From IMG/VR virus record IMGVR_UViG_3300031552_000003, positions 1-64,000 of that record: a stretch of DNA of 64,000 bases; one strand, given 5' to 3'. This document shows, in pieces, positions 1-64,000 of this stretch. This DNA comes from a virus. The notes beneath the pieces were generated by a model. The model made no database searches, was not told the DNA's origin, and was given only the letters and a program-made list of their open reading frames with translations. How positions within the stretch are numbered: the first letter of the stretch is position 1; each line of letters begins with the position of its first letter. Position numbers and translations under genes: made by a program.

Positions 1-632
1 ATAGGGTAAAGGGTATAAGGGAATAGAGAAAGGAACCAAGGATCAAAAACCAGGTTAAATGTATAATCAAAGGGAAAAAGAACATATAAAGGTGATAATA
101 TAGTATAAGGTAAGAAGAGGAAGAATAGGGGGGAAAGAATAGGGGGGAGAAGAGAAATAAAGAATAATAAAGAGAATAAAAAAAGAACAAAGAAGAGAAT
201 AAAAAAAGTGTGCTATTTGGCCCCTCCCTTTGGTCCCTCCCTCCCCCCCGTGCTATATGATATAAAACGCACGTGTGCGTGCATCCCAGTAGCTGTGCGG
301 GATACATGAGAATATCAATCTGTATAATCACTATATATTAGCCTGTATAATCACCAATAATTACATATAATCACTTATGCTAATCATGCATGTTAATACA
401 CCATACACCATCATTGTACTGATATATGAGTTGTAATATTGATAATCATATATAGCAATACTTGATAATCATAGATAGCTACGCTGATAATCACAAAACA
501 GCAATTCAATAATAAATATGATTATCATTCCGCATAATCTGTGATATATTACATAACTGATAAGCACAACTGATAATCATCAACACGTACCTTGTGCATG
601 TGTACACATCCTATCAGGAATATATACTAATT

Positions 633-667
633 GATAATAGATAATAGATAATAGATAATTGATAATT
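633..667. repeat. Five tandem GATAAT(A/T) heptamers, inside a 320-670 region with many dispersed (G/T)ATAATCA motifs
   Basis: gataata x3 + gataatt x2 read directly; ATAATCA also near 324, 346, 367, 442, 465, 487, 573. Confidence 0.85.
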
Positions 668-842
668 GATATACATATGCTTATCACATGTATATGATGT
701 GCGCATACTGTATGATATACACAATACACGACATGCAGTACACGTGATGAGTGCAGACAGGCAGGCGGCGGGGATTCGTACGGCGTGTCAAATCGAAAAA
801 GGGGACGGGAGGACCCCCCTCACATATTCCCAAATTTTTTTA

Positions 843-904
843 GAAAAATTCAAAGTGAAAAAAATATTATCAAAAAATTTTACGAAAAATTCAAAGTGAA
901 AAAA
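843..904. repeat. 21-bp direct repeat GAAAAATTCAAAGTGAAAAAA x2 upstream of terS
   Basis: Copies at 843-863 and 884-904. Confidence 0.85.
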
Positions 905-1059
905 GAGAAGGTGTTTTGTTTTATGTTTTCTCTATATAAAGGACTGGGATTTTTAAATTTTATATGTTAATCAATAGTGTGGATATTTTGGTTTGTGGTG
1001 TTTTTTATTGTTGTTTTGTTTTTTATTGTTTAATGTTATATATTTATGGTGTTTTTTAA

Positions 1060-1755
1060 ATGATTTTGATTATGATGCGCAGGAAAAAACCAGTAAAATC
1101 AAAAATACCTAAAGAAAAAGATATTATCGATAGGTTTCCTTTGGTTAAAGGATCAGATGGAATTGATAATCCTGATTTTTTAGATAAATTGAAAAAGGGG
1201 GTTTTTGATAAAGAAGATTTACCATATCCTGAAAGAGGGGGGCCGCGGATAAAGTTTAAGAATGATTTTACACGGCAGGTTTATTATTTGGCCAGGATGG
1301 GGGCACGTATATGTGATATAGCTGAATTTTTTAACGTGTCCCATATTTGTGTTGATAAGTGGAAACAACAGAATGTTGATTTTCGGGAAGCTTATCTTGA
1401 GGGGCATTGGTTGTTCGGGATGAAAGTTGGGGAAACTTTGGGGCAAAGGGCACTTGGGTATAGTTACACGGAAATAGAAAAGTCACAACATGTGGATAGG
1501 CAAGGGGAAATCAGGGATTTGGTAAAAACTACAACTAAACACATGCCCCCTGACGTGACAGCGATTATCTTTTATTTGAAAAACAGGTTTAGGGATTCGT
1601 GGATGGATGTGCACCGGGCAGAAATTGATGCGCGGATAGATGTGGACATTTCCAAAAAATTGGATATGGAAGTGCTTACTGATGATGAGAAAGCCATGAT
1701 AAAAAGTATAGCAATTAAAAATATTAGTTCCGTGCATGGGGTATCCGATAATTAA
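1060..1755 (+). CDS. terS: Terminase small subunit
   Basis: HTH (IAEFFNVSHICVDKWK), 'PPDVTAIIFYLKNR..W.D' motif, overlaps terL start. Confidence 0.85.
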   Translation: MILIMMRRKKPVKSKIPKEKDIIDRFPLVKGSDGIDNPDFLDKLKKGVFDKEDLPYPERGGPRIKFKNDFTRQVYYLARMGARICDIAEFFNVSHICVDKWKQQNVDFREAYLEGHWLFGMKVGETLGQRALGYSYTEIEKSQHVDRQGEIRDLVKTTTKHMPPDVTAIIFYLKNRFRDSWMDVHRAEIDARIDVDISKKLDMEVLTDDEKAMIKSIAIKNISSVHGVSDN

Positions 1756-4700
1756 TCGAAAAGATAATACTGTATATACCAGGGATGAGATACTTAAGAC
1801 TGCCCTGGAAAACCCTTATGCGGCTATTGTTAGCTTGGGGGGGTTGACGTTGTTCGAGTTTGTGCAGTGTTTTTGGAATGAAGTCAGTGACGACGAATTG
1901 AAAATAAACTGGCATATTCCATATCTTTGTGGACAACTTGAAGAAATTGCTGAACGGGTAGGAAAAAAAGAAAAAAAGTTATATGATTTGATAACAAATA
2001 TTCCACCCGGGACTACAAAGACGATTATATGCAGTGTTATGTTCCCGGTTTGGTGTTGGACAAAATGGTATTGGATGAAATTTATTACCGGATCGTACAG
2101 TAGTGACCTTAGTTTGGAAAGTGCAGAAAAAAGCCGTGATATTATACGGTCTGATAAATTTAAATTGTTGTTCCCGGATATAATTATCAAAGAAGATAAA
2201 GATACTAAGTCTAATTACAGGATTGCTTTTAAAATACGTGATTATAAAGGGAAGGCCAGTAGGACAGTATTAGGTGGGGGAAGGTATTCTACTTCGGTAG
2301 GGGGCACGATAATGGGGTTTCACGGGCATATAAACATATGGGACGATCCGCTAAATCCAAAGCAAGCTGTTTCAGAAGCTTTATTGAAAATTGCAAACGA
2401 TTGGATTGACCAATCTGCCAGTACACGTAAAATAGATAAAGAAGTTTCTGTTACAATATTAGTGATGCAGCGCTTACATCAATGTTTGTTACCAGAAACA
2501 CGAATATATACACCAAATGGGTTTAAAGAAATTCAAAATTTTAAATTAGATGATGTTGTATATACAAGTTTTGGAAAACAAAATGTTCAAGGTGTTTTTA
2601 ATAGGGAGTATGATGGAAATATCATAAGTATATGCCCCAGTGGGCATCCTGAAAATATAAAAGTAACAGAAACACATCAAATATATACTCAAAGAGGTTG
2701 GGTAAAAGCAGGTGATTTGAATTTAAAAGATATACTATTATACCCTATTACAGAACATAAAGAATCCATTGTATTATCTGAATTATGGCCGGAAATGCCT
2801 ATAAAAGATAAATCTCCAAAAATATTCAGATCAAATTTTAATGGGGATACTAAACGTGTTCCTTATGAAGTATTAAAAAAATTAGTAGATGCAGGAAAGA
2901 GTAGTACAGAACTTGCAGAATATTTTGGGTTTAAAAACAGACAAATTATTGATTTGTATATTGCTAAATATAAAATAAAGAGAAAAGCAGCAGTAAGTAT
3001 ATCAAACGAAATTATAAATGATCTTAATTTTTGGAGAGTTGTTGGGTATTGGCTTGCAGAAGGGTGTTTAGTAAAAGGAAGAAGAGGGATATCACATGTA
3101 GTACGTTTTTCCTTTGGAAATAAGGATAAAGAAATGATAGCAGATACAGTAGCTATTTTAAAAAAATATAAAATTTCAGTTCATGTAAATGATACAAAAT
3201 ATAATAGTTTTTGTGTTAGGTTTTCTTCGTATCAATTTGCATTATTTTTAGAAAATAATTTTGGAGTAGGGGCAGGAAATAAACACCTTCCTGATTGGAT
3301 TTTTTCTTTACCTAAAGAATATTTTGCACAGCTATTAAAGGGGTATTGGTTAGGGGATGGGAGTATTATTCGTAATTCGATTAGGCTAACTTCTGTATCC
3401 TTGCAATTATTAACAGATATACAAAATACCTTACTATCTTTTAATGTAATTTCTTCTATATATGCTTCAAAACCTTCATATAAATGTAAAATACAGACAG
3501 GGCCAGGAAAAGGCCGTATAATAGAAGGGAAATTAATTCCGTATGAATTGCGAGCAACAATTTGTGATATTTCTTCTAACTTTTGGGGGATTTCTGAAAA
3601 TAACACAGTGAAATATAAAAAATTACCGATTAATAGAATTAATGGTAAATGGATGTGTGTTAAAATAAATCACTTAGAAGTTGAAAAATATAAAGGTTTG
3701 GTGTATGATATTACAACACCTTGTCATGATTTTTTATCAGGTTTAGTGATGTTACACAATAGTGACCCAACAGGGCATTTGCTGGAAAAAATTAAAGAAG
3801 GAAAACAAATAAAGCACATTTGTCTCCCGGGGGAAATTGTGAATTATCGTGATAAAGTTAGCCCACTTGAACTTATTGAAAATTATTCGGAAGAAGGGTT
3901 GTTAGATCCTGTACGTTTAAGTACAGCAGCATTGAAAGAACTTGAAGCAGACCTTGGGCAATATGGATATGCCGGGCAAATAGGACAAAGCCCAACACCT
4001 CCCGGGGGAGGGATGTTTAAAGTAGATAATTTCCAAATCATAGACCATTTGCCTAATTCTTCTCATCTTATGCAAATGATGCGTTATTGGGACAAAGCAG
4101 GGACAGAAGGGGGAGGAAAACGGACAGCAGGGGTTAAAATAGTGAAACTTACTAATGGCAAATACATAGTTGTTGATGTTCGAAAAGGACAATGGGAAGC
4201 AGAAAAAAGGGAACGGATAATTAAACAAACAGCACAAGCTGATGAAAGGGATTGTGAAATAGGAATTGAGCAGGAACCAGGGCCAATTTGGGAAGATGAA
4301 AAAGTTCAAATGGCAAATGGGATATTAAAAAAATTAAAAGATGTTAAAAAAGGGGATTTTGTAATTAATTGGAAAGGAAAATCTACAAAAGTATTAGAAA
4401 TATATCAACAAGGAACATTGCCTATATTAAAAATTACTACTGATTCAGGAAGAGAGATACACACAGCATATAATCATCCATTTTTAACGCCTAATGGATG
4501 GGTTAACGCAGATCATTTACAAATTGATGATAATTTAGCATTAAAAACTGATATTCAAATAAAAATAACATCATTTCCGTCTATTGAAGAGTGTAGATTA
4601 GCTGGATATTTTGTAGGTGATGGTTGTTGTACATGGACAAAAAATAAAGAAATAACATGTAATTCAAATATAGTTTGTTCAGATGTTCTTGAGGGCAAGG

Positions 4701-5581
4701 ATATAATTTATTGTGCTGAAAAATTAGGGTTTAAAGTACATGTTGGTGGAAGTAAAGGTTGGACATATTATATTTCAGGAGGTATTAAAGATTGGCTAAA
4801 AAATAGGGGTTTAGCAGGTAAAAACACATTTCAAAAAAGAATCCCTGAATGGGTTTTAAAAGCAGATAATGTTTGTGTAGCTAATTTTTTGGGGGCTTAT
4901 TTAGCGTGTGATGGTTCCGTGATGAACACAAAACACCATCCATGTGTAGAATATTATAGCACAAATTTGGATTTATTAAAAGATACCCAAAGCACATTAT
5001 TACGATTTGGAATTTATACAATGTTAAGAAAACGAAATTATAAAGATGAATTTCAAAAAACAAGACATTTTTGTTATAGGATTACAACCAGAAGAAGTGA
5101 TGGATCAATGGGAAGATTTGCAAAATATATTCCTGTTTACGGAATTAAAGGAGAAAAATTAAAAATATTTAATCATTTGAATTTTGACCAGCCATATATT
5201 TCAGATCCAATCGTGTCTATTGAAAAAATGGATAAAATGTTGTGTAGGTGTATTGCAGTGAAAGATGGGGAAAGTTTTTTAGTAAATGATGTAGTGGTAC
5301 ATAATTCAGGTGGAAAAGAATCAGCAGAAGCTACTATGAGAAATTTAGCAGGATTTGTAGTACATAAAGATTTGCCAAAAGGGGATAAAATATACAGGGC
5401 AGATCCATTTTCAGTACAGGTAAATGAAGGAAATGTGATGTTGTTGCGGGGAGATTGGAACCATGATTTTATAGAAGAGCTCAGATTTTTTCCATTTGGA
5501 AATTTTAAAGATCAGGTTGATGCTGCATCTGCTGCATTTAATTTATTAGCAACAAAAAAAATAGCAGGGAGGATAACTTAA
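1736..5581 (+). CDS. terL: Terminase large subunit containing two inteins (spliced product ~514 aa)
   Basis: NIPPGTTKT Walker A, IWDDP Walker B, MQRLH, YWDKA, EQEPG/SGGKE, DQVDA nuclease motifs. Confidence 0.95.
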   Translation: MGYPIINRKDNTVYTRDEILKTALENPYAAIVSLGGLTLFEFVQCFWNEVSDDELKINWHIPYLCGQLEEIAERVGKKEKKLYDLITNIPPGTTKTIICSVMFPVWCWTKWYWMKFITGSYSSDLSLESAEKSRDIIRSDKFKLLFPDIIIKEDKDTKSNYRIAFKIRDYKGKASRTVLGGGRYSTSVGGTIMGFHGHINIWDDPLNPKQAVSEALLKIANDWIDQSASTRKIDKEVSVTILVMQRLHQCLLPETRIYTPNGFKEIQNFKLDDVVYTSFGKQNVQGVFNREYDGNIISICPSGHPENIKVTETHQIYTQRGWVKAGDLNLKDILLYPITEHKESIVLSELWPEMPIKDKSPKIFRSNFNGDTKRVPYEVLKKLVDAGKSSTELAEYFGFKNRQIIDLYIAKYKIKRKAAVSISNEIINDLNFWRVVGYWLAEGCLVKGRRGISHVVRFSFGNKDKEMIADTVAILKKYKISVHVNDTKYNSFCVRFSSYQFALFLENNFGVGAGNKHLPDWIFSLPKEYFAQLLKGYWLGDGSIIRNSIRLTSVSLQLLTDIQNTLLSFNVISSIYASKPSYKCKIQTGPGKGRIIEGKLIPYELRATICDISSNFWGISENNTVKYKKLPINRINGKWMCVKINHLEVEKYKGLVYDITTPCHDFLSGLVMLHNSDPTGHLLEKIKEGKQIKHICLPGEIVNYRDKVSPLELIENYSEEGLLDPVRLSTAALKELEADLGQYGYAGQIGQSPTPPGGGMFKVDNFQIIDHLPNSSHLMQMMRYWDKAGTEGGGKRTAGVKIVKLTNGKYIVVDVRKGQWEAEKRERIIKQTAQADERDCEIGIEQEPGPIWEDEKVQMANGILKKLKDVKKGDFVINWKGKSTKVLEIYQQGTLPILKITTDSGREIHTAYNHPFLTPNGWVNADHLQIDDNLALKTDIQIKITSFPSIEECRLAGYFVGDGCCTWTKNKEITCNSNIVCSDVLEGKDIIYCAEKLGFKVHVGGSKGWTYYISGGIKDWLKNRGLAGKNTFQKRIPEWVLKADNVCVANFLGAYLACDGSVMNTKHHPCVEYYSTNLDLLKDTQSTLLRFGIYTMLRKRNYKDEFQKTRHFCYRITTRRSDGSMGRFAKYIPVYGIKGEKLKIFNHLNFDQPYISDPIVSIEKMDKMLCRCIAVKDGESFLVNDVVVHNSGGKESAEATMRNLAGFVVHKDLPKGDKIYRADPFSVQVNEGNVMLLRGDWNHDFIEELRFFPFGNFKDQVDAASAAFNLLATKKIAGRIT
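2483..3760 (+). mobile_element. Intein 1 in TerL (Cys1...His-Asn/Ser+1, 426 aa) with LAGLIDADG homing endonuclease
   Basis: MQRLHQ|CLLPET...TETHQI...GYWLAEG...GYWLGDG...VYDIT...MLHN|SDPTG. Confidence 0.93.
4283..5305 (+). mobile_element. Intein 2 in TerL (Pro1...His-Asn/Ser+1, 341 aa) with LAGLIDADG homing endonuclease
   Basis: EQEPG|PIWEDEKV...YNHPFL...GYFVGDG...AYLACDG...CRCIAV...VVHN|SGGKE; removal restores EQEPGSGGKE. Confidence 0.9.
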
Positions 5582-5606
5582 TAAATATAAATTTTATAAT
5601 TGATTA

Positions 5607-5816
5607 ATGATGAATACAGGTAAAGTAAAATTTTATAATGAATCAAAAGGATATGGTTTTATCATATTGGATGATATAAATGCATCAGAAATATTTTTCC
5701 ATTGCACAAAAGTATTAGGTGGTGTGATTAAAAAAGATTCATTAGTTGAATTTGATGTTGAAAATACTAAAAAAGGATTGATTGCAATTAATGTTAAACC
5801 TATTTTAAATTATTAA
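5607..5816 (+). CDS. cspA: Cold-shock domain protein
   Basis: GKVKFYNESKGYGFI (RNP1), IFFH (RNP2), VEFDV...KGLIAINV. Confidence 0.92.
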   Translation: MMNTGKVKFYNESKGYGFIILDDINASEIFFHCTKVLGGVIKKDSLVEFDVENTKKGLIAINVKPILNY

Positions 5817-5820
5817 TATT

Positions 5821-6174
5821 ATGTCAACAATAGTATATAATGTTGAATTAGCAGAAATAGACCTTGTGTTTATTCAGAATGATACTATTGATATTTCTTT
5901 TTTGGTAGAAAGGAATTATGTTGAATTGGATATGACAGGTATGCGATTAGATATGACAGTCAGAACATGCGATACATCTTCAACATTGATTCGTTCATTT
6001 TCAAGTGAGGGATCAGATCCTAAAATAACGATTTATACAACTGTATTTAATGTAAAGGATACTGGTTTTGTTGTTAATGGAAAATATAAGTATGATATGC
6101 AGCTTACAGATGGTACTGATGTAAGTACTATAATGAAAGGATTATTAATCGTAGAAGGTGAGGTGACTGTATAA
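5821..6174 (+). CDS. Hypothetical Ig-like / BppU-N-like virion accessory protein
   Basis: Q.DT...F, LDMTG, GKYKYDMQL, G.L.V..EVT pattern. Confidence 0.5.
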   Translation: MSTIVYNVELAEIDLVFIQNDTIDISFLVERNYVELDMTGMRLDMTVRTCDTSSTLIRSFSSEGSDPKITIYTTVFNVKDTGFVVNGKYKYDMQLTDGTDVSTIMKGLLIVEGEVTV

Positions 6175-6341
6175 TGAATAAGATTAATGTAATATACCAG
6201 AATAAGATTAATGTAACATATCAGAATATGAAAAAGTTTAGAATTTTTGTTTCTGATTTTTTTGATAAAGGAATAAAAGATATTGAAAGATTTATTATAA
6301 AAGATAGTGAAGGTTTTATAATAATTGATAATACACAATAA
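6174..6341 (+). CDS. 55-aa hypothetical protein (absent from ORF track), N-terminal NKINV.YQ duplication
   Basis: ATG overlaps upstream stop; MNKINVIYQNKINVTYQN...DNTQ*; ends just before next ATG at 6343. Confidence 0.6.
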   Translation: MNKINVIYQNKINVTYQNMKKFRIFVSDFFDKGIKDIERFIIKDSEGFIIIDNTQ

Positions 6342-6342
6342 T

Positions 6343-6687
6343 ATGTTTAAAAGTTTAACAATAACGACAGAAGAACTTCAATTGAGAAGTGATTTTACTA
6401 AAGTAGTTAAAATAGATTATATAGCAGTTATTCCTTTTACAAGATCATTAACAATAATTACAGGGAAAATATTAGCTACAGATGATGTTTTTACAATAGC
6501 AACAGGGGCTATTGAAGGAGGGTCTGCTAAATTGATATTAATAGGCGATGGGGTTCATATTCCTAATTTTGATGCATATGATTATACATTTGGAAATTAT
6601 GATAAAGATACTGGTGTTATCAATAAAATAATATTTGAATATTTAGACGAAAAAAGTTGTGTAACAATAAATAACATGTATCCATGA
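6343..6687 (+). CDS. Hypothetical protein, paralogue of an N-proximal domain of the next gene
   Basis: TGAIEGGSAKLILIGDGVH vs TGALDQGSTTFQLIGDGTH; ATG 6343 preferred over TTG 6325. Confidence 0.6.
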   Translation: MFKSLTITTEELQLRSDFTKVVKIDYIAVIPFTRSLTIITGKILATDDVFTIATGAIEGGSAKLILIGDGVHIPNFDAYDYTFGNYDKDTGVINKIIFEYLDEKSCVTINNMYP

Positions 6688-9428
6688 AAAAAATACTAAT
6701 AGTCATATTATCAATTATTTGCATTCAAATTAATGCACAAACATATCAAAAAATTAAAGTAAATCAAATAGATACAAAAGATTCGGCGCAGATTAATCTT
6801 TTAAAACCTTTGAAATTTTTGGATGGGAGTATTCAGGAAACAGCAGGTGGTGTTGAAACTGATCCTTTTTATACAGTTGATAGTTCAGGTATAAAAACAG
6901 ACATACGGAATCTACAAGCATCAGGTTTGACGATGACCTCTAAGCAAATTATAGATTCTATTTCAACTTTTAATATTTTAGAAAGCCCCTACAAAATAAA
7001 TTTTAGAAAATTACGAAATACACATTCAGAGCCATTGTCGGTTACAAGTGACATTGAAATAACGCCTGATACTACGGGCGCATTAGATCAAGGAAGTACA
7101 ACATTTCAATTAATTGGTGACGGTACGCATACAGCAACTTTTGGTTCCCCATTTTCTTCATCTAACGGGATAAGTAAAGATACTTTTGTCAATACAAACG
7201 GTTATATGAGTACCTATTTGGTCTCAGTTTTTGGATCAGGAATTTATAGAATTTACAAATATAGTTTGATTGATTATAGGACAACTCCAGGCGCTCCTAT
7301 AACTTTATCTGCTCCGGGTTCTTTTAATGCTACTGCAATAAGTGAAGATTCAATTGTTTTAAGTTGGAATACTGTTGCTAATGCAACTTACTATCAATTA
7401 GATAGTGCGTCAACTTTAAACGGAACTTATGCAACAATATCAAGCATAATTCCGCAAAGTTCTGTAGGTGACACAATAGCCGGATTAGCAGACAACCACG
7501 AAGTTATTTTCCGAATTCGAAGTTTGGGTGATGGAGTTAATTATTTAACTTCAGGTTGGGCTATTGATAGTGCAACCACATCCGCAAATGATGTTCCTTA
7601 TTACACTACAATAGGATTTACAGGAACTGCGCAAGAAGCTGATACTCTTACAGGTTCTTGGTCTGGATTTGTTGACCCAGACAGCGATCCTGAAGGTATT
7701 CCAAATTTAAAATGGCAAACAAGCGCGGATGGGTTAACTGGATGGTCGGACATCTCAGGCGCAACTGATACAACTTATATAATTCAAGCTTTGGATGTAG
7801 ATAATCATCTAAGATTTGCAGTACAAGCAACAGCAACGGCTGGTAATACTCCTGGCAATTGGCAGTATACAGATTCAAGTTATCAGGTAACTGGATTATC
7901 ATACGCATTAACTTTAACAACAAATTCGGGACCTGGTGATACTTTTAATCCTTCTATTACTGTTTCAGGCGGTGTTGCAAGTTGGGACATGGGGGATGGG
8001 TCTACAATTAATAGTAATACTCCTTCTAAGTCGTACGCAGACGCTACTACAAAGACTGTTAATGTTAGTTTAGGAACTATTCCTAATAATGACAGTATTA
8101 AAACTATTTCAGGGTTTAATAGTAAAAAACTATTATCAATTGATTTAAGTAAATTAGAAAGGCTAAGAGGTTCTATTCAACTTCAAGGCAACACTGAATT
8201 AGCATCTGTATTATTTCCTACCACTTCACAAACTATTACAGAATTATATCTTAATGGGTTAGCTTTAACAGGAGTGGTTGATATTTCTGGATTACCAATT
8301 GCGGGCCCTATTTATCTTATGAATAATGCAGGTGTAACTAATTATATATTAAACAGTAATAATACAGGCGAAGTAACTTATTTAGATGCATCTGGATGTA
8401 ATATTACAGGCACTTTTGATGCCAGTGGGATTCATAGATTTTCAGGGGTATTTAGTTTGTTGAATCAAACCAACTGTGATTCAGTTAGTTTTACAAATAC
8501 TGATAATTTAAGTACAAATAGTTTTACAACTTTTAATTTAGCTGGAACTAAAATTAGACATTTAGATTTATCTCATATAACTAATTTTTCAGGAACAGCA
8601 ACAATTGGCAATTCATTGTTAACTACAACTATCTGGCCTACATCCAATAAAGTATTAGATTTAGATATTAATAATGCAAAATATGTTACACTTGATCTTA
8701 CAACATTAACAGGATTAAGAAAGTTAACTTTTGATGCTATGTCTACATTGACGAGTTTGAGTTTTCCTATAACTACACAAGTTACAACTTGGCTAAAAGT
8801 AGGAGGTTCGTCTATTCAAATGTTAGATATATCACCTTATTCACATCTTGCAGGAGAAATCTACATATGGAATAATACATTAATGGATAGTATTAAAACA
8901 GGAACCAGTTCTGAAAATATAAATGTTTTTAATTTATTAAATTTAAAAAATACATTTAAAACAGTTGACTTATCTGGATATCCTGGATTAGGTGGAAGTT
9001 TAAGTGTAGCTGGATGCACAGGGGTTAATTTAGTGATATTGCCTACTTCTTCTCGTAATTTTACAAGTGTAATAATTATCGGAACAGCTTTAGATAGTAT
9101 TAATACAACATCATTAAGTGGGGCAATTAACTCATTAAATATGAGTTCTAATGCATCATTAAATATATTTAGAGGATTTAACTGGATTAGAACTACTACT
9201 ACAACTGTTAATTTTCAGTATTGCTCTCTGGATGTTGAATCTATAGACAACATTTTAGCAGCATTAAATGCCTACTTTTCTGCAAATGCTCCGACTACTA
9301 ATTTAACTTTGACGTTAAATGGTGGAACAAATGCTGCGCCTACAGGCGGAAATGATAATACTGATGCTGTTAATTTACAAGCAGTGTTTACTGCTGCTGG
9401 TCAGACATTAACTTACGTACACAATTAA
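6684..9428 (+). CDS. Large signal-peptide protein with fibre-like N-terminus, FN3, Ig/PKD-like and LRR-like domains
   Basis: MKKILIVILSIICIQINA|Q; FLDGSIQETA; SAPGSFNATAISEDSIVLSW; WDMGDG; repeated LDLS/IDLS units. Confidence 0.75.
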   Translation: MKKILIVILSIICIQINAQTYQKIKVNQIDTKDSAQINLLKPLKFLDGSIQETAGGVETDPFYTVDSSGIKTDIRNLQASGLTMTSKQIIDSISTFNILESPYKINFRKLRNTHSEPLSVTSDIEITPDTTGALDQGSTTFQLIGDGTHTATFGSPFSSSNGISKDTFVNTNGYMSTYLVSVFGSGIYRIYKYSLIDYRTTPGAPITLSAPGSFNATAISEDSIVLSWNTVANATYYQLDSASTLNGTYATISSIIPQSSVGDTIAGLADNHEVIFRIRSLGDGVNYLTSGWAIDSATTSANDVPYYTTIGFTGTAQEADTLTGSWSGFVDPDSDPEGIPNLKWQTSADGLTGWSDISGATDTTYIIQALDVDNHLRFAVQATATAGNTPGNWQYTDSSYQVTGLSYALTLTTNSGPGDTFNPSITVSGGVASWDMGDGSTINSNTPSKSYADATTKTVNVSLGTIPNNDSIKTISGFNSKKLLSIDLSKLERLRGSIQLQGNTELASVLFPTTSQTITELYLNGLALTGVVDISGLPIAGPIYLMNNAGVTNYILNSNNTGEVTYLDASGCNITGTFDASGIHRFSGVFSLLNQTNCDSVSFTNTDNLSTNSFTTFNLAGTKIRHLDLSHITNFSGTATIGNSLLTTTIWPTSNKVLDLDINNAKYVTLDLTTLTGLRKLTFDAMSTLTSLSFPITTQVTTWLKVGGSSIQMLDISPYSHLAGEIYIWNNTLMDSIKTGTSSENINVFNLLNLKNTFKTVDLSGYPGLGGSLSVAGCTGVNLVILPTSSRNFTSVIIIGTALDSINTTSLSGAINSLNMSSNASLNIFRGFNWIRTTTTTVNFQYCSLDVESIDNILAALNAYFSANAPTTNLTLTLNGGTNAAPTGGNDNTDAVNLQAVFTAAGQTLTYVHN

Positions 9429-9432
9429 TAAT

Positions 9433-10080
9433 ATGAAAAAGATTTTAATATTATTCGGATTAATACTATCTATTTCAATAGATGCTCAGATTATAAACTT
9501 TTTTCAAAAGAAGTTAGGCAGTAATGTTCACACTATAAATATAGTGTTTGACGGAGATTCGCACACGAATTTAAATATATACCCTCCTTTGCTTGTACAA
9601 GAATTAAGAGACTTAGAATATGTTGTAAGTTATTCAACTATAGGTGTAGGAGGTCGTACTTCTACACAAATGCTGGCCAATGTCCAAAATGTAATTGACG
9701 GACATGACTCGCAAGTAGACTTAAACTTATGTATATACTGGATTGGAACAAATGATATATATTACGATGTAAGTAATGCGACAACTGATAGTAATTTAAA
9801 AGCTTATTACAATGCAATTAAGTCGCAATTTACGGTTATGCAAATTGGTACAACTGATTTAATTGATGACCCTACGAATAAATCACAAACTTTAAATCAA
9901 ATGTTTATTGATAATTGGGAAGGGAATTATTCAGATAATTTTTTAAACTTATTATCAGATAGTCGGTATCAGGATTATTCTAACACAGATATATTTTATG
10001 ACGGTGTTCACATGACAACGTTGGGATACACTGGCGTGAGTGATCTATCATTGCCATTACTTCTCCAATTGATAAATTAA
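9433..10080 (+). CDS. SGNH/GDSL esterase with signal peptide
   Basis: FDGDSHT, GVGG, IGTND, DGVH blocks; MKKILILFGLILSISIDA|Q. Confidence 0.88.
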   Translation: MKKILILFGLILSISIDAQIINFFQKKLGSNVHTINIVFDGDSHTNLNIYPPLLVQELRDLEYVVSYSTIGVGGRTSTQMLANVQNVIDGHDSQVDLNLCIYWIGTNDIYYDVSNATTDSNLKAYYNAIKSQFTVMQIGTTDLIDDPTNKSQTLNQMFIDNWEGNYSDNFLNLLSDSRYQDYSNTDIFYDGVHMTTLGYTGVSDLSLPLLLQLIN

Positions 10081-10261
10081 ATCAAATGAAAATACTTATA
10101 TTATTTTATAATGCTTAATTTAAATTTTAAAAAGATGAAAAACTTAAATAATATTTTAAAAATAACAGGAGAAGCACAAGTATCAGGGTCAATAACAGCT
10201 AAAATGAGGTGTATTGAATATAAACCAGCGGGGATAAATTAATTATGTCAATAGAAAACAA

Positions 10262-10507
10262 ATGTATATTAATATTATGAAAACAAATTATCTACAGGAA
10301 AGTACGGGTAACAAAAGCTCAAACAGGTTAATTTTCGTAATTGGAAGCTTTTGGGTAATGGCCATGACAACTGGCCTCGCTTTTATTTCTAAAGCAGAAA
10401 TACCTCTTTTAATTGCGTTTTATACTTCAATTCAAGGGGTACTTATTGGTTTAAAACTTGGACAAAAACCGATGGAATCAAAAGTAAATGAAACAGAAAA
10501 GACATAA
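10262..10507 (+). CDS. Putative holin (2 TM)
   Basis: Two hydrophobic segments, charged C-terminus, directly before endolysin candidate. Confidence 0.55.
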   Translation: MYINIMKTNYLQESTGNKSSNRLIFVIGSFWVMAMTTGLAFISKAEIPLLIAFYTSIQGVLIGLKLGQKPMESKVNETEKT

Positions 10508-10593
10508 AATAATACCTTATATCTGTAATTATTATCATTATTATTCTTTATAACAAAAATATTTAAATTTTAATAAAAAATGGGGACTAAGAA

Positions 10594-11031
10594 ATGGAAA
10601 TAACTTTAATTAATGATATTTTTGGAGAAGATTATACTGCCGGTAAAATATATATAGATGGTGAGTATTTTTGCGATACCCTTGAGGATAAGACAAGAGA
10701 TTTAAATAAGGACGGTGATCTTAATGATGAAGGAGAAGGTAAAGTATATGGGGAAACTGCTATTCCTTACGGTATTTATGAGATGATCCTTTCATGGTCT
10801 CCTAAATTTAAGAAAGAAATGCCTTTGATTATTGGGGTCAAACATTTTGAAGGAATTAGAATTCACTCGGGTAATACTGTTAAAGACACGCTTGGGTGTA
10901 TTTTAGTAGGAGAGAGGAACGATCAATCATCTTGGTTATTGAAGTATGGTACGAGCCGAAATACTTTTAATAGGCTGATGGATACATTAAAAAAATCTGG
11001 ACAGGAAATATTTACATTTGAAAAGAAATAA
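10594..11031 (+). CDS. DUF5675-like putative endolysin
   Basis: CDTLED, GETAIPYG.Y, GIRIHSGN, TLGCILVG. Confidence 0.8.
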   Translation: MEITLINDIFGEDYTAGKIYIDGEYFCDTLEDKTRDLNKDGDLNDEGEGKVYGETAIPYGIYEMILSWSPKFKKEMPLIIGVKHFEGIRIHSGNTVKDTLGCILVGERNDQSSWLLKYGTSRNTFNRLMDTLKKSGQEIFTFEKK

Positions 11032-11138
11032 AACGCATCATGTATAAAAAGCCAGATGGGCGTAGTGCAAGAGGAGAGAGTGTTAATTTGCAGATATATT
11101 CACATTTATCATAATAAACATAATATAAAATTATAAAA

Positions 11139-11231
11139 ATGAAAAAGAGACTAAAATTACAGAAAAAATTCGTGATACATACCAATGTGTGCGATCCAGA
11201 TCCTGATCCGCCTAAACCAAATGAATATTGA
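11139..11231 (+). CDS. 30-aa peptide MKKRLKLQKKFVIHTNVCDPDPDPPKPNEY (absent from ORF track)
   Basis: A-rich leader, open frame, stop abuts next gene. Confidence 0.45.
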   Translation: MKKRLKLQKKFVIHTNVCDPDPDPPKPNEY

Positions 11232-11677
11232 TTATGGATGAAAGGAAAAAATATAATTTAATTATTAAAACAATGACAATATTGCCATTTATAGTAATAT
11301 TGTTATTAAGTTTATTTCATTCTATTGATGCTACAAACAGGGACACAAGTTTAGGTTGGAAGACAGTGTGGGCACTGTGTCATCATATACCTATAATAGG
11401 ATTGTCTATTTTTACAGGATATATGTTTCCTGATAAAATAGTAAAAAGAATTTATTTATATGTGCTTCCTTTGTTTTTTAGTATTGTTTGTTTGTATTAT
11501 TTTATTTGTTTATTTAAAATTAATATATTTCAAGGAAGTGATGCTGTAATGTGGGGAAAAATATGGAATGGTATTTTTTTGTTTTGTTTAAGCATAAGTT
11601 TGTTGATAATCTTTATTTATATAAATAGATTTAAAATTTTAAACTATGCCAGAAAGTTTAAAGAAAAAATTAGCTAA
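11228..11677 (+). CDS. Four-TM membrane protein
   Basis: Four hydrophobic stretches. Confidence 0.65.
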   Translation: MIMDERKKYNLIIKTMTILPFIVILLLSLFHSIDATNRDTSLGWKTVWALCHHIPIIGLSIFTGYMFPDKIVKRIYLYVLPLFFSIVCLYYFICLFKINIFQGSDAVMWGKIWNGIFLFCLSISLLIIFIYINRFKILNYARKFKEKIS

Positions 11678-12089
11678 TATTTTGCTATCTGCATTAGTTT
11701 CTTTTGTAGTGTTTTTATTAGGTGTATGGGTAACTGATATAAAGGCAAGTAAGAAAGATATACAAACTGCATTAAATGAACGTCCAACAACAGATTATAT
11801 AGAAAATAAATGTCAGAAAATAACAGATTATGTTATTATGCAGGATAATGAAATTAAAATTACTGTGGCAGAAAATAAAAAGGAAGCTTCTCAACAACGA
11901 CTTGATATGGAGAATAGATTTTTTAAATATATAGAGCAAATATTAAAATCAAATGAAATAACACAACAAGATGTTCGTGACTTAAAAATATATATTTTGA
12001 ATGGGCAAAATAAACAAAAAACTGTGGGCAATTTAAAAAATATGGGATTATCTTTAGATTCTTTGTTATTTCCTAATATTTTTAATTAG
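11646..12089 (+). CDS. N-terminal TM plus coiled-coil protein (possibly lysis associated)
   Basis: ILLSALVSFVVFLLGVWV followed by helical charged region. Confidence 0.55.
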   Translation: MPESLKKKLANILLSALVSFVVFLLGVWVTDIKASKKDIQTALNERPTTDYIENKCQKITDYVIMQDNEIKITVAENKKEASQQRLDMENRFFKYIEQILKSNEITQQDVRDLKIYILNGQNKQKTVGNLKNMGLSLDSLLFPNIFN

Positions 12090-12111
12090 CACATATTAAA
12101 ATTGATATAAA

Positions 12112-13530
12112 ATGAAACGCGCAATAAAATCAAAAGAAATAACATCAAATACGGATTTGCAAACATTAAGCACGTTAGTATCACGCATGGCTTTGGCGAG
12201 TTCTCTTGGGCAGCAAACATACGGAGGGGATCGTGATATATATCAGGCTCTCGGATATCCTGTGGATATAAAATATAAAGATTATGTTGCACGTTATTTT
12301 AGACAAGATATTGCAAAAGCAATTATAGACCGTCCAGTAAAAGCGACTTGGCAAGGAAAATTAGAATTGGTAGAATCTGAAAAGGAAGAAACCCCATTTG
12401 AAAAAGCTTGGATTGATTTAAATGATAAATTTGGGTTACAATCAATATTTTCCAGGGTAGATCGTTTAACTGGTATTGGAAAATATGGTATTATTTTATT
12501 GGGTTTAGATGATGTTCAAAAAAATGATGATTTTCAAAAACCGTCTATAGGAAAAAGAAAATTAATTTATTTGATGCCTTTTGGAGAAGGGTCTGCTGTT
12601 ATAAATACATATGAAACAGATGCAAGAAACCCGAGATATGGAAAACCTTTAACTTATTCTATTACTGTACAACAAATGGAAGGTGGTGTAAGTACAGTTA
12701 TTGAAGTACATTACAGCAGAATAGTACACATTATAGATAATCCATTAGAATCTGATATAGAAAGTACCCCTGTTTTAGAAGTTGTCTTTAATCGGTTAAT
12801 TGATTTGGAAAAACTTGTAGGAGGGGATGCGGAAATGTTTTGGAGAGGGGCACGGCCAGGTTATGCGGGTTCTGTTGATAAAGATTTTCAAATGACCCCT
12901 AAAACAAAAGCTGATTTAAAAGAACAAATTGATGAGTATGAGCATAATTTACGGAGGATATTGGTTAATGAAGGCGTGGATTTAAAAGCATTAGCACAGC
13001 AAATTGCAGATCCTATAAACCATGTTGATGTGCAAATACAAATGATATCAGCAGTTACAGGTATTCCAAAAAGAATATTAGTAGGAAGTGAACGTGGAGA
13101 ATTATCAAGTGCGCAAGATACATCAGAATGGAAAACATATGTACGCATACGTAGGCAGGAACATGCGGAACCTCATATTATTCGCCCTTTTGTAACTCGC
13201 TGTATGGAGCTTGGGGTTCTTCCAAGATTAACAACAAGTAGATATTCTGCGACTTGGGAAGATTTATTTGCTTTGAGTGAAGGCGATAGGGTTAAAATTG
13301 GAAAAGAAAGAGCATCAGCTTTGAAAGACTATACTTCAAGCCCAATGTCGGAAGCAGTATTATCTCCGGAAGCATTTGTAGAATTTTGTATGGGGTTTAC
13401 CTCAGATCAAATTAACAAGTTAAAACAAATGATGGGAGGGCCTGAATCTTTAGAACAAAAAAGTATGCAAAAATTTAAGGAAATTACAGAGAAACAAGCT
13501 CCTTTAGAAAAAAAAAGATACCAAAGATAG
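12112..13530 (+). CDS. Portal protein (DUF1073-like)
   Basis: IAKAIIDRPV..TW, PRYGKP..Y, IHYSR-like VHYSR, TGIPKRILVGSERG; precedes Mu F-like gene. Confidence 0.85.
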   Translation: MKRAIKSKEITSNTDLQTLSTLVSRMALASSLGQQTYGGDRDIYQALGYPVDIKYKDYVARYFRQDIAKAIIDRPVKATWQGKLELVESEKEETPFEKAWIDLNDKFGLQSIFSRVDRLTGIGKYGIILLGLDDVQKNDDFQKPSIGKRKLIYLMPFGEGSAVINTYETDARNPRYGKPLTYSITVQQMEGGVSTVIEVHYSRIVHIIDNPLESDIESTPVLEVVFNRLIDLEKLVGGDAEMFWRGARPGYAGSVDKDFQMTPKTKADLKEQIDEYEHNLRRILVNEGVDLKALAQQIADPINHVDVQIQMISAVTGIPKRILVGSERGELSSAQDTSEWKTYVRIRRQEHAEPHIIRPFVTRCMELGVLPRLTTSRYSATWEDLFALSEGDRVKIGKERASALKDYTSSPMSEAVLSPEAFVEFCMGFTSDQINKLKQMMGGPESLEQKSMQKFKEITEKQAPLEKKRYQR

Positions 13531-13541
13531 TAAAATAGATA

Positions 13542-14471
13542 ATGATGTTTAGAAATAAAATAGATATATACAAACAATATGATCCAACACGCACAACAGT
13601 GTTGCGAAATTTATTTACGCGTGATATGCTTCGTCGTTTTGACATAATAATTTCTATTATTATGAAAACAGTAGTTGATAATGATTGTTTTGGTTTACAA
13701 AAAAACATTCAAATAAATCAGGTACTTCCAGCAGGGTGGCAAGCTTTTAATTATCGGTTAAGCCAGGAAAAGATTACAAAATTTATGGAATGGTTGAGAA
13801 TACAAGTAAATTTGGGTATTCTTGATATAAGGGAATTTGAACAAATAGGTGATGCTGTTAATTTTGCCTGGACTAATAAGTATGTGTTTGATTCATATAA
13901 AAGAGGAGTAATTAGGGCACGATATGAGTTACAGAAAGCAGGATTTAAAGTACCATCTATAGATGATACCGGAGGAATTGAAATATCTATGGCTTTGCCT
14001 ATTCATCTTGATAGATTAGGAATATTATATGCCCGGGTTTATTCAGATTTAAAAGGAATTTCAGAACAAATGGATGCTTATATAAGCCGTATTTTGGCAC
14101 AAGGTATAGCAGATGGGGACAGTCCATTGTTGCTTGCTCGTAAATTAGTTTCTGTTATTAATGGACAAGGTATAGGTGATTTAGGTGTTACGGATACATT
14201 AGGGAGGTTTATTTCTGCAAAAAGACGGGCAGAAATGCTTGCGCGGACGGAAATAATACGGGCACATGCGGAAGCTCAATTGCAAGAATTTAGAAATTGG
14301 GGTGTTGAGGGGGTTAGTGTTGAAGCTGAATTTCAAACAGCAGGTGATGATAAGGTTTGTTCGGAATGTGAAAGTTTGCAAGGAAAAGTATTTACATTGG
14401 ATGAAGCGAGTGGGGTAATTCCTGTACATCCTTTTTGCAGATGTTGTTGGCTTCCTTCAATTAAAGAATAA
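13542..14471 (+). CDS. Minor head morphogenesis protein (SPP1 gp7 / Mu F)
   Basis: RAEMLARTE, TAGDDKVCSEC, PVHPFCRC. Confidence 0.92.
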   Translation: MMFRNKIDIYKQYDPTRTTVLRNLFTRDMLRRFDIIISIIMKTVVDNDCFGLQKNIQINQVLPAGWQAFNYRLSQEKITKFMEWLRIQVNLGILDIREFEQIGDAVNFAWTNKYVFDSYKRGVIRARYELQKAGFKVPSIDDTGGIEISMALPIHLDRLGILYARVYSDLKGISEQMDAYISRILAQGIADGDSPLLLARKLVSVINGQGIGDLGVTDTLGRFISAKRRAEMLARTEIIRAHAEAQLQEFRNWGVEGVSVEAEFQTAGDDKVCSECESLQGKVFTLDEASGVIPVHPFCRCCWLPSIKE

Positions 14472-14509
14472 GGAGGTATGAAAATAAATAAAATTAGGAG
14501 GAAAATAGT

Positions 14510-16123
14510 ATGTGGAAAATATCAGATGTAGAATCTCACAAAAAGGGGCTTTCCCCTGAGCAAAAAAAGAGGTGGGTATCTGTGGCTAATTCTATTTTAG
14601 CTAAATGCATAAAAGATGGAGGTTCTGATAGTAGTTGTGCCCCTACAGCTATAAGACAAGCCAATAGTGTGGTTGCAAATAATCAACTTTATGTAAATAC
14701 ATCAAATACAAATTACACTATAAGAGAGGAGATACACCAAGGGCGCAAGCATATTGTTGTTCCTGTTGTGATGATGGTAGAAGGTGTGCACAATGGAAGT
14801 ATGGGGCCTTTGTTGCATACTGCGGAAGAACTTGGCAAGTATCCGGAATCATGGAACGGTATTCCGGTAGTAATAAATCATCCTGTAAACAATGAAGGGG
14901 ATAATATTTCGGCAAATTCTCCTGAAATAATTGATTCAGAAGTTACAGTTGGAAAAGTATATCATACACATTTAGTTGATACTAAATTAATGGCTGAAGC
15001 TTATTTGGACGAAGAAAAACTAAACAATATTTCTTCCAATGCTTTGTTGGCAATTATGAATGGAGATCCACTTGAAGTTAGTATAGGTGTTTTTAATGAT
15101 ACAAATATTGAGCCGGGACAATGGCATAATGAAAAATATAACGCAGTAGCTATCAACCATAGACCAGACCATCTTGCTCTTTTGCCCGGGGGGATTGGTG
15201 CTTGTTCGTGGGAAGATGGTTGTGGTGTTCGTGTAAATCAAAAAAAGAAAGGAGGTAAAAATATGGTTGTTGATGATGCAGCACAAATTAATGAGGAGAA
15301 ACAAAAACATATACAATCTATTCTTGATGCTAATATGGATCAAGGATATAGGTATATGATAGAATCTGCTCAAAATATGTTGAATAAGATGGATTCGGAA
15401 AATGCTTATCATTATTTGGAAGATATGGATAATACTCATGTGATATATTCTAAAAGAGATAAAAATGATAGGAAAATGCTTAAACAATCTTATGAAATAA
15501 ATGAAAGCGGGGTTCCGACATTGATTAACAATCCAATTGAAGTAAGACAAAAAATAGATTATGTGCCTGTGGTTACTCACATGGTGAGAAGTAAATTTAA
15601 TGTTAATAAAGGAGGTAAAGCAATGAATAATAAAGAAGAATGTGGGCAGTGCATGGAGAAAGTTGTAGCTATTATAAATAGTAATGCTGCTGGAATGACT
15701 GCTGAAAATCGTGAATGGCTTTTAACACAGGATGAGCCTGTTTTGGACATGCTTTTGTCCAAGAAACCTGTTGAAAAGAAAGTAGAAGTATCTGCAAAAC
15801 TTACTTCGGATCAGATATTGGATGCAATGTCTGCTGAGGATAAGGCTGCTCTTGCTTTTGGTAGAAAACAATTAGCTGATAAAAGAGCTAATATGATAAA
15901 AGGGATTCAGGACAATACTGAAAAAGATTTATGGCCGGAAGCTGTTTTAAATACCCTTAGTGAAGATTTTCTTGAAAAACTTTACAATTCTGTAAATGTT
16001 AATAATAATGATGATGTAGAAGCTAATTATGCCTTAAATGGCAATTCTCATCGTATGAATGTTAACTTTAATGATGAGGAAGCTTTGTATCCGGTTGGAG
16101 TAGAAATTGAAACTACAAAATAA
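14510..16123 (+). CDS. Prohead protease-scaffold (DUF2213-like)
   Basis: EGVHNG, WNGIPVVINHP, EVSIG, PDHLALL..GAC; helical C-terminal half; SD AGGAGG. Confidence 0.8.
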   Translation: MWKISDVESHKKGLSPEQKKRWVSVANSILAKCIKDGGSDSSCAPTAIRQANSVVANNQLYVNTSNTNYTIREEIHQGRKHIVVPVVMMVEGVHNGSMGPLLHTAEELGKYPESWNGIPVVINHPVNNEGDNISANSPEIIDSEVTVGKVYHTHLVDTKLMAEAYLDEEKLNNISSNALLAIMNGDPLEVSIGVFNDTNIEPGQWHNEKYNAVAINHRPDHLALLPGGIGACSWEDGCGVRVNQKKKGGKNMVVDDAAQINEEKQKHIQSILDANMDQGYRYMIESAQNMLNKMDSENAYHYLEDMDNTHVIYSKRDKNDRKMLKQSYEINESGVPTLINNPIEVRQKIDYVPVVTHMVRSKFNVNKGGKAMNNKEECGQCMEKVVAIINSNAAGMTAENREWLLTQDEPVLDMLLSKKPVEKKVEVSAKLTSDQILDAMSAEDKAALAFGRKQLADKRANMIKGIQDNTEKDLWPEAVLNTLSEDFLEKLYNSVNVNNNDDVEANYALNGNSHRMNVNFNDEEALYPVGVEIETTK

Positions 16124-16138
16124 GAAAGGAGAGTAATT

Positions 16139-16654
16139 ATGAAATACAACACAATTAAATTAAAGAATTATTTACATATTCGTGAAGAATATACTGCGGC
16201 AGAAGCTATCCTTCCGGGGATGTTGGTTGAATTAAACAGTTCCGGGACACTTCAAAAACATTCAGGGGCAGGACAAACAGCTCTTCCTATGTTTGCGATA
16301 GAAGATGCTTTACAAGGTAAAGCGATTGATGAAGCTTATGCAGCTTCAGATAAAGTACAAGTATGGGTCCCTACAAGGGGGGATATTGTATATGGTTTGC
16401 TTGCAGATGAGGAAACTGTTGTTATTGGTGATTTTGTTGAAAGTAATGGGGCTGGGTTTCTTCGTAAATTAGTCCGTACAAATGAGAGTTGGGAATCTGA
16501 TGATGATGCCCCGGGTGGAGGGGATCATACTATTTATGATATGCACATTGTAGGACAAGTGCTTGAAGCTAAAGATTTATCTTCTCTTGAAGGTTCTGAA
16601 TCCAGTGCAGCTACGGCCACAACTACGCAGTACACTCAAATTAGAATAATGTAA
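16139..16654 (+). CDS. Head decoration/cement protein
   Basis: A.EAI.PG.LV, GD.V.S.G.G motifs; between scaffold and capsid genes. Confidence 0.7.
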   Translation: MKYNTIKLKNYLHIREEYTAAEAILPGMLVELNSSGTLQKHSGAGQTALPMFAIEDALQGKAIDEAYAASDKVQVWVPTRGDIVYGLLADEETVVIGDFVESNGAGFLRKLVRTNESWESDDDAPGGGDHTIYDMHIVGQVLEAKDLSSLEGSESSAATATTTQYTQIRIM

Positions 16655-16673
16655 TTAAAGAAAGGAGAAGAAA

Positions 16674-17777
16674 ATGAAAAACAACGTAAATGTTGATTTA
16701 TTAGGTAATGGAGGCGGGAATGGACAGGTTGCCAAGATGTTATTGTCTAATGGCAAGCTTAATCCCGGGACAATGCGGCCTTTTATTGGAAATGATGGTA
16801 ATTCGTATATAACTTATTATAAGGGGGGTAATCCAAATAAACCGGCGAATTATGTCACACAGCGTATTAATTCAAATGCCACACTTCGTCGTGACGAATG
16901 GAAAGCGTTAGATGAATCTTTGCTTGAAGTAGCTCGTCAACGTCTTGGAGGGGTTCAGGATTTGATTGATAGCGGGCTTACCTATAATTTAGGTAATGCA
17001 ATGGGTACTACAGTACTTGAATATCATGATGTAAGCGATGCAATGGAAGCTGACCTTACTATGGATGGTATTACCCGTGGTAAAAATGATCGTCCTGATT
17101 TTAATTATCATTATTTACCTATTCCCATAATTCATGTTGATTATGAAATCAATGCTCGTGAATTAGCGGCAAGTAGAAATCTTGGTAATCCTTTGGACAC
17201 AATTGATGCTCAAACTGCTGCAAGAAAAGTAGCTGAAAAGTTAGAAGCGATGTTGTTTACCAATACTGATTATTCATTTGGTGAAAAAGGATCGAATGGA
17301 CGAAATACTATCTATAGTTATATCAACCATCCTGACAGGAATTTGGTTACATTGGATATACATTGGGACGATTCTCCGATTACCGGGGCATTGATTGTAC
17401 AGGATGTTCTTGCATTAAAACAGGCATCTATTGCTGATTATCATTATGGCCCGTGGAAATTATACATCCCGACCAATTATGAAACAGTGCTTGATGGTGA
17501 TTATGATTCTACTACACCTGGTACAACTATTCGTGAACGTATTATGAAAATTGCTGGTATTACCGGTATTAAAGTAGTAGATACTTTACCTGCGGACAAT
17601 GTGCTTTTGGTACAAATGACGAGTGATGTTGTTCGTTTAGTCCGTGGCATGGGTATTCAGAATGTGGAATGGAAGTCAGAAGGCAATATGGTGACAAATT
17701 ACAAAGTCATGACAATTCAGGTTCCGCAGATTCGCAGTGATTATAATAAACGGTCAGGAATTATCCATTTGGCTTAA
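16674..17777 (+). CDS. Major capsid protein (HK97 fold, Linocin_M18/encapsulin-like)
   Basis: TLRRDEW..LD, LPIPIIH.DY.I..REL, YGPW.LY; size, position and strong SD. Confidence 0.88.
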   Translation: MKNNVNVDLLGNGGGNGQVAKMLLSNGKLNPGTMRPFIGNDGNSYITYYKGGNPNKPANYVTQRINSNATLRRDEWKALDESLLEVARQRLGGVQDLIDSGLTYNLGNAMGTTVLEYHDVSDAMEADLTMDGITRGKNDRPDFNYHYLPIPIIHVDYEINARELAASRNLGNPLDTIDAQTAARKVAEKLEAMLFTNTDYSFGEKGSNGRNTIYSYINHPDRNLVTLDIHWDDSPITGALIVQDVLALKQASIADYHYGPWKLYIPTNYETVLDGDYDSTTPGTTIRERIMKIAGITGIKVVDTLPADNVLLVQMTSDVVRLVRGMGIQNVEWKSEGNMVTNYKVMTIQVPQIRSDYNKRSGIIHLA

Positions 17778-17821
17778 TTTAAAATTGACTAATCAGGTTA
17801 ATTAATTTAAAAATTGAAAAA

Positions 17822-18193
17822 ATGATACGAAAAAATAAGGAAAATATTAATACACCATCTTCATTTAATTCTATTACAGAAGGCAGGATTCTTTGGAAAA
17901 ATAATGGTGGGACTTTGAGGCTTAGAAAAAATAAAATTATTAAGCCGGGAGAAAAATTTAAAGCTTATCCACATGAAATTCCAAAAGCATTTCGGGATGT
18001 TATTATTGCATTAGAACCTGTTACAGATTTTAAAGAAGTTGAAATGAACATTCCTTCAATTACATATACATTGAAACCAAGTGATGAAAATGAAGGGTTT
18101 TTTGACATTTATAATTCTCAGAATAAAAAGATGAATGAACTTCCATTGGAAGAAGAAGTGGCTAAGCAGTTAATTAAAGATTTACAAAGTTAA
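17822..18193 (+). CDS. Hypothetical protein downstream of the major capsid gene
   Basis: In-operon ORF. Confidence 0.6.
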   Translation: MIRKNKENINTPSSFNSITEGRILWKNNGGTLRLRKNKIIKPGEKFKAYPHEIPKAFRDVIIALEPVTDFKEVEMNIPSITYTLKPSDENEGFFDIYNSQNKKMNELPLEEEVAKQLIKDLQS

Positions 18194-18197
18194 TTAT

Positions 18198-18920
18198 ATG
18201 TGGCATGTTCCTGAAATATGGAAGAATGGAGAGTGTTGGATATTAGGGGGAGGGCCCTCGTTAGTAGAACAATTTAATATTCCTAAAAATATTGTTCAAA
18301 GTGTTATCGAAGGAAAAACTACCCCTAATGCTTATTCTCCGTACATGGAAGCTATACATGATAAGCATGTGATAGGGGTTAACATGTCTTATAAAATAGG
18401 AAATTGGATTGATTTTGTTTTTTTTGGGGATAGTGGGTTTTTTGTTAGAGAGAAAAACAACATATCAATTTTCCCAGGAATAAAAGTATCATGTCATCCA
18501 CAAGTTGAAAAATGTCCTTGGGTGAAATATGTTGGAAGGGATACAAAGCACCCAAAAGGAATCAGTTCAAATCCTAAAATGGTTTCATGGAATGCAAATA
18601 GTGGTGCAGCATCAATAAGTTTAGCTGCACACCTTGGGGTAAAGAGAATTATTTTAGTAGGATTTGATATGAAATTAGATGATAGTGGTAAACAACATTG
18701 GCATGATTTGTATGGTAAGTTAAAAAACTTAAATATTAATGCTGGAAAAGAAAAAAGAAGGGGGCCAGGAGGATTGCCTTTTAACAGGCATTTATTAGGA
18801 TTTTCTCAAATTGCAAAAGATGCTAATAATATGGGAATTGAAATTTTAAATGCATCTATTAATAGTGCTATACAAGAATTTAAAAAAGTAAATGTAAAAG
18901 ATTTAATTACTGTTAAATAA
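18198..18920 (+). CDS. Maf/MptE-like (DUF115-type) putative glycosyltransferase
   Basis: ILGGGPSL, VIGVN, NSG..SISLA.HLG.KRIILVGFD, ILNAS. Confidence 0.7.
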   Translation: MWHVPEIWKNGECWILGGGPSLVEQFNIPKNIVQSVIEGKTTPNAYSPYMEAIHDKHVIGVNMSYKIGNWIDFVFFGDSGFFVREKNNISIFPGIKVSCHPQVEKCPWVKYVGRDTKHPKGISSNPKMVSWNANSGAASISLAAHLGVKRIILVGFDMKLDDSGKQHWHDLYGKLKNLNINAGKEKRRGPGGLPFNRHLLGFSQIAKDANNMGIEILNASINSAIQEFKKVNVKDLITVK

Positions 18921-18932
18921 TTATAATCAATA

Positions 18933-19712
18933 ATGAATACAGTAAGGATTTGTGGAGGAGTTGGAAATCAATTGTTCCAGTATGCTTTTGGAAAATTTCA
19001 GGAATTTTTAGGAATATCGGTAGATTATGATATTTCGTGGTATAATAAACCACAAGTTCCACCAAGGTTATTTAGGTTATGTAAATATAAGATTGATTTA
19101 GATAAAAAATTAATTACATCTAAAGTATATAAAAGAACAATATTAGAAAAAGGGTTTAATTCTAAATCTATTATTGATATTGGGTATAAGTATAGTGGAT
19201 ATTGGCAATCTTCTTTTTATCATACAAATATTTTTCCAGTATTAAAGAAAGAATATCAGGTTAAGGAAAATTTTTATACTAAGGAATTTTTAGATTTAAA
19301 AAGAAAAATCACACAAAGTAATTCAGTTTCTTTGCATGTAAGAAGAGGGGATTATCTTGGAAAAAACAACCAATATGTTTTGCCATTAGAATACTATATT
19401 AATGCATTAAAGATATTATCTTTATTAAAAGGAAATTATGTTGTTTTTGTATTTAGTGATGATATTGCTTGGTGTAAGGAATATTTTCCTAATTTTTATT
19501 TTGTACAATTAGATGATTATCTTGAATTAGAATTGATGAGTTGTTGCAAACATAATATTATTGCAAATAGTACATTTAGTTGGTGGGCAGCATATTTAAA
19601 TAATAATTCAAATAAAATTGTAATAGCTCCTAAAAAATGGGTAGCAAGGAAAAAAGATCAAGATTTGATAGATAGAAAAAGGCTTATTTTGCATGATTGG
19701 ATAAAATTATAG
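18933..19712 (+). CDS. GT11 alpha-1,2-fucosyl/colitosyl-transferase
   Basis: GGVGNQLFQY, GYWQS, HVRRGDY, FSDD..WC, NSTFSWWAAY. Confidence 0.93.
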   Translation: MNTVRICGGVGNQLFQYAFGKFQEFLGISVDYDISWYNKPQVPPRLFRLCKYKIDLDKKLITSKVYKRTILEKGFNSKSIIDIGYKYSGYWQSSFYHTNIFPVLKKEYQVKENFYTKEFLDLKRKITQSNSVSLHVRRGDYLGKNNQYVLPLEYYINALKILSLLKGNYVVFVFSDDIAWCKEYFPNFYFVQLDDYLELELMSCCKHNIIANSTFSWWAAYLNNNSNKIVIAPKKWVARKKDQDLIDRKRLILHDWIKL

Positions 19713-19715
19713 TTT

Positions 19716-20462
19716 ATGTATGATATTTTAGTCCCCGCGCATGAAAAAGATTTTACAAAATTAAGTTTTGTATATGATTCTATTATAAAAAATATTGAAG
19801 GATTTAAGGATATTTACCATATAACAAATACAAAAGTTCCAAAATATTTAAGAATTTCAGGAATTAATTATTTTTTAGATGATGAAGTTATTGATTTTGA
19901 TTTTAGTTTGTTTAGAAATACGATAAAGAAAAGAACAGGATGGTATCGTCAACAGTTTGTTAAATTATTTCAAAATGTAACTGGGGATGAGTATTTGGTC
20001 ACAGAAGCTGATAACATATATAATAGGAAGATAAATATTATTGAAAACAATAAACCTGTTTTTTTCTTAGGAAAAGACCAAAATCATGCTCCATATTATA
20101 AGATAATGCAAAAGTTATTAGGCTATGGCAGGGAGTATAATTTTTCGTTTATCAATGAGATTATGTATATAAAACGGGAGTATGTAAAAGAACTTGTTGC
20201 TTTAACTAAATTAAATAAATATGGGTTTTTTGAGTTATTTGCAAATGAATTAAATCGCACACAAGAAACCAGTGGTTGTTCTGATTATGATTTATATGGA
20301 AATTTTATTGCTAAATATCATGAAGATGAATATTTATATAAACATGTTAAAACTGTTGTAACAGCTAAACATTCGGAATGGTCAGAAAGTGATATTAAAA
20401 AACAAATTGATTTATATAAGAATACAGATAATATAATGATAAAATTGCATACATGGATTTAG
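19716..20462 (+). CDS. GT-A-like protein (DUF6492-like)
   Basis: GWYRQQFVKL, EAD (DxD-like), SDYDLYG. Confidence 0.6.
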   Translation: MYDILVPAHEKDFTKLSFVYDSIIKNIEGFKDIYHITNTKVPKYLRISGINYFLDDEVIDFDFSLFRNTIKKRTGWYRQQFVKLFQNVTGDEYLVTEADNIYNRKINIIENNKPVFFLGKDQNHAPYYKIMQKLLGYGREYNFSFINEIMYIKREYVKELVALTKLNKYGFFELFANELNRTQETSGCSDYDLYGNFIAKYHEDEYLYKHVKTVVTAKHSEWSESDIKKQIDLYKNTDNIMIKLHTWI

Positions 20463-21331
20463 TGATGTTTCATAGTGGAGAAAAGTTTCCTAATTATCTT
20501 GGAGATACTTTTAAACAAATACGCATGTTTAACCCTGAATTAAACATTCATTTTTTAGTAGATTCTAAATTTTTGCAAAATAAAGTTTTTATTGATTATA
20601 ATATAATTGTAGTTAATAAAGATTTATATTATACAGATAAGATACATGAGTTAAATCTATTATATAAAAGAAAAGCAAATGATTTTTGGACAATTACAAC
20701 TACACGTTTGGTTTATATTGAAAATTATATTGAAAAAAAGGATTTAACAAATGTATATCATTTTGAAAATGATGTATTATTATATCGTTCTTTAAAAGAT
20801 TTTCATACTTTGTTTACTGTAAAATATCCATATTTAGCTATTACAGCAGGAAGTAAATATAAATATATGACAGGATTTATGTTTATTAAGAATTATATTG
20901 CTATTTCTTTAATGACAAGATTTTTTATAGATTTATTAAGTACATATGGTAAAGAGAAAATTATTCGCAAATATAATTTAGGAATGATTCATGAAATGGG
21001 ATTGATGGGGATTTATGGAATTGAAAGAGGTTATATATTCATTACAAAACTGCCTACACTACCAAACTCACCAAATTTTGAAGATTTTAATTCTATTTTT
21101 GACCCGGCAGCGTGGGGACAATTTGTAGGGGGTACACAAAATGAAGGCCCGGGGGCAAAACCTACAGATCATGATATTAGTCAAGTTTTAATAAAACATC
21201 CTGAATATAATGTGATTTGGGTTAAAGATATTGAAGGTAGAAAAATTCCTTTTTTTAAAATGGGTGATGAGCATATTCGAATTAATAATTTACATATACA
21301 TTCAAAAAATTTACATTTATATTTAAGCTAA
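20453..21331 (+). CDS. Putative glycosyltransferase-like protein
   Basis: FW..TT.R, HFENDVLLY, FDPAAWGQ, NLHIHSK. Confidence 0.55.
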   Translation: MDLVMFHSGEKFPNYLGDTFKQIRMFNPELNIHFLVDSKFLQNKVFIDYNIIVVNKDLYYTDKIHELNLLYKRKANDFWTITTTRLVYIENYIEKKDLTNVYHFENDVLLYRSLKDFHTLFTVKYPYLAITAGSKYKYMTGFMFIKNYIAISLMTRFFIDLLSTYGKEKIIRKYNLGMIHEMGLMGIYGIERGYIFITKLPTLPNSPNFEDFNSIFDPAAWGQFVGGTQNEGPGAKPTDHDISQVLIKHPEYNVIWVKDIEGRKIPFFKMGDEHIRINNLHIHSKNLHLYLS

Positions 21332-22062
21332 TGTTTGATTTTATTCAAGGGGAGAAGTTTGAAAGTTTAGCAGATGGAAAAAACATTTTCTATTGTCATA
21401 CGCATGATATTAAAGAATTTTTAAAAAAACATACAAATACTCCACCTTATATTTTAATTACGCATAATAGTGATAATTGCATTGATTTTAATGCCCCGGA
21501 CAATGTTATTAAATGGTATGCACAAAATGTAAATATAATTGACCCTAAAATAGAATCTTTACCTATTGGTCTTGAAAATGCTAAATGGTTGAAGCGTATT
21601 CCTAAGATTAAAAAAATGGAAGAGAAACTTTTACAACCAAGAAAATATAGGAATCTTTTATATGTAAATCATACAATAGCACATAATCCGGAACATAGAT
21701 ATAAACCATATCAAATATTTAAGAATAAAACATGGGTTACGATGCAATATGGGCATAATGGAAAAGATTTTGATACATATCTTGATAATTTGTATAATCA
21801 TAATTTTACTATTTCTCCACAGGGAAATGGGATAGATTGTCCGCGAACCTGGGAATGTTTGTATATGGGGACGGTCCCAATTGAAAAAAGAAATATAAAT
21901 AATCAATTTTATACAGACTTACCAATATGTTTTGTAGATGATTGGGAGGAAGTAACTGAGGATTTTTTAGTATCAGAATACATAAGAATAAAAACTGGTA
22001 AATGGAATATGGATAAATTGAATTTTGAATATTGGAAAAACAAAATATTTAACTACGTATGA
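21331..22062 (+). CDS. Exostosin-family (GT47-like) glycosyltransferase
   Basis: THNSD, LPIG, SPQGNGIDC.RTWECLY.G.VPI. Confidence 0.75.
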   Translation: MFDFIQGEKFESLADGKNIFYCHTHDIKEFLKKHTNTPPYILITHNSDNCIDFNAPDNVIKWYAQNVNIIDPKIESLPIGLENAKWLKRIPKIKKMEEKLLQPRKYRNLLYVNHTIAHNPEHRYKPYQIFKNKTWVTMQYGHNGKDFDTYLDNLYNHNFTISPQGNGIDCPRTWECLYMGTVPIEKRNINNQFYTDLPICFVDDWEEVTEDFLVSEYIRIKTGKWNMDKLNFEYWKNKIFNYV

Positions 22063-23126
22063 AAATAATTGTTATTGGTGCAGGAATATTTGGGATTACA
22101 ATAGCTTTGGAATTATCTAAAAAGTATAAGGATATTACTTTAGTGGATATGAATAATGATATTATGCAAAATGCATCAAAAGTAAATCATAATAGATTGC
22201 ATTTCGGTTTCCATTATCCCAGAAGTAAAACAACTGCTGTGCAAAGTTTGGACGGGTATAAATTATTTCATGATTGTTTTAGTAATGCTATAACTTCTGA
22301 TTTTGAAAATTATTATATGATTGAAAAAAATAGTTATGTTAATAGTGAAAATTATGAACATTTTTGTGATGATTTACATTTGATATATAAAAAACAATCT
22401 CCTAAGTTAGATATAAATTTTGATAGGGTTGAATCTTCTTATTTAACAAATGAACCTATTTTTGATTATGATTTAATAAAGTTGAAATTAGATAAAGATT
22501 TGAAATGTTCAGGAATTAAACTTCTTTTGAATAAGAGAATAACAAATAAAAAAGATTTAGAAGGATATGATGTAGTTATTAATACTACTTATTTTAATAT
22601 TAATAAAATAAAAGGTATTTTAGATTTACCACAAACTAAATTAAAATTACAAACAGTAATCATTCCAATTTTTAAGTATAAAGCACATAAGGTGGGATTA
22701 ACTATAATGGATGGAAAGTTTTGTAGTATTATGCCAAAAGGGTTTAATGATAACACATTTTTATTATACCATGTTAAAGAATCAGTTGTATATCAAACAG
22801 AAAATATGGAGATTCCGAAAATATGGTATTATGGAAAAGAAATTATAAAAAATAATTTTTTGAAAAAGCATGTGTATGATAATGTTATAGTTAAACATCA
22901 AGTTAATAAAATAGTGAAGGAATCTCAAAAATATTTTAGATTTATTGAAAATTGTGATTTTGTGGATTATTGGCAAACTGTAAGGGCTTTACCAATTAAT
23001 GATGATGATGAGAGATTAAGTATATTTGATATATTAGAACAAAATAATCAGAAAATTGTATCTGTATTGTCTGGCAAAATATCAACTTGTTTATTAATTG
23101 CAAATAATATATCTAAATTGATATGA
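22059..23126 (+). CDS. FAD-dependent oxidoreductase
   Basis: IIVIGAGIFG, AS..NHNRLH.GFHYPRS, SGKI. Confidence 0.85.
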   Translation: MKIIVIGAGIFGITIALELSKKYKDITLVDMNNDIMQNASKVNHNRLHFGFHYPRSKTTAVQSLDGYKLFHDCFSNAITSDFENYYMIEKNSYVNSENYEHFCDDLHLIYKKQSPKLDINFDRVESSYLTNEPIFDYDLIKLKLDKDLKCSGIKLLLNKRITNKKDLEGYDVVINTTYFNINKIKGILDLPQTKLKLQTVIIPIFKYKAHKVGLTIMDGKFCSIMPKGFNDNTFLLYHVKESVVYQTENMEIPKIWYYGKEIIKNNFLKKHVYDNVIVKHQVNKIVKESQKYFRFIENCDFVDYWQTVRALPINDDDERLSIFDILEQNNQKIVSVLSGKISTCLLIANNISKLI

Positions 23127-23872
23127 TGAATAGTATTTTATTTGGTAATGGGTATTGGGCTAATATAGTTAAAGAGAAGATTGTTAGTTTGACGAATTTA
23201 GTATTAATTGTGGATTCAAAAACTGATATTAGTATTTGGAATAAGATTAATGTGGATATAGCTTTTGTTTGTTCATCAACTTCAAGTCATTATGATATAG
23301 TTAAAAAATGTTTGGATAACAATATTAAATATATCTTTTGTACAAAACCATTTACAGGGGATTATAAGAAAGCTAAAGAATTATTTAGTATAGCAAATCG
23401 AAAAGGAATTTTTATTTTTATTGATAATCTATTTTTATATAGAAAAGAAATTATTGATATTAAATTAAAAAATATACAAAATTTTGTTTTTCATTGGGAG
23501 AAACCACATAAAATAAACATGGAAAGCATATATGATAGTTTACTTTATCATGATTTATATTTATTGTTAAAATGGAGTAAGTCTAAAAAATGGAAGGTTA
23601 TTTTTGTTGATAGATATGATGATTCATTATATCTATACATGATTAATGAATATTATCAAACTTGTTATTTTGAGTATAATATAAGTGGAAGAAAAAATAA
23701 ATGGATCATATTTGGTGATTTTGTTGTAAATTTAACAACAACAAAACAAGATTCATTAAAAGAGTGTATTATTGATATGTTGCAAGGTGATATAGATTTT
23801 GATTCAAATAAAAAGGTAACATTAGATACTTTGAAATTGTTAAATTTTATTCAAAAAAACCATGATAAATGA
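23123..23872 (+). CDS. Gfo/Idh/MocA-like NAD(P) oxidoreductase
   Basis: FGNGYW, SH......L....IFCTKP, LLYHD. Confidence 0.72.
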   Translation: MMNSILFGNGYWANIVKEKIVSLTNLVLIVDSKTDISIWNKINVDIAFVCSSTSSHYDIVKKCLDNNIKYIFCTKPFTGDYKKAKELFSIANRKGIFIFIDNLFLYRKEIIDIKLKNIQNFVFHWEKPHKINMESIYDSLLYHDLYLLLKWSKSKKWKVIFVDRYDDSLYLYMINEYYQTCYFEYNISGRKNKWIIFGDFVVNLTTTKQDSLKECIIDMLQGDIDFDSNKKVTLDTLKLLNFIQKNHDK

Positions 23873-24443
23873 TAAATATGTTGATTTATTAAAAGATGAG
23901 TATAAGCAATCGTATTTATTATATAAAAAAGGCTTATTAAAATTAGAAGCTTGGAGTTCTCATCAACCTTTGTTAATCCATGTTTTAAATACAATTAAAA
24001 GTGGGGATGTTTTAGAATTTGGTACAGGATATAATAGCACTCCAATAATGCATATCATTTGTGCATTTCAACAACGAAAATTGTTATCAATTGAAACAAA
24101 TAAAAAATGGGTAGAAAAATCATTGAAATGGAGAAATATTAATCATGTAATTGAATTAGTTTCTTCTAAAGAAATATTAAAACATTCTCTTTTTAGACAT
24201 AAATTTTCAATAGCTTTTATTGATGGTGCCCCGGCGGAGGTTCGTCAACCTTTTTTAGAAAAAGTACAAGCAGATTATCTTATTGTACATGATACAGAAT
24301 GTGTAGTAAGAGGAATTAAAAATGTATATGGTTATGATTTTTCTATGTTTAAACATGTTTATCATTTTAAAAAAGATTCTACTATGACTACATTATTAAG
24401 TAATTTGGATAAAATTGATAAAGATTTATTAACTATATTTTAA
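23862..24443 (+). CDS. Class I SAM-dependent methyltransferase-like
   Basis: VLEFGTGYNST, SIE...W, AFIDG, IVHDTE. Confidence 0.75.
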   Translation: MINDKYVDLLKDEYKQSYLLYKKGLLKLEAWSSHQPLLIHVLNTIKSGDVLEFGTGYNSTPIMHIICAFQQRKLLSIETNKKWVEKSLKWRNINHVIELVSSKEILKHSLFRHKFSIAFIDGAPAEVRQPFLEKVQADYLIVHDTECVVRGIKNVYGYDFSMFKHVYHFKKDSTMTTLLSNLDKIDKDLLTIF

Positions 24444-24448
24444 AAAGT

Positions 24449-25624
24449 ATGATTCCATTGATGCGAAATACATTTTTAAATGAATGTGATACTAAACAAG
24501 CTCTTGCAAAATTTATTATAGGAGCGGAAGTATTAAGCATGAATATTCAATGCAAGTCTTTTGAAATAGCTTTTGCTCAAAAGCAAAACAGGGATGAAGC
24601 CATTCTTTTTAATAGTGGAGGGAGTGCTAATTTAGCTTTGTTGCAATCTTTAAAGAATTTAGGTCGAATTAAAGAAGGGGATAAAATAGGGTTTTCTGCA
24701 TTGACTTGGGCGACAAATGTGATGCCTATCATACAAATGGGATTTGTTCCGGTGGCAATAGATTGTGAGGTGAATACATTAAATATAAGTCCAGAACAAT
24801 TATTATCTGTTATAAAAAATATAGATTTAAAAGTATTATTTCTTACAAATGTATTAGGGTTTATAGATAATATTAATGGTATTAAAAATATTTGTGATGA
24901 GTGGGGGATTATTTTACTTGAAGATAATTGTGAAGCATTAGGGACTGAGACTATATATGGAAAAACAGGTAATTTTGGAATTGCCTCTACTTTTTCTTTC
25001 TTTGTAGCTCACCATATGTCAACTATTGAAGGGGGGATGGTTTGTACTGACAATGAAGAGTTAACCGAAATGTTAAAAATAGTACGTGCGAATGGGTGGG
25101 ATAGAAATCTTTCAATTAAGCAACAAAGAAAATGGAGAGAAAAGTTTGATATAAAATCTGAATTTGATGCAAAATATACTTTTTATGATTTAGGATATAA
25201 TTTAAGGCCTACTGAAATAACAGGTTTTTTAGGTTGTTTACAATTGGAATGTTTGAATGATAGTATTAGTAAGCGAGAAATGAATTATTTATTAATTGAA
25301 GATACAATAAAGGAAAATAATGATTTTATAAATATTAAGCATGATCATATTGTTCAATTATCACCATTTGCAATTCCAATAATTTGTAAAACCCCTGAAT
25401 TAAAAAAGAAATATTTATCCAAATGTTTTGATTCGGGAATTGAAACCAGGCCAATGATTGCTGGAAACATGCAAAATCAACCATTCTATAAAAAATATGT
25501 AAAACAAACGTATAATTTACCAAACAGTGATTTTTTACATAATAATAGTTTTTATTGTGGAAACTATCCTGAGATGACAAAAGAAGATTTAAAAATAATA
25601 AAAGATGTTTTAATCAAAAACTAA
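24449..25624 (+). CDS. colD: PLP-dependent DegT-family enzyme, ColD-type (GDP-4-keto-6-deoxymannose 3-dehydratase-like)
   Basis: NSGGSANL, EDNCEALG, SFFVAHHMSTIEGG with His in place of the Schiff-base Lys; RANGWDR; GYNLRP. Confidence 0.75.
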   Translation: MIPLMRNTFLNECDTKQALAKFIIGAEVLSMNIQCKSFEIAFAQKQNRDEAILFNSGGSANLALLQSLKNLGRIKEGDKIGFSALTWATNVMPIIQMGFVPVAIDCEVNTLNISPEQLLSVIKNIDLKVLFLTNVLGFIDNINGIKNICDEWGIILLEDNCEALGTETIYGKTGNFGIASTFSFFVAHHMSTIEGGMVCTDNEELTEMLKIVRANGWDRNLSIKQQRKWREKFDIKSEFDAKYTFYDLGYNLRPTEITGFLGCLQLECLNDSISKREMNYLLIEDTIKENNDFINIKHDHIVQLSPFAIPIICKTPELKKKYLSKCFDSGIETRPMIAGNMQNQPFYKKYVKQTYNLPNSDFLHNNSFYCGNYPEMTKEDLKIIKDVLIKN

Positions 25625-25628
25625 GAGT

Positions 25629-26567
25629 ATGAATATTGATAGTAAAATATTAGTAACAGGTTGTCAGGGAATGACTGGTTGGGCAGTTATAAGAGAATTG
25701 AATAGGCAGGGATATGTAAATATTTATTGTGTTGACAGAGTTGATTGTGATTTATTAGATCAAAAGAGAGTATTAACTCTTTTTGAAAAAATAAGACCAG
25801 AATATGTTTTTCATATAGCAGGAAAAGTAGGAAGTATTTATGCAAATGATACTCAAAGTGGGGATTTTATTTATGAAAATCTTGTAATGCAATGTAATGT
25901 TATTGAATCTGCAAAATTATACAATGTAACGAAACTTTTATTTTGTGGTTCCGCTTGTGTTTATCCAAATTCTGATTCTCAACCTATTAAAGAAGAAGAT
26001 TTATTAACCGGGCCACTTGAAAAAACAAATATAGGTTATGCTATTGCTAAAATAGCAGGTGTCATAATGTGTCAAATGTATAATAAGCAACATAGATGTA
26101 ATTTTATTTCTGCTATACCTGCAAATATTTATGGGATAGGAGATAACTTTAATTTAACTTCGGCGCATGTGGTACCTGGTTTAATTAATAAATTTCATGA
26201 AGCAAAGACAAGTAAAATTTCAAGTGTGGAAGTTTGGGGGACGGGGGAAGCTTGTAGAGAATTTATTTATGTGGATGACCTTGCGAAAGGTTTAGTTCAT
26301 ATAATGAATAATTATGATAATTCAGAAGTTATTAATATAGGCACGGGTATTAGTATTCAGATTAAAGATATTGTTAGAATTATAAAAGATGTTGTAGGAT
26401 ACACAGGTGAAATAATTTATAATAATAATTTTGAAGGTGTCCGGGATCGTTGTTTAGATATAACTAAAATAAAAAGTCTTGGATGGGAAGCTAAGACTGA
26501 TTTTAGAGAAGGTATAAAAAATGTTTATGATTGGTATGTTAATAATTATACTTTTTTAAGAAAATGA
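25629..26567 (+). CDS. fcl: GDP-L-fucose synthase family epimerase/reductase (Fcl/ColC)
   Basis: TG..GM.G, GSACVYP, YAIAK, NIYG..DNF, HVVPGL, VWGTG...REF. Confidence 0.9.
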   Translation: MNIDSKILVTGCQGMTGWAVIRELNRQGYVNIYCVDRVDCDLLDQKRVLTLFEKIRPEYVFHIAGKVGSIYANDTQSGDFIYENLVMQCNVIESAKLYNVTKLLFCGSACVYPNSDSQPIKEEDLLTGPLEKTNIGYAIAKIAGVIMCQMYNKQHRCNFISAIPANIYGIGDNFNLTSAHVVPGLINKFHEAKTSKISSVEVWGTGEACREFIYVDDLAKGLVHIMNNYDNSEVINIGTGISIQIKDIVRIIKDVVGYTGEIIYNNNFEGVRDRCLDITKIKSLGWEAKTDFREGIKNVYDWYVNNYTFLRK

Positions 26568-27241
26568 GCACAATAAAAACTATAGTATTAGTATTAAGAA
26601 GTGGAAAGGATTTTTCCATGAGTGATGTAGAATTGATTAATAGACATATTAATATTAAATGGCAATCAGAAGAAAAATTTCGTGTAATTTGTTTATGGGA
26701 TAAGGCTACCCAACATTATAAATTAGGCAATTTGGAATTGATTCCATTGAAAAATAATTACCCGGGCACGTGGTCTCGTATGCAATTATATAGTCCTGAA
26801 ATGGAACAATATCGTCCTTTTTTATATATAGACTTGGATACAGCAATTATTACTTCTATTAAAAATATTTTTGATTTGGTAAAAGATGAATCAAAATTTA
26901 TTACACTTGAAGATTTTTGGCAAAAGAGACAATTAGCTACAGGCTTAGTTTGGTTTCCAAATAATTCACAAAAAATAAAACATGTGTGGGATATATGGAT
27001 AAAAGAACACCAAACAAGAGGGTCAAGAATGGATATGTTTTTACGTAAACATATTGAAGCAGATATTTTTTGGCAGCAATTAACAGATTTAATTGTTGAT
27101 TTTAAACCAAAAAACAGACAACTTGTAACTAAATTGCCAAAAGATGTTAATTTGGTATGTTTTCATGGTAAACCACGGGTACATCAAGCTATAAATATTG
27201 CATGGGTAAATGATTATGTAAATTATGAATTATGCGTGTAA
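26564..27241 (+). CDS. GT-A (GT8-like) glycosyltransferase
   Basis: LVLRSG, G.WS...L, LYIDLD, VCFHGKPR. Confidence 0.7.
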   Translation: MSTIKTIVLVLRSGKDFSMSDVELINRHINIKWQSEEKFRVICLWDKATQHYKLGNLELIPLKNNYPGTWSRMQLYSPEMEQYRPFLYIDLDTAIITSIKNIFDLVKDESKFITLEDFWQKRQLATGLVWFPNNSQKIKHVWDIWIKEHQTRGSRMDMFLRKHIEADIFWQQLTDLIVDFKPKNRQLVTKLPKDVNLVCFHGKPRVHQAINIAWVNDYVNYELCV

Positions 27242-27846
27242 GTATTATAATCCCATATAAAGAAGATAGAGGATGGTTAAAAAAAGCTGTTAAGAGTGTC
27301 CCAAAGAAGAATGTGCAGCTTATCCTTAGTCAGGGAGAAGGAAATTGGCCTCAAAATTTTAATAAAGCATTATCACAAGCTGATGGTGATTTAATAAAAT
27401 TTTTGCATGAAGATGATATGCTTACACCAAATGCAATTGAAAGTTATATTAAGGCATTTAGAAGCCCGTCATTTAAAGATATTCATTTTGCACATGGGAA
27501 TGCTTGGGAAATATTTATGTGCTCAACACGCCCTCCTAAATTGTATATACCAAGAATTGTATTGCCCACATTTGAAAATTTATTAATGCGAAATACTATA
27601 CATAGTGCTTCTTTGATTTACAGAAGGGAAGTATTTGAAAAAATTGGGAATTTAAATGAATCAGAAAATGTATATTCTTTTGAAGAGTATGAATTTAATT
27701 TACGTTGTTTAAAAGGAAATTTGAATATTGGTTATATTAACATACCTTTGGCATATTATCGCCGTCATCCTAAACAAATTATAAGAACTTGTAATATTTC
27801 TGAAAGAAAGCAAAACAGGGCTGAACTTTTAAAAAAATACATATGA
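27232..27846 (+). CDS. GT2 glycosyltransferase
   Basis: VSIIIP, FLHEDD, YRREVFEKIG, LAYYRRH. Confidence 0.88.
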   Translation: MRVSIIIPYKEDRGWLKKAVKSVPKKNVQLILSQGEGNWPQNFNKALSQADGDLIKFLHEDDMLTPNAIESYIKAFRSPSFKDIHFAHGNAWEIFMCSTRPPKLYIPRIVLPTFENLLMRNTIHSASLIYRREVFEKIGNLNESENVYSFEEYEFNLRCLKGNLNIGYINIPLAYYRRHPKQIIRTCNISERKQNRAELLKKYI

Positions 27847-28541
27847 TTAAAGATAATTCAAATATTCCAATTTTTATTACAGGGGCACAGCGTTCTGGAA
27901 CAACAATCATTGCAAAGATTATAGGCATGTGCGATGTTTTTACAGGGGATATATCAGAGATGATGGAAAATGGTTCTATTAAAGAATTAAATACAATATA
28001 TATTGGTGGAGTTTTAGGAATTGATGAAAGGGGGCAATTTCCGTTACCAGATACAAAAGAATTATTAATTCCAATGAATTGGAAAAAATGTGTCCATGAT
28101 ATTTTAGTTGAAGAAGGATATGATAAAAATAAGATATGGATGTTTAAAAGCCATGCTATTTGTCAATTATGGCCTATATGGAATCATGCATATCCAAATG
28201 CTAAATGGATTATAGTACGCAGGCGTACTGGTGATATTATTTATTCATGTATGAAAACAGCATATATGAATGCTTTTAAAGATAAGGTAATTCAAAAAGC
28301 AGTAGGTGCAAATAATGAACAGGAAGGTTGGCTTTGGTGGGTACGGCAACATGAAAAATTATTTGTTGAAATGATTGAAGCTGGGTTAAATTGTAAAGTT
28401 ATTTGGCCTGAGCGTATGGTAAATGGTGATTATTCCCAGATATATGAGATGCTTGAATGGTTAGGTTTGAAATGGGATGATTCAATTGTAAAAACTATTG
28501 ATCCGCTTTTATGGAACAGCAGACAAAAGGAAAGGAAATAA
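27843..28541 (+). CDS. Sulfotransferase family protein
   Basis: IFITGAQRSGTT (5'-PSB loop), PNAKWIIVRR...DI..S. Confidence 0.8.
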   Translation: MIKDNSNIPIFITGAQRSGTTIIAKIIGMCDVFTGDISEMMENGSIKELNTIYIGGVLGIDERGQFPLPDTKELLIPMNWKKCVHDILVEEGYDKNKIWMFKSHAICQLWPIWNHAYPNAKWIIVRRRTGDIIYSCMKTAYMNAFKDKVIQKAVGANNEQEGWLWWVRQHEKLFVEMIEAGLNCKVIWPERMVNGDYSQIYEMLEWLGLKWDDSIVKTIDPLLWNSRQKERK

Positions 28542-28544
28542 GAT

Positions 28545-28925
28545 ATGGCAGTAAGGGTGACAGCTGATGAGGTAAAAGAAATAATGGATGGTGTTACATC
28601 ATCTGATCCTACTATAGAAATATTTATTACAGCAGCAAGTGCTGTAATAGATAATGTATTTACAGGGGATACTGTAATAGGGACAACTTTATTAAAGGAG
28701 CTTGAAAGATGGCTTACGGCACACATGTTAGCTTCTACTCTTTTTAGAATGTCTGTACAAGAAAAACTTGGCGAAGCTGAAGTAAAATATATGGGAAAAT
28801 GGGGAGAAAACCTCGCGTCTACACCATATGGTCAAATGTTAAAAGTGCTTGATACAACCGGTAAAATAAGCCAATTGGGGAAATCTTCTGCTACTATGTA
28901 TGCTATAACAAGTTTTGATGATTAA
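28545..28925 (+). CDS. Head-tail adaptor
   Basis: LERWLTAH, L.STPYGQ...LD..G; position. Confidence 0.7.
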   Translation: MAVRVTADEVKEIMDGVTSSDPTIEIFITAASAVIDNVFTGDTVIGTTLLKELERWLTAHMLASTLFRMSVQEKLGEAEVKYMGKWGENLASTPYGQMLKVLDTTGKISQLGKSSATMYAITSFDD

Positions 28926-28937
28926 TGAAAAGAAAAT

Positions 28938-29333
28938 ATGAGCATTATCTCTATGATTATTCGTAATTGCAAACAAACCGCTGTATATTGGGGAAATCCG
29001 GTTAATGATGGTATGGGTGGGTTTACTTTTGATGACCCTGTTGAAATTGCTTGTAGATGGGAAAATATAAATGAAATTTTCATAGCTCCTAATGGGGATG
29101 AATTGGTTGCAAAATCAATTATATATGTTTTACAGGATGTAGATCATGAAGGTTGTTTATATTTAGGCACTTTAGATGATTTATTAGAAAGTGATGGTGA
29201 AAGTATAGGAGAATTAGTTCCAAGCGAAATAGAGGGAGCTCAAATTATAAAAAGATTTGATAAAATACCTGTATTAGGTTCAACTACTGAGTTTTTAAGA
29301 AAAGTATATTTAACCAGTAAAAACATGTGGTAA
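28938..29333 (+). CDS. Head closure protein
   Basis: QTAVYW....DGMGG..F..PVEI.CRWE. Confidence 0.7.
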   Translation: MSIISMIIRNCKQTAVYWGNPVNDGMGGFTFDDPVEIACRWENINEIFIAPNGDELVAKSIIYVLQDVDHEGCLYLGTLDDLLESDGESIGELVPSEIEGAQIIKRFDKIPVLGSTTEFLRKVYLTSKNMW

Positions 29334-29872
29334 TGGCAGGGACATATAGCATAGGAAATACAAAAATAAAAGGGTTTGATGAAGTGATGCATAATCTTAA
29401 TACTGAGATTCAAAAGATTGAAGGACGAACTATGGAAGGGTTGATTAGAGCTGCAGCAACAATACGAAAAGATATGGATAAAACACCTCCTTTAATTCCA
29501 GTTGATACTGGAAATATGCGGGCATCGTGGTTTGTTGTAACAGCAAAAGGAAATCAAGAAAATGCCCCTGTTTTTAAAAATACTACTACAAAAAAATTAG
29601 CATTATTAAATTCATCATATAATGCTGCGGTTTCTGAATCTGAAAGTTTAGTAAAGGCATCAAGTAAAGAAAATCCATTTCTTATAATGGGATTTGGAGC
29701 TAATTATACTATGCCTGTACATGAGATGTATGTAGGAGGGAGTAAAAATGTTAAAGGGGAGGTTGGTTGGGGAAGAAAAAGTTTAGCAGGTCCAAAGTTT
29801 TTCGAATCTGCTGTAAAAAGAAATAAAGATAAAGTTTTAAAAATAATTGCAGATAAAGCTAAAATAAAATGA
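29327..29872 (+). CDS. HK97 gp10-like tail completion protein
   Basis: PVDTGNMRAS, Y...VHE, KFFE. Confidence 0.8.
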   Translation: MVMAGTYSIGNTKIKGFDEVMHNLNTEIQKIEGRTMEGLIRAAATIRKDMDKTPPLIPVDTGNMRASWFVVTAKGNQENAPVFKNTTTKKLALLNSSYNAAVSESESLVKASSKENPFLIMGFGANYTMPVHEMYVGGSKNVKGEVGWGRKSLAGPKFFESAVKRNKDKVLKIIADKAKIK

Positions 29873-30070
29873 TTATCTTATTTTAAATGATATGGTCATA
29901 GTAAAAGTTTTACCATGTTTTTCCTTTAAAATAGAGGATTCCTCTAAAAAAGGGCATAAATTTATTAGTTTGTTAAAATTATATTTAGATTTTTTTATAT
30001 CAGAAAATGTTTCAAAATATTGTAGTACTTTAATTAAATCTTCTGTGGTTGTTTTTTTATTGTAATGCAT
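29873..30070 (-). CDS. Small counter-oriented moron gene
   Basis: Fills the gap in the tail operon; own TATATTTG promoter upstream. Confidence 0.55.
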   Translation of the reverse strand: MHYNKKTTTEDLIKVLQYFETFSDIKKSKYNFNKLINLCPFLEESSILKEKHGKTFTMTISFKIR

Positions 30071-30092
30071 AATTTTATTTATTAGTATAATA

Positions 30093-30140
30093 CAAATATA
30101 AATAAAATTTTTAATTTAAAAATTAAATTTAATAAAATTT
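30093..30140 (-). promoter_or_regulatory. Bacteroidota-type promoter (-7 TATATTTG)
   Basis: caaatata at 30093-30100; ~45-bp context closely similar to 52116-52163. Confidence 0.6.
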
Positions 30141-30156
30141 AATAAAATATTTTAAA

Positions 30157-30567
30157 ATGAATATTTCTTCGATTGATATTAAAAATATGCTTGTAGCAGA
30201 AAGTTCTTTAGGGCTTATTTTTGCTACTAATTTATTTATAGGGAAAGAACCTGCAACACCTAAAAATTGTGTAACAATATTTGATACACCAGGTTTTCCA
30301 GATGAATTATTATTAACAGGGAGTGAAAATGGAAATAGTTATCAATACCCATCTGTACAAATACGGGTACGAAATACAAATTATTTGAATGGATGGGATA
30401 TTATAGAAAGCATAAAGAATACATTACATGGCCGGGCAAATGAGACATGGGATGATTCTTTATATTTAATAATTTATTGTTCCAGTGGTCCTGCTTTATT
30501 AGACTGGGATGATAGTTCAAATGTTCGGTTTATTGTAAATTTTAATATAAATCGGCGGAAAGTTTAA
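30157..30567 (+). CDS. Tail terminator ('minor capsid' family)
   Basis: LFIG.EP..P, IFDT.G, PSVQIRVR, RFIVNF. Confidence 0.75.
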   Translation: MNISSIDIKNMLVAESSLGLIFATNLFIGKEPATPKNCVTIFDTPGFPDELLLTGSENGNSYQYPSVQIRVRNTNYLNGWDIIESIKNTLHGRANETWDDSLYLIIYCSSGPALLDWDDSSNVRFIVNFNINRRKV

Positions 30568-30594
30568 TTTAAATTTAAAAAAGGAGGTAATAAT

Positions 30595-31023
30595 ATGAGT
30601 AATGCTATAACAGGGGTAGGTACTATATTTCGCAGGTGGAATGGTTCTGCCTGGGAGAATATTGCTGAAATTAATTCGATTAACGGTCCTGGTATGTCAA
30701 GAGATACAATTGATGTGACTTCTCTTGATTCTACCGGGGGGTATCGTGAATTTATCGCGGGTTTTCGTAATGCTGGGACAGTAACTCTTGCAATGAATTT
30801 TACAAGGGATACGTATGATCTGATGAAAACAGATTTTGAGGATGATGATTTACAAAATTACGAAATAGTTCTGCCAGATGTTGAAAATACCACGTTGGAA
30901 TTTGAAGGTTTGGTAACTGAATTGCCATTATCTATATCGGCAGATGATAAAATTACTGCGGATGTGACACTTCAGATAAGCGGACAAGTAACGGTTAATT
31001 CCGGGGCAAGTTCTGGTGTATAG
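30595..31023 (+). CDS. Major tail tube protein
   Basis: I.GPG.SRDTIDVTSLDS.GGYREFIAG, F.G.V; strong SD. Confidence 0.9.
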   Translation: MSNAITGVGTIFRRWNGSAWENIAEINSINGPGMSRDTIDVTSLDSTGGYREFIAGFRNAGTVTLAMNFTRDTYDLMKTDFEDDDLQNYEIVLPDVENTTLEFEGLVTELPLSISADDKITADVTLQISGQVTVNSGASSGV

Positions 31024-31079
31024 GTTAAAGAATTATCTAATCAAGGTATTTTATTGTTAAATTTTAAAAATAACTAATC

Positions 31080-31505
31080 ATGAATATATTAAACAGAGAA
31101 AATTTATTAAAAAAAGAAAAACTTGAAATCGAACAAGTTGATTTAGGAAATGATGAACACGTATTTGTTCGCCAAATGACTGGCAGGGAGCGTGACCGGT
31201 TTGAACAATCTTTGCTTAAAGAAATAAAGGACAATAAAGGGGATGTTGTGAGTTATGATCGTTCATTGGAAGATTTTAGGGCAAAATTAGCTGTTGTTAC
31301 ACTTTGTGATGAAGAAGGGAAATCTTTGTTACGTCCGGAAGATTATACTATTCTTAGTCAAAATATGAGTGCCAAACGATTGGAAGCAATTGTTAATGTA
31401 GCACAACGTTTAAATAAAATATCAGATGATGATAAAAAAGCTTTGGTAAAAAACTCCGAAGCCGGCCTGGACGACAATTCCAGTTCCGGCTGTGCCGAGA
31501 ATTAG
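31080..31505 (+). CDS. Tail assembly chaperone (gpG-like)
   Basis: VFVRQMTG.ERD.FE, CDEEG, VKNS end with slippery site. Confidence 0.85.
   Translation: MNILNRENLLKKEKLEIEQVDLGNDEHVFVRQMTGRERDRFEQSLLKEIKDNKGDVVSYDRSLEDFRAKLAVVTLCDEEGKSLLRPEDYTILSQNMSAKRLEAIVNVAQRLNKISDDDKKALVKNSEAGLDDNSSSGCAEN
31448..31454 (+). other. -1 ribosomal frameshift site A AAA AAC producing a gpGT-like fusion
   Basis: The -1 frame is open (KLRSRPGRQFQFRLCRELGFAHPD...) and continuous with ORF 31529-31903. Confidence 0.85.
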
Positions 31506-31903
31506 GGTTTGCTCATCCAGATATACTTTTGGATGAGCTTACTTCTGTTCAAATAAGTGAATGGGAAGCCTATGATAAAATAGATCCTATTGGTACTTGG
31601 AGAGATGATTTTAGAATGGCTAATTTAGCTGCTATAATTACAAACATTGTAAATTGTTTATATTCAAAGAAAGGATCACAGCTAAAGTTAACCACTCCAT
31701 TAGATTTTATGCCTGATTGGAGTAATGACAAAAAAGAAGTTTCTATAAAACAAAGTCCGGAAGAAATGAAAGAATCTCTTTTAAGATTTGTAAAAATACA
31801 TAATAAAAAAATAGAAAGTCTAAAAACAAGCAGGGTTCCAAAACAAACAAGAAAAAAAAGAAACGATGAACATAGGAACAATGACAGCAACCCTGGGGGT
31901 TAA
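31454..31903 (+). CDS. Tail assembly chaperone extension (gpT-like, via frameshift)
   Basis: L.S.QI.EW.AY....P.G..RDD.R.A, DFMP. Confidence 0.8.
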   Translation, partial: LRSRPGRQFQFRLCRELGFAHPDILLDELTSVQISEWEAYDKIDPIGTWRDDFRMANLAAIITNIVNCLYSKKGSQLKLTTPLDFMPDWSNDKKEVSIKQSPEEMKESLLRFVKIHNKKIESLKTSRVPKQTRKKRNDEHRNNDSNPGG

Positions 31904-34808
31904 TACAGCAGGGTTGCAAATGGCAGAAGCAGCAATGCAACGTTTTCAACAAAAAGCGAATATTTCAATGGCAAATGTTACTAAAACTCTTGATAAAACA
32001 GGGCGGAATATGTATTATTTTGGAACTGCTGCCGGAAGATTTTTAACATTGCCATTAGCATTGGCCGGGGTTGCTGCTTTTAAAGCTGCAAAGGATTTTG
32101 AAAGTTCCATGCAAAAAATTGTTGGTTTAGTTGGTGTTGCACAAACACAGGTAAATGAATGGCGCCAGGAATTGTTAAAATTAGGGCCTGAAATAGGCAA
32201 AAGCCCTAAAGAATTGGCGGAAGCTTTGTATTTTATAACATCATCAGGGTTTAAAGGTGCAGAAGCAATGACGATATTGACTGAATCTGCAAAAGCTGCT
32301 GCTTCTGGTTTAGGTGAAGCAAAAGATATAGCTGATTTAGCTACCTCTGCGATGAGTGCTTACAAAAGTTCAGGGTTAACAGCAAGCCGTGTAATGGATG
32401 TATTAACTGCTGCTGTACGTGAAGGGAAAGGGGAAGCATCAGAGTATGCAAAACAAATGGGTGATGTTATTCCAATAGCATCTAAAATGGGGGTTAGTTT
32501 TGATCAAGTAGCATCAGCAATGTCTGCTGTTAGTTTAACAGGGACAGGGGTAGCTGAAGCTTCTACGCAGATAAAACGAATATTAATTTCATTACTAAAA
32601 GTAACACCACAAGCAGAGAAGGCTCTTAATGACATGGGGACTTCCGGACAGGAAATGCGGGATATATTTAGAAATCAAGGAATGCTTGAAGGATTGATAA
32701 AGTTAAACAAATTGTTTAATAAATTTGGGGAGGATATGGTAGGGAAAGTATTTCCAAATGTTCGGGCATTACTTCCTGTTTTATCATTAACAGGTGATCG
32801 TTTAAATGATAATATAAAATTGTTTAAAGCTGTGGATGAATCTTTAGGAAGTGCAAAAACAGCATATGAAGTTACAGCTAATACTATTGAGCGAAAATAC
32901 AATAAAGCATTGGCTTCTGCTCAAAGTTCCATGATTACTTTTGGAATGGCGTTGAAAGGTCCGATTGCTTCTTTTCTTGAAGGGTTTTCAAATAAAATAC
33001 AAAGTTTAACAAATTGGTTTAGCAATCTTACTAAATATCAGCAAGAATGGGTATTTCAAATAGGAGTTACTGTTGCAGCAATAAGTCCTTTAACTATTGC
33101 ATTAGGATTAATGATGAGGGGGCTTAGTGGGATAGCTGCTATTGTGACTTGGTTAAGTGCTAATCCTATTGTAATAGCAGGGGCAATAGCTGCTACGGCT
33201 ATAGCTATGGCAGCTCATTTAATAATAATAACTAATACAAATAAGGAATTACAAACATATTCTGAAAAATTAGAAGATTTAGGTGGAAGTACAAAATCTT
33301 TTACAGATATGTTAAACAAGGAAACAGCACAAATTTCATTATTGTTTTCTACATTAAAAGTAAGTAACAATAGTTTAAATGTGCGAAAAGCATATGTTGA
33401 TGAAATAAATAAAAAATATAAAGATTATTTACCTAATTTACTTTCTGAAAAAACAACATTAAATGAAATAAATGAAATTGAAGCTAAATTGATAGATAAT
33501 ATAAGAGCAAGAATGGCTGCACAATTTGAAAGTAAAAAGATAACTGCCATTTTAGATCAGCAAATAGAAAGAGAAAGTGAAATGCTAAATTACTTATCTT
33601 CTGCAAAAGTTCCGTTAGCAGTTTGGGTAGCTGCTTTTGAAGAAGCTTATTCTAATGTAACTAAATTTGGGAGGGCATATGCTGAATTTTTTGACCCTGA
33701 AGGAAATAAAATAGGAGAATATACAAAAGATATTGATGCTTTGGCTAAAATACTGAATATAGAACCAAAGTTATTGACAGGTACTTATTTTGAAAATATG
33801 CGAGGAAAATTTACTCCAGTTTTTGATGATTTAATTGCATATAGATTACAAGATACTAAAGCAATAGAGCGCACAAAACAAGCAATGAAGGAATATATTT
33901 CTTTAATTGAAGAATCTGTAAAAACTTCTGAAAAAGGAAAAGGTGGAAAGGGTAAAAAAGAAATAGATTATTCAACCATGTTTGGAAATCCAAAAGAGGC
34001 TTTAGAATGGTATCAAAAGGAATTAGACAAAGCTAAATATTTTAAATTTGAAATGCCTGAATTTGAAGAAACTGATTATACAAATTTTTTTAAAAAAATA
34101 GGAGATTCTGCTACACCTTTAGAAAATTTAAACAATCAGCTTGCTCGCATTGCTTTGCATAATTCTTTAGTTGCAGATTCTTTTGATAGCACTTCTTTAG
34201 CTTCAAAAACATTAAGTGAACAAATTGCTTTTACACAACAATCATATGATGCATTATTTGAGTTATATCCAATGGGAAATGAGTTATTGCAAATACGTAT
34301 TGATAAATTAAAAGAATTAAAAGAAGTTCAAGAAAAATCAAATAGAGCAGCAGAAATAGGAAGTACAGTTGCAAGAGAATTTTCACAAGCATTGCAAGGA
34401 AATATTGAAGATGCACAAGATTTAGGTAATGCTTTGCGTAGAGCTGCTATAAATGCGATTGCAGCATATATAGCCGAAGCAGTAGTATATAATGCTAAAA
34501 ATGCGATAACAACTTCTAAAAATCCTTATACAGCATTGATTAAAGCTGCTGCTATTTCTGCGGCTACACGAGCATTATTAGAAGGGATTGTGCCTAAATT
34601 AGCAGAGGGTGGAGAAGTTCCTCCCGGATACCCAGCAGACACATATCCAGCATTGCTTACATCAGGGGAAATAGTAACACCCCCAGGTAAACTACCATCT
34701 ATAGAAAATCAAAGTTCTTCAATGAATGGTGAGGTTGTATTTCGTATTGATGGATATGAGTTAGTAGGGATTCTTAAAAAATATGATCAAAAATTAAGCA
34801 AAATATAA
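31866..34808 (+). CDS. Tape measure protein
   Basis: 980 aa helical, LTLPL..AG.AA.K...DFE..M; position after chaperones. Confidence 0.92.
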   Translation: MNIGTMTATLGVNTAGLQMAEAAMQRFQQKANISMANVTKTLDKTGRNMYYFGTAAGRFLTLPLALAGVAAFKAAKDFESSMQKIVGLVGVAQTQVNEWRQELLKLGPEIGKSPKELAEALYFITSSGFKGAEAMTILTESAKAAASGLGEAKDIADLATSAMSAYKSSGLTASRVMDVLTAAVREGKGEASEYAKQMGDVIPIASKMGVSFDQVASAMSAVSLTGTGVAEASTQIKRILISLLKVTPQAEKALNDMGTSGQEMRDIFRNQGMLEGLIKLNKLFNKFGEDMVGKVFPNVRALLPVLSLTGDRLNDNIKLFKAVDESLGSAKTAYEVTANTIERKYNKALASAQSSMITFGMALKGPIASFLEGFSNKIQSLTNWFSNLTKYQQEWVFQIGVTVAAISPLTIALGLMMRGLSGIAAIVTWLSANPIVIAGAIAATAIAMAAHLIIITNTNKELQTYSEKLEDLGGSTKSFTDMLNKETAQISLLFSTLKVSNNSLNVRKAYVDEINKKYKDYLPNLLSEKTTLNEINEIEAKLIDNIRARMAAQFESKKITAILDQQIERESEMLNYLSSAKVPLAVWVAAFEEAYSNVTKFGRAYAEFFDPEGNKIGEYTKDIDALAKILNIEPKLLTGTYFENMRGKFTPVFDDLIAYRLQDTKAIERTKQAMKEYISLIEESVKTSEKGKGGKGKKEIDYSTMFGNPKEALEWYQKELDKAKYFKFEMPEFEETDYTNFFKKIGDSATPLENLNNQLARIALHNSLVADSFDSTSLASKTLSEQIAFTQQSYDALFELYPMGNELLQIRIDKLKELKEVQEKSNRAAEIGSTVAREFSQALQGNIEDAQDLGNALRRAAINAIAAYIAEAVVYNAKNAITTSKNPYTALIKAAAISAATRALLEGIVPKLAEGGEVPPGYPADTYPALLTSGEIVTPPGKLPSIENQSSSMNGEVVFRIDGYELVGILKKYDQKLSKI

Positions 34809-34812
34809 CAAC

Positions 34813-36912
34813 ATGGCATACGGGTTAAAATATGAATGTTTATTATATCCTTTTGGAACAGAAGAAGAGGTTTATCTCCGTATTTATGAAGATGAATATT
34901 CCGGGGGATCTTCTGCTTTAACAATTGCTAAAGATGGTATCAGCATTATGATGGATAAAACAGATTATTTTGATTCTATTGTTTCAGTTAATGCAGAAAT
35001 TCAAATTATAAATGATTTAGATGATTTTTTTGAATTAGATACTTTATTTTCAGTAAATGATTTTCAATATTATGTAAAAATTGTAGGAGGAACAGCAACA
35101 TATTTTGAAGGGTATATTCCATGTGATACTATAGAACAAACCTTTTTGCCAAAAGGGACAGTTATTATAAATGCTTCTAACAATTTAAAAAGATTAGACG
35201 GGTTTATTCCAACAATGTTTACATATAGAACAACATATACTTTGATTAGTATTATCAAACACTGTTTATCATTTACCGGATTGTCTTTGCCTATTTATGT
35301 AAATTGTTCGTTGTATGAATGGCAAGCTGATTCAGGGTATGTGTATTCTACAGCAGTATATTCTGTTTTTGAAAAATATATACATTCTGATTTGTTTTTA
35401 AAAAATGACAATGAATATCAAGATTGTTTAACTATTTTAAAAAGTATTTTAGAATCATTTGATTGTAAAATTTATTATTGGGATGAAAAATGGTATATTG
35501 AACGTGTAAAAGATTTGGGACATTCAACAAAACATTATGTTGTTTATTTAACAAACGATACAGGAACGGTTGCTAATGAAACTAATACTTTATATGAAAC
35601 AGGCAATACAAATACAAAATTAAGGTACACTGCACGATCACAAAAAATTTCATATATTCCGGGGGCAAAACAAATTCGTATAAATTTAAATGAAAAATTA
35701 AAAATCAATTTATTAAATTACTATTATGATAATTTAATTGTAAATAGTGGAGATTATGCAGAAAATTTTCAACCTACTTATTTAACATGGGAAGTTGATA
35801 AAAATACAATTTATGATAATAAATATAATATTTATAATATGTCAAATGAAGTAGAACTGTATAATAATTCACAAAATTTTACAACATATTGGACACATTT
35901 TGAATGGTATATTCTTGCTACAACAGCTTCTTATTATTATACAGCTCTTAGAGAATCTATATCTGGTGTATATACAAGATTTAGATTTATTATGAATGAA
36001 GAAGGTGATACAAATATGACAATTAAATTTAAATTTAAACTTCCACAAGATTTATTAGAAAATGAAAAACTTCAATATTTTATATCAGACAGAAATTTAC
36101 ATCCAAATAATCATATTTTTTATGTGAGATTTTTTTTACGTGAAGATTTTTATGGAAGTGGGGGATTTGTTGTATATGACCGGGATAATGGGAAATATGA
36201 AATGGTTTTTAGAGATGATATTATAGGTTGGCCAACAGTGGATCCTTTAATAATAGTAAAAGAAATTTCCTTTGATAATTTCACACACCCAGAATTTTTT
36301 CAATCAGAAGTAGAAATAACTATTCCAATTTCTGATTTTTCAGAAAATTTACAAAGTACTTCTCCTACATTTTTATTTGGATTATGTCAATTAGGATACT
36401 CTGGACCACCAGATGTTCAAATTTTTGATCCTATTGATACTGGGAGATATATGGAAGCGGGTTGTGCTATAAAAAAATCAATTTATGGAGATGTTGTAAT
36501 TAGTGTAAATGAAGATGTAGGTGATAATGTTCATACTGGGGGAGTTTCTACTAATTTTGTAAATACATTAGAAGTTGGAATGGTTTTGTATGATGGGGTT
36601 TCTTCTAATGTATTAAATTCAATAATAAAAGCAGATGGTTTCAGTATAACTACACAATGGGAAGATGCTTTTAGCCAAGCTCATTTACCATTAGTTAAAA
36701 AATCAATAGAAGATCGTTATCAAATTTATAATAAAGTTAGGCATGAAATAAATAGTGATTTTTTTTATGGGATATTAAAACCATTTAGTTTAGTGGATGC
36801 TCAATATTTTGATAATAATTTTTATGTAAATGGTTATCGGTATAATTTAGCTTCAAAAAGTTATTCTAATTTGAATTTAAAAGAATATGTAGATGATGAT
36901 GATGTATCTTAA
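34813..36912 (+). CDS. Tail tip/hub protein
   Basis: Follows tape measure gene; MAYGLKY...F.GY, L..IL..F......WYI pattern. Confidence 0.65.
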   Translation: MAYGLKYECLLYPFGTEEEVYLRIYEDEYSGGSSALTIAKDGISIMMDKTDYFDSIVSVNAEIQIINDLDDFFELDTLFSVNDFQYYVKIVGGTATYFEGYIPCDTIEQTFLPKGTVIINASNNLKRLDGFIPTMFTYRTTYTLISIIKHCLSFTGLSLPIYVNCSLYEWQADSGYVYSTAVYSVFEKYIHSDLFLKNDNEYQDCLTILKSILESFDCKIYYWDEKWYIERVKDLGHSTKHYVVYLTNDTGTVANETNTLYETGNTNTKLRYTARSQKISYIPGAKQIRINLNEKLKINLLNYYYDNLIVNSGDYAENFQPTYLTWEVDKNTIYDNKYNIYNMSNEVELYNNSQNFTTYWTHFEWYILATTASYYYTALRESISGVYTRFRFIMNEEGDTNMTIKFKFKLPQDLLENEKLQYFISDRNLHPNNHIFYVRFFLREDFYGSGGFVVYDRDNGKYEMVFRDDIIGWPTVDPLIIVKEISFDNFTHPEFFQSEVEITIPISDFSENLQSTSPTFLFGLCQLGYSGPPDVQIFDPIDTGRYMEAGCAIKKSIYGDVVISVNEDVGDNVHTGGVSTNFVNTLEVGMVLYDGVSSNVLNSIIKADGFSITTQWEDAFSQAHLPLVKKSIEDRYQIYNKVRHEINSDFFYGILKPFSLVDAQYFDNNFYVNGYRYNLASKSYSNLNLKEYVDDDDVS

Positions 36913-36924
36913 ACTAATATAATT

Positions 36925-39657
36925 ATGGCAGGAGAAATTTCATATAATGCATATCGAAGAAATAATTATGATGAAAAAGAATATTACTCTATGATTGGTG
37001 GATATTCAGGAAGTGGTGTTTTAGGTAATTATTTATTAAAAACAGGGGATACTGCTACTGGAAGTTATACGTTTGATACAGATACATTATTTATTGATGC
37101 GGACAATCATGCAATAGGTATGGGTATAGGTTCTGATTCCCCGGGTTCTTTATTAGATATGGAAGGGGCCTTGACTGTTCGTGGAATTTCTGCTCCTGGA
37201 CTTTCTTCTGCGGGACAAGGTATTCTTTATTTTGATGTTACTTCCAATGTTTTTAAAATATCTGAAAATGGAGGAACTTACAAAAATATATTTGGTGGAT
37301 ATTGGACTGCAAATGAGAATGATATTTATAATAATAATTCTGGTGGAGTTGGGATTGGAATAAATTCTCCTATAGGAATGTTGCATCTTAATGGAGATGC
37401 GGAATTTTCAGGTAATGATTTGGTGATTCAAAATAGCTCTAATAACTGTGGTTTAACTATAATAAGTGATGTGAGTTGTTATGTTTATTATAAAATTTCA
37501 AGTACTATAGGCGCTGCAATAGGTATAGAAAGTAATGGTAATCTACGATTTTGGAGAAATTACTCAGGATGGGTAGAATCCATAACATTACAAAATACAT
37601 CTGGTAATGTAGGAATAAATAATTCGGATCCAGCTTTTACATTAGATGTAGATGGTACGGGGTATTTTACAGGTGAAGTTCTTTTAGAAGATAATATAGG
37701 CAGTGATACTTTTTTTAGTGGATTTGGAGGAAGTGGGTGGAGGTTAGATGCAGATTCTTCGGGAGTAAATACATTATCTGTTGATAATTTATATGTTCGT
37801 AAAGCAATGAATGTTTATGAACTTATAATTAATCAAATACGTGCTACAAATGGTTCTTTATGGGTGAGTGATTCTGTAAAAATTACAAATTTTGAATTAG
37901 CTCCATATTATGATGATCCTCCTGGTTCAGGAACAGGATATACAGTTTATATAGATACAGAAAATTTTACATATTCATCATTACCAATTCATCCCGGAGA
38001 TTTTTTGAGGTGTCAAAAATGGACTGGTTCCGGGGTTAAATATTATACTGCCCATATAGATGCAGTGAATAAGACTGGTCCTACATATTATGATTATTTT
38101 AACATGCATATAATAGATGGTGCGGGAATTCCTGAAATTGGAGATGTTCTTGTTCGCATAGGGCATGGGTATGATACAAATAGACAAGGAGCTATCTATT
38201 TAACTGCAAGTGACACAAATGCCCCTTATATTGATATTTTAGATGGTGTGGATGGTGCTTCTTTTGCAGGTAAAACAAAAGTTCGTTTAGGACATTTAGC
38301 AGGTATTACTGATGCAGATTTTGGAGGAACTTTAAGTGGGTATGGTTTATACGCGAGTAATGCTTATTTAAAAGGTGAATTGATTATGGTGGCAAATTCA
38401 TCTAAAAGTGGCATTCCTGAATCATATAACTTTCAAAGTTCATCAGATGGCTGGCAAATTGCATATGGGACAAAAACTGAAAATACAAATACGATAACAA
38501 TTGAATCAACATATACTACAAACCCTGTTGCATTGTTTAGGCACAACCTGTATTTTCCGGGAAAATCATTACATATTTTACAAGTACGAATAAAAAGGAT
38601 AACGGATGGTAGTAACTGGGTTGGTAAATGTTATTATAAAACAAGTGGACATGATTATACAGATAGTTATTATAAATCATTTAATGAGAGTGATATTACA
38701 ACTGAATGGGGATCACTTTGTTTAGACATGTCTGAATTAACCGCAGGAGGAACAGATTTTATTGATAATACTATATTATCATTATATTTCTTTTTCGGAT
38801 ATGATGATGGTGGGGGTGTTCCTGATAAATATGAGATTGATCAAATTGTTATAGGTGATGGCACAAATTGGGGGGCAGTAAAAGGTATTCCTTCTATGTT
38901 AGAACCACCAACTGGTACTGGTTTATTTTTATCTGCTACTCACATGGGATATTATACAGCAAGTGCATGGAAAACTTATATGGATAATGCTGGAAATATG
39001 GTATTAGGTGATTATGCTGGAGGTAATGCAGGATTGTATTGGGATCAAAGTGGGGCTGCATTAAATATACGAGGAATTATTCGTGCAACATCTGGTGATA
39101 TAGGTGGTTGGACAATAAACAGTGCATATCTTGCAAAAGATACAGGCACAGATGCTACAAGTGCAGGAATGGCCCCTACTGATTATCCTTTTTATGGAGG
39201 GGCTACTTATGCGAATAGGGCAACAGCCCCTTTTAGAGTAACTAATGCTGGGGTTTTAACAGCATCTGATGCTTTAATAACAGGAACATTACAAACTGGG
39301 GCATCTGGAAAAAGAGCAGTGTTAAGTGGTGTTGATAATAATATGCTTTTTTATGGAACGGATGGTAGTTTAATTACTATTGATGATAGTTTACTCACAG
39401 ATGATACTCATTGGGAAGCTGAACCTGGTATAAAAATCGAAGGTACAAGCTATTTTTCATACCCATCATGTTTAGTATCTTCTATGGTTTTTGAAATGCT
39501 AAATTACACTTATAGTCATCAATTTTATGTGAAGACAAATGATACATATTTAGAAATATATGCAAAAGATATGTATCATTATACTGGTGGAAATGGGAAT
39601 GTAAAAAATTTATGTATAGATACTGTAACAGGAAGAATTATGTGTAATTTTTCTTAA
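36925..39657 (+). CDS. Tail fibre / host-specificity protein
   Basis: VGIG...P...L repeats, SGFGGSGWRL, VDNLYVRK, PYIDI.DG, SG.IGGW.I. Confidence 0.75.
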   Translation: MAGEISYNAYRRNNYDEKEYYSMIGGYSGSGVLGNYLLKTGDTATGSYTFDTDTLFIDADNHAIGMGIGSDSPGSLLDMEGALTVRGISAPGLSSAGQGILYFDVTSNVFKISENGGTYKNIFGGYWTANENDIYNNNSGGVGIGINSPIGMLHLNGDAEFSGNDLVIQNSSNNCGLTIISDVSCYVYYKISSTIGAAIGIESNGNLRFWRNYSGWVESITLQNTSGNVGINNSDPAFTLDVDGTGYFTGEVLLEDNIGSDTFFSGFGGSGWRLDADSSGVNTLSVDNLYVRKAMNVYELIINQIRATNGSLWVSDSVKITNFELAPYYDDPPGSGTGYTVYIDTENFTYSSLPIHPGDFLRCQKWTGSGVKYYTAHIDAVNKTGPTYYDYFNMHIIDGAGIPEIGDVLVRIGHGYDTNRQGAIYLTASDTNAPYIDILDGVDGASFAGKTKVRLGHLAGITDADFGGTLSGYGLYASNAYLKGELIMVANSSKSGIPESYNFQSSSDGWQIAYGTKTENTNTITIESTYTTNPVALFRHNLYFPGKSLHILQVRIKRITDGSNWVGKCYYKTSGHDYTDSYYKSFNESDITTEWGSLCLDMSELTAGGTDFIDNTILSLYFFFGYDDGGGVPDKYEIDQIVIGDGTNWGAVKGIPSMLEPPTGTGLFLSATHMGYYTASAWKTYMDNAGNMVLGDYAGGNAGLYWDQSGAALNIRGIIRATSGDIGGWTINSAYLAKDTGTDATSAGMAPTDYPFYGGATYANRATAPFRVTNAGVLTASDALITGTLQTGASGKRAVLSGVDNNMLFYGTDGSLITIDDSLLTDDTHWEAEPGIKIEGTSYFSYPSCLVSSMVFEMLNYTYSHQFYVKTNDTYLEIYAKDMYHYTGGNGNVKNLCIDTVTGRIMCNFS

Positions 39658-39683
39658 TTTTTACTAATCAAATAAATATAAAT

Positions 39684-39980
39684 ATGAAAATTAAAATTAA
39701 TGAATGTTTAAAAGGAGTTGATGGGGTTAGTCCTATTGTGGAAAAAGAAATTGTATTAACTTTAAAAGAGGTGTGCATTGCAGCAGTGTTAACCCCAATG
39801 GAAGGAGAAGATCAAAAGAAAAAATTTGAGAAGTGGGAAATTTACAAAAAACTCCGGGACAGTGTAGAAACTGTTGAATTGTCCGTAGAAGAAATATCTG
39901 CAATTAAAGCTTCAATAGGTAAGTTTTATCCACCTTTAATTTTGGGACAAAGTTTTGAAATGTTGGAACAAATTATCTAA
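39684..39980 (+). CDS. Hypothetical protein (possible fibre chaperone)
   Basis: Last gene of the + arm; ELSVEEI..IK..IG. Confidence 0.55.
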   Translation: MKIKINECLKGVDGVSPIVEKEIVLTLKEVCIAAVLTPMEGEDQKKKFEKWEIYKKLRDSVETVELSVEEISAIKASIGKFYPPLILGQSFEMLEQII

Positions 39981-40005
39981 CATATATTTTGCATAGACTT
40001 TTTAT

Positions 40006-40041
40006 AAAAATCCCGACACTGTGATAGTATCGGGATTTTTT
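40006..40041. terminator. Bidirectional intrinsic terminator between the convergent arms
   Basis: aaaaatcccgacact-gtgat-agtatcgggattttt hairpin with A and T tails. Confidence 0.88.
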
Positions 40042-40378
40042 ACATTACTCGTTTCCATTCAAATCCAGCGCATGTTTTTTTAATCCCTCTAACTGTATTA
40101 TTTAAAGCCCCTTTAGTTACACCCATAGCTTTTGCAGCAACAGTACCATTTCTCCATGTTTTTATTACTTTACCATCTTTTATTTGAGCTACTTTTTTAC
40201 CAATGTGCCTTTCCATACGGGCGTGCTCATGTCCAATAGTGTAAACAATATTTAAATAATATTTTAAATAGCGTATAGGAACATAATGATCAATAGTAGG
40301 TGTATAATCTTCTGTTGAAAGGATGCTTCTTTTACGCATTTCTAAAAGTATCTTATCTATTAATTCATCTTGTTGCAT
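40040..40378 (-). CDS. NUMOD1-domain DNA-binding protein
   Basis: KKVAQ..DG.VIKTW....AAK.MG.....I......KTCAGF.W. Confidence 0.75.
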   Translation of the reverse strand: MQQDELIDKILLEMRKRSILSTEDYTPTIDHYVPIRYLKYYLNIVYTIGHEHARMERHIGKKVAQIKDGKVIKTWRNGTVAAKAMGVTKGALNNTVRGIKKTCAGFEWKRVM

Positions 40379-41005
40379 TTATTTTAAGTATTTTACTTTG
40401 GATATTTTATTTTTGATACTTATTTCAAATACTTTATCAGCTGTTTCAATAATATCTTCACGTGGAATTCTTTCATCACTAACAGTGATTATCTGCATAC
40501 CTATGCGTTTAGATATTTCTTTTATCATTTCAAGTACCCTTTTGTTTGGTTCGACCCCTTTTAAATGCTTGAAAGGCTCATCTAATAATATAATCGGGCT
40601 TGTATGTGGTACTTGCATTGTCCATGATGCTACACGTAAAGCAAATGCAGCCACGTCAACTGCCCCTACACCGGAAGCAGTTTTTGGATTGACAATGTTT
40701 CCATCCCTGTTAAAAGAAAGGTCACATTCTGTTTTATTTCTGCGTTGGACAAAATCTACTTCTAAAGAATATGGTTCCGGAAAAACGCTCTCAAGTGCAA
40801 GAGAAGTAATGTCAGATATATGTACAGAAAGTTGTTCCTGTGTTTTTAGGCCCACTTCTCGTATAATTTCTCGTGCTTGTTCATGTTTATGCAAATCACG
40901 TTTTTTTTCTTTTATTTCAATTTTGAGAGAAGAGATATTTTTTTGTATCTGATTTTTTTGGCCCTTCAACCTTTCCAAGGAATTTCTCAGGTTTTTTACG
41001 TCCAT
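40379..41005 (-). CDS. SbcC/Rad50 C-terminal half
   Basis: Coiled coil, ASGVG signature, ILLDEPF Walker B, QIITVS. Confidence 0.85.
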   Translation of the reverse strand: MDVKNLRNSLERLKGQKNQIQKNISSLKIEIKEKKRDLHKHEQAREIIREVGLKTQEQLSVHISDITSLALESVFPEPYSLEVDFVQRRNKTECDLSFNRDGNIVNPKTASGVGAVDVAAFALRVASWTMQVPHTSPIILLDEPFKHLKGVEPNKRVLEMIKEISKRIGMQIITVSDERIPREDIIETADKVFEISIKNKISKVKYLK

Positions 41006-41082
41006 GTGGAATTAATTTTATTAGAAATATTAAACTTTTAAAAAAATAAGCAATTAAATATAGAATAGGAATTGCAATTGCT

Positions 41083-41268
41083 TTAAGTACATTTTTCATG
41101 TTTTTGTTTTTTTTGAACATTAAAAGAAATGTTATGTACATTAAAATCATCTAATCTATTTGCGGGCAGTTCAACAGCACCAATAATCCTAACATCAGAT
41201 CGACTAAGTAAATGTATTAACATCAATTTAAGTTCTTTGTTTTTTAAAATTCCTGTTGTATTTTTCAT
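41083..41268 (-). CDS. Hypothetical protein
   Basis: Overlaps stop of upstream gene. Confidence 0.45.
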   Translation of the reverse strand: MKNTTGILKNKELKLMLIHLLSRSDVRIIGAVELPANRLDDFNVHNISFNVQKKQKHEKCT

Positions 41269-41501
41269 GACAATTCATATTTAGATTTAAGTTCTTCAAT
41301 TCCTGTTTCAATTTGCTGAGAAATTTTCTCAATTTCTTTGTTCATCAACTTTAATTTCTTTTCAACATCTTCAACAGAATTACATTCCCAATCGTTTTTA
41401 AGTTGTTTGAGCAAAGCTGTTTTGTGCCCGGTTAATTCACTAACTTTTGTTTTAGCTTCATCAACTTGCTTTTTTAATTCTAATAAATCTTGTTCTGTCA
41501 T
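41265..41501 (-). CDS. Small coiled-coil protein (start MTEQD preferred)
   Basis: Heptad pattern; lies between sbcD and sbcC-C. Confidence 0.6.
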   Translation of the reverse strand: MTEQDLLELKKQVDEAKTKVSELTGHKTALLKQLKNDWECNSVEDVEKKLKLMNKEIEKISQQIETGIEELKSKYELS

Positions 41502-41695
41502 GATTTTAAAGGTTTTATTATTATAGTACATTCTGATAAATCAACAGGTTTAATTGTTCTATTTTTATTATTAAATTCTTCTCCTTGCATAGTATCTAAA
41601 TCAATCCAACTTATATAAGGTAATTTTCCGTATTTATGATGTTCTATATTTATTCTATTTTTATTAGAATGGTTTATTATTAAGATATTATTCAT
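41498..41695 (-). CDS. Hypothetical protein
   Basis: In-operon ORF. Confidence 0.45.
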   Translation of the reverse strand: MNNILIINHSNKNRINIEHHKYGKLPYISWIDLDTMQGEEFNNKNRTIKPVDLSECTIIIKPLKS

Positions 41696-41746
41696 AATTT
41701 CTAATATTTATTATTTATTATTTTTTATTTTTTTGTTTCCAATCAT

Positions 41747-42295
41747 TTATTTGCTTTTATAGATTATTTTATAATTTTTATCATATAATAACTGGTAAAT
41801 ATCAGTTATATGCACGTCCCCGTAATTTTCAGGGTTTAAATTTTTTCTACACATCATTTCACTCTCATAGCAATAAGTAAACCCGTCTTTATCTTTTGTA
41901 AAGATGTTTAATCTTAAATAAACCAATGATAACCATTGTACAAAATTCCAATATTGATATGTTTTAGATACAGTATCTAAATGCATACAATAATTTTTTG
42001 TTTGGTTTATTTCTTTTATAGAAAGTTCCTCATTTCTGCGCATAATTGAAAAATCATCTTTATCCCAATTATAATGTTTATTAAAAACAATTGGGTTGTA
42101 TCCGTTGTCAACAGACCCAAATAAATACAATTCACCGGCAAACCATACAAACCTGGCTGCATGGGAATAAATCATAGAAGTATTATATCCTATTTTCTTC
42201 CCCCATTTTTTCATTACTGCACAAATCGCTTTACTAAGAAAAGTGTTTGATTTTACAAGAAAAGTATCCCCTGTTTTTACATCATTTATATCCAT
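41747..42295 (-). CDS. Permuted papain-like (YiiX/YebB) amidase-like protein
   Basis: TGD.FLV, YSHAA, later CYE (His before Cys). Confidence 0.6.
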   Translation of the reverse strand: MDINDVKTGDTFLVKSNTFLSKAICAVMKKWGKKIGYNTSMIYSHAARFVWFAGELYLFGSVDNGYNPIVFNKHYNWDKDDFSIMRRNEELSIKEINQTKNYCMHLDTVSKTYQYWNFVQWLSLVYLRLNIFTKDKDGFTYCYESEMMCRKNLNPENYGDVHITDIYQLLYDKNYKIIYKSK

Positions 42296-42325
42296 AGCTT
42301 TTTTATTATATTAGTTAAACAATAT

Positions 42326-42517
42326 TTAGTATCTATTATTTTTTTGTTTCCAATCACTAATTTCTTTTTGCAAAACATCCCAATTCATCAAGATATATAA
42401 TTCCACTTCTTTTGTAGCCCTATGCTTATTGTGTAGCCAAATAAGATAATAGGCAGGAATATTTGCCATCGGGGTTCCTTTATATTTGCCGTAAGGCATT
42501 AAATCTGTGTCTTTCAT
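42326..42517 (-). CDS. DUF3820-like protein
   Basis: MPYGKYKG..MA.IP..YL.W. Confidence 0.8.
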   Translation of the reverse strand: MKDTDLMPYGKYKGTPMANIPAYYLIWLHNKHRATKEVELYILMNWDVLQKEISDWKQKNNRY

Positions 42518-42520
42518 AAT

Positions 42521-42961
42521 CTATAGTATAAAATTTAAACCAATACATGATTCCCAATTCCATAAATCTGACATAAATAAAATAGAAAATTTTTGTGTTA
42601 ATTTACCACTTATTCCTAAATCAAAAGAAGTTTTAATTATATTATCTATATTATTTAGTGTTGAATTTTTAGTATAATCAAAAAAGAAACTACGATTAAT
42701 TCCAATATAAAAAAATGCTTTATCAGGAATTGGGAAAGATGCCCCTATACCTGTTTTTATATTTTGTGTATAAAAATAATCACATTCAATTTTTTTTCTA
42801 ATATCACCATACCAAATTTTCCCATATAATCCAAATTTATGAAAGTTGTGATTATATACAATTCCGGTACGGAAATAAGCAGGTTCAATAGTTATAAACA
42901 ATTGTGCTTTTACTACAATTGTTAAAAACATAATAAATAACAATACAATTAATTTTTTCAT
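42521..42961 (-). CDS. Signal-peptide outer-membrane beta-barrel-like protein
   Basis: MKKLIVLLFIMFLTIVVKA|Q; alternating G/aromatic strands; C-terminal IGLNFIL. Confidence 0.65.
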   Translation of the reverse strand: MKKLIVLLFIMFLTIVVKAQLFITIEPAYFRTGIVYNHNFHKFGLYGKIWYGDIRKKIECDYFYTQNIKTGIGASFPIPDKAFFYIGINRSFFFDYTKNSTLNNIDNIIKTSFDLGISGKLTQKFSILFMSDLWNWESCIGLNFIL

Positions 42962-43830
42962 CTTTCTAAACTTTGATAAACTATGTTCATTACACTTTTA
43001 CGTATTTGGTTTTTCTTTTCAAACCTTTCTAAATTGTCTTCAAACGACATAGAAGCTTTCCACTTTTCGTTTAATTGGGAAACAAAACTTTCTATGCGTT
43101 CGTTTCGTTGTTCTTCCTTTTCTAAATGTTCTCTTGTAATAACATTCTCTTCAATTGGTATAAAAACAGGCTCTACGGTGTTTGATTCTGCATTATAAAG
43201 GTAAACACGTGGTAAATGTGTTTCACTTGCACGTTGACGTGATAGTGAGCCTGGATTTACTAAAATTCTACCTTCATATTCTTGTACAAAAGGTTGATGA
43301 TTATCGCCTGTTACAATTAAATCATAATTCGGATATTGTTTCAACAATTTACTTGCTTTTGGTTCTGTACAATCTGGCCAAGGTTCTTTACCTTGATATG
43401 TAAATTTATGCCAAGCAAGGGTTTTAGCCATATCTTGTGGTACACTACCCCAACTACACATTTCAATATCTTTGAAAGTATATGTTATAACTTTCCCAGC
43501 TCTATAAAGTGTATATAATCCACACTTTTCAATTAAATCAAGATTATGTTGTGGAAGATCATGATTTCCATATACTGAGAAAAATTGTTCCGGTAAATGT
43601 TTCATTGTTTTAGAAAGTAACCATGGAGAAGGTTTCCATGTGTGGAAAACGTCCCCCCCGCAAAGTACAGGGCAATTATACTTTTTTTGTAAATTAGAAA
43701 TAAAATCGAGTTTTCTCCATTGTGTAACATTTACAAAATCATCAGTACGACAAACAGGTTTATCTTCTCGTAAATGAATATCAGCACACAGTATTAAATC
43801 AATTTTCTTTATTTTTGTTTTTCGTATCAT
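42958..43830 (-). CDS. sbcD: SbcD/Mre11 nuclease
   Basis: ADIH, GGDVF, GNHD, GDNH, NPGS. Confidence 0.9.
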   Translation of the reverse strand: MIRKTKIKKIDLILCADIHLREDKPVCRTDDFVNVTQWRKLDFISNLQKKYNCPVLCGGDVFHTWKPSPWLLSKTMKHLPEQFFSVYGNHDLPQHNLDLIEKCGLYTLYRAGKVITYTFKDIEMCSWGSVPQDMAKTLAWHKFTYQGKEPWPDCTEPKASKLLKQYPNYDLIVTGDNHQPFVQEYEGRILVNPGSLSRQRASETHLPRVYLYNAESNTVEPVFIPIEENVITREHLEKEEQRNERIESFVSQLNEKWKASMSFEDNLERFEKKNQIRKSVMNIVYQSLER

Positions 43831-44102
43831 TTTGTTTCAGTTTGTAAATTTCCATTTTCATCTTCATACCAAACAGAACCTCCAATTCCTTTTTGCCTAC
43901 GTAAAATTAATTCTTGAACATGTTTAAATGCCATATTTAATATATTACAAGAAATATTTAATTTTCCTTTAGCAAATCTTGGATTAGAAATACCGTGTTT
44001 TTCTCTAATTTCTAAAACACGTTCCTCAGATTCCGCTTTAATAATATGATGCCCCTGTACTTTTTTTCCATAGACACCTAAATCAAAATAATATTTTTCC
44101 AT
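43827..44102 (-). CDS. Hypothetical protein
   Basis: ORF overlapping sbcD start. Confidence 0.55.
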   Translation of the reverse strand: MEKYYFDLGVYGKKVQGHHIIKAESEERVLEIREKHGISNPRFAKGKLNISCNILNMAFKHVQELILRRQKGIGGSVWYEDENGNLQTETK

Positions 44103-44134
44103 AATTTTTATTTTTTAATTGTTTGATTACTTAC

Positions 44135-44350
44135 TTATTCTGTTTCGTCTTTCGTATCATTATTTTCAATTAAAGAATATGATTTAAAAACATCTGTTAT
44201 TTTATTTTCTATATCAATATTTTGTATGGTAGTTATTATAGCTTCTTTTCCTGCTATAAGATGTATGTGTATTTCTTTTACATTATTAGGATTTAATCCT
44301 AATGTTTCACATAATTTGCTACCTAATTCAATAGATGATATCTTATCCAT
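44135..44350 (-). CDS. Hypothetical protein (start MDKISS preferred)
   Basis: ATG overlaps sbcC-N end; same leader as next gene. Confidence 0.55.
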   Translation of the reverse strand: MDKISSIELGSKLCETLGLNPNNVKEIHIHLIAGKEAIITTIQNIDIENKITDVFKSYSLIENNDTKDETE

Positions 44351-45425
44351 ATTTTTGTTTTTTAATTGTTTGATTACATAAAGGACAAATTTTTGGCATA
44401 TTATCTTCAAATTTTTCATGTAGTTTATCATAATTCTTTTTAGATGTTTCAAACACCTCATCAGTACTTTTTATGTTATTTATAGCACGTTGTAATTTAT
44501 TTTTTTCTGATAATAAACTATCATATTTTTTAAATAATACAAGTAAAGTATCAATAGTTTTTCCGGCAGGGATTAATTTTTCATTTTTTTGTATTTCAAA
44601 AAGAGTTTTATTTATTATCCTGTATAATTCTTTTAATTGTTTTTGCTTTAATTCTAATTTTTTTTGTTTTTCAATATTTTGAATAATTTCATTTATCGAA
44701 GTTTCTATTTGTAGCAATTCTTCATATTCATTAACTTCAATTTGTACTTTTTTTAAAGCAGAACAAATAACAGATAGTTTTTTAGCTTGATTTTGCTTAT
44801 TAGCTAATTGTTCTTGCATATTTTCTAAAACCTCAACCTCTATTTCCACTTTTTCAAGATAATTGAAATTTGAAAGCGTATCAGTGTTTTTTTGCAATTC
44901 TGTTTCTTTATATTTAATATCTTGGTTTAAGGAATTAATCCAAGAATTAATATTTGAATTTGCAAAATCTATTTTATCAAACTTGGAAACTTTGTTAAAA
45001 TGTTTAGCTACTTCCCCCGGGGTATTGCTAAGAAGAAAATGTGATGCTAATTGTGTTTGTATATTTGTTTCGTCAATATTTAAAATGTCTGCTATTTCTT
45101 CTGGCACACCATTTTTAATAGCATTGAAATGTGATTCTGGTTCATTTTTTGTTAAATCAAGTAAAACATACCCGTTTTCTTTTTCATTGCGTATTCGAGT
45201 AATTTTATAGGTATTATCAATCACTATTTTAACAGACGTAGCACCACCCCACCATGAACGAAAAGAATCTCCAGAAGGCTCATTTTTTATAACCCATTGC
45301 AAAGCATTCATTATAGCAGATTTTCCAGAATCACTTAATCCTACAAGCACATTTACCCCATTAGCAAAAGTAAACTCACTGTGTTTATGAGAAAGGAAAT
45401 TATTTATTTCAAGTGATGTAATCAT
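44343..45425 (-). CDS. SbcC/Rad50 N-terminal half ending at the zinc hook
   Basis: NFLSH, GLSDSGKS Walker A, Q-loop, coiled coil, terminal CPLC. Confidence 0.88.
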   Translation of the reverse strand: MITSLEINNFLSHKHSEFTFANGVNVLVGLSDSGKSAIMNALQWVIKNEPSGDSFRSWWGGATSVKIVIDNTYKITRIRNEKENGYVLLDLTKNEPESHFNAIKNGVPEEIADILNIDETNIQTQLASHFLLSNTPGEVAKHFNKVSKFDKIDFANSNINSWINSLNQDIKYKETELQKNTDTLSNFNYLEKVEIEVEVLENMQEQLANKQNQAKKLSVICSALKKVQIEVNEYEELLQIETSINEIIQNIEKQKKLELKQKQLKELYRIINKTLFEIQKNEKLIPAGKTIDTLLVLFKKYDSLLSEKNKLQRAINNIKSTDEVFETSKKNYDKLHEKFEDNMPKICPLCNQTIKKQKYG

Positions 45426-45446
45426 ATTTTTTATAATGTTTTATTT

Positions 45447-45965
45447 TTAATTTTTGTATTCACTTTTAGCAAGTTCTAATATCCATAAAGCATCTGCTTC
45501 ATTATCATTATTTCCTAAATAACCTAATTTTTCTTTTGCTGCAGCAATCATAGCAGGTTTTCCACAATTACCTTTTCCAGTAGCAAATTGTTTTATTTCT
45601 TTAGCTGAATAAGCTCTATAATTTATTCCTCTTTTTTCACAAGTAGATTCTATAATAGCTACTAACTTTGCAGCATGAATTAAAGATGACTTAAACCGCC
45701 CTGCAACTCTTTCATAAACTACTAAATTAATTTTAGACAATTCAATGACTTCAATCAATTTTGCCTCAAATCTAAGTAATTTCATACCAATAGATTCATC
45801 TTTACGGGTAGTTAAATCCCATATCCCATAAGAATCCTTTGATAATGCCCACCCTAATTTGGAAGCTTGATCAAGTGCGAGAATATTGCATGTTTTTATA
45901 GATTCCAGTTGTGTGCTACAATAATCCCCTACTTTTTTAAGTGTTTCCTTTTTAGTTCGTATCAT
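45447..45965 (-). CDS. RuvC-like Holliday junction resolvase
   Basis: ILALD, VYE, K.FATGKGN..K..M, NEADA. Confidence 0.85.
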   Translation of the reverse strand: MIRTKKETLKKVGDYCSTQLESIKTCNILALDQASKLGWALSKDSYGIWDLTTRKDESIGMKLLRFEAKLIEVIELSKINLVVYERVAGRFKSSLIHAAKLVAIIESTCEKRGINYRAYSAKEIKQFATGKGNCGKPAMIAAAKEKLGYLGNNDNEADALWILELAKSEYKN

Positions 45966-46147
45966 TTTTTCAATTTATAAATAGCATAAGTAAATTGTTC
46001 GATTAAATGTTTTAAATTTTTTTTATGAACCAAATGGGTTATCATATCAATATCACCTTTTTCATACATTTTAATTGATTTATCAAGTGATTTTTCGTAT
46101 TCTTTAAGTTCTTTTTCTAATAATTGTATAGGGGTTAAAACAGACAT
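45962..46147 (-). CDS. Hypothetical protein
   Basis: Coupled to ruvC-like start. Confidence 0.55.
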   Translation of the reverse strand: MSVLTPIQLLEKELKEYEKSLDKSIKMYEKGDIDMITHLVHKKNLKHLIEQFTYAIYKLKK

Positions 46148-46159
46148 TATCTTTCTTTT

Positions 46160-46330
46160 TTAATATATATTAAACATTCTCTTTATTTTAATCACATCCT
46201 CCGTAGTAAGTTTTTTTTGAGTATTTACTGTAATATTTTTTACTTTTTTTACTTTTTTTACTGCAACAGCAGATTCCTTGGTTTTCGAAAACCAAGGCCA
46301 GTAGGACAGTATTAATGGAAATATTATCAT
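46160..46330 (-). CDS. 56-aa hypothetical protein (absent from ORF track)
   Basis: TAATG-coupled to recA stop; MIIFPLIL...KKLTTEDVIKI. Confidence 0.4.
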   Translation of the reverse strand: MIIFPLILSYWPWFSKTKESAVAVKKVKKVKNITVNTQKKLTTEDVIKIKRMFNIY

Positions 46331-47373
46331 TATCTTTCTTTTTTACGATTAGAATTAAATTTACTTTGTATTTCTCCCCAAAGGTCTATAACATCATTTT
46401 TAAGTTCTTTGATAAGTTTTGGGTCTTTTTCAATTATTCTAATTGATGCTTCCATAGACTTATCAAGAATTTCTCCACGGTGTATATATACAGTAGCTCC
46501 GGTAAACCTTTTAATATATTGTAAATTTTCACGAATATCATCAATTCCATAATCAAAAATTATAGTAACAGGAGCTACACCAAATGGTCTCCAAATAGAG
46601 GATTTAAATACTTCAAAATTAGTTCTTACCCCTATTGCTTTTTTTACAGTCTTGCCTTTTACTGTTATTTCTTTATAAATTCGTTCCGGGGACATAGCCC
46701 TAAGGCGAAGCGAAGCATAAAAACCAATAGCAAAACCGCCAGGTGATTTTATTCCACCTGTATCAGCGTTTTCCCGTATCTGATTAGAACAAACCATTAA
46801 ATAATTTTTTTGTTTTAATATCCTGGCATTTTTTCGGAATCCTTCACTAAATTCTTTTGCCCTACGCATTCCCATTTTATCACCCTCATCTTTATCCATT
46901 TCTAAATTAGTAGAAAGAGCAGCAAGAGAATCAGTAAATGTTCCATTTACAATATTCTTTACCTCTTTTGGTTGCCATTCACGAATATTTTCAAATACTT
47001 CTGTTACTTTATCAGGTGTAGCATATTTGATATTTTTAATATTTAAATCAAATAATTGTGCAAATTGTTTATTCAATCTTGCTTCCGGGTCATCAAACCT
47101 TACTTCTCCACCTTTACGTTGAATACTCCCAGCTATTTCACAAAGCAAAATAGTTTTTCCAGCACCGCTTGGCCCAAATATTTCCATAAAAATCCCCCCA
47201 GGTATTCCCCCACCCCTAATTTGTCCTCCACTTATTTCAAGATCAAGGAGTGTAGAACCTGTTGAAATTACTGTTTTAAAATCACCTTCATATTCTTTTT
47301 TTTCTTTTATTTCTTTCGAAACATATTGTTTTATTTGCTTACTCAAAAGTTTTGGTTTTTTTGCCCGTATCAT
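46330..47373 (-). CDS. recA: RecA/UvsX recombinase
   Basis: ISTGS.LLD, EIFGPSGAGKT, DSLAAL, NQIR, PGG.A..FYAS.RL. Confidence 0.93.
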   Translation of the reverse strand: MIRAKKPKLLSKQIKQYVSKEIKEKKEYEGDFKTVISTGSTLLDLEISGGQIRGGGIPGGIFMEIFGPSGAGKTILLCEIAGSIQRKGGEVRFDDPEARLNKQFAQLFDLNIKNIKYATPDKVTEVFENIREWQPKEVKNIVNGTFTDSLAALSTNLEMDKDEGDKMGMRRAKEFSEGFRKNARILKQKNYLMVCSNQIRENADTGGIKSPGGFAIGFYASLRLRAMSPERIYKEITVKGKTVKKAIGVRTNFEVFKSSIWRPFGVAPVTIIFDYGIDDIRENLQYIKRFTGATVYIHRGEILDKSMEASIRIIEKDPKLIKELKNDVIDLWGEIQSKFNSNRKKER

Positions 47374-47634
47374 TGTATATTTGTTAGAATTGTTATACCA
47401 TTATTTGAAATAAATGTGTGTATAGGTGTGACATCCCCTTCTATGAGCACTTCTAAAATTGAAGCATTTTTTACTATTTATGATCATTCCAACAATCCCA
47501 TTTTTTACAATAAGGGCAAATAGCATAAGAAGTTATTTTATTATCACTACCAATCACATTTCCATATAAAAGTTTTTTATATGGGATTGGTTTATTGCAA
47601 TTTTTGCAAATTAATTTAAGTTTTTTAAGTTCCA

Positions 47635-47994
47635 TTAGATATTTTTTAGAATTAATTTGATATTTTCAGTATGAATCCCTTTTCTTTTCAATTCACTTTT
47701 AAGTTCTTTTTTAAAAGCTGCAAAAGATTTTTCAGGCTTCTTTATTTTTAAAACCTTCCATTCTTCTCTGATTTTTGCAGAAATTTCTTCTATTAAAATA
47801 TCTTCTTTTCCTTCTATATGATTTTTAGCTAAATCATACCAACGTTCCATTTCTCGTTTAACTATTATTGACTTAGTTAAACCTTTTGCAAGGGCAAATA
47901 GAGAAAAGTAGGAATGTAATTCCTTTGGAAATACAATCCCTACTAATTTTCCATCTATACCTTTACTTTTACTACTGCTTTTTAGTATAGACAT
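47635..47994 (-). CDS. Hypothetical protein (possible RHH-like N-terminus)
   Basis: VGIVFPKELH...A..KG.TKS.I. Confidence 0.5.
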   Translation of the reverse strand: MSILKSSSKSKGIDGKLVGIVFPKELHSYFSLFALAKGLTKSIIVKREMERWYDLAKNHIEGKEDILIEEISAKIREEWKVLKIKKPEKSFAAFKKELKSELKRKGIHTENIKLILKNI

Positions 47995-47999
47995 TGTTT

Positions 48000-49163
48000 T
48001 TATTTTTTACTTAGTTTTTCTTTAGCATCAGCACAAGCATCCCAAATTGTACAATCATCACACTCATCAAACTTTTCAGAATCTTTTCCGAATTTATGAC
48101 CATGTGGGCATTTTTTTCCTCTTACTACTGTTTTAGTAGGTTTTTCTTCTTCCTCTTCCTCCTCTTCTTCTTCAATTTCAACAGGTTTTCTTCCTGTACC
48201 TTTGCAAATAGGGCACTTTCTTCCTTTTGAATTTTTTCCTGTTCCCTGACAAGCTGTACATCGTTCTTTTTTTGGGATTATTATTTCTTCTTCCTCTTCT
48301 TCCTCTTCTTCCTCTTCTTCCTCTTCTTCCTCTTCCTCTTTTATTTTTCTTTTAGACGAAATTGTCTTTTTATGTCGTTTTGACGTATTTTCTTCCTCAT
48401 CATCGTCAGGCAAACTTCCCCCCTCTTCTTCCTCATCTATTTCAAAAAAAACAGCTTTTAATTCTTCATAAGAAAGGACAGAATCTTTAATTATTTCATC
48501 AAGATTTGGAATATCTTCTATAATACTTTCATCATAAGGATCACGATCTTCAAAAGAAATATGCCTAACTTCCGGATAAGGATTACTATCACCAATAGTT
48601 TTCCATTTAATATCACATTCTAATGTTTTACCTTCTTCCAAATCTGGAAATATTTCCATGTCCGGGTCTTTTTCTAAAGCATCATCAAGAGCATCATTAA
48701 ATAGTGATTCTGCCATATCCCATACATATACAGGTTCTGCTTCATGTTTTTTAGAATCAAGTGGAATTGGGGCATACAAATCCCTGTTTTTTGGGTACAA
48801 TTTAATGGCCCCTTTTTTATCTGTTTTAAATAATTCAGTTTGATAATCACAGATAGGGCATTTTTTTCCAACAGATTGTAAACAGATAAAACTTTTGTTT
48901 TTTGCACCTATACCTCGATGCAGTTTATAAGGCCGCCGATACCATGGAAATTCAACCTGAGCACCTAAATCTTTGTCAGGGTGTTTAGGATCGCTTACAA
49001 TATAAGGCATTAAATCTAATTGTACAGATTTTACTTTATCATCAAAAATAAGTAAAGAAATACCTTCTGGGAGTTTTAAATAATGTCCTCCTCCTGTTTT
49101 TAATTGTTTTTTTGTGCTTGCGTGTACCCGGCCTTTGAAATAACTTTCTTTTTTCTTTTTCAT
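48000..49163 (-). CDS. gp32-like ssDNA-binding protein with poly-Glu tracts and Zn-finger modules
   Basis: H..IG....F.C......CPIC, D.EEG core; next to recA and uvsY-like genes. Confidence 0.7.
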   Translation of the reverse strand: MKKKKESYFKGRVHASTKKQLKTGGGHYLKLPEGISLLIFDDKVKSVQLDLMPYIVSDPKHPDKDLGAQVEFPWYRRPYKLHRGIGAKNKSFICLQSVGKKCPICDYQTELFKTDKKGAIKLYPKNRDLYAPIPLDSKKHEAEPVYVWDMAESLFNDALDDALEKDPDMEIFPDLEEGKTLECDIKWKTIGDSNPYPEVRHISFEDRDPYDESIIEDIPNLDEIIKDSVLSYEELKAVFFEIDEEEEGGSLPDDDEEENTSKRHKKTISSKRKIKEEEEEEEEEEEEEEEEEEIIIPKKERCTACQGTGKNSKGRKCPICKGTGRKPVEIEEEEEEEEEEKPTKTVVRGKKCPHGHKFGKDSEKFDECDDCTIWDACADAKEKLSKK

Positions 49164-49183
49164 ACTAAATCATTTTAAAATTA

Positions 49184-49681
49184 TTATTTACTCCTATGTA
49201 ATTTTGTGGCAATTCCTTTATTTATATTATTGCTTTTGGCTTGTTTTTCTTCTTTTAGTTTACGTTCATTTGATAAATCACGTGGAACCCTTGGTCCTGC
49301 AAAATAACTTTGTCCATGTAGTTGCACAAGTAATTCGAGCATTTTCTTTCTTTGGTCAACTGCTTTTACTGCACCCGAAGCTACATTAAATTCAAAACAT
49401 TTTTCTAAATAATCTTCGTTTGCTTCTTTGTACTCATCACTTTGTAAAATAATAGCTGCAATAGCCCCTTCCGTAACTTTTTCAAGTTTGAATTTTTCAG
49501 GGCTTGTTCGAATCTTTTTATCTAATTCAGCTTTAACTAAACCTAATGCTTCTTTTGACAAATCCCTTTCTTTTTCACACTTTGCAGAATTTCTACAATA
49601 CTTCATCATCAATACTGCTTGTTCCAAACATTCTACGTCTAATGACGTTTCATCAATCTCAACATCTTTTTCGTAATTCAT
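49184..49681 (-). CDS. UvsY-like recombination mediator
   Basis: IDE..LD.E...Q, KVTE.AI, helical; position. Confidence 0.6.
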   Translation of the reverse strand: MNYEKDVEIDETSLDVECLEQAVLMMKYCRNSAKCEKERDLSKEALGLVKAELDKKIRTSPEKFKLEKVTEGAIAAIILQSDEYKEANEDYLEKCFEFNVASGAVKAVDQRKKMLELLVQLHGQSYFAGPRVPRDLSNERKLKEEKQAKSNNINKGIATKLHRSK

Positions 49682-50149
49682 AACTTTTCTAAAATTTTAG
49701 TTAATATTTTTATTGTTGTGCTATTTTCAAAAGCATCTGATAAAGCATTTACTAATTCTTGTTTTAAATCATTGGATTCTTCTTCACTTTCAATTAAAAT
49801 GTTAATTGAAAAAGGTTCAAATTTTTGTATTTTTTCTACTTTCATAATCATTCAATTTAAAATGGTTAAAATAAACTAATTAAAATTATCAAAAAAACAA
49901 TGATTATTGGAATTGCAAATATTCCACACCCAATATTCATAAATGAATTTCCTAATTTTGTTAAATCTTGTTCAATCATAATCATTCTGTTTTAATTGTT
50001 TGTGTATTTCTTTTCCTAAATTTTTTTATTGAATTATCTGCAAAATCTTCTGGATATTGTACTTTTGTAACAGCTCTTTTATAAATATCAATCCATAGCA
50101 TTTTTTCAATATCATTTTTTAAAATTAATTTTTTCATAATCATTTATTT

Positions 50150-50356
50150 TTAAGATTCCATAAAACTTATTTTACAAGTAGATCCAACCATTTTATTATA
50201 CTCAATTTGAGTTTTAGCTGACCCAATTATTTTTCCGGCTACGTTAGCTGCTTCTTTGGCTTCATTTACACCAATTTCATTATTCCGTAAACTATTATAC
50301 ACATTAGTTAAATCATTACGTAAATCAATCATGTTTTTTACATCAATCTTTTTCAT
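50150..50356 (-). CDS. Phage hypothetical protein
   Basis: A..AANVAGKII.SAK.Q.EY pattern. Confidence 0.6.
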   Translation of the reverse strand: MKKIDVKNMIDLRNDLTNVYNSLRNNEIGVNEAKEAANVAGKIIGSAKTQIEYNKMVGSTCKISFMES

Positions 50357-50372
50357 ACTATTTAAATTTAAA

Positions 50373-50795
50373 TTAATAATTTTTTAAAATTCTATTTATT
50401 TGCATTTGTAAACGTTTTGCTTCTATTAATTCTGGATATTGCCTGAGTTCATTTAATGGTATTTTCATAGTTGCTGCAATGTAACTATCTGCTAAATTTA
50501 CTATATTGTTTTTTATTTTATAAATTCTTAATCTTTCTTTACATAAAAATAACCTATGTATAGCATCAGCACATTCGATACAATAAATTGAGTGTTCCCT
50601 TGTCAAAATATTTTTTGATTTTTTAAATTCTTTAATTCTCTTTTCTTTTCCACATCTATAACAAACATGTAATTTTACACATAAAGTAAAAGTTTCTTCT
50701 AAATTTTTATGATGCTTTTTTTGATAATCAATAATATATTCACAAGTTGTTTTGTTTAAAATTAAACTTGGTAAGATATATTGTATTCCATTCAT
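50373..50795 (-). CDS. Zn-finger hypothetical protein
   Basis: CYRC...CIEC, L.DSYI, PELIEAKR. Confidence 0.6.
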   Translation of the reverse strand: MNGIQYILPSLILNKTTCEYIIDYQKKHHKNLEETFTLCVKLHVCYRCGKEKRIKEFKKSKNILTREHSIYCIECADAIHRLFLCKERLRIYKIKNNIVNLADSYIAATMKIPLNELRQYPELIEAKRLQMQINRILKNY

Positions 50796-50798
50796 AAT

Positions 50799-51710
50799 TT
50801 ATTCTCCTTTCACAATTGAGTAACATTTAAAAACAAGGCCAGGAAAACCTGTATTATAAAATGGTTCGTACATTTCTTCCATAATCAACCCTGCCCTCAT
50901 ATTATCTTCTTTTAATAATATTGACTGACAATAACCAAGTACAAGCCTACGAATACTTTCTGGTTCTTGATTTTTTAAACCATTTAATATAAAAGAAATT
51001 TCTTTCCATCGAGCACCTTGTATTAACTTTCGACAAAGTTCGATGCTTTGTGTTTGTTCTTCGGCTGATTTATGGGCTACATTTAAACGATTTTCAACAG
51101 GTGAAGAAAGCACCTGTTCTAAAATGTTAAGTGCATTACGGGGATGTCCTAAGCTATCTTGGACTATTTGTTCATATACTTCTTTTTGCAAACTTTCATT
51201 TTCGCTTCGAACAATTTTACGTAACAAACTTGTTAATTGTTCATCATTTAATGTTTTTACTTGTAATTGGATGCAACGACTTTTTATTGTATCAAGTATC
51301 TTTTGAGGCTCTGTTGTACAAAGAATAAAATATACATTCAGAGGTGTATCTTCCAAAATTTTGAGTAATGCTGACATCGCATCACTGGTCAACTTTTGGA
51401 TTTCATCCAATATCCAACATCTGTTTTTTCCTTCCAGTGGTTTATAAGAACTATTTGTACGAATTTCACGAATCGTATCTATCCCACGAAATTGCCCAGA
51501 ATCTAATTCTTTTAAATCATTCCCAACACAATCCAGTTGTGATGCAATTATACGAGCTATGGTAGTTTTTCCACAACCATAAGCACCATGTAAAAGATAT
51601 ACATGAGGTGGATCAGGCTTACTCAACATTGTTTGTAAACCTGAAATTATATCTTCATTTCCTTTTACTTGTTCGAATGAAGATGGGCGGTAACGGTGAT
51701 AGAGGCTCAT
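50799..51710 (-). CDS. dnaX: Clamp loader (DNA Pol III gamma/tau-like AAA+)
   Basis: LY.RYRP..F, G..GCGKTT, ILDE, TI.SRC. Confidence 0.92.
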   Translation of the reverse strand: MSLYHRYRPSSFEQVKGNEDIISGLQTMLSKPDPPHVYLLHGAYGCGKTTIARIIASQLDCVGNDLKELDSGQFRGIDTIREIRTNSSYKPLEGKNRCWILDEIQKLTSDAMSALLKILEDTPLNVYFILCTTEPQKILDTIKSRCIQLQVKTLNDEQLTSLLRKIVRSENESLQKEVYEQIVQDSLGHPRNALNILEQVLSSPVENRLNVAHKSAEEQTQSIELCRKLIQGARWKEISFILNGLKNQEPESIRRLVLGYCQSILLKEDNMRAGLIMEEMYEPFYNTGFPGLVFKCYSIVKGE

Positions 51711-51712
51711 AT

Positions 51713-51940
51713 TTATGTCCCTTCATTAATTTGACTTCTTTCACTTTTTATAACAGTTGGAATTGTGCGATTTTTTATTTCACATACTTCATCTTTAGAT
51801 TCTAAACACCAATTTAAAATAGAAATACAACGAATAGATTCTTTTATAATATTTTCATTATAAATAATAACTTTTTTTGCTTCTTCTATGCTACGTTGAT
51901 TTATGCGAATTTCATTTTTTATTTCTTCTTCTGTTTTCAT
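51713..51940 (-). CDS. Hypothetical protein
   Basis: In-operon ORF. Confidence 0.5.
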   Translation of the reverse strand: MKTEEEIKNEIRINQRSIEEAKKVIIYNENIIKESIRCISILNWCLESKDEVCEIKNRTIPTVIKSERSQINEGT

Positions 51941-52115
51941 TTCTTTAATTTTTTAAATGATTTTAACGCAAATCCTGCATTATTCATAAAAGAAGCTTTT
52001 TCTCGTGATACAGCTACTAAAGTGTATTCATAACCATATTTGATTATTTTTTTCTTTAGTCTATTGTCTGGCTTTTTAATAATATTGTTTGTTTTCATAA
52101 AGTATAATTTAAATA

Positions 52116-52163
52116 CAAATATAATATAATTTTTAATTTAAAATAATATTTAATAAATAATTT
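52116..52163 (-). promoter_or_regulatory. Bacteroidota-type promoter (-7 TATATTTG)
   Basis: caaatata at 52116-52123; context similar to 30093-30140. Confidence 0.6.
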
Positions 52164-52553
52164 TTAAAATGGACATTTTTCTTCTCTCATTTTCCATTCA
52201 TCATCTATATCTAATAAAACACCTCTTGCTCTTTTTGAATTATCAGAAACAGTAATAGCTCGAATATTATCCTTATGATACCCTTGTGATGGGTCTATTC
52301 TATCTATAGATAGACAATTTGCTGTTCTACCTTTTAATTTATCATATCCAGTTTGATTACAAAATTCTTTAAAATCATTAAGAGTTATTGTGACTTCTTT
52401 ATTACGCCTACGTGCATTGTTTTTAAATTTATCATACCAATAAGCAAGAGGGTTCATTTCTTTTTTTCTTCTTGATTTACAAGTCCAACATAATTTTCTA
52501 CCTTTACTTGCTTTATTTTTACATCCTGGTGTAATGCATTTTTTTTGTTTCAT
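52164..52553 (-). CDS. HNH-like endonuclease with N-terminal Zn finger
   Basis: CITPGC...CWTC; SIDRID...GY..DNI. Confidence 0.7.
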   Translation of the reverse strand: MKQKKCITPGCKNKASKGRKLCWTCKSRRKKEMNPLAYWYDKFKNNARRRNKEVTITLNDFKEFCNQTGYDKLKGRTANCLSIDRIDPSQGYHKDNIRAITVSDNSKRARGVLLDIDDEWKMREEKCPF

Positions 52554-54013
52554 ACTAAATCATATTTACTTTTTTCATACCATGAACCATCAACAGGAGC
52601 TAAATCAGCATCAACTTCTAAAGGAATATCAATCCAATCCCAATGTTTAGGTAAATCAATAGTTGTAATTTTATGCACAGTTTTACTGATTAACTTTAAT
52701 TCTTTTGGATTTACATCAATAATAAGTGAATCATGTACCTGTCCAATAATTTTACTATCAAGATTATTATCAATAATAAATTTATCTAATTCAATTAATG
52801 AAAAAAGCAAACAATGGAAAGCAGAACCTTGAATCGGATAATTACTTACTTCTTTTTTGTTCATCACACCTGAACAACGAAACCCTGTATAAAAATCAAA
52901 ATAACCTTTCTTTTGATATTCTTCAAACCAATCTATTTTCCATTGTTTATACTGTTTATACCTAACATTCCAAAAATTTTCTTCTATTTCTTTTATGTGT
53001 TTCATAAACCCAGTAGCAACCCATCCTTTTTCAGTTTTTTTGACTGAACCAAATTCTTTTATTCCTTTTGATATTAAATGATCTGATAAATAATAAGGTT
53101 TAAATGGTTTTCCCATCTCATCAACAATAGGACCTTGTCCATATTTCCATTTTCCTGTTTTTGGAAGTTTTCCCCAGTTATTTGCAAGGTTTTCAGCAGT
53201 ATTTTTATAATAATCCCCATAAAATTCAGCAAATACAAAGCCATTTTTTGCAGCTTGACGAAGTAATTTGTGCCCGGGTTTATTTTTATCAAAATTATCA
53301 ATCATAAATATTTCTTTAGCCATATCAGTATGCATATCACCATGTAAAATATCATATCCTAATTTTTCATCTTTATTATAGCAATAGCTTATACGTACTT
53401 CGAGTTGGCCAAAATCAACTTCTAACAATTGATGCCCTTTACGTGGAAATAAAGCACTTCGACACAATTTTTGCATTTCAGCATCCCGTATGGGAATATT
53501 TTGGAAGTTTGGAGAATCTGCTGAACTACGAAAAGTTCTGACTAAGTGCAAGTTATAAAATGGATGTATAATTCCATCCACTTGTTCATTGTAAAACCCG
53601 GTTAAAACATCAATTGATTTTTTAATCTTTCCTTTTTCAAGCAATAAATCTAATTCTGGTATTTCTAATTGTTTTAATGCTTCTTCGTCAGTAGAGCCTT
53701 TCTTGCTTTCTCCTGTTTTACCCCCTTTAGTATATTTAACAGGAGTAATTCCCTTTACTGTATAAAGAAAATGCCCTAATTGAATTCCTGAATTGATATT
53801 TATTTTGCCTTTCGTGTGTTTTTGCCAATCTTGAAAAAATTCAGATTCTTTAAATTTATGTTCAAAGCGTTCTATTTTACGTTGCAGGAAATTAAGTTTT
53901 CTTTTTACATATTCCACATCTACTCGGAACCCTTGCATTTCTGCACGTGCCAAAGCAAAAATACCATTATGAAAAAGTTGATAAGCTTCGTTACTATTTG
54001 GATGTACTTTCAT
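52550..54013 (-). CDS. polA: Family A DNA polymerase, polymerase domain
   Basis: R.S...PNFQNIP, D..QLEVR (motif A), R..AK...F...YG (B), QVHDS (C). Confidence 0.93.
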   Translation of the reverse strand: MKVHPNSNEAYQLFHNGIFALARAEMQGFRVDVEYVKRKLNFLQRKIERFEHKFKESEFFQDWQKHTKGKININSGIQLGHFLYTVKGITPVKYTKGGKTGESKKGSTDEEALKQLEIPELDLLLEKGKIKKSIDVLTGFYNEQVDGIIHPFYNLHLVRTFRSSADSPNFQNIPIRDAEMQKLCRSALFPRKGHQLLEVDFGQLEVRISYCYNKDEKLGYDILHGDMHTDMAKEIFMIDNFDKNKPGHKLLRQAAKNGFVFAEFYGDYYKNTAENLANNWGKLPKTGKWKYGQGPIVDEMGKPFKPYYLSDHLISKGIKEFGSVKKTEKGWVATGFMKHIKEIEENFWNVRYKQYKQWKIDWFEEYQKKGYFDFYTGFRCSGVMNKKEVSNYPIQGSAFHCLLFSLIELDKFIIDNNLDSKIIGQVHDSLIIDVNPKELKLISKTVHKITTIDLPKHWDWIDIPLEVDADLAPVDGSWYEKSKYDLV

Positions 54014-54017
54014 AATT

Positions 54018-55250
54018 TTAAAAAGGTAAAGGTGAGATTAAGTTTATTTGTTTCATGAATAATCGAAACTCGTTAATCGAATCATATGCACAATATTTTA
54101 ACAACTTTTCTTTTCCTCCAGGCATTTTCAAAAGTTCTTCTATTTGATTAATATCATTAGCACTATTTGAAACTTTAGGACGTAGATACGGTGCTATTTC
54201 ACTATCATAATCAACAATTCCAAAATTCACATAGTTTTGAAATTTCAACCCGGTTATGCCAGTCCTGTTATCTAAAATATGTGCTGCTTGCATTGTATCA
54301 TGATACCACCCTTTCACTTCTGTTCGTAACTTTACTTGTGACCAAACATGCTCGTATTTACAATTTTGAGCTATTTTATTAATGTTTTCATTATTAAGAA
54401 AATTAAGAAATGGTTTTAATTCTCTTCGTGTTTCAGGCATCATAAAAACATATGCATGATTTTCTGAATCTGCAATAGAACAACAAATTATTTTATGTCC
54501 TTCTGCATGTGGTTTCAACCCGGTAGTTTCATAATCAAATGCAGCAAAATTAGGAGAAATATGCGTTTTAACGGAACCTATTTGAGTATATTCAATTTCT
54601 TTTAAATCAGTTATAACTTCAATCTCAGGTTCTTTCCATATTGGAAATGGTTTATCAAGATGTTCGATAGCTTGTCTCAAATCAAGCTTCCAAATAGTTT
54701 CAATTTCATCACGTTGTTCATTTAAAATAGTAGAAGGATTAAAAATAGGGCAAATCCATGTTTTAAAATCTTGGTCTGGAATTGCAAATCCTCTCCATTT
54801 ATCAATATTCCCTAAGTCTTTTTTCCAGCGATTTCCTATGATGCTATAAAGAGCAGAATTACCAAGCAAAATAATTACTTTTGGTTTATATTTTTCAATT
54901 GCTTTTAATACCATTATAGAGCGACAACAATCTATTTGATGATTTGTAGGTTTATCAGTAGTACAATTTACAGCATTTAAGTTTATACAATCTTCAAATA
55001 AATCAATACCTAATTTTTCATAAGCCCGTTGTAATTTTCTACCTTCTTTTCCTTGCCATTGTTGCCCACGTTCACTATCTAATTCAGATGGACATTCTCC
55101 TATGTTCATTATGCCTTTTTTGAAATTTCCATAAGGTTTCATTTTTGGATTTAATATCTTTTTGTATAATCCGCAAGATGAGCATGAGAATATTTTACCT
55201 GTTGGCCTGGTTTTAGATTCAGTTTGTTTTTGTGTGAAAAATCCTGCCAT
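54018..55250 (-). CDS. Family-4 UDG-like domain fused to a 3'-5' exonuclease (N-terminal part of split PolA)
   Basis: CSSCGL, IGECP, P.VI.LLG; FDYETTGL, QN.KYE, DTM..AH, Y...D. Confidence 0.87.
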   Translation of the reverse strand: MAGFFTQKQTESKTRPTGKIFSCSSCGLYKKILNPKMKPYGNFKKGIMNIGECPSELDSERGQQWQGKEGRKLQRAYEKLGIDLFEDCINLNAVNCTTDKPTNHQIDCCRSIMVLKAIEKYKPKVIILLGNSALYSIIGNRWKKDLGNIDKWRGFAIPDQDFKTWICPIFNPSTILNEQRDEIETIWKLDLRQAIEHLDKPFPIWKEPEIEVITDLKEIEYTQIGSVKTHISPNFAAFDYETTGLKPHAEGHKIICCSIADSENHAYVFMMPETRRELKPFLNFLNNENINKIAQNCKYEHVWSQVKLRTEVKGWYHDTMQAAHILDNRTGITGLKFQNYVNFGIVDYDSEIAPYLRPKVSNSANDINQIEELLKMPGGKEKLLKYCAYDSINEFRLFMKQINLISPLPF

Positions 55251-55265
55251 TTTTTAGTTATTATT

Positions 55266-55469
55266 TTATACATTAATTTGAATATCTATTTTACTAAGCA
55301 GCAATTCAAAATCTTTTTGACTGACATGTTTAGGTTTTGAAATATAAAGCATCGGAAAAGATGAATTACTTTTATTTGAATGGCCCCAAACAATGCCTGA
55401 TTTAATACCGAAAATTTTTCTTCTATTTTCGTCAAATTCAAATGATTTTATTGATTCTATAATATTCAT
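55266..55469 (-). CDS. Hypothetical protein (cassette array)
   Basis: ORF adjacent to repeat. Confidence 0.55.
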   Translation of the reverse strand: MNIIESIKSFEFDENRRKIFGIKSGIVWGHSNKSNSSFPMLYISKPKHVSQKDFELLLSKIDIQINV

Positions 55470-55526
55470 AATTAAAATTGTACGGTTTAATATTTTAAAC
55501 TGTTGTTATTTAGATGTTAGTGCCAA

Positions 55527-56093
55527 TTATAAAACCGCCCGCTTGATATCAAAGTCGCATTTACGAATTTTGCACATACGCCCATCGGTTTTGTGATGAA
55601 AAACAATTCCTTCAATATCTAATTCTGAGTTTGATAAGTAGTTTTTTAACCCATCAAAAGAAAAGTCAGTTACTGGCAATATTTCAATTCCATGTTTAAC
55701 TAAAATATGCCCAGTTAAATGTTCTGGGTTTCCTTGTAATTTTTCGCCACAAAGTTCGTAAGTTCCATTTTCTTTGTTTTTTAAGGCATCAAAGCCAACA
55801 AAATGCCATTTATCGGTTGGGTTATTTCGGTCGCATTTAATCCAATGTGGCCAGTGTCCTGTTATTTCATCAGGTTCTTGGCATGGTATCGCATTTGCTG
55901 GTACTTGTTTGCCTTTTTTTACATCATAGCGTTTATATAATTCGCCATTAATAATTGCGGTGGCAGTTCCATCAAACTTGCGTGTAGGAATACCTTCGCC
56001 ATCAATTACCCATTTGTTTTCGGGTGCAATTTCATTAATTACCCTGCTTAAATCATTCGGGTCTTTTTTGTAAAGTGTGCTAATTTTCTTCAT
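55527..56093 (-). CDS. ATP-dependent RNA-ligase-like nucleotidyltransferase (DUF5565-like)
   Basis: TRKFDGT (motif I), YELCG, EGIVF (IV), CKI (V). Confidence 0.75.
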   Translation of the reverse strand: MKKISTLYKKDPNDLSRVINEIAPENKWVIDGEGIPTRKFDGTATAIINGELYKRYDVKKGKQVPANAIPCQEPDEITGHWPHWIKCDRNNPTDKWHFVGFDALKNKENGTYELCGEKLQGNPEHLTGHILVKHGIEILPVTDFSFDGLKNYLSNSELDIEGIVFHHKTDGRMCKIRKCDFDIKRAVL

Positions 56094-56277
56094 TGTATTT
56101 TAATTTTTAAAAGTTGATAATCAAATAAATAACTGCCACTAACACCGCGTATAGGTAATGTGGGTTTTTCGTTTAATTCATTCATTTGTTTATATCTATT
56201 AAGTTTATACTAAATTGATAAGTTTAAAATTTTAAACCGTTGTTTTTGCTACGTTTCTGCTCATGAGTAATGTGACA

Positions 56278-56478
56278 TTAATCACTCTGCACATGCACAA
56301 TACCACTATCAAGTAGGCATATTTCAATCTGTTTCCCATCTTCAAGTAACAATTGTAATTCATCACCATCTTCATCCTTGTGTAAGTATATATCTACAAT
56401 CTTTTTACCAAGGATTTCTTTGGAGTCGAGCATCCCATATTCTATTGTTTTGCTTGCTTTATATTTTCGTTTTCCCAT
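56278..56478 (-). CDS. Hypothetical protein (cassette array)
   Basis: ORF between repeats. Confidence 0.6.
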   Translation of the reverse strand: MGKRKYKASKTIEYGMLDSKEILGKKIVDIYLHKDEDGDELQLLLEDGKQIEICLLDSGIVHVQSD

Positions 56479-56556
56479 AATATTTGTTTTTAAGTTTATA
56501 CTAAATTGATAAGTTTAATATTTTAAACTGTTGTTATTGATATGATAGCAAACATA

Positions 56557-56802
56557 TTAAGAATTCGCTTCGTCTAATAGTTCAGAAGCATTGCCTTTCA
56601 TATATTCACTAATTTTTTGATATGATTTTGAAACACTATCGTTGTCAAATCCACGAAATTTAACTCTGGCAGGATAAACAGATTTTACTACATCACCATC
56701 CATAACAAAAACTATTGCCCACCCAAACACATGTAATATTTGATTAATGAAAAGAAGCAAACCTGTACTTCTAAATTCTGACCATTCTTTTTTTGTTACC
56801 AT
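56557..56802 (-). CDS. Phage hypothetical protein (cassette array)
   Basis: W.EFR.TGLL..IN.ILH.FGWA; ORF between repeats. Confidence 0.65.
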   Translation of the reverse strand: MVTKKEWSEFRSTGLLLFINQILHVFGWAIVFVMDGDVVKSVYPARVKFRGFDNDSVSKSYQKISEYMKGNASELLDEANS

Positions 56803-56877
56803 TTTGTTTAAATATTTTATTTATGTATTTAATTAATAATCAGATAAAAAACAGCTGATAACACGTAATAAACAATG

Positions 56878-57093
56878 CTATAACTTCCCGCTTAATATAT
56901 CTAATCCGACTGAAGATACTGTGTTATCAAATACTCTTGGTTTTGATTTACTTGCTTTTGCAACAATGTAAGCATCACGTAGTTTTTGCATTGCATCAAT
57001 AAAGCTTTCATAATGTTTTTCATCTAAGTTGGTAATATCTACCAAATTACCTGTACTTGTTTCCTGTACTAAAATTTTGTTAAAGAATCCCAT
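56878..57093 (-). CDS. Hypothetical protein (cassette array)
   Basis: Start codon lies within the 40-bp repeat. Confidence 0.6.
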   Translation of the reverse strand: MGFFNKILVQETSTGNLVDITNLDEKHYESFIDAMQKLRDAYIVAKASKSKPRVFDNTVSSVGLDILSGKL

Positions 57094-57188
57094 AATATTT
57101 GTTTTTAAGTTTATACTAAATTGATAAATGTATTCATTCTATTAAGTTTGTGAGGGCTACACATCATATATTCAACATTATAAACAAA

Positions 57189-57407
57189 CTAATTTCCAAA
57201 GCCACTAATTAAGTATTTTAGTAATTGAATACATTTCAACGTGCTTGATTCGGCTTTTATTTTATCAACTATTTTTTCAAGTTCTAATTCATAATCAGAT
57301 AATCCAGATAATTGAGCAGTTTCTTGCATCCATTCTACTGTCGATTTTCCACTACCGACACTAAATGAAGGACGTAATTCATCGTTAAATCTATTTTCTT
57401 TATTCAT
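57189..57407 (-). CDS. Hypothetical protein (cassette array)
   Basis: ORF between repeats. Confidence 0.55.
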   Translation of the reverse strand: MNKENRFNDELRPSFSVGSGKSTVEWMQETAQLSGLSDYELELEKIVDKIKAESSTLKCIQLLKYLISGFGN

Positions 57408-57431
57408 TATTTGTCTGTTTTTGTAGTGACA

Positions 57432-57635
57432 TTAAAGCGTAATTTCAAATATACCTTCTATTTCTGCTTTAGTGCCATAATCAACTTTTCCAATATTAAG
57501 TTCATAAGCATCTTCATACACAACTATATATCTATCTTTAAACCCAGTTTTAATTACGTGTATTAATTCTGGTTCATTTTGTAATCTAAATGTTTTAGTT
57601 ACATTACCGCTTTCAATCCATTTTAAGTTTTCCAT
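57432..57635 (-). CDS. Hypothetical protein (cassette array)
   Basis: ORF between repeats. Confidence 0.55.
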   Translation of the reverse strand: MENLKWIESGNVTKTFRLQNEPELIHVIKTGFKDRYIVVYEDAYELNIGKVDYGTKAEIEGIFEITL

Positions 57636-57742
57636 AATAATAACGCCACATAATAATGCATTGTCTTTATGGTCTTTTTTAAGTTTATACTAAATTGATA
57701 AGTTTAAAATTTTAAACTATTGTTATCGATATTAGATACAAT

Positions 57743-57964
57743 TTAATGTCCACAATATTGCGAAATGAGTTTGATAATTTCATCTTTAAGTACATCTGGC
57801 ATATTGGAAGTTATTAACGTTATCGGTTCATCAATGGGATATTTTTCCAAAATTATTGGTATTTCATCATTTGGTTTGCTTCCAATCATCCTAAACTGGT
57901 TGTATGTTAAATTATCAAACTCAAACTTAATTTCTTTTTCTGGTATTTCTAAAATTGCTTTCAT
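57743..57964 (-). CDS. Hypothetical protein (cassette array)
   Basis: ORF between repeats. Confidence 0.55.
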   Translation of the reverse strand: MKAILEIPEKEIKFEFDNLTYNQFRMIGSKPNDEIPIILEKYPIDEPITLITSNMPDVLKDEIIKLISQYCGH

Positions 57965-58000
57965 AATTAGTATTATAAATTGTGACTAAAAGCTAACTTT

Positions 58001-58255
58001 TCATATTATTATCGCACGCATTGTATCTATTATTTCTTCGGTTGTAAATCCAATCTTACTTATCATTCCACCAACTTTCACCATCGCTTCTTTTATTTCT
58101 TCATCTGCCATATTAGAAGTATCATGTCCGAAAAAAGCAAGTTCGGATCTAAATTTAGCAATTACTATTCGCTCTTGTTTTTCCACGCTTAAAAAGCGCA
58201 TAACAATGCGTAAAATCCATTGCTTACGTAGTAGGTAATTTGCAAATGTTTTCAT
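58001..58255 (-). CDS. Hypothetical protein whose N-terminus reads through an attC-like arm
   Basis: GCATAAC at 58198-58204 is antisense to the IVMR codons. Confidence 0.55.
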   Translation of the reverse strand: MKTFANYLLRKQWILRIVMRFLSVEKQERIVIAKFRSELAFFGHDTSNMADEEIKEAMVKVGGMISKIGFTTEEIIDTMRAIII

Positions 58256-58265
58256 ATAATTAACA

Positions 58266-59276
58266 TTATTTACTTTTAATCACAGTTACATATGTCCAAT
58301 TATCACCAGAAAACTTTATCCTGTTTTTTGCTATAATACAATTAAGTGTTTCAGAAAGTATATCTTTCAAAAAATATGGGGATATTGAAAAAGATACAGG
58401 CTCCTCATTGTATTTTATTTTTACTACTTCTTCAAACCACCCACTATCTGATTTACTTGATATTTTAAATTTGTTATTTTCTAAAATTATATCTACAGGC
58501 ATTTCAAAACCATTATGTTTACAAAACACCATAGCTTTGTCTAAAATTTCCTTAGTAGTTTCTGGTAATTTTACTTGTGTCCCTTCTATTTTAAAAAAAG
58601 AAGCTGTATCAGGAAAATTATCATCTGCAAATATTCTACATGATATTATAACACCCTCATTAGTTTTAAAATGAACCCATCCTTTCCCTTCTGCTATTTT
58701 AATAGGGTTCATTTTAGCTACTTTTACAACTGATATTGCCGGGATAAGAAAAGTTTCAACAGGAAGCTTATCTTCTAACATTATCTTTGAAATTCGGAAT
58801 GAATCAGAAGCTTCTACAAACCCTTCCTTGTTTACATGTACACATGTTAAAATTGGTTTTGTTGAATCTTGTGAAGCTGTTTTACCTGCAAAAAATATTG
58901 CTTTTAATAAATCATCAGGTATATTTTTCCACATGCCTTTTTCACCAATACTATCTATTGGTAATTTAATTTCTGATTGTAATGTTAAACCAGCTTTTGA
59001 CCTGCCACATTTAATCCTAAGTTCTGTTTCTTCTACAGTTAATTCAATTTCATCTTTTTTTAATTTACTTAGTAGGTTATATAATTCAGTAGCATTTACC
59101 GCACCTGTTATATCTAAACCTTCAACGTGATAAGAAATACTAATTTCATCGTTGTACGTAACAATTTTATCCCCTATAAAAGCAAATGATGTCGATTGTT
59201 CTATTAATTCTCTGTTTGCAAGCCCTGGACGGACTGTTTCAAGTGCTTTTAACAATTCTGTTTTATTTATAATCAT
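58266..59276 (-). CDS. dnaN: DNA polymerase sliding clamp (beta subunit-like)
   Basis: 336 aa three-domain pattern, P.LT.V......ASD.FR, FPD; clamp loader in same arm. Confidence 0.8.
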   Translation of the reverse strand: MIINKTELLKALETVRPGLANRELIEQSTSFAFIGDKIVTYNDEISISYHVEGLDITGAVNATELYNLLSKLKKDEIELTVEETELRIKCGRSKAGLTLQSEIKLPIDSIGEKGMWKNIPDDLLKAIFFAGKTASQDSTKPILTCVHVNKEGFVEASDSFRISKIMLEDKLPVETFLIPAISVVKVAKMNPIKIAEGKGWVHFKTNEGVIISCRIFADDNFPDTASFFKIEGTQVKLPETTKEILDKAMVFCKHNGFEMPVDIILENNKFKISSKSDSGWFEEVVKIKYNEEPVSFSISPYFLKDILSETLNCIIAKNRIKFSGDNWTYVTVIKSK

Positions 59277-59554
59277 TTTAATAAAATATTAGTTTGAAAA
59301 ACACTTCTTTTAGTTCCTTTTTTGTTTGGTGTATTATCTTTTCTTAATTCTACCCCACTATATACACATTCTGGAGGATTAGAAAAATAAATACGAATAA
59401 CTTCAACTTTAATAGACCCAGCATGATCTTTAATAATATCACCTATTTTAACAGTATTTTTTGAAATAGCAAAATCTCTTCCTACTTCTTTTTTTGCATT
59501 TTTAAAAACAGTATTTAAAAATTTTATTTTTTCGTTATATTGTTCTATTGTCAT
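59273..59554 (-). CDS. Hypothetical protein (start MTIEQ preferred)
   Basis: N.VKIGDII.DH...IKV. Confidence 0.55.
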   Translation of the reverse strand: MTIEQYNEKIKFLNTVFKNAKKEVGRDFAISKNTVKIGDIIKDHAGSIKVEVIRIYFSNPPECVYSGVELRKDNTPNKKGTKRSVFQTNILLK

Positions 59555-59567
59555 AATATTTAAAGTT

Positions 59568-59885
59568 TTAAGCGTGAATATATTTAATAGGTTTTCCAAG
59601 CATTTTTGCATATGCGATTTCTATTTTTACACCTTTTGATTTTTCCCAACATGATAATAGTAAAACATGCAACTCATCACACCATTCAATAAAAGATAAA
59701 TCTTGTTGCATCCAAAATTCATGGTCTAAAGGCAAATCACATTGTTTTGATATTGGATGACTATGAGAAATAGGGGAAAATACTATATTTCCTTGTAACA
59801 TCAATTCTGCCGCTTTATTATTAGCTAAGAAATATCCATAATTTGGGTCTGCTGAATATGGGACTGCTAAATATATTTTTTTCAT
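59568..59885 (-). CDS. DUF1937 / nucleoside 2-deoxyribosyltransferase-like
   Basis: IYLA.PYS, VFSPI.HSH, W...D, W..S.GV..EI. Confidence 0.8.
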   Translation of the reverse strand: MKKIYLAVPYSADPNYGYFLANNKAAELMLQGNIVFSPISHSHPISKQCDLPLDHEFWMQQDLSFIEWCDELHVLLLSCWEKSKGVKIEIAYAKMLGKPIKYIHA

Positions 59886-59896
59886 GTTAATCTATT

Positions 59897-60781
59897 TTAA
59901 GCATTATATTTTTCCCAAGAAACTGTATTAAAAATTTCTTTGCGATTTACCCATCTGGCAAAACGTTTTAAATGTATATTAGGTTCTTTGTTTGTTTCAA
60001 AATCACGATAAGGTTGGGCAAATGGATTACAATGTTTTTCTTTTAAAAAATTAACACGTTCTAAAGCATCAGGAATATCTTTTACTAAAACATAAACAAA
60101 AACACGATAATTTTTAAATCCGAATTTATTTAAGTTTTGTAATGCTTTTTCAATTTGTGGTATTTGATTTTTAGTATCACATGCCATACGTAATACACTT
60201 TTCCATTTTACTTTACTAAGTAATTCAGCTATTTCAATATTTTTTGCAATTATTCGAGCATCTAAACCTTGGTTAAAATCTACTTTAATTTTAAGTTTAA
60301 CTATTTTTTCAATTTGTTGTAAACCATGCTCATGGGCAAGTACATTATTATCCATTAAAATTGCAGACTTTCTTCCTTGTAAAATTTCTTCTATATCTGC
60401 GTAAGGTTTAATGATCCCTTCCTTGCGAGGTACGATACACCATTCGCATTTATTAGGACAGCCACGGGTAAGAAAACCATAAGCATCAGGATACTGAGGA
60501 TAAATAGAATAGTCACATGGTAAATTATCTATGTTTTCTGGAAGAGTTTTGGAATATAGCTTATATCCGGTCCCTCCTTTTTCAATAACAGCAGATTCGT
60601 TAAATCCAAATTTAAAATCAGGAGTATATGTAAAAACTTTACTCATGTATATCTTATCAAAATTCCCCAATGTAACAAATGAAACAGAATCCCCTAAATT
60701 TTTATGATATTTGGAAATTTTCATTAAAGCTAAATTAGGGAAATTATGCCCATCTACATCAATTAATCCTATTTTACACAT
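59897..60781 (-). CDS. Radical SAM protein
   Basis: PNLALMK, TRGCPNKCEWC, DNN, DFNQGLD. Confidence 0.88.
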   Translation of the reverse strand: MCKIGLIDVDGHNFPNLALMKISKYHKNLGDSVSFVTLGNFDKIYMSKVFTYTPDFKFGFNESAVIEKGGTGYKLYSKTLPENIDNLPCDYSIYPQYPDAYGFLTRGCPNKCEWCIVPRKEGIIKPYADIEEILQGRKSAILMDNNVLAHEHGLQQIEKIVKLKIKVDFNQGLDARIIAKNIEIAELLSKVKWKSVLRMACDTKNQIPQIEKALQNLNKFGFKNYRVFVYVLVKDIPDALERVNFLKEKHCNPFAQPYRDFETNKEPNIHLKRFARWVNRKEIFNTVSWEKYNA

Positions 60782-60793
60782 ATATTAAGATTA

Positions 60794-60829
60794 ATAAAAC
60801 GAGAAGAGTTTAAAGCCTTCTCGTTTTAT
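60794..60829 (-). terminator. Intrinsic terminator hairpin
   Basis: ataaaacgagaag / cttctcgttttat 13-bp stem downstream of ORF 60852-61520. Confidence 0.75.
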
Positions 60830-60851
60830 GATTGTTATTTTGTTTGTTTTT

Positions 60852-61520
60852 TTACTTTGGCTTGGTAATATGATTATTTTTTTCTAATAATTCCAAAACA
60901 CGTTTTACAATAAGATTAGCATTTCTTATCCCATTACTTTTAGGGTCGGCCCCTTTTTTTGTCATTTTATCTCTTAATTCTGATAATGACATCCAGGGAT
61001 TTTTTCCAATAATTTCTAATGCTGTTGCAAAATCAGAATTTCTTTCTCTTAATTTCTTTTCTTTTACAACCTTCTCCTTTTTTTCTGCTTTTACTTTCGC
61101 TGGTTTTTCTTCTTCAACCACAACTGGTACTTTTTTTCCTTTTGCAAGGGCTGCTGCCGGAACTTTTTTAGATTCTTTTTTTGCAGGTTTTTCTTCTTCT
61201 ACTTCGTTAATCTCATTTTCAATATCATCGTCATATTCTTCTTCAATTTCTACTGCAATTGGAGCTTTTTTACCTTTTGTTGTTGGGGCTGTTTTCTTTT
61301 TTGGTGAAGCTATAAGTTCATTGATAATTGCATGTGCCCCTTCAGAAATTTCATCATCTTCAGTCATTTCCATAACTGCATTTTTGATTATTTCCACTAT
61401 CTCATCTTCAGTTGCTTTTTTCTGGATTATGATAGGCTCTTCAGTAACCTCATCAATTAAACCAAGGACATCAATCAATTCTTCAGCAACATTTCTTAAC
61501 TGTTTTACTGTTATACTCAT
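60852..61520 (-). CDS. Highly charged hypothetical protein (own promoter and terminator)
   Basis: Acidic and K/A/P-rich low-complexity core. Confidence 0.7.
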   Translation of the reverse strand: MSITVKQLRNVAEELIDVLGLIDEVTEEPIIIQKKATEDEIVEIIKNAVMEMTEDDEISEGAHAIINELIASPKKKTAPTTKGKKAPIAVEIEEEYDDDIENEINEVEEEKPAKKESKKVPAAALAKGKKVPVVVEEEKPAKVKAEKKEKVVKEKKLRERNSDFATALEIIGKNPWMSLSELRDKMTKKGADPKSNGIRNANLIVKRVLELLEKNNHITKPK

Positions 61521-61559
61521 AATTTTTAAAAATTTTAAATTAATATTAATTTTGAATCA

Positions 61560-61591
61560 CAAAAATACATTCTGATTTTATATAAAACAAA
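61560..61591 (-). promoter_or_regulatory. Consensus Bacteroidota sigma-A promoter TTTG-N20-TATTTTTG
   Basis: caaaaata 61560-61567 and caaa 61588-61591, 40 bp before ATG 61520. Confidence 0.72.
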
Positions 61592-61643
61592 TGTTTTTTA
61601 ATATTTTTTTAAATATTTTATTAAAACATTTATTTACCTGTTG

Positions 61644-62138
61644 TTAAATAGTTTTAAAAGTTTTAGTATTCATATCGGGCCAAAGGTATTTCCCATTATT
61701 AAAACCTTTATCTTCTGGAAACAATGGAAGATAAAATTCTTTATTCTTTTCTATTAATCTCGATCGCATAGCACGGTGAAAGTCTCCATTACCAAGCCAC
61801 CAAGGAAGGGAATATTGTAAATCCAAAACAGAACCACATATTTTCCCAAATAAATCATCTTCTTGTAAAGCAATTGTTTCATACTTGGTATTGATATTAT
61901 GTTTGGTTTTACAAATAATAAGAAACATGTTAAAATATGCTTTTAAAGCACAACCATACCCCACCCACATTTTAACTGCTGGATGTTCTCCCCATGGTAC
62001 TTTATCTTTTGGACATTCTTCTAAATGTGATAATATTGAGATTATCTGTTTAGCTTCTACAACTTGTTTCCAACATCTCTTTTTATCCATAACTTTAGCG
62101 CTATGTAAAAAATCCGGGTAAGGTAAAAATGTGTTCAT
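61644..62138 (-). CDS. Pyrimidine-dimer DNA glycosylase (DenV-like)
   Basis: TFLPY.DF..SA...D.KR..KQ.VE..QI, W..HPAV.MW, LP.WLG. Confidence 0.8.
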   Translation of the reverse strand: MNTFLPYPDFLHSAKVMDKKRCWKQVVEAKQIISILSHLEECPKDKVPWGEHPAVKMWVGYGCALKAYFNMFLIICKTKHNINTKYETIALQEDDLFGKICGSVLDLQYSLPWWLGNGDFHRAMRSRLIEKNKEFYLPLFPEDKGFNNGKYLWPDMNTKTFKTI

Positions 62139-62167
62139 AAATTTTAAGTTTTAAAATTAAAAATGAT

Positions 62168-63712
62168 TTACCAGTATGAACCGAGGCAGGGTCGCCCACG
62201 TTTTAAATTCTGCAAAACATGCACCTGGTTTTTAATATTGTACTCCCCTTCACGAATAGCTAATTGATTTATTCGCATCACCCCTATTTCTTTTTCTCTA
62301 CCATGGTGATCTTGGTTTAACCCATAAAAAGCAGTTACATGACCATATTTGCGCTTGTCCTCAGAAAAATTTCTTAATTTTAATAAATCATGCTCATAGC
62401 TATCCGCATCTGATTGTGTAACTGTTATTGTTAAACAATGACGAATATCTGAGACACCCCGCATATCCATCCATATTTTATTTTGTTTTGTTCGTTGTTC
62501 TTTTTCATATTCATCTGTCATAATATCTGGATAATCATAAAACACAACGTCAGGAATAAACCCTTCTTTTTCCCAAATATCCATTATGCTTAAAGATTTT
62601 TTTACAGTCAATGTGCCACTTGGTGTGGTATGTATTTTAAATTGTCGCTTATATTTTATAAAAAAGTTTGTTATTTTTTTTATTGCCTCATCTACTGTTA
62701 ATGGTTCCCCTACATCAATTTCTTTTAACCATACAGTCCCCCAATTATTCATTTTAAATTCATCACAAGCTGTACATGGGATGTAATCTGTGTTTTTTTT
62801 ATACGCTTCAACCAATTCTTTTTTTGTGACCTCCTTTCTTAATTCCAAAGTTTCTATTTTATTTTTTTTAAACACACCATAGCAGTTCCTACGATCGTTT
62901 TTATCACACAAATCCGCTTGATTAAACACACAATCTACCCCAGGGTGGTATATTGTTCCACTGTACTCTTTTTTGTTTGATTTACACGCCAAATAAATGG
63001 AAATACGAATTAGCAATTGATCCTCGTTCATATCCCCTGCTTCAAAAAAAGCGACACGCTTGCCTTGTTTAACCGCACGCATCGCCATATCAACCATAAA
63101 CCACGTCTTCCCCCTTTTTTCAGGGGACAACAAAGCAACAAATCCTCCGCGGACTAATTCGCTATTCCAAAAAGAACCCAAAGCACCATTGTATTTAATT
63201 AAACATTCAGAAGTATTATTAAAAGCATGTTCAACTTTAGTTAAAACGTTTTTATCAGACATGTCAAACCATTGCCCGGAATCTTTTGCCATTGGCTTGA
63301 ATGTCGTTGCTAATTTTTCCGCTTCTAATGATTTTCCTACTTCTAACAAATTTATTACTTCCTCAAAATGCTTTCGCATATGACGTTCATTGAAGTATTG
63401 CTTGGTAATGTCCACCAGGTAATCTACATTTACCCCTTCTTGCTCGTATTCTTCCGACAATCCTGGCAGGATAGACCCTTCCATTTCTTCGGTTAAATCC
63501 TTCGGTAAACCGTTTTCTTTCTTTTTGTAATAAATCGTCTCTATTTCTCTTCCGGGTGCTTTGGAATATTTATCAAAATATTCCATACACCATGCAGCAA
63601 TTCTTTTTGCTGTAGATGATTCAAATAATTGAATTGTCCAATAATCTTTAATTCTCTGAGTATATTCAGTGCTTGTAATAAGCCCTATGATTATCTTTCT
63701 TTCCTCTATCAT
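62168..63712 (-). CDS. dnaB: DnaB-like replicative helicase
   Basis: SPEKRGKT Walker A, DYPD, VTQ, SED.RK; Cys-rich insert. Confidence 0.8.
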   Translation of the reverse strand: MIEERKIIIGLITSTEYTQRIKDYWTIQLFESSTAKRIAAWCMEYFDKYSKAPGREIETIYYKKKENGLPKDLTEEMEGSILPGLSEEYEQEGVNVDYLVDITKQYFNERHMRKHFEEVINLLEVGKSLEAEKLATTFKPMAKDSGQWFDMSDKNVLTKVEHAFNNTSECLIKYNGALGSFWNSELVRGGFVALLSPEKRGKTWFMVDMAMRAVKQGKRVAFFEAGDMNEDQLLIRISIYLACKSNKKEYSGTIYHPGVDCVFNQADLCDKNDRRNCYGVFKKNKIETLELRKEVTKKELVEAYKKNTDYIPCTACDEFKMNNWGTVWLKEIDVGEPLTVDEAIKKITNFFIKYKRQFKIHTTPSGTLTVKKSLSIMDIWEKEGFIPDVVFYDYPDIMTDEYEKEQRTKQNKIWMDMRGVSDIRHCLTITVTQSDADSYEHDLLKLRNFSEDKRKYGHVTAFYGLNQDHHGREKEIGVMRINQLAIREGEYNIKNQVHVLQNLKRGRPCLGSYW

Positions 63713-64000
63713 ACTTCTCTATAATTAATATCATTAGTTTTTACTATCCTGCACATTTGTTGTATTCGTGAAGTAATTCTTTCATCCCCTAACTTTTCAG
63801 CTAATTCTGGTAAAGTAAAATTAGAAGTAAAAATTGTTGTTTTTTCATTTTCGTAACGATGGTTTATAATTAAGTAGAGTGTTTGTAATGCCCATTCTGT
63901 TGTTTTTTCTGCCCCAAAATCATCAAAAACTAAAAAATCAAGATTCTTGTATTTAGAAATTATTTCGAACTCACTCAAGTTTTTTTCTTCTTTATCATTT
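63709..64000 (-). CDS. DnaC/IstB-like helicase loader, C-terminal part (runs off window)
   Basis: LVFDDFGAE..TEW, IIN.RY....TIFTSN, RI.SRI. Confidence 0.85.
   Translation of the reverse strand, partial: NDKEEKNLSEFEIISKYKNLDFLVFDDFGAEKTTEWALQTLYLIINHRYENEKTTIFTSNFTLPELAEKLGDERITSRIQQMCRIVKTNDINYREV

Follow-up and report, generated by a model that had tools for sequence, protein, structure and literature searches.

Genomic setting of the glycan island

The window, i.e., the whole 64-kb stretch of DNA that was analysed, belongs to a 75,421-bp record of a tailed phage, which is 100% complete according to CheckV. Portal, capsid and tape measure genes are present, which identifies the genome as that of a phage, as assumed in a preliminary description of this locus. 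A glycan island of 13 genes extends over positions 18198..28541 on the plus strand. Upstream, its setting is bordered by the major capsid protein gene (16674..17777, plus strand; Pfam DUF6260, Linocin_M18 and Major_capside; PHROG 771/264) and downstream by a gene of the DUF4054 head-tail adaptor type (28545..28925, plus strand; Pfam PF13262; PHROG 302, virion structural protein). Pfam matches within the island comprise MptE-like, GT11, DUF6492, GT47-like, FAD oxidoreductase, Gfo/Idh/MocA, DegT, Fcl, GT2 and sulfotransferase, the last of these located at 27843-28541. No membrane proteins are predicted among the 13 island genes, the sole TM-like segment being a Rossmann N-terminus. A search for the promoter pattern of Bacteroidota (TTTG-N17-21-TAnnTTTG) gave 8 matches where 5.8 were expected, hence no enrichment. 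The same island is present in the loci L001, L002, L085, L086, L088, L089 and L110.

Three open reading frames on the plus strand, which were recovered with exactly the coordinates described before, encode a DegT-family protein of 391 amino acids (P0001, 24449-25624), an Fcl-family protein of 312 amino acids (P0002, 25629-26567) and a GT11 glycosyltransferase of 259 amino acids (18933-19712). Three tailoring genes for an FAD oxidoreductase, a Gfo/Idh/MocA protein (23123-23872) and a methyltransferase-like protein are located just upstream of the P0001 gene (22059-24443). The gene junctions in this region consist of a 4-nt gap and overlaps: P0002 starts 4 nt past the stop codon of P0001, so that the reductase indeed follows directly, as had been pointed out previously. 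These junctions are counted as operon coupling. A TIGR01472 search of the complete record revealed no gmd gene, either in the window, in line with the preliminary description, or in the remainder of the 75,421 bp. The GDP-sugar context of the window thus consists of an Fcl gene adjoining the P0001 gene and a GT11 gene in the same island, with gmd absent from the genome; the phage would therefore need an intermediate of the host.

A predicted ColD-type 3-dehydratase

P0001 is predicted to be a PMP/PLP-dependent GDP-4-keto-6-deoxy-D-mannose 3-dehydratase of the ColD type. It matches the Pfam family DegT_DnrJ_EryC1 (PF01041, 1.3e-54) and aligns end to end with ColD of E. coli O55 (PDB 2gms; residues 20-388 vs 21-389, E 4e-55), to which it is 31% identical; the match to the E1 enzyme (PDB 3bcx) is weaker (4.5e-43). 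The motif SFFVAHHMSTIEGG begins at residue 183, and its histidine, His188, aligns with His188 of ColD at the Schiff-base lysine column. This column contains Lys in 13 aminotransferase-type sequences and His in ColD, RfbH and all 48 close homologues. The catalytic role of the His residue that replaces Lys in 3-dehydrases has been described (PMC8987622). In the region of the Fe-S cysteines, the sequences CWCDPGCDNSC of RfbH (L074) and DCYCAPGCDNTC of PDB 3bcx are aligned to GWDRNLSIKQQRKWREKF in P0001, a region devoid of Cys in P0001 and in all 48 family members. Hence, two observations made earlier, the His in place of the aminotransferase Lys and the missing Cys cluster of the CDP-sugar E1 dehydrases, are confirmed by the alignment.

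A phylogeny against ColD, RfbH and PerA had been proposed as a check of the assignment. In a quick tree with a single RfbH reference and a long branch for E. coli ColD, P0001 is separated from RfbH at the ColD/RfbH split and joins E. coli O55 ColD in a clade (SH-aLRT 96) to which RfbH is sister; it groups with neither RfbH nor the aminotransferases. Furthermore, P0001 reaches 226 bits with the RfbH model, which is under the cut-off of 423, whereas a true RfbH reference scores 744 bits. Together with the match to 2gms, His188 and the lack of the Cys motif, the tree bears out the ColD signature and supports the prediction that P0001 is a ColD-type 3-dehydratase, neither an aminotransferase nor an RfbH/E1 enzyme. 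Homologues of P0001 carry the automatic JGI name 'CDP-6-deoxy-D-xylo-4-hexulose-3-dehydrase'.

Cellular homologues of P0001 are 60-67% identical and are found in clusters with gmd, ColC-like, ColD and GT11 genes. The bacterial ColD family (loci L009-L053 of Bacteroidota, Patescibacteria and others, e.g., Pedobacter, Ferruginibacter and Mucilaginibacter) shares 52-67% identity with P0001, which nests inside this group in the tree, beside a Melioribacter sequence. The phage gene is regarded as a bacterial-type ColD that was obtained from bacteria recently. The comparison of gene neighbourhoods covered 44 loci of bacterial or archaeal genomes that encode a P0001 homologue with 50% identity or more. 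In about 26 of them, an Fcl-like gene lies directly next to that of the ColD homologue, a figure based on 29 of 39 Fcl-like ORFs that abut a ColD homologue, three of these being viral. A GT11 gene follows directly in 13 of these loci, and Gmd is encoded within 8 kb of the ColD homologue in 15 of the 44. The order colC-colD is shared by E. coli O55. The neighbours of the homologues are genes of the GDP-sugar pathway. L001 and L002 retain both ColD and Fcl, at 72% identity, and the trio upstream of ColD is replaced by one unrelated 298-aa gene. A recurrent 298-aa gene upstream of ColD was also considered as an alternative reductase; this candidate was ruled out, since the genes encode proteins that resemble each other in length but are otherwise unrelated (a GT2, an FkbM methyltransferase and a protein without assignment).

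The neighbouring reductase belongs to the Fcl lineage

P0002 is an intact Fcl-family GDP-4-keto-sugar epimerase/4-reductase by its profile match, PDB match and trees. It scores 369 bits with the NCBIfam model for GDP-L-fucose synthase (NF047922), under the equivalog cut-off of 500, matches E. coli Fcl (PDB 1e6u) with 3e-75 and is 38% identical to E. coli Fcl and 35.5% identical to O55 ColC. The NADP-binding GxxGxxG motif is present, and S108, C110, Y137, K141 and H180 correspond to S107, C109, Y136, K140 and H179 of E. coli Fcl, which speaks for a competent Fcl. Both the Ser-Tyr-Lys triad and the Cys/His pair for epimerisation are, however, the same in Fcl as in ColC and cannot tell these enzymes apart. 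In the tree, P0002 falls into the Fcl group, forming a 99%-supported clade with the Fcl proteins of the ColD-less island relatives L086 and L088. By this phylogeny, it is a diverged member of the Fcl family, within a lineage of Fcl proteins that is native to the phage island. Orthology to ColC, either of E. coli O55 (WbdJ) or of the ColD-adjacent bacterial clade, was rejected, as P0002 is located outside both ColC clades and forcing it into a group with them makes the tree 102.6 lnL worse (AU p = 0.0002, for a constrained group that was defined after the tree was seen). The earlier assignment as ColC therefore holds for the position directly after ColD and for the Fcl family, but not for ColC itself. 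At the columns that separate ColC and Fcl (P207 and T280 of E. coli Fcl), P0002 has Ala and Val, as do the ColD-less relatives, which makes these columns suggestive but not diagnostic.

The slot before Fcl is occupied by the bacterial-type ColD in this phage and, in its relatives, by a C-methyltransferase (L086), an E1-like dehydratase (L089), a divergent His-type DegT protein (L110) or none of these (L088). That the slot of the relatives holds other enzymes acting on a 4-keto sugar counts in favour of the pathway proposed below. Tentatively, and with some doubt, it may be a swap site for editors of the GDP-4-keto-6-deoxy sugar, at which the terminal L-deoxysugar of a glycan, maybe one on the virion, would be varied by exchange of a single gene, with Fcl serving as a promiscuous finisher.

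The GT11 glycosyltransferase

The GT11 protein belongs to the alpha-1,2-fucosyl/colitosyl-transferase family (Pfam PF01531, 2e-27, profile positions 32-295 of 298) and contains the donor-binding motif HxRRxD (HVRRGDY, with HVRRGD at residue 135), which corroborates the earlier annotation. It is 33.6% identical to WbgN of E. coli O55 (7e-32). In the tree, it forms a 99% clade with the GT11 proteins of the island relatives, ColD-less ones included, apart from WbgN; the enzyme was thus inherited vertically within the island lineage, and the tree gives no sign of a special tie to WbgN. Both GDP-fucose and GDP-colitose serve as donors for GT11 enzymes such as WbgN and FUT2 (PMC11987014, PMC12723683), and the donor choice is therefore unreadable from sequence. 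For the same reason, the previously suggested test of whether the GT11 accepts only GDP-fucose would be weakly discriminating. The protein is a candidate transferase for GDP-L-colitose and/or GDP-L-fucose.

A proposed branch from the host GDP-fucose route to GDP-L-colitose

Among Gram-negative bacteria, a few are known to bear colitose as the terminal sugar of their O-antigen. On balance, it is probable that the phage ColD diverts GDP-4-keto-6-deoxymannose of the host and that Fcl finishes the product to GDP-L-colitose, probably alongside GDP-fucose. The two enzymes would form a branch grafted onto the host GDP-fucose route, in which host Gmd would generate GDP-4-keto-6-deoxy-D-mannose, a supply that is assumed. 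The ColD-type enzyme would use PMP and His188 as catalytic base to strip the 3-hydroxyl group, thereby yielding GDP-4-keto-3,6-dideoxy-D-mannose; by analogy with E. coli ColD, it would do so with neither an Fe-S cluster nor a reductase partner, and PMP would be renewed from glutamate. C5 epimerisation and NADPH-dependent C4 reduction by P0002 would then lead to GDP-L-colitose (3-deoxy-L-fucose), a chemistry which equals its usual reaction on the 3-hydroxy substrate. Competition between Fcl and ColD for one intermediate makes it probable that GDP-L-fucose is formed as well, and the GT11 enzyme would transfer whichever L-sugar is on offer. Family membership, catalytic residues, synteny and phylogeny come from the analysis itself; the substrates and products along this route are presumed, as are the acceptance of the 3-deoxy ketone by P0002 and the acceptor of the sugar. 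A col cluster of bacteria would have been the source of ColD, but not of a ColC, and the gene would have been inserted into the variable slot just upstream of a constant Fcl. The preliminary proposal that the host fucose intermediate is diverted to a 3,6-dideoxy sugar is thereby retained in part: it agrees with the ColD-type enzyme and the absence of gmd, but the finishing enzyme is not a ColC. The fucose-mimicking glycan cap envisaged there is speculative.

Fcl-type enzymes are partners of ColD elsewhere, which counts in favour of the proposed pathway. Three Patescibacteria genomes with ColD and GT11 possess a single, gmd-linked Fcl-family gene each, in about 17 of 80 viral Fcl loci gmd and a sole Fcl gene are accompanied by a ColD that is His-type and Cys-less, and Synechococcus phage ACG-2014f has a Gmd-Fcl-ColD-GT11 arrangement. 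Counted against the pathway are the low identity of P0001 to E. coli ColD, the placement of P0002 outside the ColC clades and the literature search, in which no report of an Fcl accepting GDP-4-keto-3,6-dideoxymannose was found. Campylobacter relatives close to E. coli ColD act on GDP-heptose ketones (PMC10440746), which means that family membership by itself does not settle the range of substrates in this fold. In addition, the neighbouring tailoring trio could alter the final sugar.

Since P0002 is orthologous to the Fcl proteins of L086 and L088, which presumably make GDP-L-fucose, and its placement with ColC is rejected, ColD and Fcl might also not form a pair: Fcl would provide GDP-L-fucose only, and the ColD product would be a dead end or would be finished to another 3,6-dideoxyhexose by a host reductase or the Gfo/Idh/MocA protein. 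In the best 80 viral ColD-type loci, Gmd is nearby in 45 but an Fcl-family gene in only 20, which requires viruses to have further finishing enzymes. However, the short gap between the two genes, their joint conservation in L001 and L002 and the independent emergence of sets of a single Fcl and ColD in Patescibacteria and many viral contigs make this rather unlikely; moreover, judged from the mechanisms of ColC and Fcl, Fcl chemistry on the 3-deoxy ketone would yield colitose directly. It is likewise unlikely that the trio and the sulfotransferase act on the same sugar, in which case the final product would be a tailored colitose derivative or another deoxysugar and colitose an intermediate or one of several products. 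The trio genes overlap each other and abut ColD, and the variable slot harbours sugar-tailoring enzymes in relatives, e.g., the C-methyltransferase of L086; yet the trio is dispensable for the pair, as L001 and L002 keep ColD-Fcl without it, and no characterised pathway was matched for these three genes. That P0001 acts on a CDP-, dTDP- or GDP-heptose ketone or is an aminotransferase would be compatible with its distance from E. coli ColD, the automatic JGI names and the Campylobacter enzymes, but is very improbable given its low score with the RfbH model, the absence of the E1/SpnQ Fe-S Cys motif, the His instead of Lys in the catalytic column and the Gmd, Fcl-like and GT11 neighbours of its homologues.

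At least 585 IMG/VR contigs contain ColD-type genes, and so do cultured cyanophages, in which the annotation reads "aminotransferase"; a literature search found no paper on colitose synthesis or a ColD cassette in a virus. The pathway chemistry is already known, and the finding is less of a discovery in view of how common the viral ColD cassette is. If the diversion to GDP-L-colitose is true, 3,6-dideoxy sugars are produced by phages in the course of infection, and an ordinary fucose synthase can take the place of a dedicated ColC. The latter would alter the annotation of clusters of gmd, fcl and an "aminotransferase" gene in phages and in small genomes of bacteria. Given the donor promiscuity of GT11, one acquired gene would then turn a fucose-bearing glycan into a colitose-bearing one.

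Comparison with known systems

The GDP-L-colitose pathway of E. coli O55:H7 consists of Gmd, ColD (WbdK; PDB 2gms, 2r0t, 3b8x, 3gr9), ColC (WbdJ) and the GT11 colitosyltransferase WbgN. The phage shares the enzyme families of three of the four steps, and in both systems the dehydratase gene adjoins that of an epimerase/reductase, with a GT11 gene in the same cluster. Like the O55 ColD, P0001 possesses His188, lacks an Fe-S cluster and has a length of about 390 amino acids. In contrast to E. coli O55, the phage has no gmd, its reductase is of the Fcl lineage rather than a ColC, and its genes are embedded in a virion-gene module without wzx, wzy and an initiating transferase. The gene order also differs, with ColD preceding Fcl in the phage and colC preceding colD in E. 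coli O55, and the identities are low (ColD 31%, ColC 35.5%, WbgN 33.6%).

E1, also known as RfbH or CDP-6-deoxy-L-threo-D-glycero-4-hexulose 3-dehydrase (PDB 3bcx, 3bb8), and SpnQ share the DegT fold and the replacement of Lys by His with P0001 and remove the oxygen at C3 from a sugar nucleotide of the 4-keto-6-deoxy type (PMC8987622). Both depend on a [2Fe-2S] cluster bound by four Cys residues and on a reductase partner, whereas P0001 lacks these cysteines, is about 45 amino acids shorter and stays under the RfbH cut-off. With the bacterial ColD family, P0001 shares His188, which is found in all members, and the absence of the Cys motif. In bacteria, the gene directly preceding ColD is usually that of a dedicated partner from the ColC clade, and gmd is often present too, whereas the phage acquired ColD alone. 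The Gmd-Fcl-ColD cassettes of other phages (IMG/VR contigs and ACG-2014f, NC_047712, where the genes are annotated as epimerase, epimerase and aminotransferase) resemble the locus in that a His-type, Cys-less 3-dehydratase is paired with only one enzyme of the Fcl type, frequently joined by a GT11. Their ColD proteins constitute a separate viral lineage, which is characterized by the motif SFYFGHHMSTIEGG, is 29-40% identical to P0001 and is usually accompanied by its own Gmd.

A probable ColD within the glycan island

The protein P0001 (391 aa, 24449-25624, + strand) belongs to the DegT family (PF01041, 1.3e-54). Its best solved relative is ColD of E. coli O55 (2gms; E 4e-55, P0001 residues 20 to 388 aligned), followed by a CDP-sugar dehydrase E1 (4.5e-43), and the only NCBIfam model near it, RfbH, scores 226 bits, under the cut-off of 423. 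An alignment was made of P0001 and its 48 close homologues together with aminotransferases, E. coli ColD and a true RfbH (744 bits) taken from a Methanoregula genome. The Schiff-base column contains Lys in all aligned aminotransferases and His in ColD, RfbH and all 48 close homologues; P0001 residues 183-196 read SFFVAHHMSTIEGG, with the His at residue 188, numbered as in E. coli ColD. The Cys-rich stretch that binds [2Fe-2S] in E1 and RfbH aligns to a Cys-free region in P0001 and 48/48 homologues. The His-for-Lys exchange and the missing [2Fe-2S] Cys stretch tell ColD from aminotransferases and E1/SpnQ (PMC8987622); both features had been read as a ColD signature in the preliminary description, and the alignment bears them out.

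With an identity of only 31% to E. coli ColD, P0001 needs more than the motif to be assigned to the family. A maximum-likelihood tree, obtained by a quick search with one RfbH reference and a long E. coli ColD branch, unites all His-type enzymes in a single clade (SH-aLRT 99), in which RfbH forms one branch and E. coli ColD, a viral lineage and the P0001 family share the other (SH-aLRT 96). The phylogenetic check against ColD and RfbH that had been proposed thus places P0001 with ColD, apart from RfbH. Homologues of P0001 number in the thousands, the closest of which (60-67% identical) come from Bacteroidota, Patescibacteria and many further phyla. Gene context was evaluated in the 44 loci of bacteria or archaea whose homologue shares at least 50% identity with P0001. 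In most of these loci, the homologue has an Fcl-like gene next to it, nearly always directly upstream, an order that matches colC-colD of E. coli O55; GT11 directly follows in 13 loci, and a Gmd (54-69% identical to E. coli Gmd) is found within 8 kb in 15. This is the gene set for GDP-colitose and not for CDP- or dTDP-sugars. Because of the tree placement and this context, P0001 is accepted as ColD with respect to family and probable reaction.

The adjoining reductase belongs to the Fcl lineage

As noticed before, ColD is directly followed by an Fcl-family short-chain dehydrogenase (P0002, 312 aa, 25629-26567, + strand), which had been proposed to be ColC. P0002 is nearly equidistant from E. 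coli Fcl (38% identity) and E. coli O55 ColC (35.5%). In our trees, the bacterial ColD-adjacent Fcl-like genes form one clade (support 99), and E. coli ColC forms a separate clade with two ColD-adjacent genes (support 100). P0002 lies outside both ColC clades, in a large group with E. coli Fcl, the additional Fcl copies found in Mucilaginibacter and Pedobacter, and the majority of viral Fcl genes linked to gmd. It is closest to the Fcl proteins of three island-sharing phages (99% support), one of which has the same ColD (L002), while two have none (L086, L088). Constraining P0002 into the ColC clades, a grouping defined after the tree had been seen, was 102.6 log-likelihood units worse (AU p = 0.0002). 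The placement of P0002 and the AU test contradict the earlier proposal and rule out ColC by descent.

The Ser/Tyr/Lys triad and a Cys/His pair are invariant across Fcl and both ColC clades and complete in P0002; judged by sequence, the catalytic residues cannot tell ColC from Fcl. At the columns of E. coli Fcl P207 and T280, Fcl has Pro and Thr, respectively, whereas both ColC clades have Ala/Ser and Met. P0002 has Ala/Val there (window about 26240-26250 and 26450-26470), and the ColD-less relatives L086 and L088 likewise lack Pro/Thr. The single Fcl genes partnering ColD in two other loci (L021, L147) carry the ColC-like Ala/Met.

Fcl as a possible finishing enzyme

The chemistry of the colitose pathway is textbook knowledge. 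ColC catalyses C5 epimerisation and C4 reduction, which equals the reaction of Fcl when C3 is not a stereocentre, so that Fcl acting on the 3-deoxy ketone would yield 3-deoxy-L-fucose, that is, colitose. We infer that an Fcl-type enzyme can perform the step of ColC, and comparative data fit. Three small Patescibacteria genomes with ColD and adjoining GT11 (0.7-1.4 Mb; G003, G004, G005; loci L018, L020, L021, L065, L066, L068) possess a single Fcl-family gene each, and in L020 and L021 this gene is linked to gmd. In G005, the match contains a TGA. Among 80 viral loci retrieved by querying with Fcl, about 17 have gmd and just one Fcl together with a Cys-less ColD of the His type. The cultured Synechococcus phage ACG-2014f (L164, NC_047712.1 156070-159983) has consecutive genes for Gmd (65% identical to the E. 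coli enzyme), Fcl (49%), a His-type protein resembling ColD (32%) and GT11; their annotations read nucleotide-sugar epimerase for the first two, then aminotransferase and glycosyltransferase. A literature search turned up no study in which Fcl was tried on the product of ColD.

As had been reported for the window, gmd is absent, also from the entire 75,421-bp record; host Gmd is assumed to supply the intermediate to phage ColD and Fcl. Since both enzymes would compete for this intermediate, they would most likely yield GDP-fucose and GDP-colitose side by side.

The GT11 glycosyltransferase

GT11 lies at 18933-19712, where it had been located before, and contains the HVRRGD motif. It is 33.6% identical to WbgN, the colitosyltransferase of E. 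coli O55. In the tree, it clusters at 99% with GT11 of the island relatives, ColD-less ones included, apart from WbgN and from bacterial ColD-adjacent GT11 genes. WbgN and human FUT2 each transfer L-colitose and L-fucose in assays (PMC11987014, PMC12723683), and the product would thus be set by donor supply. The enzyme can reasonably be proposed for the transfer step, but its donor preference is not readable from its sequence.

Island setting and a variable slot

The IMG/VR virus record holding the window is rated complete by CheckV. Its structural module is of siphovirus type, with portal (12112-13530), major capsid (16674-17777) and tape measure (31866-34808) genes as well as head-morphogenesis, protease/scaffold, neck and tail fibre genes. 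Thirteen tightly packed plus-strand genes with glycan-related Pfam matches lie between the capsid gene and a DUF4054 adaptor gene (28545-28925), and the ColD, Fcl and GT11 genes belong to this set. None of the 13 encodes a membrane-spanning segment, and neither a flippase nor a polymerase nor an initiating phosphoglycosyltransferase could be identified in the set. The site among virion genes and the absence of export genes are compatible with a cytoplasmic, possibly virion, target for the glycan. The whole window shows no enrichment of the Bacteroidota-type promoter pattern TTTG-N17-21-TAnnTTTG (8 matches versus 5.8 expected; at least 8 in 22 of 100 shuffles), and this test gives no support to a Bacteroidota host.

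The window ColD, together with those of L001 and L002, is nested in the bacterial family beside a Melioribacter sequence (97%), and other viral members of this family (L003, L004) take different positions in the tree. Unlike ColD, Fcl and GT11 have phylogenies that track the phage island. The gene maps of the island relatives have Fcl as a constant, with the counterpart of 26564-27241 and a sulfotransferase behind it; in L086 and L089, this counterpart is fused with a longer ORF. The stretch directly upstream of Fcl (window 21331-25628) is variable. In the window, it holds an FAD oxidoreductase, a Gfo/Idh/MocA protein, a methyltransferase-like protein and ColD; in L001 and L002, an unknown 298-aa gene and ColD. 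The slot contains an NDP-hexose C-methyltransferase (PF08484) in L086 (4788-5999), with Gmd downstream of Fcl, and a Cys-rich E1-like dehydratase and Gmd in L089 (1769-3070). In L110 (6939-8120), an MptE-like gene lies directly upstream of Fcl, and a divergent His-type DegT and Gmd come after it; L088 (5127-5999) has one gene without family match and neither ColD nor Gmd. These varied occupants include enzymes acting on 4-keto sugars. Most simply, this pattern would result from a bacterial ColD entering a phage fucose module without the accompanying ColC. The three overlapping genes adjoining ColD (22059-24443; the methyltransferase-like match is weak), replaced by the single unrelated 298-aa gene in L001 and L002, could further alter the sugar.

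Distribution and comparison with other phage cassettes

His-type relatives occur on at least 585 IMG/VR contigs; among the best 80 of these, Gmd lies within 5 kb in 45 and GT11 in 21. Synechococcus phages account for 54 of the 70 GenBank phage records matching P0001. Besides ColD (53% identical to P0001), a viral contig (L004:10001-14068) encodes an Fcl-like protein and a transketolase split in two (PF00456; PF02779 and PF02780), a set which could lead to a branched-chain dideoxy sugar. An unannotated 642-kb uncultured phage genome (L165, LR756502.1 436611-438710) also has ColD (58% identical to P0001) adjacent to Fcl (47% identical to E. coli Fcl), with a second DegT-like gene 6 kb off. Judging from the literature search, the phage setting of colitose-type genes appears to be unpublished, though it is common in sequence data. 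The window differs from the other phage cassettes in its bacterial-type ColD, its missing gmd and the location of the ColD-Fcl pair, which occupies an exchange-prone slot of the island beside the capsid gene.

Follow-up and report, generated by a model that had tools for sequence, protein, structure and literature searches.

The IMG/VR record IMGVR_UViG_3300031552_000003 (75,421 bp; CheckV 100%; 30% GC) is the genome of a siphovirus-like phage of the marine Bacteroidota type, roughly 75 kb in size, whose host probably belongs to the Bacteroidota (Flavobacteriia). Its first 64,000 nucleotides (hereafter the window) contain an accessory-gene island of ~3 kb (55266–58255, minus strand), which in the ORF list comprises ten small ORFs between clamp and polymerase genes, all on the minus strand: nine of 66–188 aa and one of 31 aa. 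The ORFs are mutually unrelated, as the original prediction of mostly short, unrelated ORFs had it, and have a coding-like composition (GC1 > GC2 > GC3). The upstream border is a sliding clamp gene (DNA pol III beta-like; 58266–59276, minus strand; phrog_947, 1.8e-34) with weak matches to Pfam DNA_pol3_beta domains. The downstream border is the middle fragment of a split DnaE-type DNA polymerase (54018–55250, minus strand; phrog_17 positions 463–828), and the next ORF (52550–54013) covers phrog_17 positions 833–1237.

The gap between the clamp and polymerase genes is 3015 bp here, compared to 5 to at least 1346 bp in ~22 relatives, which were recruited via the clamp gene and are only 27–62% identical. 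The cargo of the gap in these relatives is unrelated (e.g. methyltransferases, a helicase and others), so gene content at this spot varies. Within the island, an 81-aa ORF (56557–56802, minus strand) encodes a widespread phage protein (phrog_16397, 9e-35) with 61 related loci in other phages, mostly without cassette-type flanks. Two ORFans of 73 and 84 aa (57743–58255, minus strand) are tightly packed behind the clamp gene with no repeat upstream, and a search of viral contigs found no relatives of the 73-aa ORFan.

Five gene junctions carry a repeat family. The original prediction of a fourfold 22-bp core that can be extended was borne out: a 22-nt core starts at 56201, 56492, 57107 (one mismatch) and 57681 (none expected in shuffles), and a second 22-nt module starts at 55486, 56223, 56514 and 57703. 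Together they extend to 45–78 nt and form a two-module unit at these five junctions. All copies lie on the gene strand, in intergenic DNA only and in a fixed register to start codons, and are 96–100% identical in sequence. The core contains a box and the second module an AT-only palindrome of 16 bp, which is present in four of the five copies (perfect in two, with one mismatch in two). Copy B has its box (CTTATCAATTTAGTATAAACTT on the coding strand; 56201–56222, minus strand) 15 nt before an ATG at 56185 and a perfect palindrome (GTTTAAAATTTTAAAC) at 56222–56237. In copy C the box (56492–56513, minus strand) lies 13 nt before the ATG of ORF 56278–56478, next to a palindrome with one mismatch (56513–56528). 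Copy D (57107–57128, minus strand), 13 nt before the ATG of ORF 56878–57093, is a box without a palindrome and shares 96% identity with copy C across 45 nt, ATGGGA included. Copy E combines a box (57681–57702, minus strand), 45 nt before the ATG of ORF 57432–57635, with a perfect palindrome (57702–57717). By contrast, module A (55470–55515, minus strand) consists of the palindrome only (55485–55500); it lies directly after the 3′ end of a ligase unit and 15 nt before the ATG of ORF 55266–55469. Its first 29 nt are found again at 71.7 kb, beyond the window; apart from this partial copy, the leftward arm of the genome is free of these repeats, of which there are only four or five. Because box D occurs without a palindrome and palindrome A without a box, the two modules are separable.

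The box is also found in other phages. Three phages with hardly any genes in common carry an exact 13-mer (TTAGTATAAACTT) that is intergenic, co-oriented and located 1–60 nt before an ATG, and in three cases it extends to the 20-mer. The 20-nt box is thus conserved at 20/20 positions in unrelated phages, while the leaders that follow it differ. When viral contigs were scanned for exact patterns, neither module 2 nor the CTAAC-ATCTAAATAA junction returned a match. Among 185,579 bacterial and archaeal species genomes, the 20-mer has one match, within an Algibacter coding region, which we judge to be due to chance; it was found in no bacterial cassette array of these genomes, and the match to such arrays that the original prediction anticipated was not found.

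On these observations, we read the repeat family as promoter-like modules and not as integron attC sites. On the coding strand, each module would consist of (A)TAAC-AAYAG, the 16-bp AT palindrome, the 20-nt box TATCAATTTAGTATAAACTT, a leader and the ATG. The palindrome is probably the operator of a dimeric regulator, and the box, whose core is TATAAA-like, is a probable phage-class promoter element; the leader (13–15 nt, A-rich) would be without a Shine–Dalgarno sequence, and each copy would start expression of its own small gene. No cognate regulator of the palindrome was identified. A scan for sigma-70 promoters and terminators gave 18 matches compared to 20.3 expected, none of them at the repeats, and a scan for the Bacteroidota TTTG/TAnnTTTG signal gave canonical sites at 75160, 61567 and few other places, none of them in the repeats. 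Since the repeat fits neither consensus, its promoter role is argued from position and cross-phage conservation only, and a phage-specific promoter class at the repeats is possible. The box is in this respect a candidate for a new promoter class in marine Flavobacteriia phages.

Two other functions of the repeats need to be weighed. The first is that they are only operators or duplicated 5′ leaders, a phage regulator binding the palindrome and so timing a read-through operon, with the box being a leader or translation-initiation element with no special role in recombination. The palindromes (perfect in two copies, one mismatch in two more), the lack of consensus promoter hexamers in the repeats, and the single long co-oriented leftward arm with its few canonical promoters would fit this, but box and palindrome are separable, the box is invariant in unrelated phages even though the leaders after it differ, and the breakpoints of population variants (see below) cluster at the modules; we consider this explanation unlikely. 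The second is that the palindromes are RNA processing or termination hairpins that cut a polycistronic transcript into single-gene mRNAs. The elements are indeed intergenic, and the stem-loops of comparable elements in T4-type phages are terminators (PMC2839356). However, the stems here have 6–7 AT pairs with ∼−3 kcal/mol, no T-tract and no more stability than shuffles, which makes this explanation very improbable.

Metagenome contigs that are 95–100% identical to parts of the array continue into foreign sequence at module borders, with divergence points at 55463, 55476, 55520, 56484, 56514, 56800 and 57653–57656. The 58-nt stretch 55463–55520 has foreign flanks in a salt-marsh contig. These contigs are short, their depth is 2–5×, and repeats are places where assemblies readily break. 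Among the public sequencing runs listed as holding the sequence, none was of RNA; the two DNA runs yielded only short low-depth pieces, from which no joints are reported. As the modules are near-identical direct repeats of 45–78 nt, they may recombine homologously and thereby shuffle, delete or swap the intervening genes. By analogy, gene exchange at the modules would proceed as in T4-type phages at promoter-early stem-loops (PeSLs), which are mobile regulatory cassettes (Arbiol et al. 2010, PMC2839356; Comeau et al. 2014, PMC4122927).

PeSLs are likewise short composite repeats, made up of a stop codon, an AT-rich stretch, a promoter, a small stem-loop, a leader and a start codon; they lie upstream of ORFans in hyperplastic regions, often beside a plastic or split DNA-polymerase locus, and they are exchange points between otherwise unrelated genes. 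The island matches them in having a repeated composite intergenic motif in a hyperplastic region, directly upstream of ORFans and ending at the start codon. It does not match the host early-promoter consensus that belongs to a PeSL: the repeat contains neither an above-shuffle sigma-70 site nor a TTTG/TAnnTTTG pair. As for a stem-loop, the 16-bp palindrome of four of the five copies could form one, though a thermodynamically weak one. Further differences are that (i) the stem here is an AT-only palindrome upstream of the box; (ii) no more than five copies exist, all within one island; and (iii) the phage is a Bacteroidota-type siphovirus, rather than a T4-like myovirus. Other viral repeat families are comparable in part. 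The SAS/ESAS elements of cluster K mycobacteriophages are short conserved motifs at a fixed distance before many gene starts, sometimes with inverted repeats, but they differ in sequence and host and are spread genome-wide rather than in one island. Halovirus HF2 has a family of promoter-bearing intergenic repeats of 29–58 bp in one genome, cloned copies of which were reporter-tested as candidate promoters; unlike the present case, this is an archaeal virus with another promoter type and no attached cassette-like gene unit (PMC8707807).

One gene of the island has a different structure. A 188-aa ORF (55527–56093) matches phrog_14301 'RNA ligase' (2.4e-70), and its motif I (KFDG) can be read from the sequence at residues 39–42. 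It belongs to an RNA-ligase-like mobile cassette (55516–56143, minus strand) composed of a 12-nt end, a 43-nt leader, the ORF and a second 12-nt end. The 5′ end (R′-like; GTTAGTGGCAGT on the coding strand; 56132–56143, minus strand) fits a GTTA-N6-GT consensus built from 21 cassettes; the 3′ end (R″-like; ATTGGCACTAAC on the coding strand; 55516–55527, minus strand) overlaps the ligase stop codon, and the two ends are complementary at 11 of 12 positions. An unrelated phage contig (G003/L048) shares exactly 55516–56145 at 91–92% nucleotide identity, its homology beginning and ending at the two cassette ends, and outside this span the similarity is random. The end positions are identical in ∼10 other phage loci, and one metagenome contig departs at 55520, inside the 3′ end. 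In Cellulophaga phage phi10:1, the ligase gene is tightly packed and has no cassette ends. The ligase gene thus forms a separate mobile cassette whose inverted ends are integron-style and which also occurs in unrelated phages; it alone among the ten ORFs has first bases complementary to its own 3′ box.

The homology is what makes the ends of this unit meaningful. The original prediction placed GTTAGTG (55516–55522) and its reverse complement CACTAAC (56137–56143) around the ligase-like ORF, and these positions are exact, but perfect inverted-repeat brackets of at least 7 nt surround 31 of the 109 ORFs in this genome, so the 7-nt bracket alone is not significant and gains its meaning only from exact sharing with the unrelated phage contig. 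Pairs of GTTA-N6 and N6-TAAC are not commoner genome-wide than in shuffles (74 compared to 124). Only the ligase unit has GTTAGTG/CACTAAC; the AAC/GTT core is present, CACTAAC deviates from RYYYAAC at its first two positions, and 7-nt brackets are common by chance. The decayed equivalents proposed at 56544/56856, 57991 and 58198 did not hold up, as their ORFs lack own-end complementarity and the homologues of the 81-aa protein mostly occur without such flanks. Nor do the ORFs read against attC polarity, as had been claimed: the coding strand reads GTTAG-ORF-CTAAC, and a perfect inverted repeat reads alike on both strands. A composite bracket around seven ORFs, GTTATTATTATG (57644) … TAAAATAATAAC (55257), was rejected as low-complexity chance.

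Upstream of the ligase unit lies a hairpin relic (56144–56200, minus strand) that aligns with a hairpin element (G2) in another phage and consists of a loop with an ATG and a 3′ arm without a complementary 5′ arm. Its counterparts in G2 are the loop, the 3′ arm and the R′ box. Read as an ORF, it is the 31-aa frame (56090–56185), whose stop overlaps the ligase ATG. The complement of the surviving arm occurs nowhere in the genome, and the fold of the relic has z = −0.22. The long arm from 56137, which the original prediction likened to Bacteroidota cassette repeats, is homologous towards 56222 to these parts of a phage hairpin.

In other phages, relatives of the ligase cassette form co-oriented arrays separated by bulged imperfect hairpins of 60–130 nt, which carry a one-sided 4-nt bulge adjoining TAAC. 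Own-end complementarity in 21 cassettes averages 5.76 of 8 positions compared to 2.3 in controls (p < 1e-4). A strict scan for TAAC-bulge-stem-GTTA hairpins found 10 (1.2 expected) and 5 (1.3 expected) in two array-bearing phages, and 2 (3.1 expected) in the present genome, none of them in the array. The related arrays have no integrase in cis. The ligase gene would thus have an origin different from that of its neighbours, as a site-bounded cassette from an integron/CALIN-like array family with bulged hairpins; its upstream hairpin would have lost the 5′ arm, apparently when recombination took place at the 20-nt box in the loop, and the hairpin downstream of it would have disappeared.

Whether the whole array is of integron type was examined against the features of such systems. 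An attC site is an imperfect hairpin of ∼55–140 nt (R″-L″…L′-R′) that folds as single-stranded DNA and is conserved in structure, not in sequence, and a CALIN comprises at least two clustered attC sites. With no intact hairpin in the window and repeats that are alike in sequence, no such cluster is found. All intergenic stretches of the island fold no better than shuffles (z from +0.3 to −1.3), the palindrome stems included. Searched against Rfam with a permissive E-value, neither the island nor two related loci had a relevant match. The original prediction also stated that no integrase lies in the window, and this absence extends to the entire 75,421-bp record: PF00589 (intI-type tyrosine recombinase), PF01797 and PF00239 are all absent, so that genes for tyrosine, serine and HUH recombinases are missing from the genome. 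The integron-integrase model TIGR02249 gave no match in 301 Flavobacteriaceae genomes, a count that is uninformative because control genomes equally gave none. An HUH/IS200-like hairpin-guided mechanism was discarded, as five phage records contain no Y1 transposase gene.

It is improbable that the array as a whole is of integron type (a CALIN) and in partial decay, with repeats that are degenerate attC-like sites served by the recombinase of the host or of a co-infecting element. Such an array would account for the true cassette with its surviving half hairpin and for the island's place at a variable hotspot, and phage CALINs have been published (PMC9892861). Module 2 also starts with (A)TAAC, a 4–5-nt spacer and a short 7-bp stem, which faintly mimics the TAAC-bulge-stem layout of the related hairpins, and a degenerate recombination-site origin of the modules is possible. 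On the other hand, there is no significant fold, the other ORFs lack own-end complementarity and such pairs occur at chance level genome-wide, the repeat copies are sequence-identical, unlike attC, and in fixed register to start codons, the genome lacks a recombinase of the three classes, and complete integrons are rare in Bacteroidetes (PMC9024848). The original prediction of an integron-type gene-capture array is upheld for the ligase unit by its breakpoints, covarying ends and the arrays of relatives, but not for the repeat family. Three observations had been named as evidence against it; no attC-like fold and no bacterial match were indeed found, while gene order among relatives is not invariant.

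We consider it fairly probable that the island is a hyperplastic accessory-gene spot, at a conserved insertion hotspot between the clamp and the split DnaE-type polymerase, which combines PeSL-type repeat modules with a CALIN-type cassette relic, both known kinds in variant form. CALINs in virulent phages, including a Polaribacter phage, recombine with IntI1 (Qi et al. 2023, PMC9892861). The ligase unit resembles integron cassettes and CALINs in its complementary GTT…/…AAC ends and in moving as a unit between genomes, and cassettes of the related phage arrays likewise match their own 3′ box in their first bases. It differs in that (i) the window contains no intact hairpin and the repeat family is not attC-like; (ii) the boxes are GTTA-N6-GT/AT-N6-TAAC rather than GTTRRRY/RYYYAAC; and (iii) the hairpins have a 4-nt one-sided bulge, and the presumed host phylum has very few integrons.

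A more tentative reading, which we hold to be somewhat doubtful, is that the ligase unit and half hairpin are traces of a gene-cassette system, as yet undescribed, that Flavobacteriia-type phages carry. The cassettes of this system may be bounded by inverted 12-nt ends that covary (GTTA-N6-GT … AT-N6-TAAC, position 11 being a fixed G·T), and its hairpin loops may bear the promoter-like box, a leader and, in many cases, the start codon of the gene that follows. Genes such as the RNA ligase may have been moved between unrelated phages in this way, with a DNA methyltransferase also among the cargo, and in the window homologous recombination at the loop-borne box may be overwriting the system. Given no recombinase gene in cis and a host phylum poor in integrons, some recombinase or mechanism distinct from IntI may be at work.

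Beyond the T4-like phages, there is little understanding of how phages gain small accessory genes, many of them anti-defence genes, and shuffle them. The window shows two routes together, i.e. recombination at regulatory repeats, as we infer it, and a site-bounded cassette. The relatives of this cassette form integron-like arrays in phages without an integrase, and the exact 630-bp transfer between unrelated phages, with the covarying ends, offers a testable handle on a possible phage-specific cassette exchange. One of the related arrays (G1) has a DNA methyltransferase among its cargo. In the related arrays, hairpins and ORFs seem to be exchangeable at both boxes.

The genome examined, a 75,421-bp IMG/VR record of which the window is the first 64 kb, has a CheckV completeness of 100% and a GC content of 30%. 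Its rightward arm is structural (portal, tape measure and a large terminase with an intein-like insert), and its leftward arm (~75 to 40 kb) encodes a DnaB-like helicase, a sliding clamp, a DnaE-type polymerase in two ORFs and an SbcC-like nuclease. The leaders are A-rich and lack Shine–Dalgarno sequences, and Cellulophaga phage phi10:1 is the sole named relative for any island gene; both features indicate that the host is likely a member of the Bacteroidota (Flavobacteriia). As the original prediction stated, the window lacks an integrase, and tyrosine recombinases, serine recombinases and Y1/HUH transposases are absent from the whole 75,421-bp genome.

All ORFs of the island between the clamp and polymerase genes (55266–58255) lie on the minus strand: the nine small ORFs already recognized (66–188 aa) plus one 31-aa frame. 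They are mutually unrelated, with coding-like codon-position GC. The four copies of a 22-nt core also stand (shuffles give none), and a second 22-nt module likewise occurs four times. On the coding strand, the repeat unit consists of (A)TAAC-AAYAG, a 16-bp palindrome (GTTTAAAATWTTAAAC), a 20-nt box (TTATCAATTTAGTATAAACTT) and an A-rich stretch of 13–15 nt (45 nt in one copy) that ends at ATG. The start codons with a copy ahead of them are those at 55469 (palindrome without box), 56185, 56478, 57093 (box without palindrome) and 57635. A sixth, partial copy at 71.7 kb, past the window end (71693–71730, CTAAC-ATCTAAATAATAACAGTTTAAAAT), follows a YopX-like ORF (71737–72102).

The repeats are not attC-like. 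Sites of the attC type share a common structure, not a common sequence; the repeat copies are 96–100% identical in sequence. Every intergenic stretch of the island folds as ssDNA no better than shuffles (z +0.3 to −1.3), the only structure formed being a 6–7-bp AT palindrome, and a strict scan for TAAC-bulge-stem...stem-GTTA returned two elements genome-wide against 3.1 expected, none of them in the island. The exact 20-mer was found in one of 185,579 species genomes, within a coding region; the anticipated match to bacterial cassette arrays was thus not found. Nor do the proposed 'decayed equivalents' of core sites hold up: conservation shared with homologues, not core sites, accounts for the sequences on either side of the 81-aa ORF (61 relatives, mostly without cassette flanks), and the 73-aa ORF has no relatives among viral contigs.

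The repeats are intergenic, share the orientation of the genes and keep a fixed register to start codons. The exact 13-mer TTAGTATAAACTT (the 20-mer in three cases) is also present in two other phage contigs, G1 (IMGVR_UViG_3300020047_005201) and G2, where it is intergenic, co-oriented and 1–60 nt upstream of ATG; this phage has only two genes in common with G1 and none with G2. The motif is identical at 20/20 positions versus ~75% in adjacent coding DNA, which suggests selection on the motif as a signal. The box fits neither the sigma-70 consensus nor the one for Bacteroidota (TTTG/TAnnTTTG); if a promoter, it would be a candidate phage-specific class. The palindrome is best read as a putative operator. 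Among described systems, the closest are the PeSL cassettes of T4-type phages and the intergenic repeats of halovirus HF2. PeSLs are composite repeats of promoter and stem-loop that lie ahead of ORFans in hyperplastic regions, often where a polymerase locus is plastic, and through which modules are shuffled and mini-circles arise (PMC2839356; PMC4122927); the HF2 repeats bear promoters (PMC8707807). We regard it as most likely, with moderate confidence, that the window repeats are a regulatory (promoter/operator-leader) cassette and recombination substrate in a hyperplastic island.

The RNA-ligase-like unit (55516–56143) is a different matter. GTTAGTG (55516–55522) and CACTAAC (56137–56143) are located as first reported. 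A 7-nt bracket is not rare here, since perfect inverted repeats of at least 7 nt bracket 31 of 109 ORFs, and GTTA-N6/N6-TAAC pairs show no enrichment over shuffles. Because a perfect inverted repeat is the same on both strands, these 7-mers cannot prove the proposed inversion of ORFs relative to core sites. The coding-strand order is GTTAG-leader-ORF-CTAAC. The arm that carries the additional, bulged bases in related arrays is the one after the stop codon, which would be the canonical side for them in attC (R''-L''). An unrelated phage contig (G003, 74 kb of it covered here) matches exactly window 55516–56145 at 91–92% identity, and similarity collapses right outside GTGTTAGTG and CACTAAC. About ten further phage loci carry GTTAG/GTTAT ~50 nt upstream of the ligase ATG and CTAAC/ATAAC 6–9 nt past the stop, with unrelated DNA beyond; the cassette ends are complementary over 10–15 nt and covary between loci. 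The ligase gene is very probably a mobile cassette of an integron/CALIN-like phage family, a conclusion that we hold more firmly than the regulatory reading of the repeats. The predicted gene capture is supported for the ligase unit, by the G003 breakpoints and complementary ends, and not for the array as a whole, which lacks attC-like folds and is unlikely to be a decayed attC array. In another locus (L049, 1498–2100), a ligase gene with 90% aa identity lacks cassette ends, with an AGGAG-type ribosome-binding site in front and a GC-containing terminator behind, so the gene circulates outside the cassette context too.

In other phages, the ligase unit sits among arrayed 60–130-nt hairpins (ssDNA z −3.1 to −4.8) built of TAAC, a one-sided 4-nt bulge, a ~20-bp stem, a loop and GTTA. 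Between small ORFs, G1 contains at least ten bulged hairpins (9.9–13.6 kb and 42.5–43.7 kb; locus L009, 1–2520) and G2 contains five (locus L014, 600–2050). Many ORFs of these arrays have their start codon in a hairpin loop and continue across the 3' arm, and the arrays occur in complete or partial phage genomes without any recombinase gene. With its terminase, tape measure and primase-helicase genes, G1 is a genuine and complete phage; it lacks recombinases of the tyrosine, serine and HUH types. A DNA methyltransferase is the product of one G1 cassette, and array cargo also includes RNA ligase. For 21 cassettes from eight arrays, the 8 nt that follow GTTA were compared with the 8 nt preceding the next TAAC: pairing with the cassette's own far end averaged 5.76/8, versus 2.26 when the partner came from the same hairpin and 2.34 when pairs were drawn at random (permutation p<1e-4). 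Fixed G.T in the cassette ends extends the consensus to 12 nt (GTTA-N6-GT ... AT-N6-TAAC). At the sequence level, own-end pairing is what classically marks cassettes that form circles and integrate again at a core site. CALINs have been published in virulent phages, including a Polaribacter phage, and recombine with IntI1 (PMC9892861). Unlike in textbook integrons, homology between the phage loci breaks at both boxes, so that hairpins and ORFs are exchangeable, the box consensus differs, and the presumed host phylum, Bacteroidetes, seldom has complete integrons (PMC9024848). The arrays of these related phages, not the window, are the more novel lead.

Across this group of phages, the clamp–polymerase junction is a hotspot for insertions. 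The ~22 relatives found via the clamp protein (27–62% aa identity) all have the same polymerase fragment behind the clamp gene. The gap between the two measures 5 to at least 1346 bp in them (3015 bp here) and carries unrelated genes that are tightly coupled, among them apparent cytosine methyltransferases and a helicase-like ORF; none of the genes in the present gap recurs in theirs, and gene content at this spot is not invariant. The gap ORFs of six relatives (L006, L017, L018, L025, L033 and L034), which read as cytosine methyltransferases, an SLOG/DUF2493-like protein and an SNF2-type helicase, show translational coupling through ATGA overlaps and have no repeats. Short contigs from two salt-marsh metagenomes, 95–100% identical to parts of the island, enter sequence absent from this genome at 55463, 55476, 55520, 56484, 56514, 56800 and 57653–57656, all module or gene borders. 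Given their depth of only 2–5x and the tendency of repeats to break assemblies, these ends are a hint, not proof, of shuffling at modules.

A hairpin relic appears to remain beside the ligase. From the box at 56222 down to GTTAGTGGCAGT at 56132, the window aligns with the loop, start codon, 3' arm and R' box of a G2 hairpin element, with a common start (ATGAATGA) and a common end (GGTGTTA); the complementary 5' arm is nowhere in the genome, and the palindrome module stands in its place. Downstream of the ligase, a palindrome-only module directly follows CTAAC, and the same 29-nt junction recurs at 71.7 kb. In the simplest history, a hairpin-flanked ligase cassette would have entered the hotspot, after which the loop-borne box and the palindrome module would have served as sites of homologous recombination, by which the module spread and the hairpins were lost. 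The 31-aa frame (56090–56185) would then be an orphaned leader initiated in the loop; it starts 15 nt past a box copy, and its first codons (ATGAATGA) recur in ORFs of G1 and G2 that begin in a hairpin loop. Since its stop codon overlaps that of the ligase start (ATGA), the frame may be a coupling upstream ORF. Past the window end (73075–73231), a perfect 12-nt inverted pair (GTTATGTGCTAT...ATAGCACATAAC) ends just past the stop of ORF 73087–73455 and is followed by TAAATAACAATAG; it may be another cassette relic.

Elsewhere, the large terminase ORF (1736–5581, 1281 aa) has its terminase matches split around a central region that matches endonuclease- and intein-associated families, consistent with an inserted intein. 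The DnaE-type polymerase (52550–55250) is split into at least two ORFs, with no adjacent match to the N-terminal third of the profile; in the relative L007 (8847–14444), polymerase homologues are further interrupted at two places by ~1.1-kb insertions, perhaps inteins or homing elements. A second leader family, TAAAACTTTTTAAYC-ATG, lies upstream of at least four small early ORFs past the window end (67.8–74.4 kb), often with GC-rich terminator-like hairpins ahead of it.
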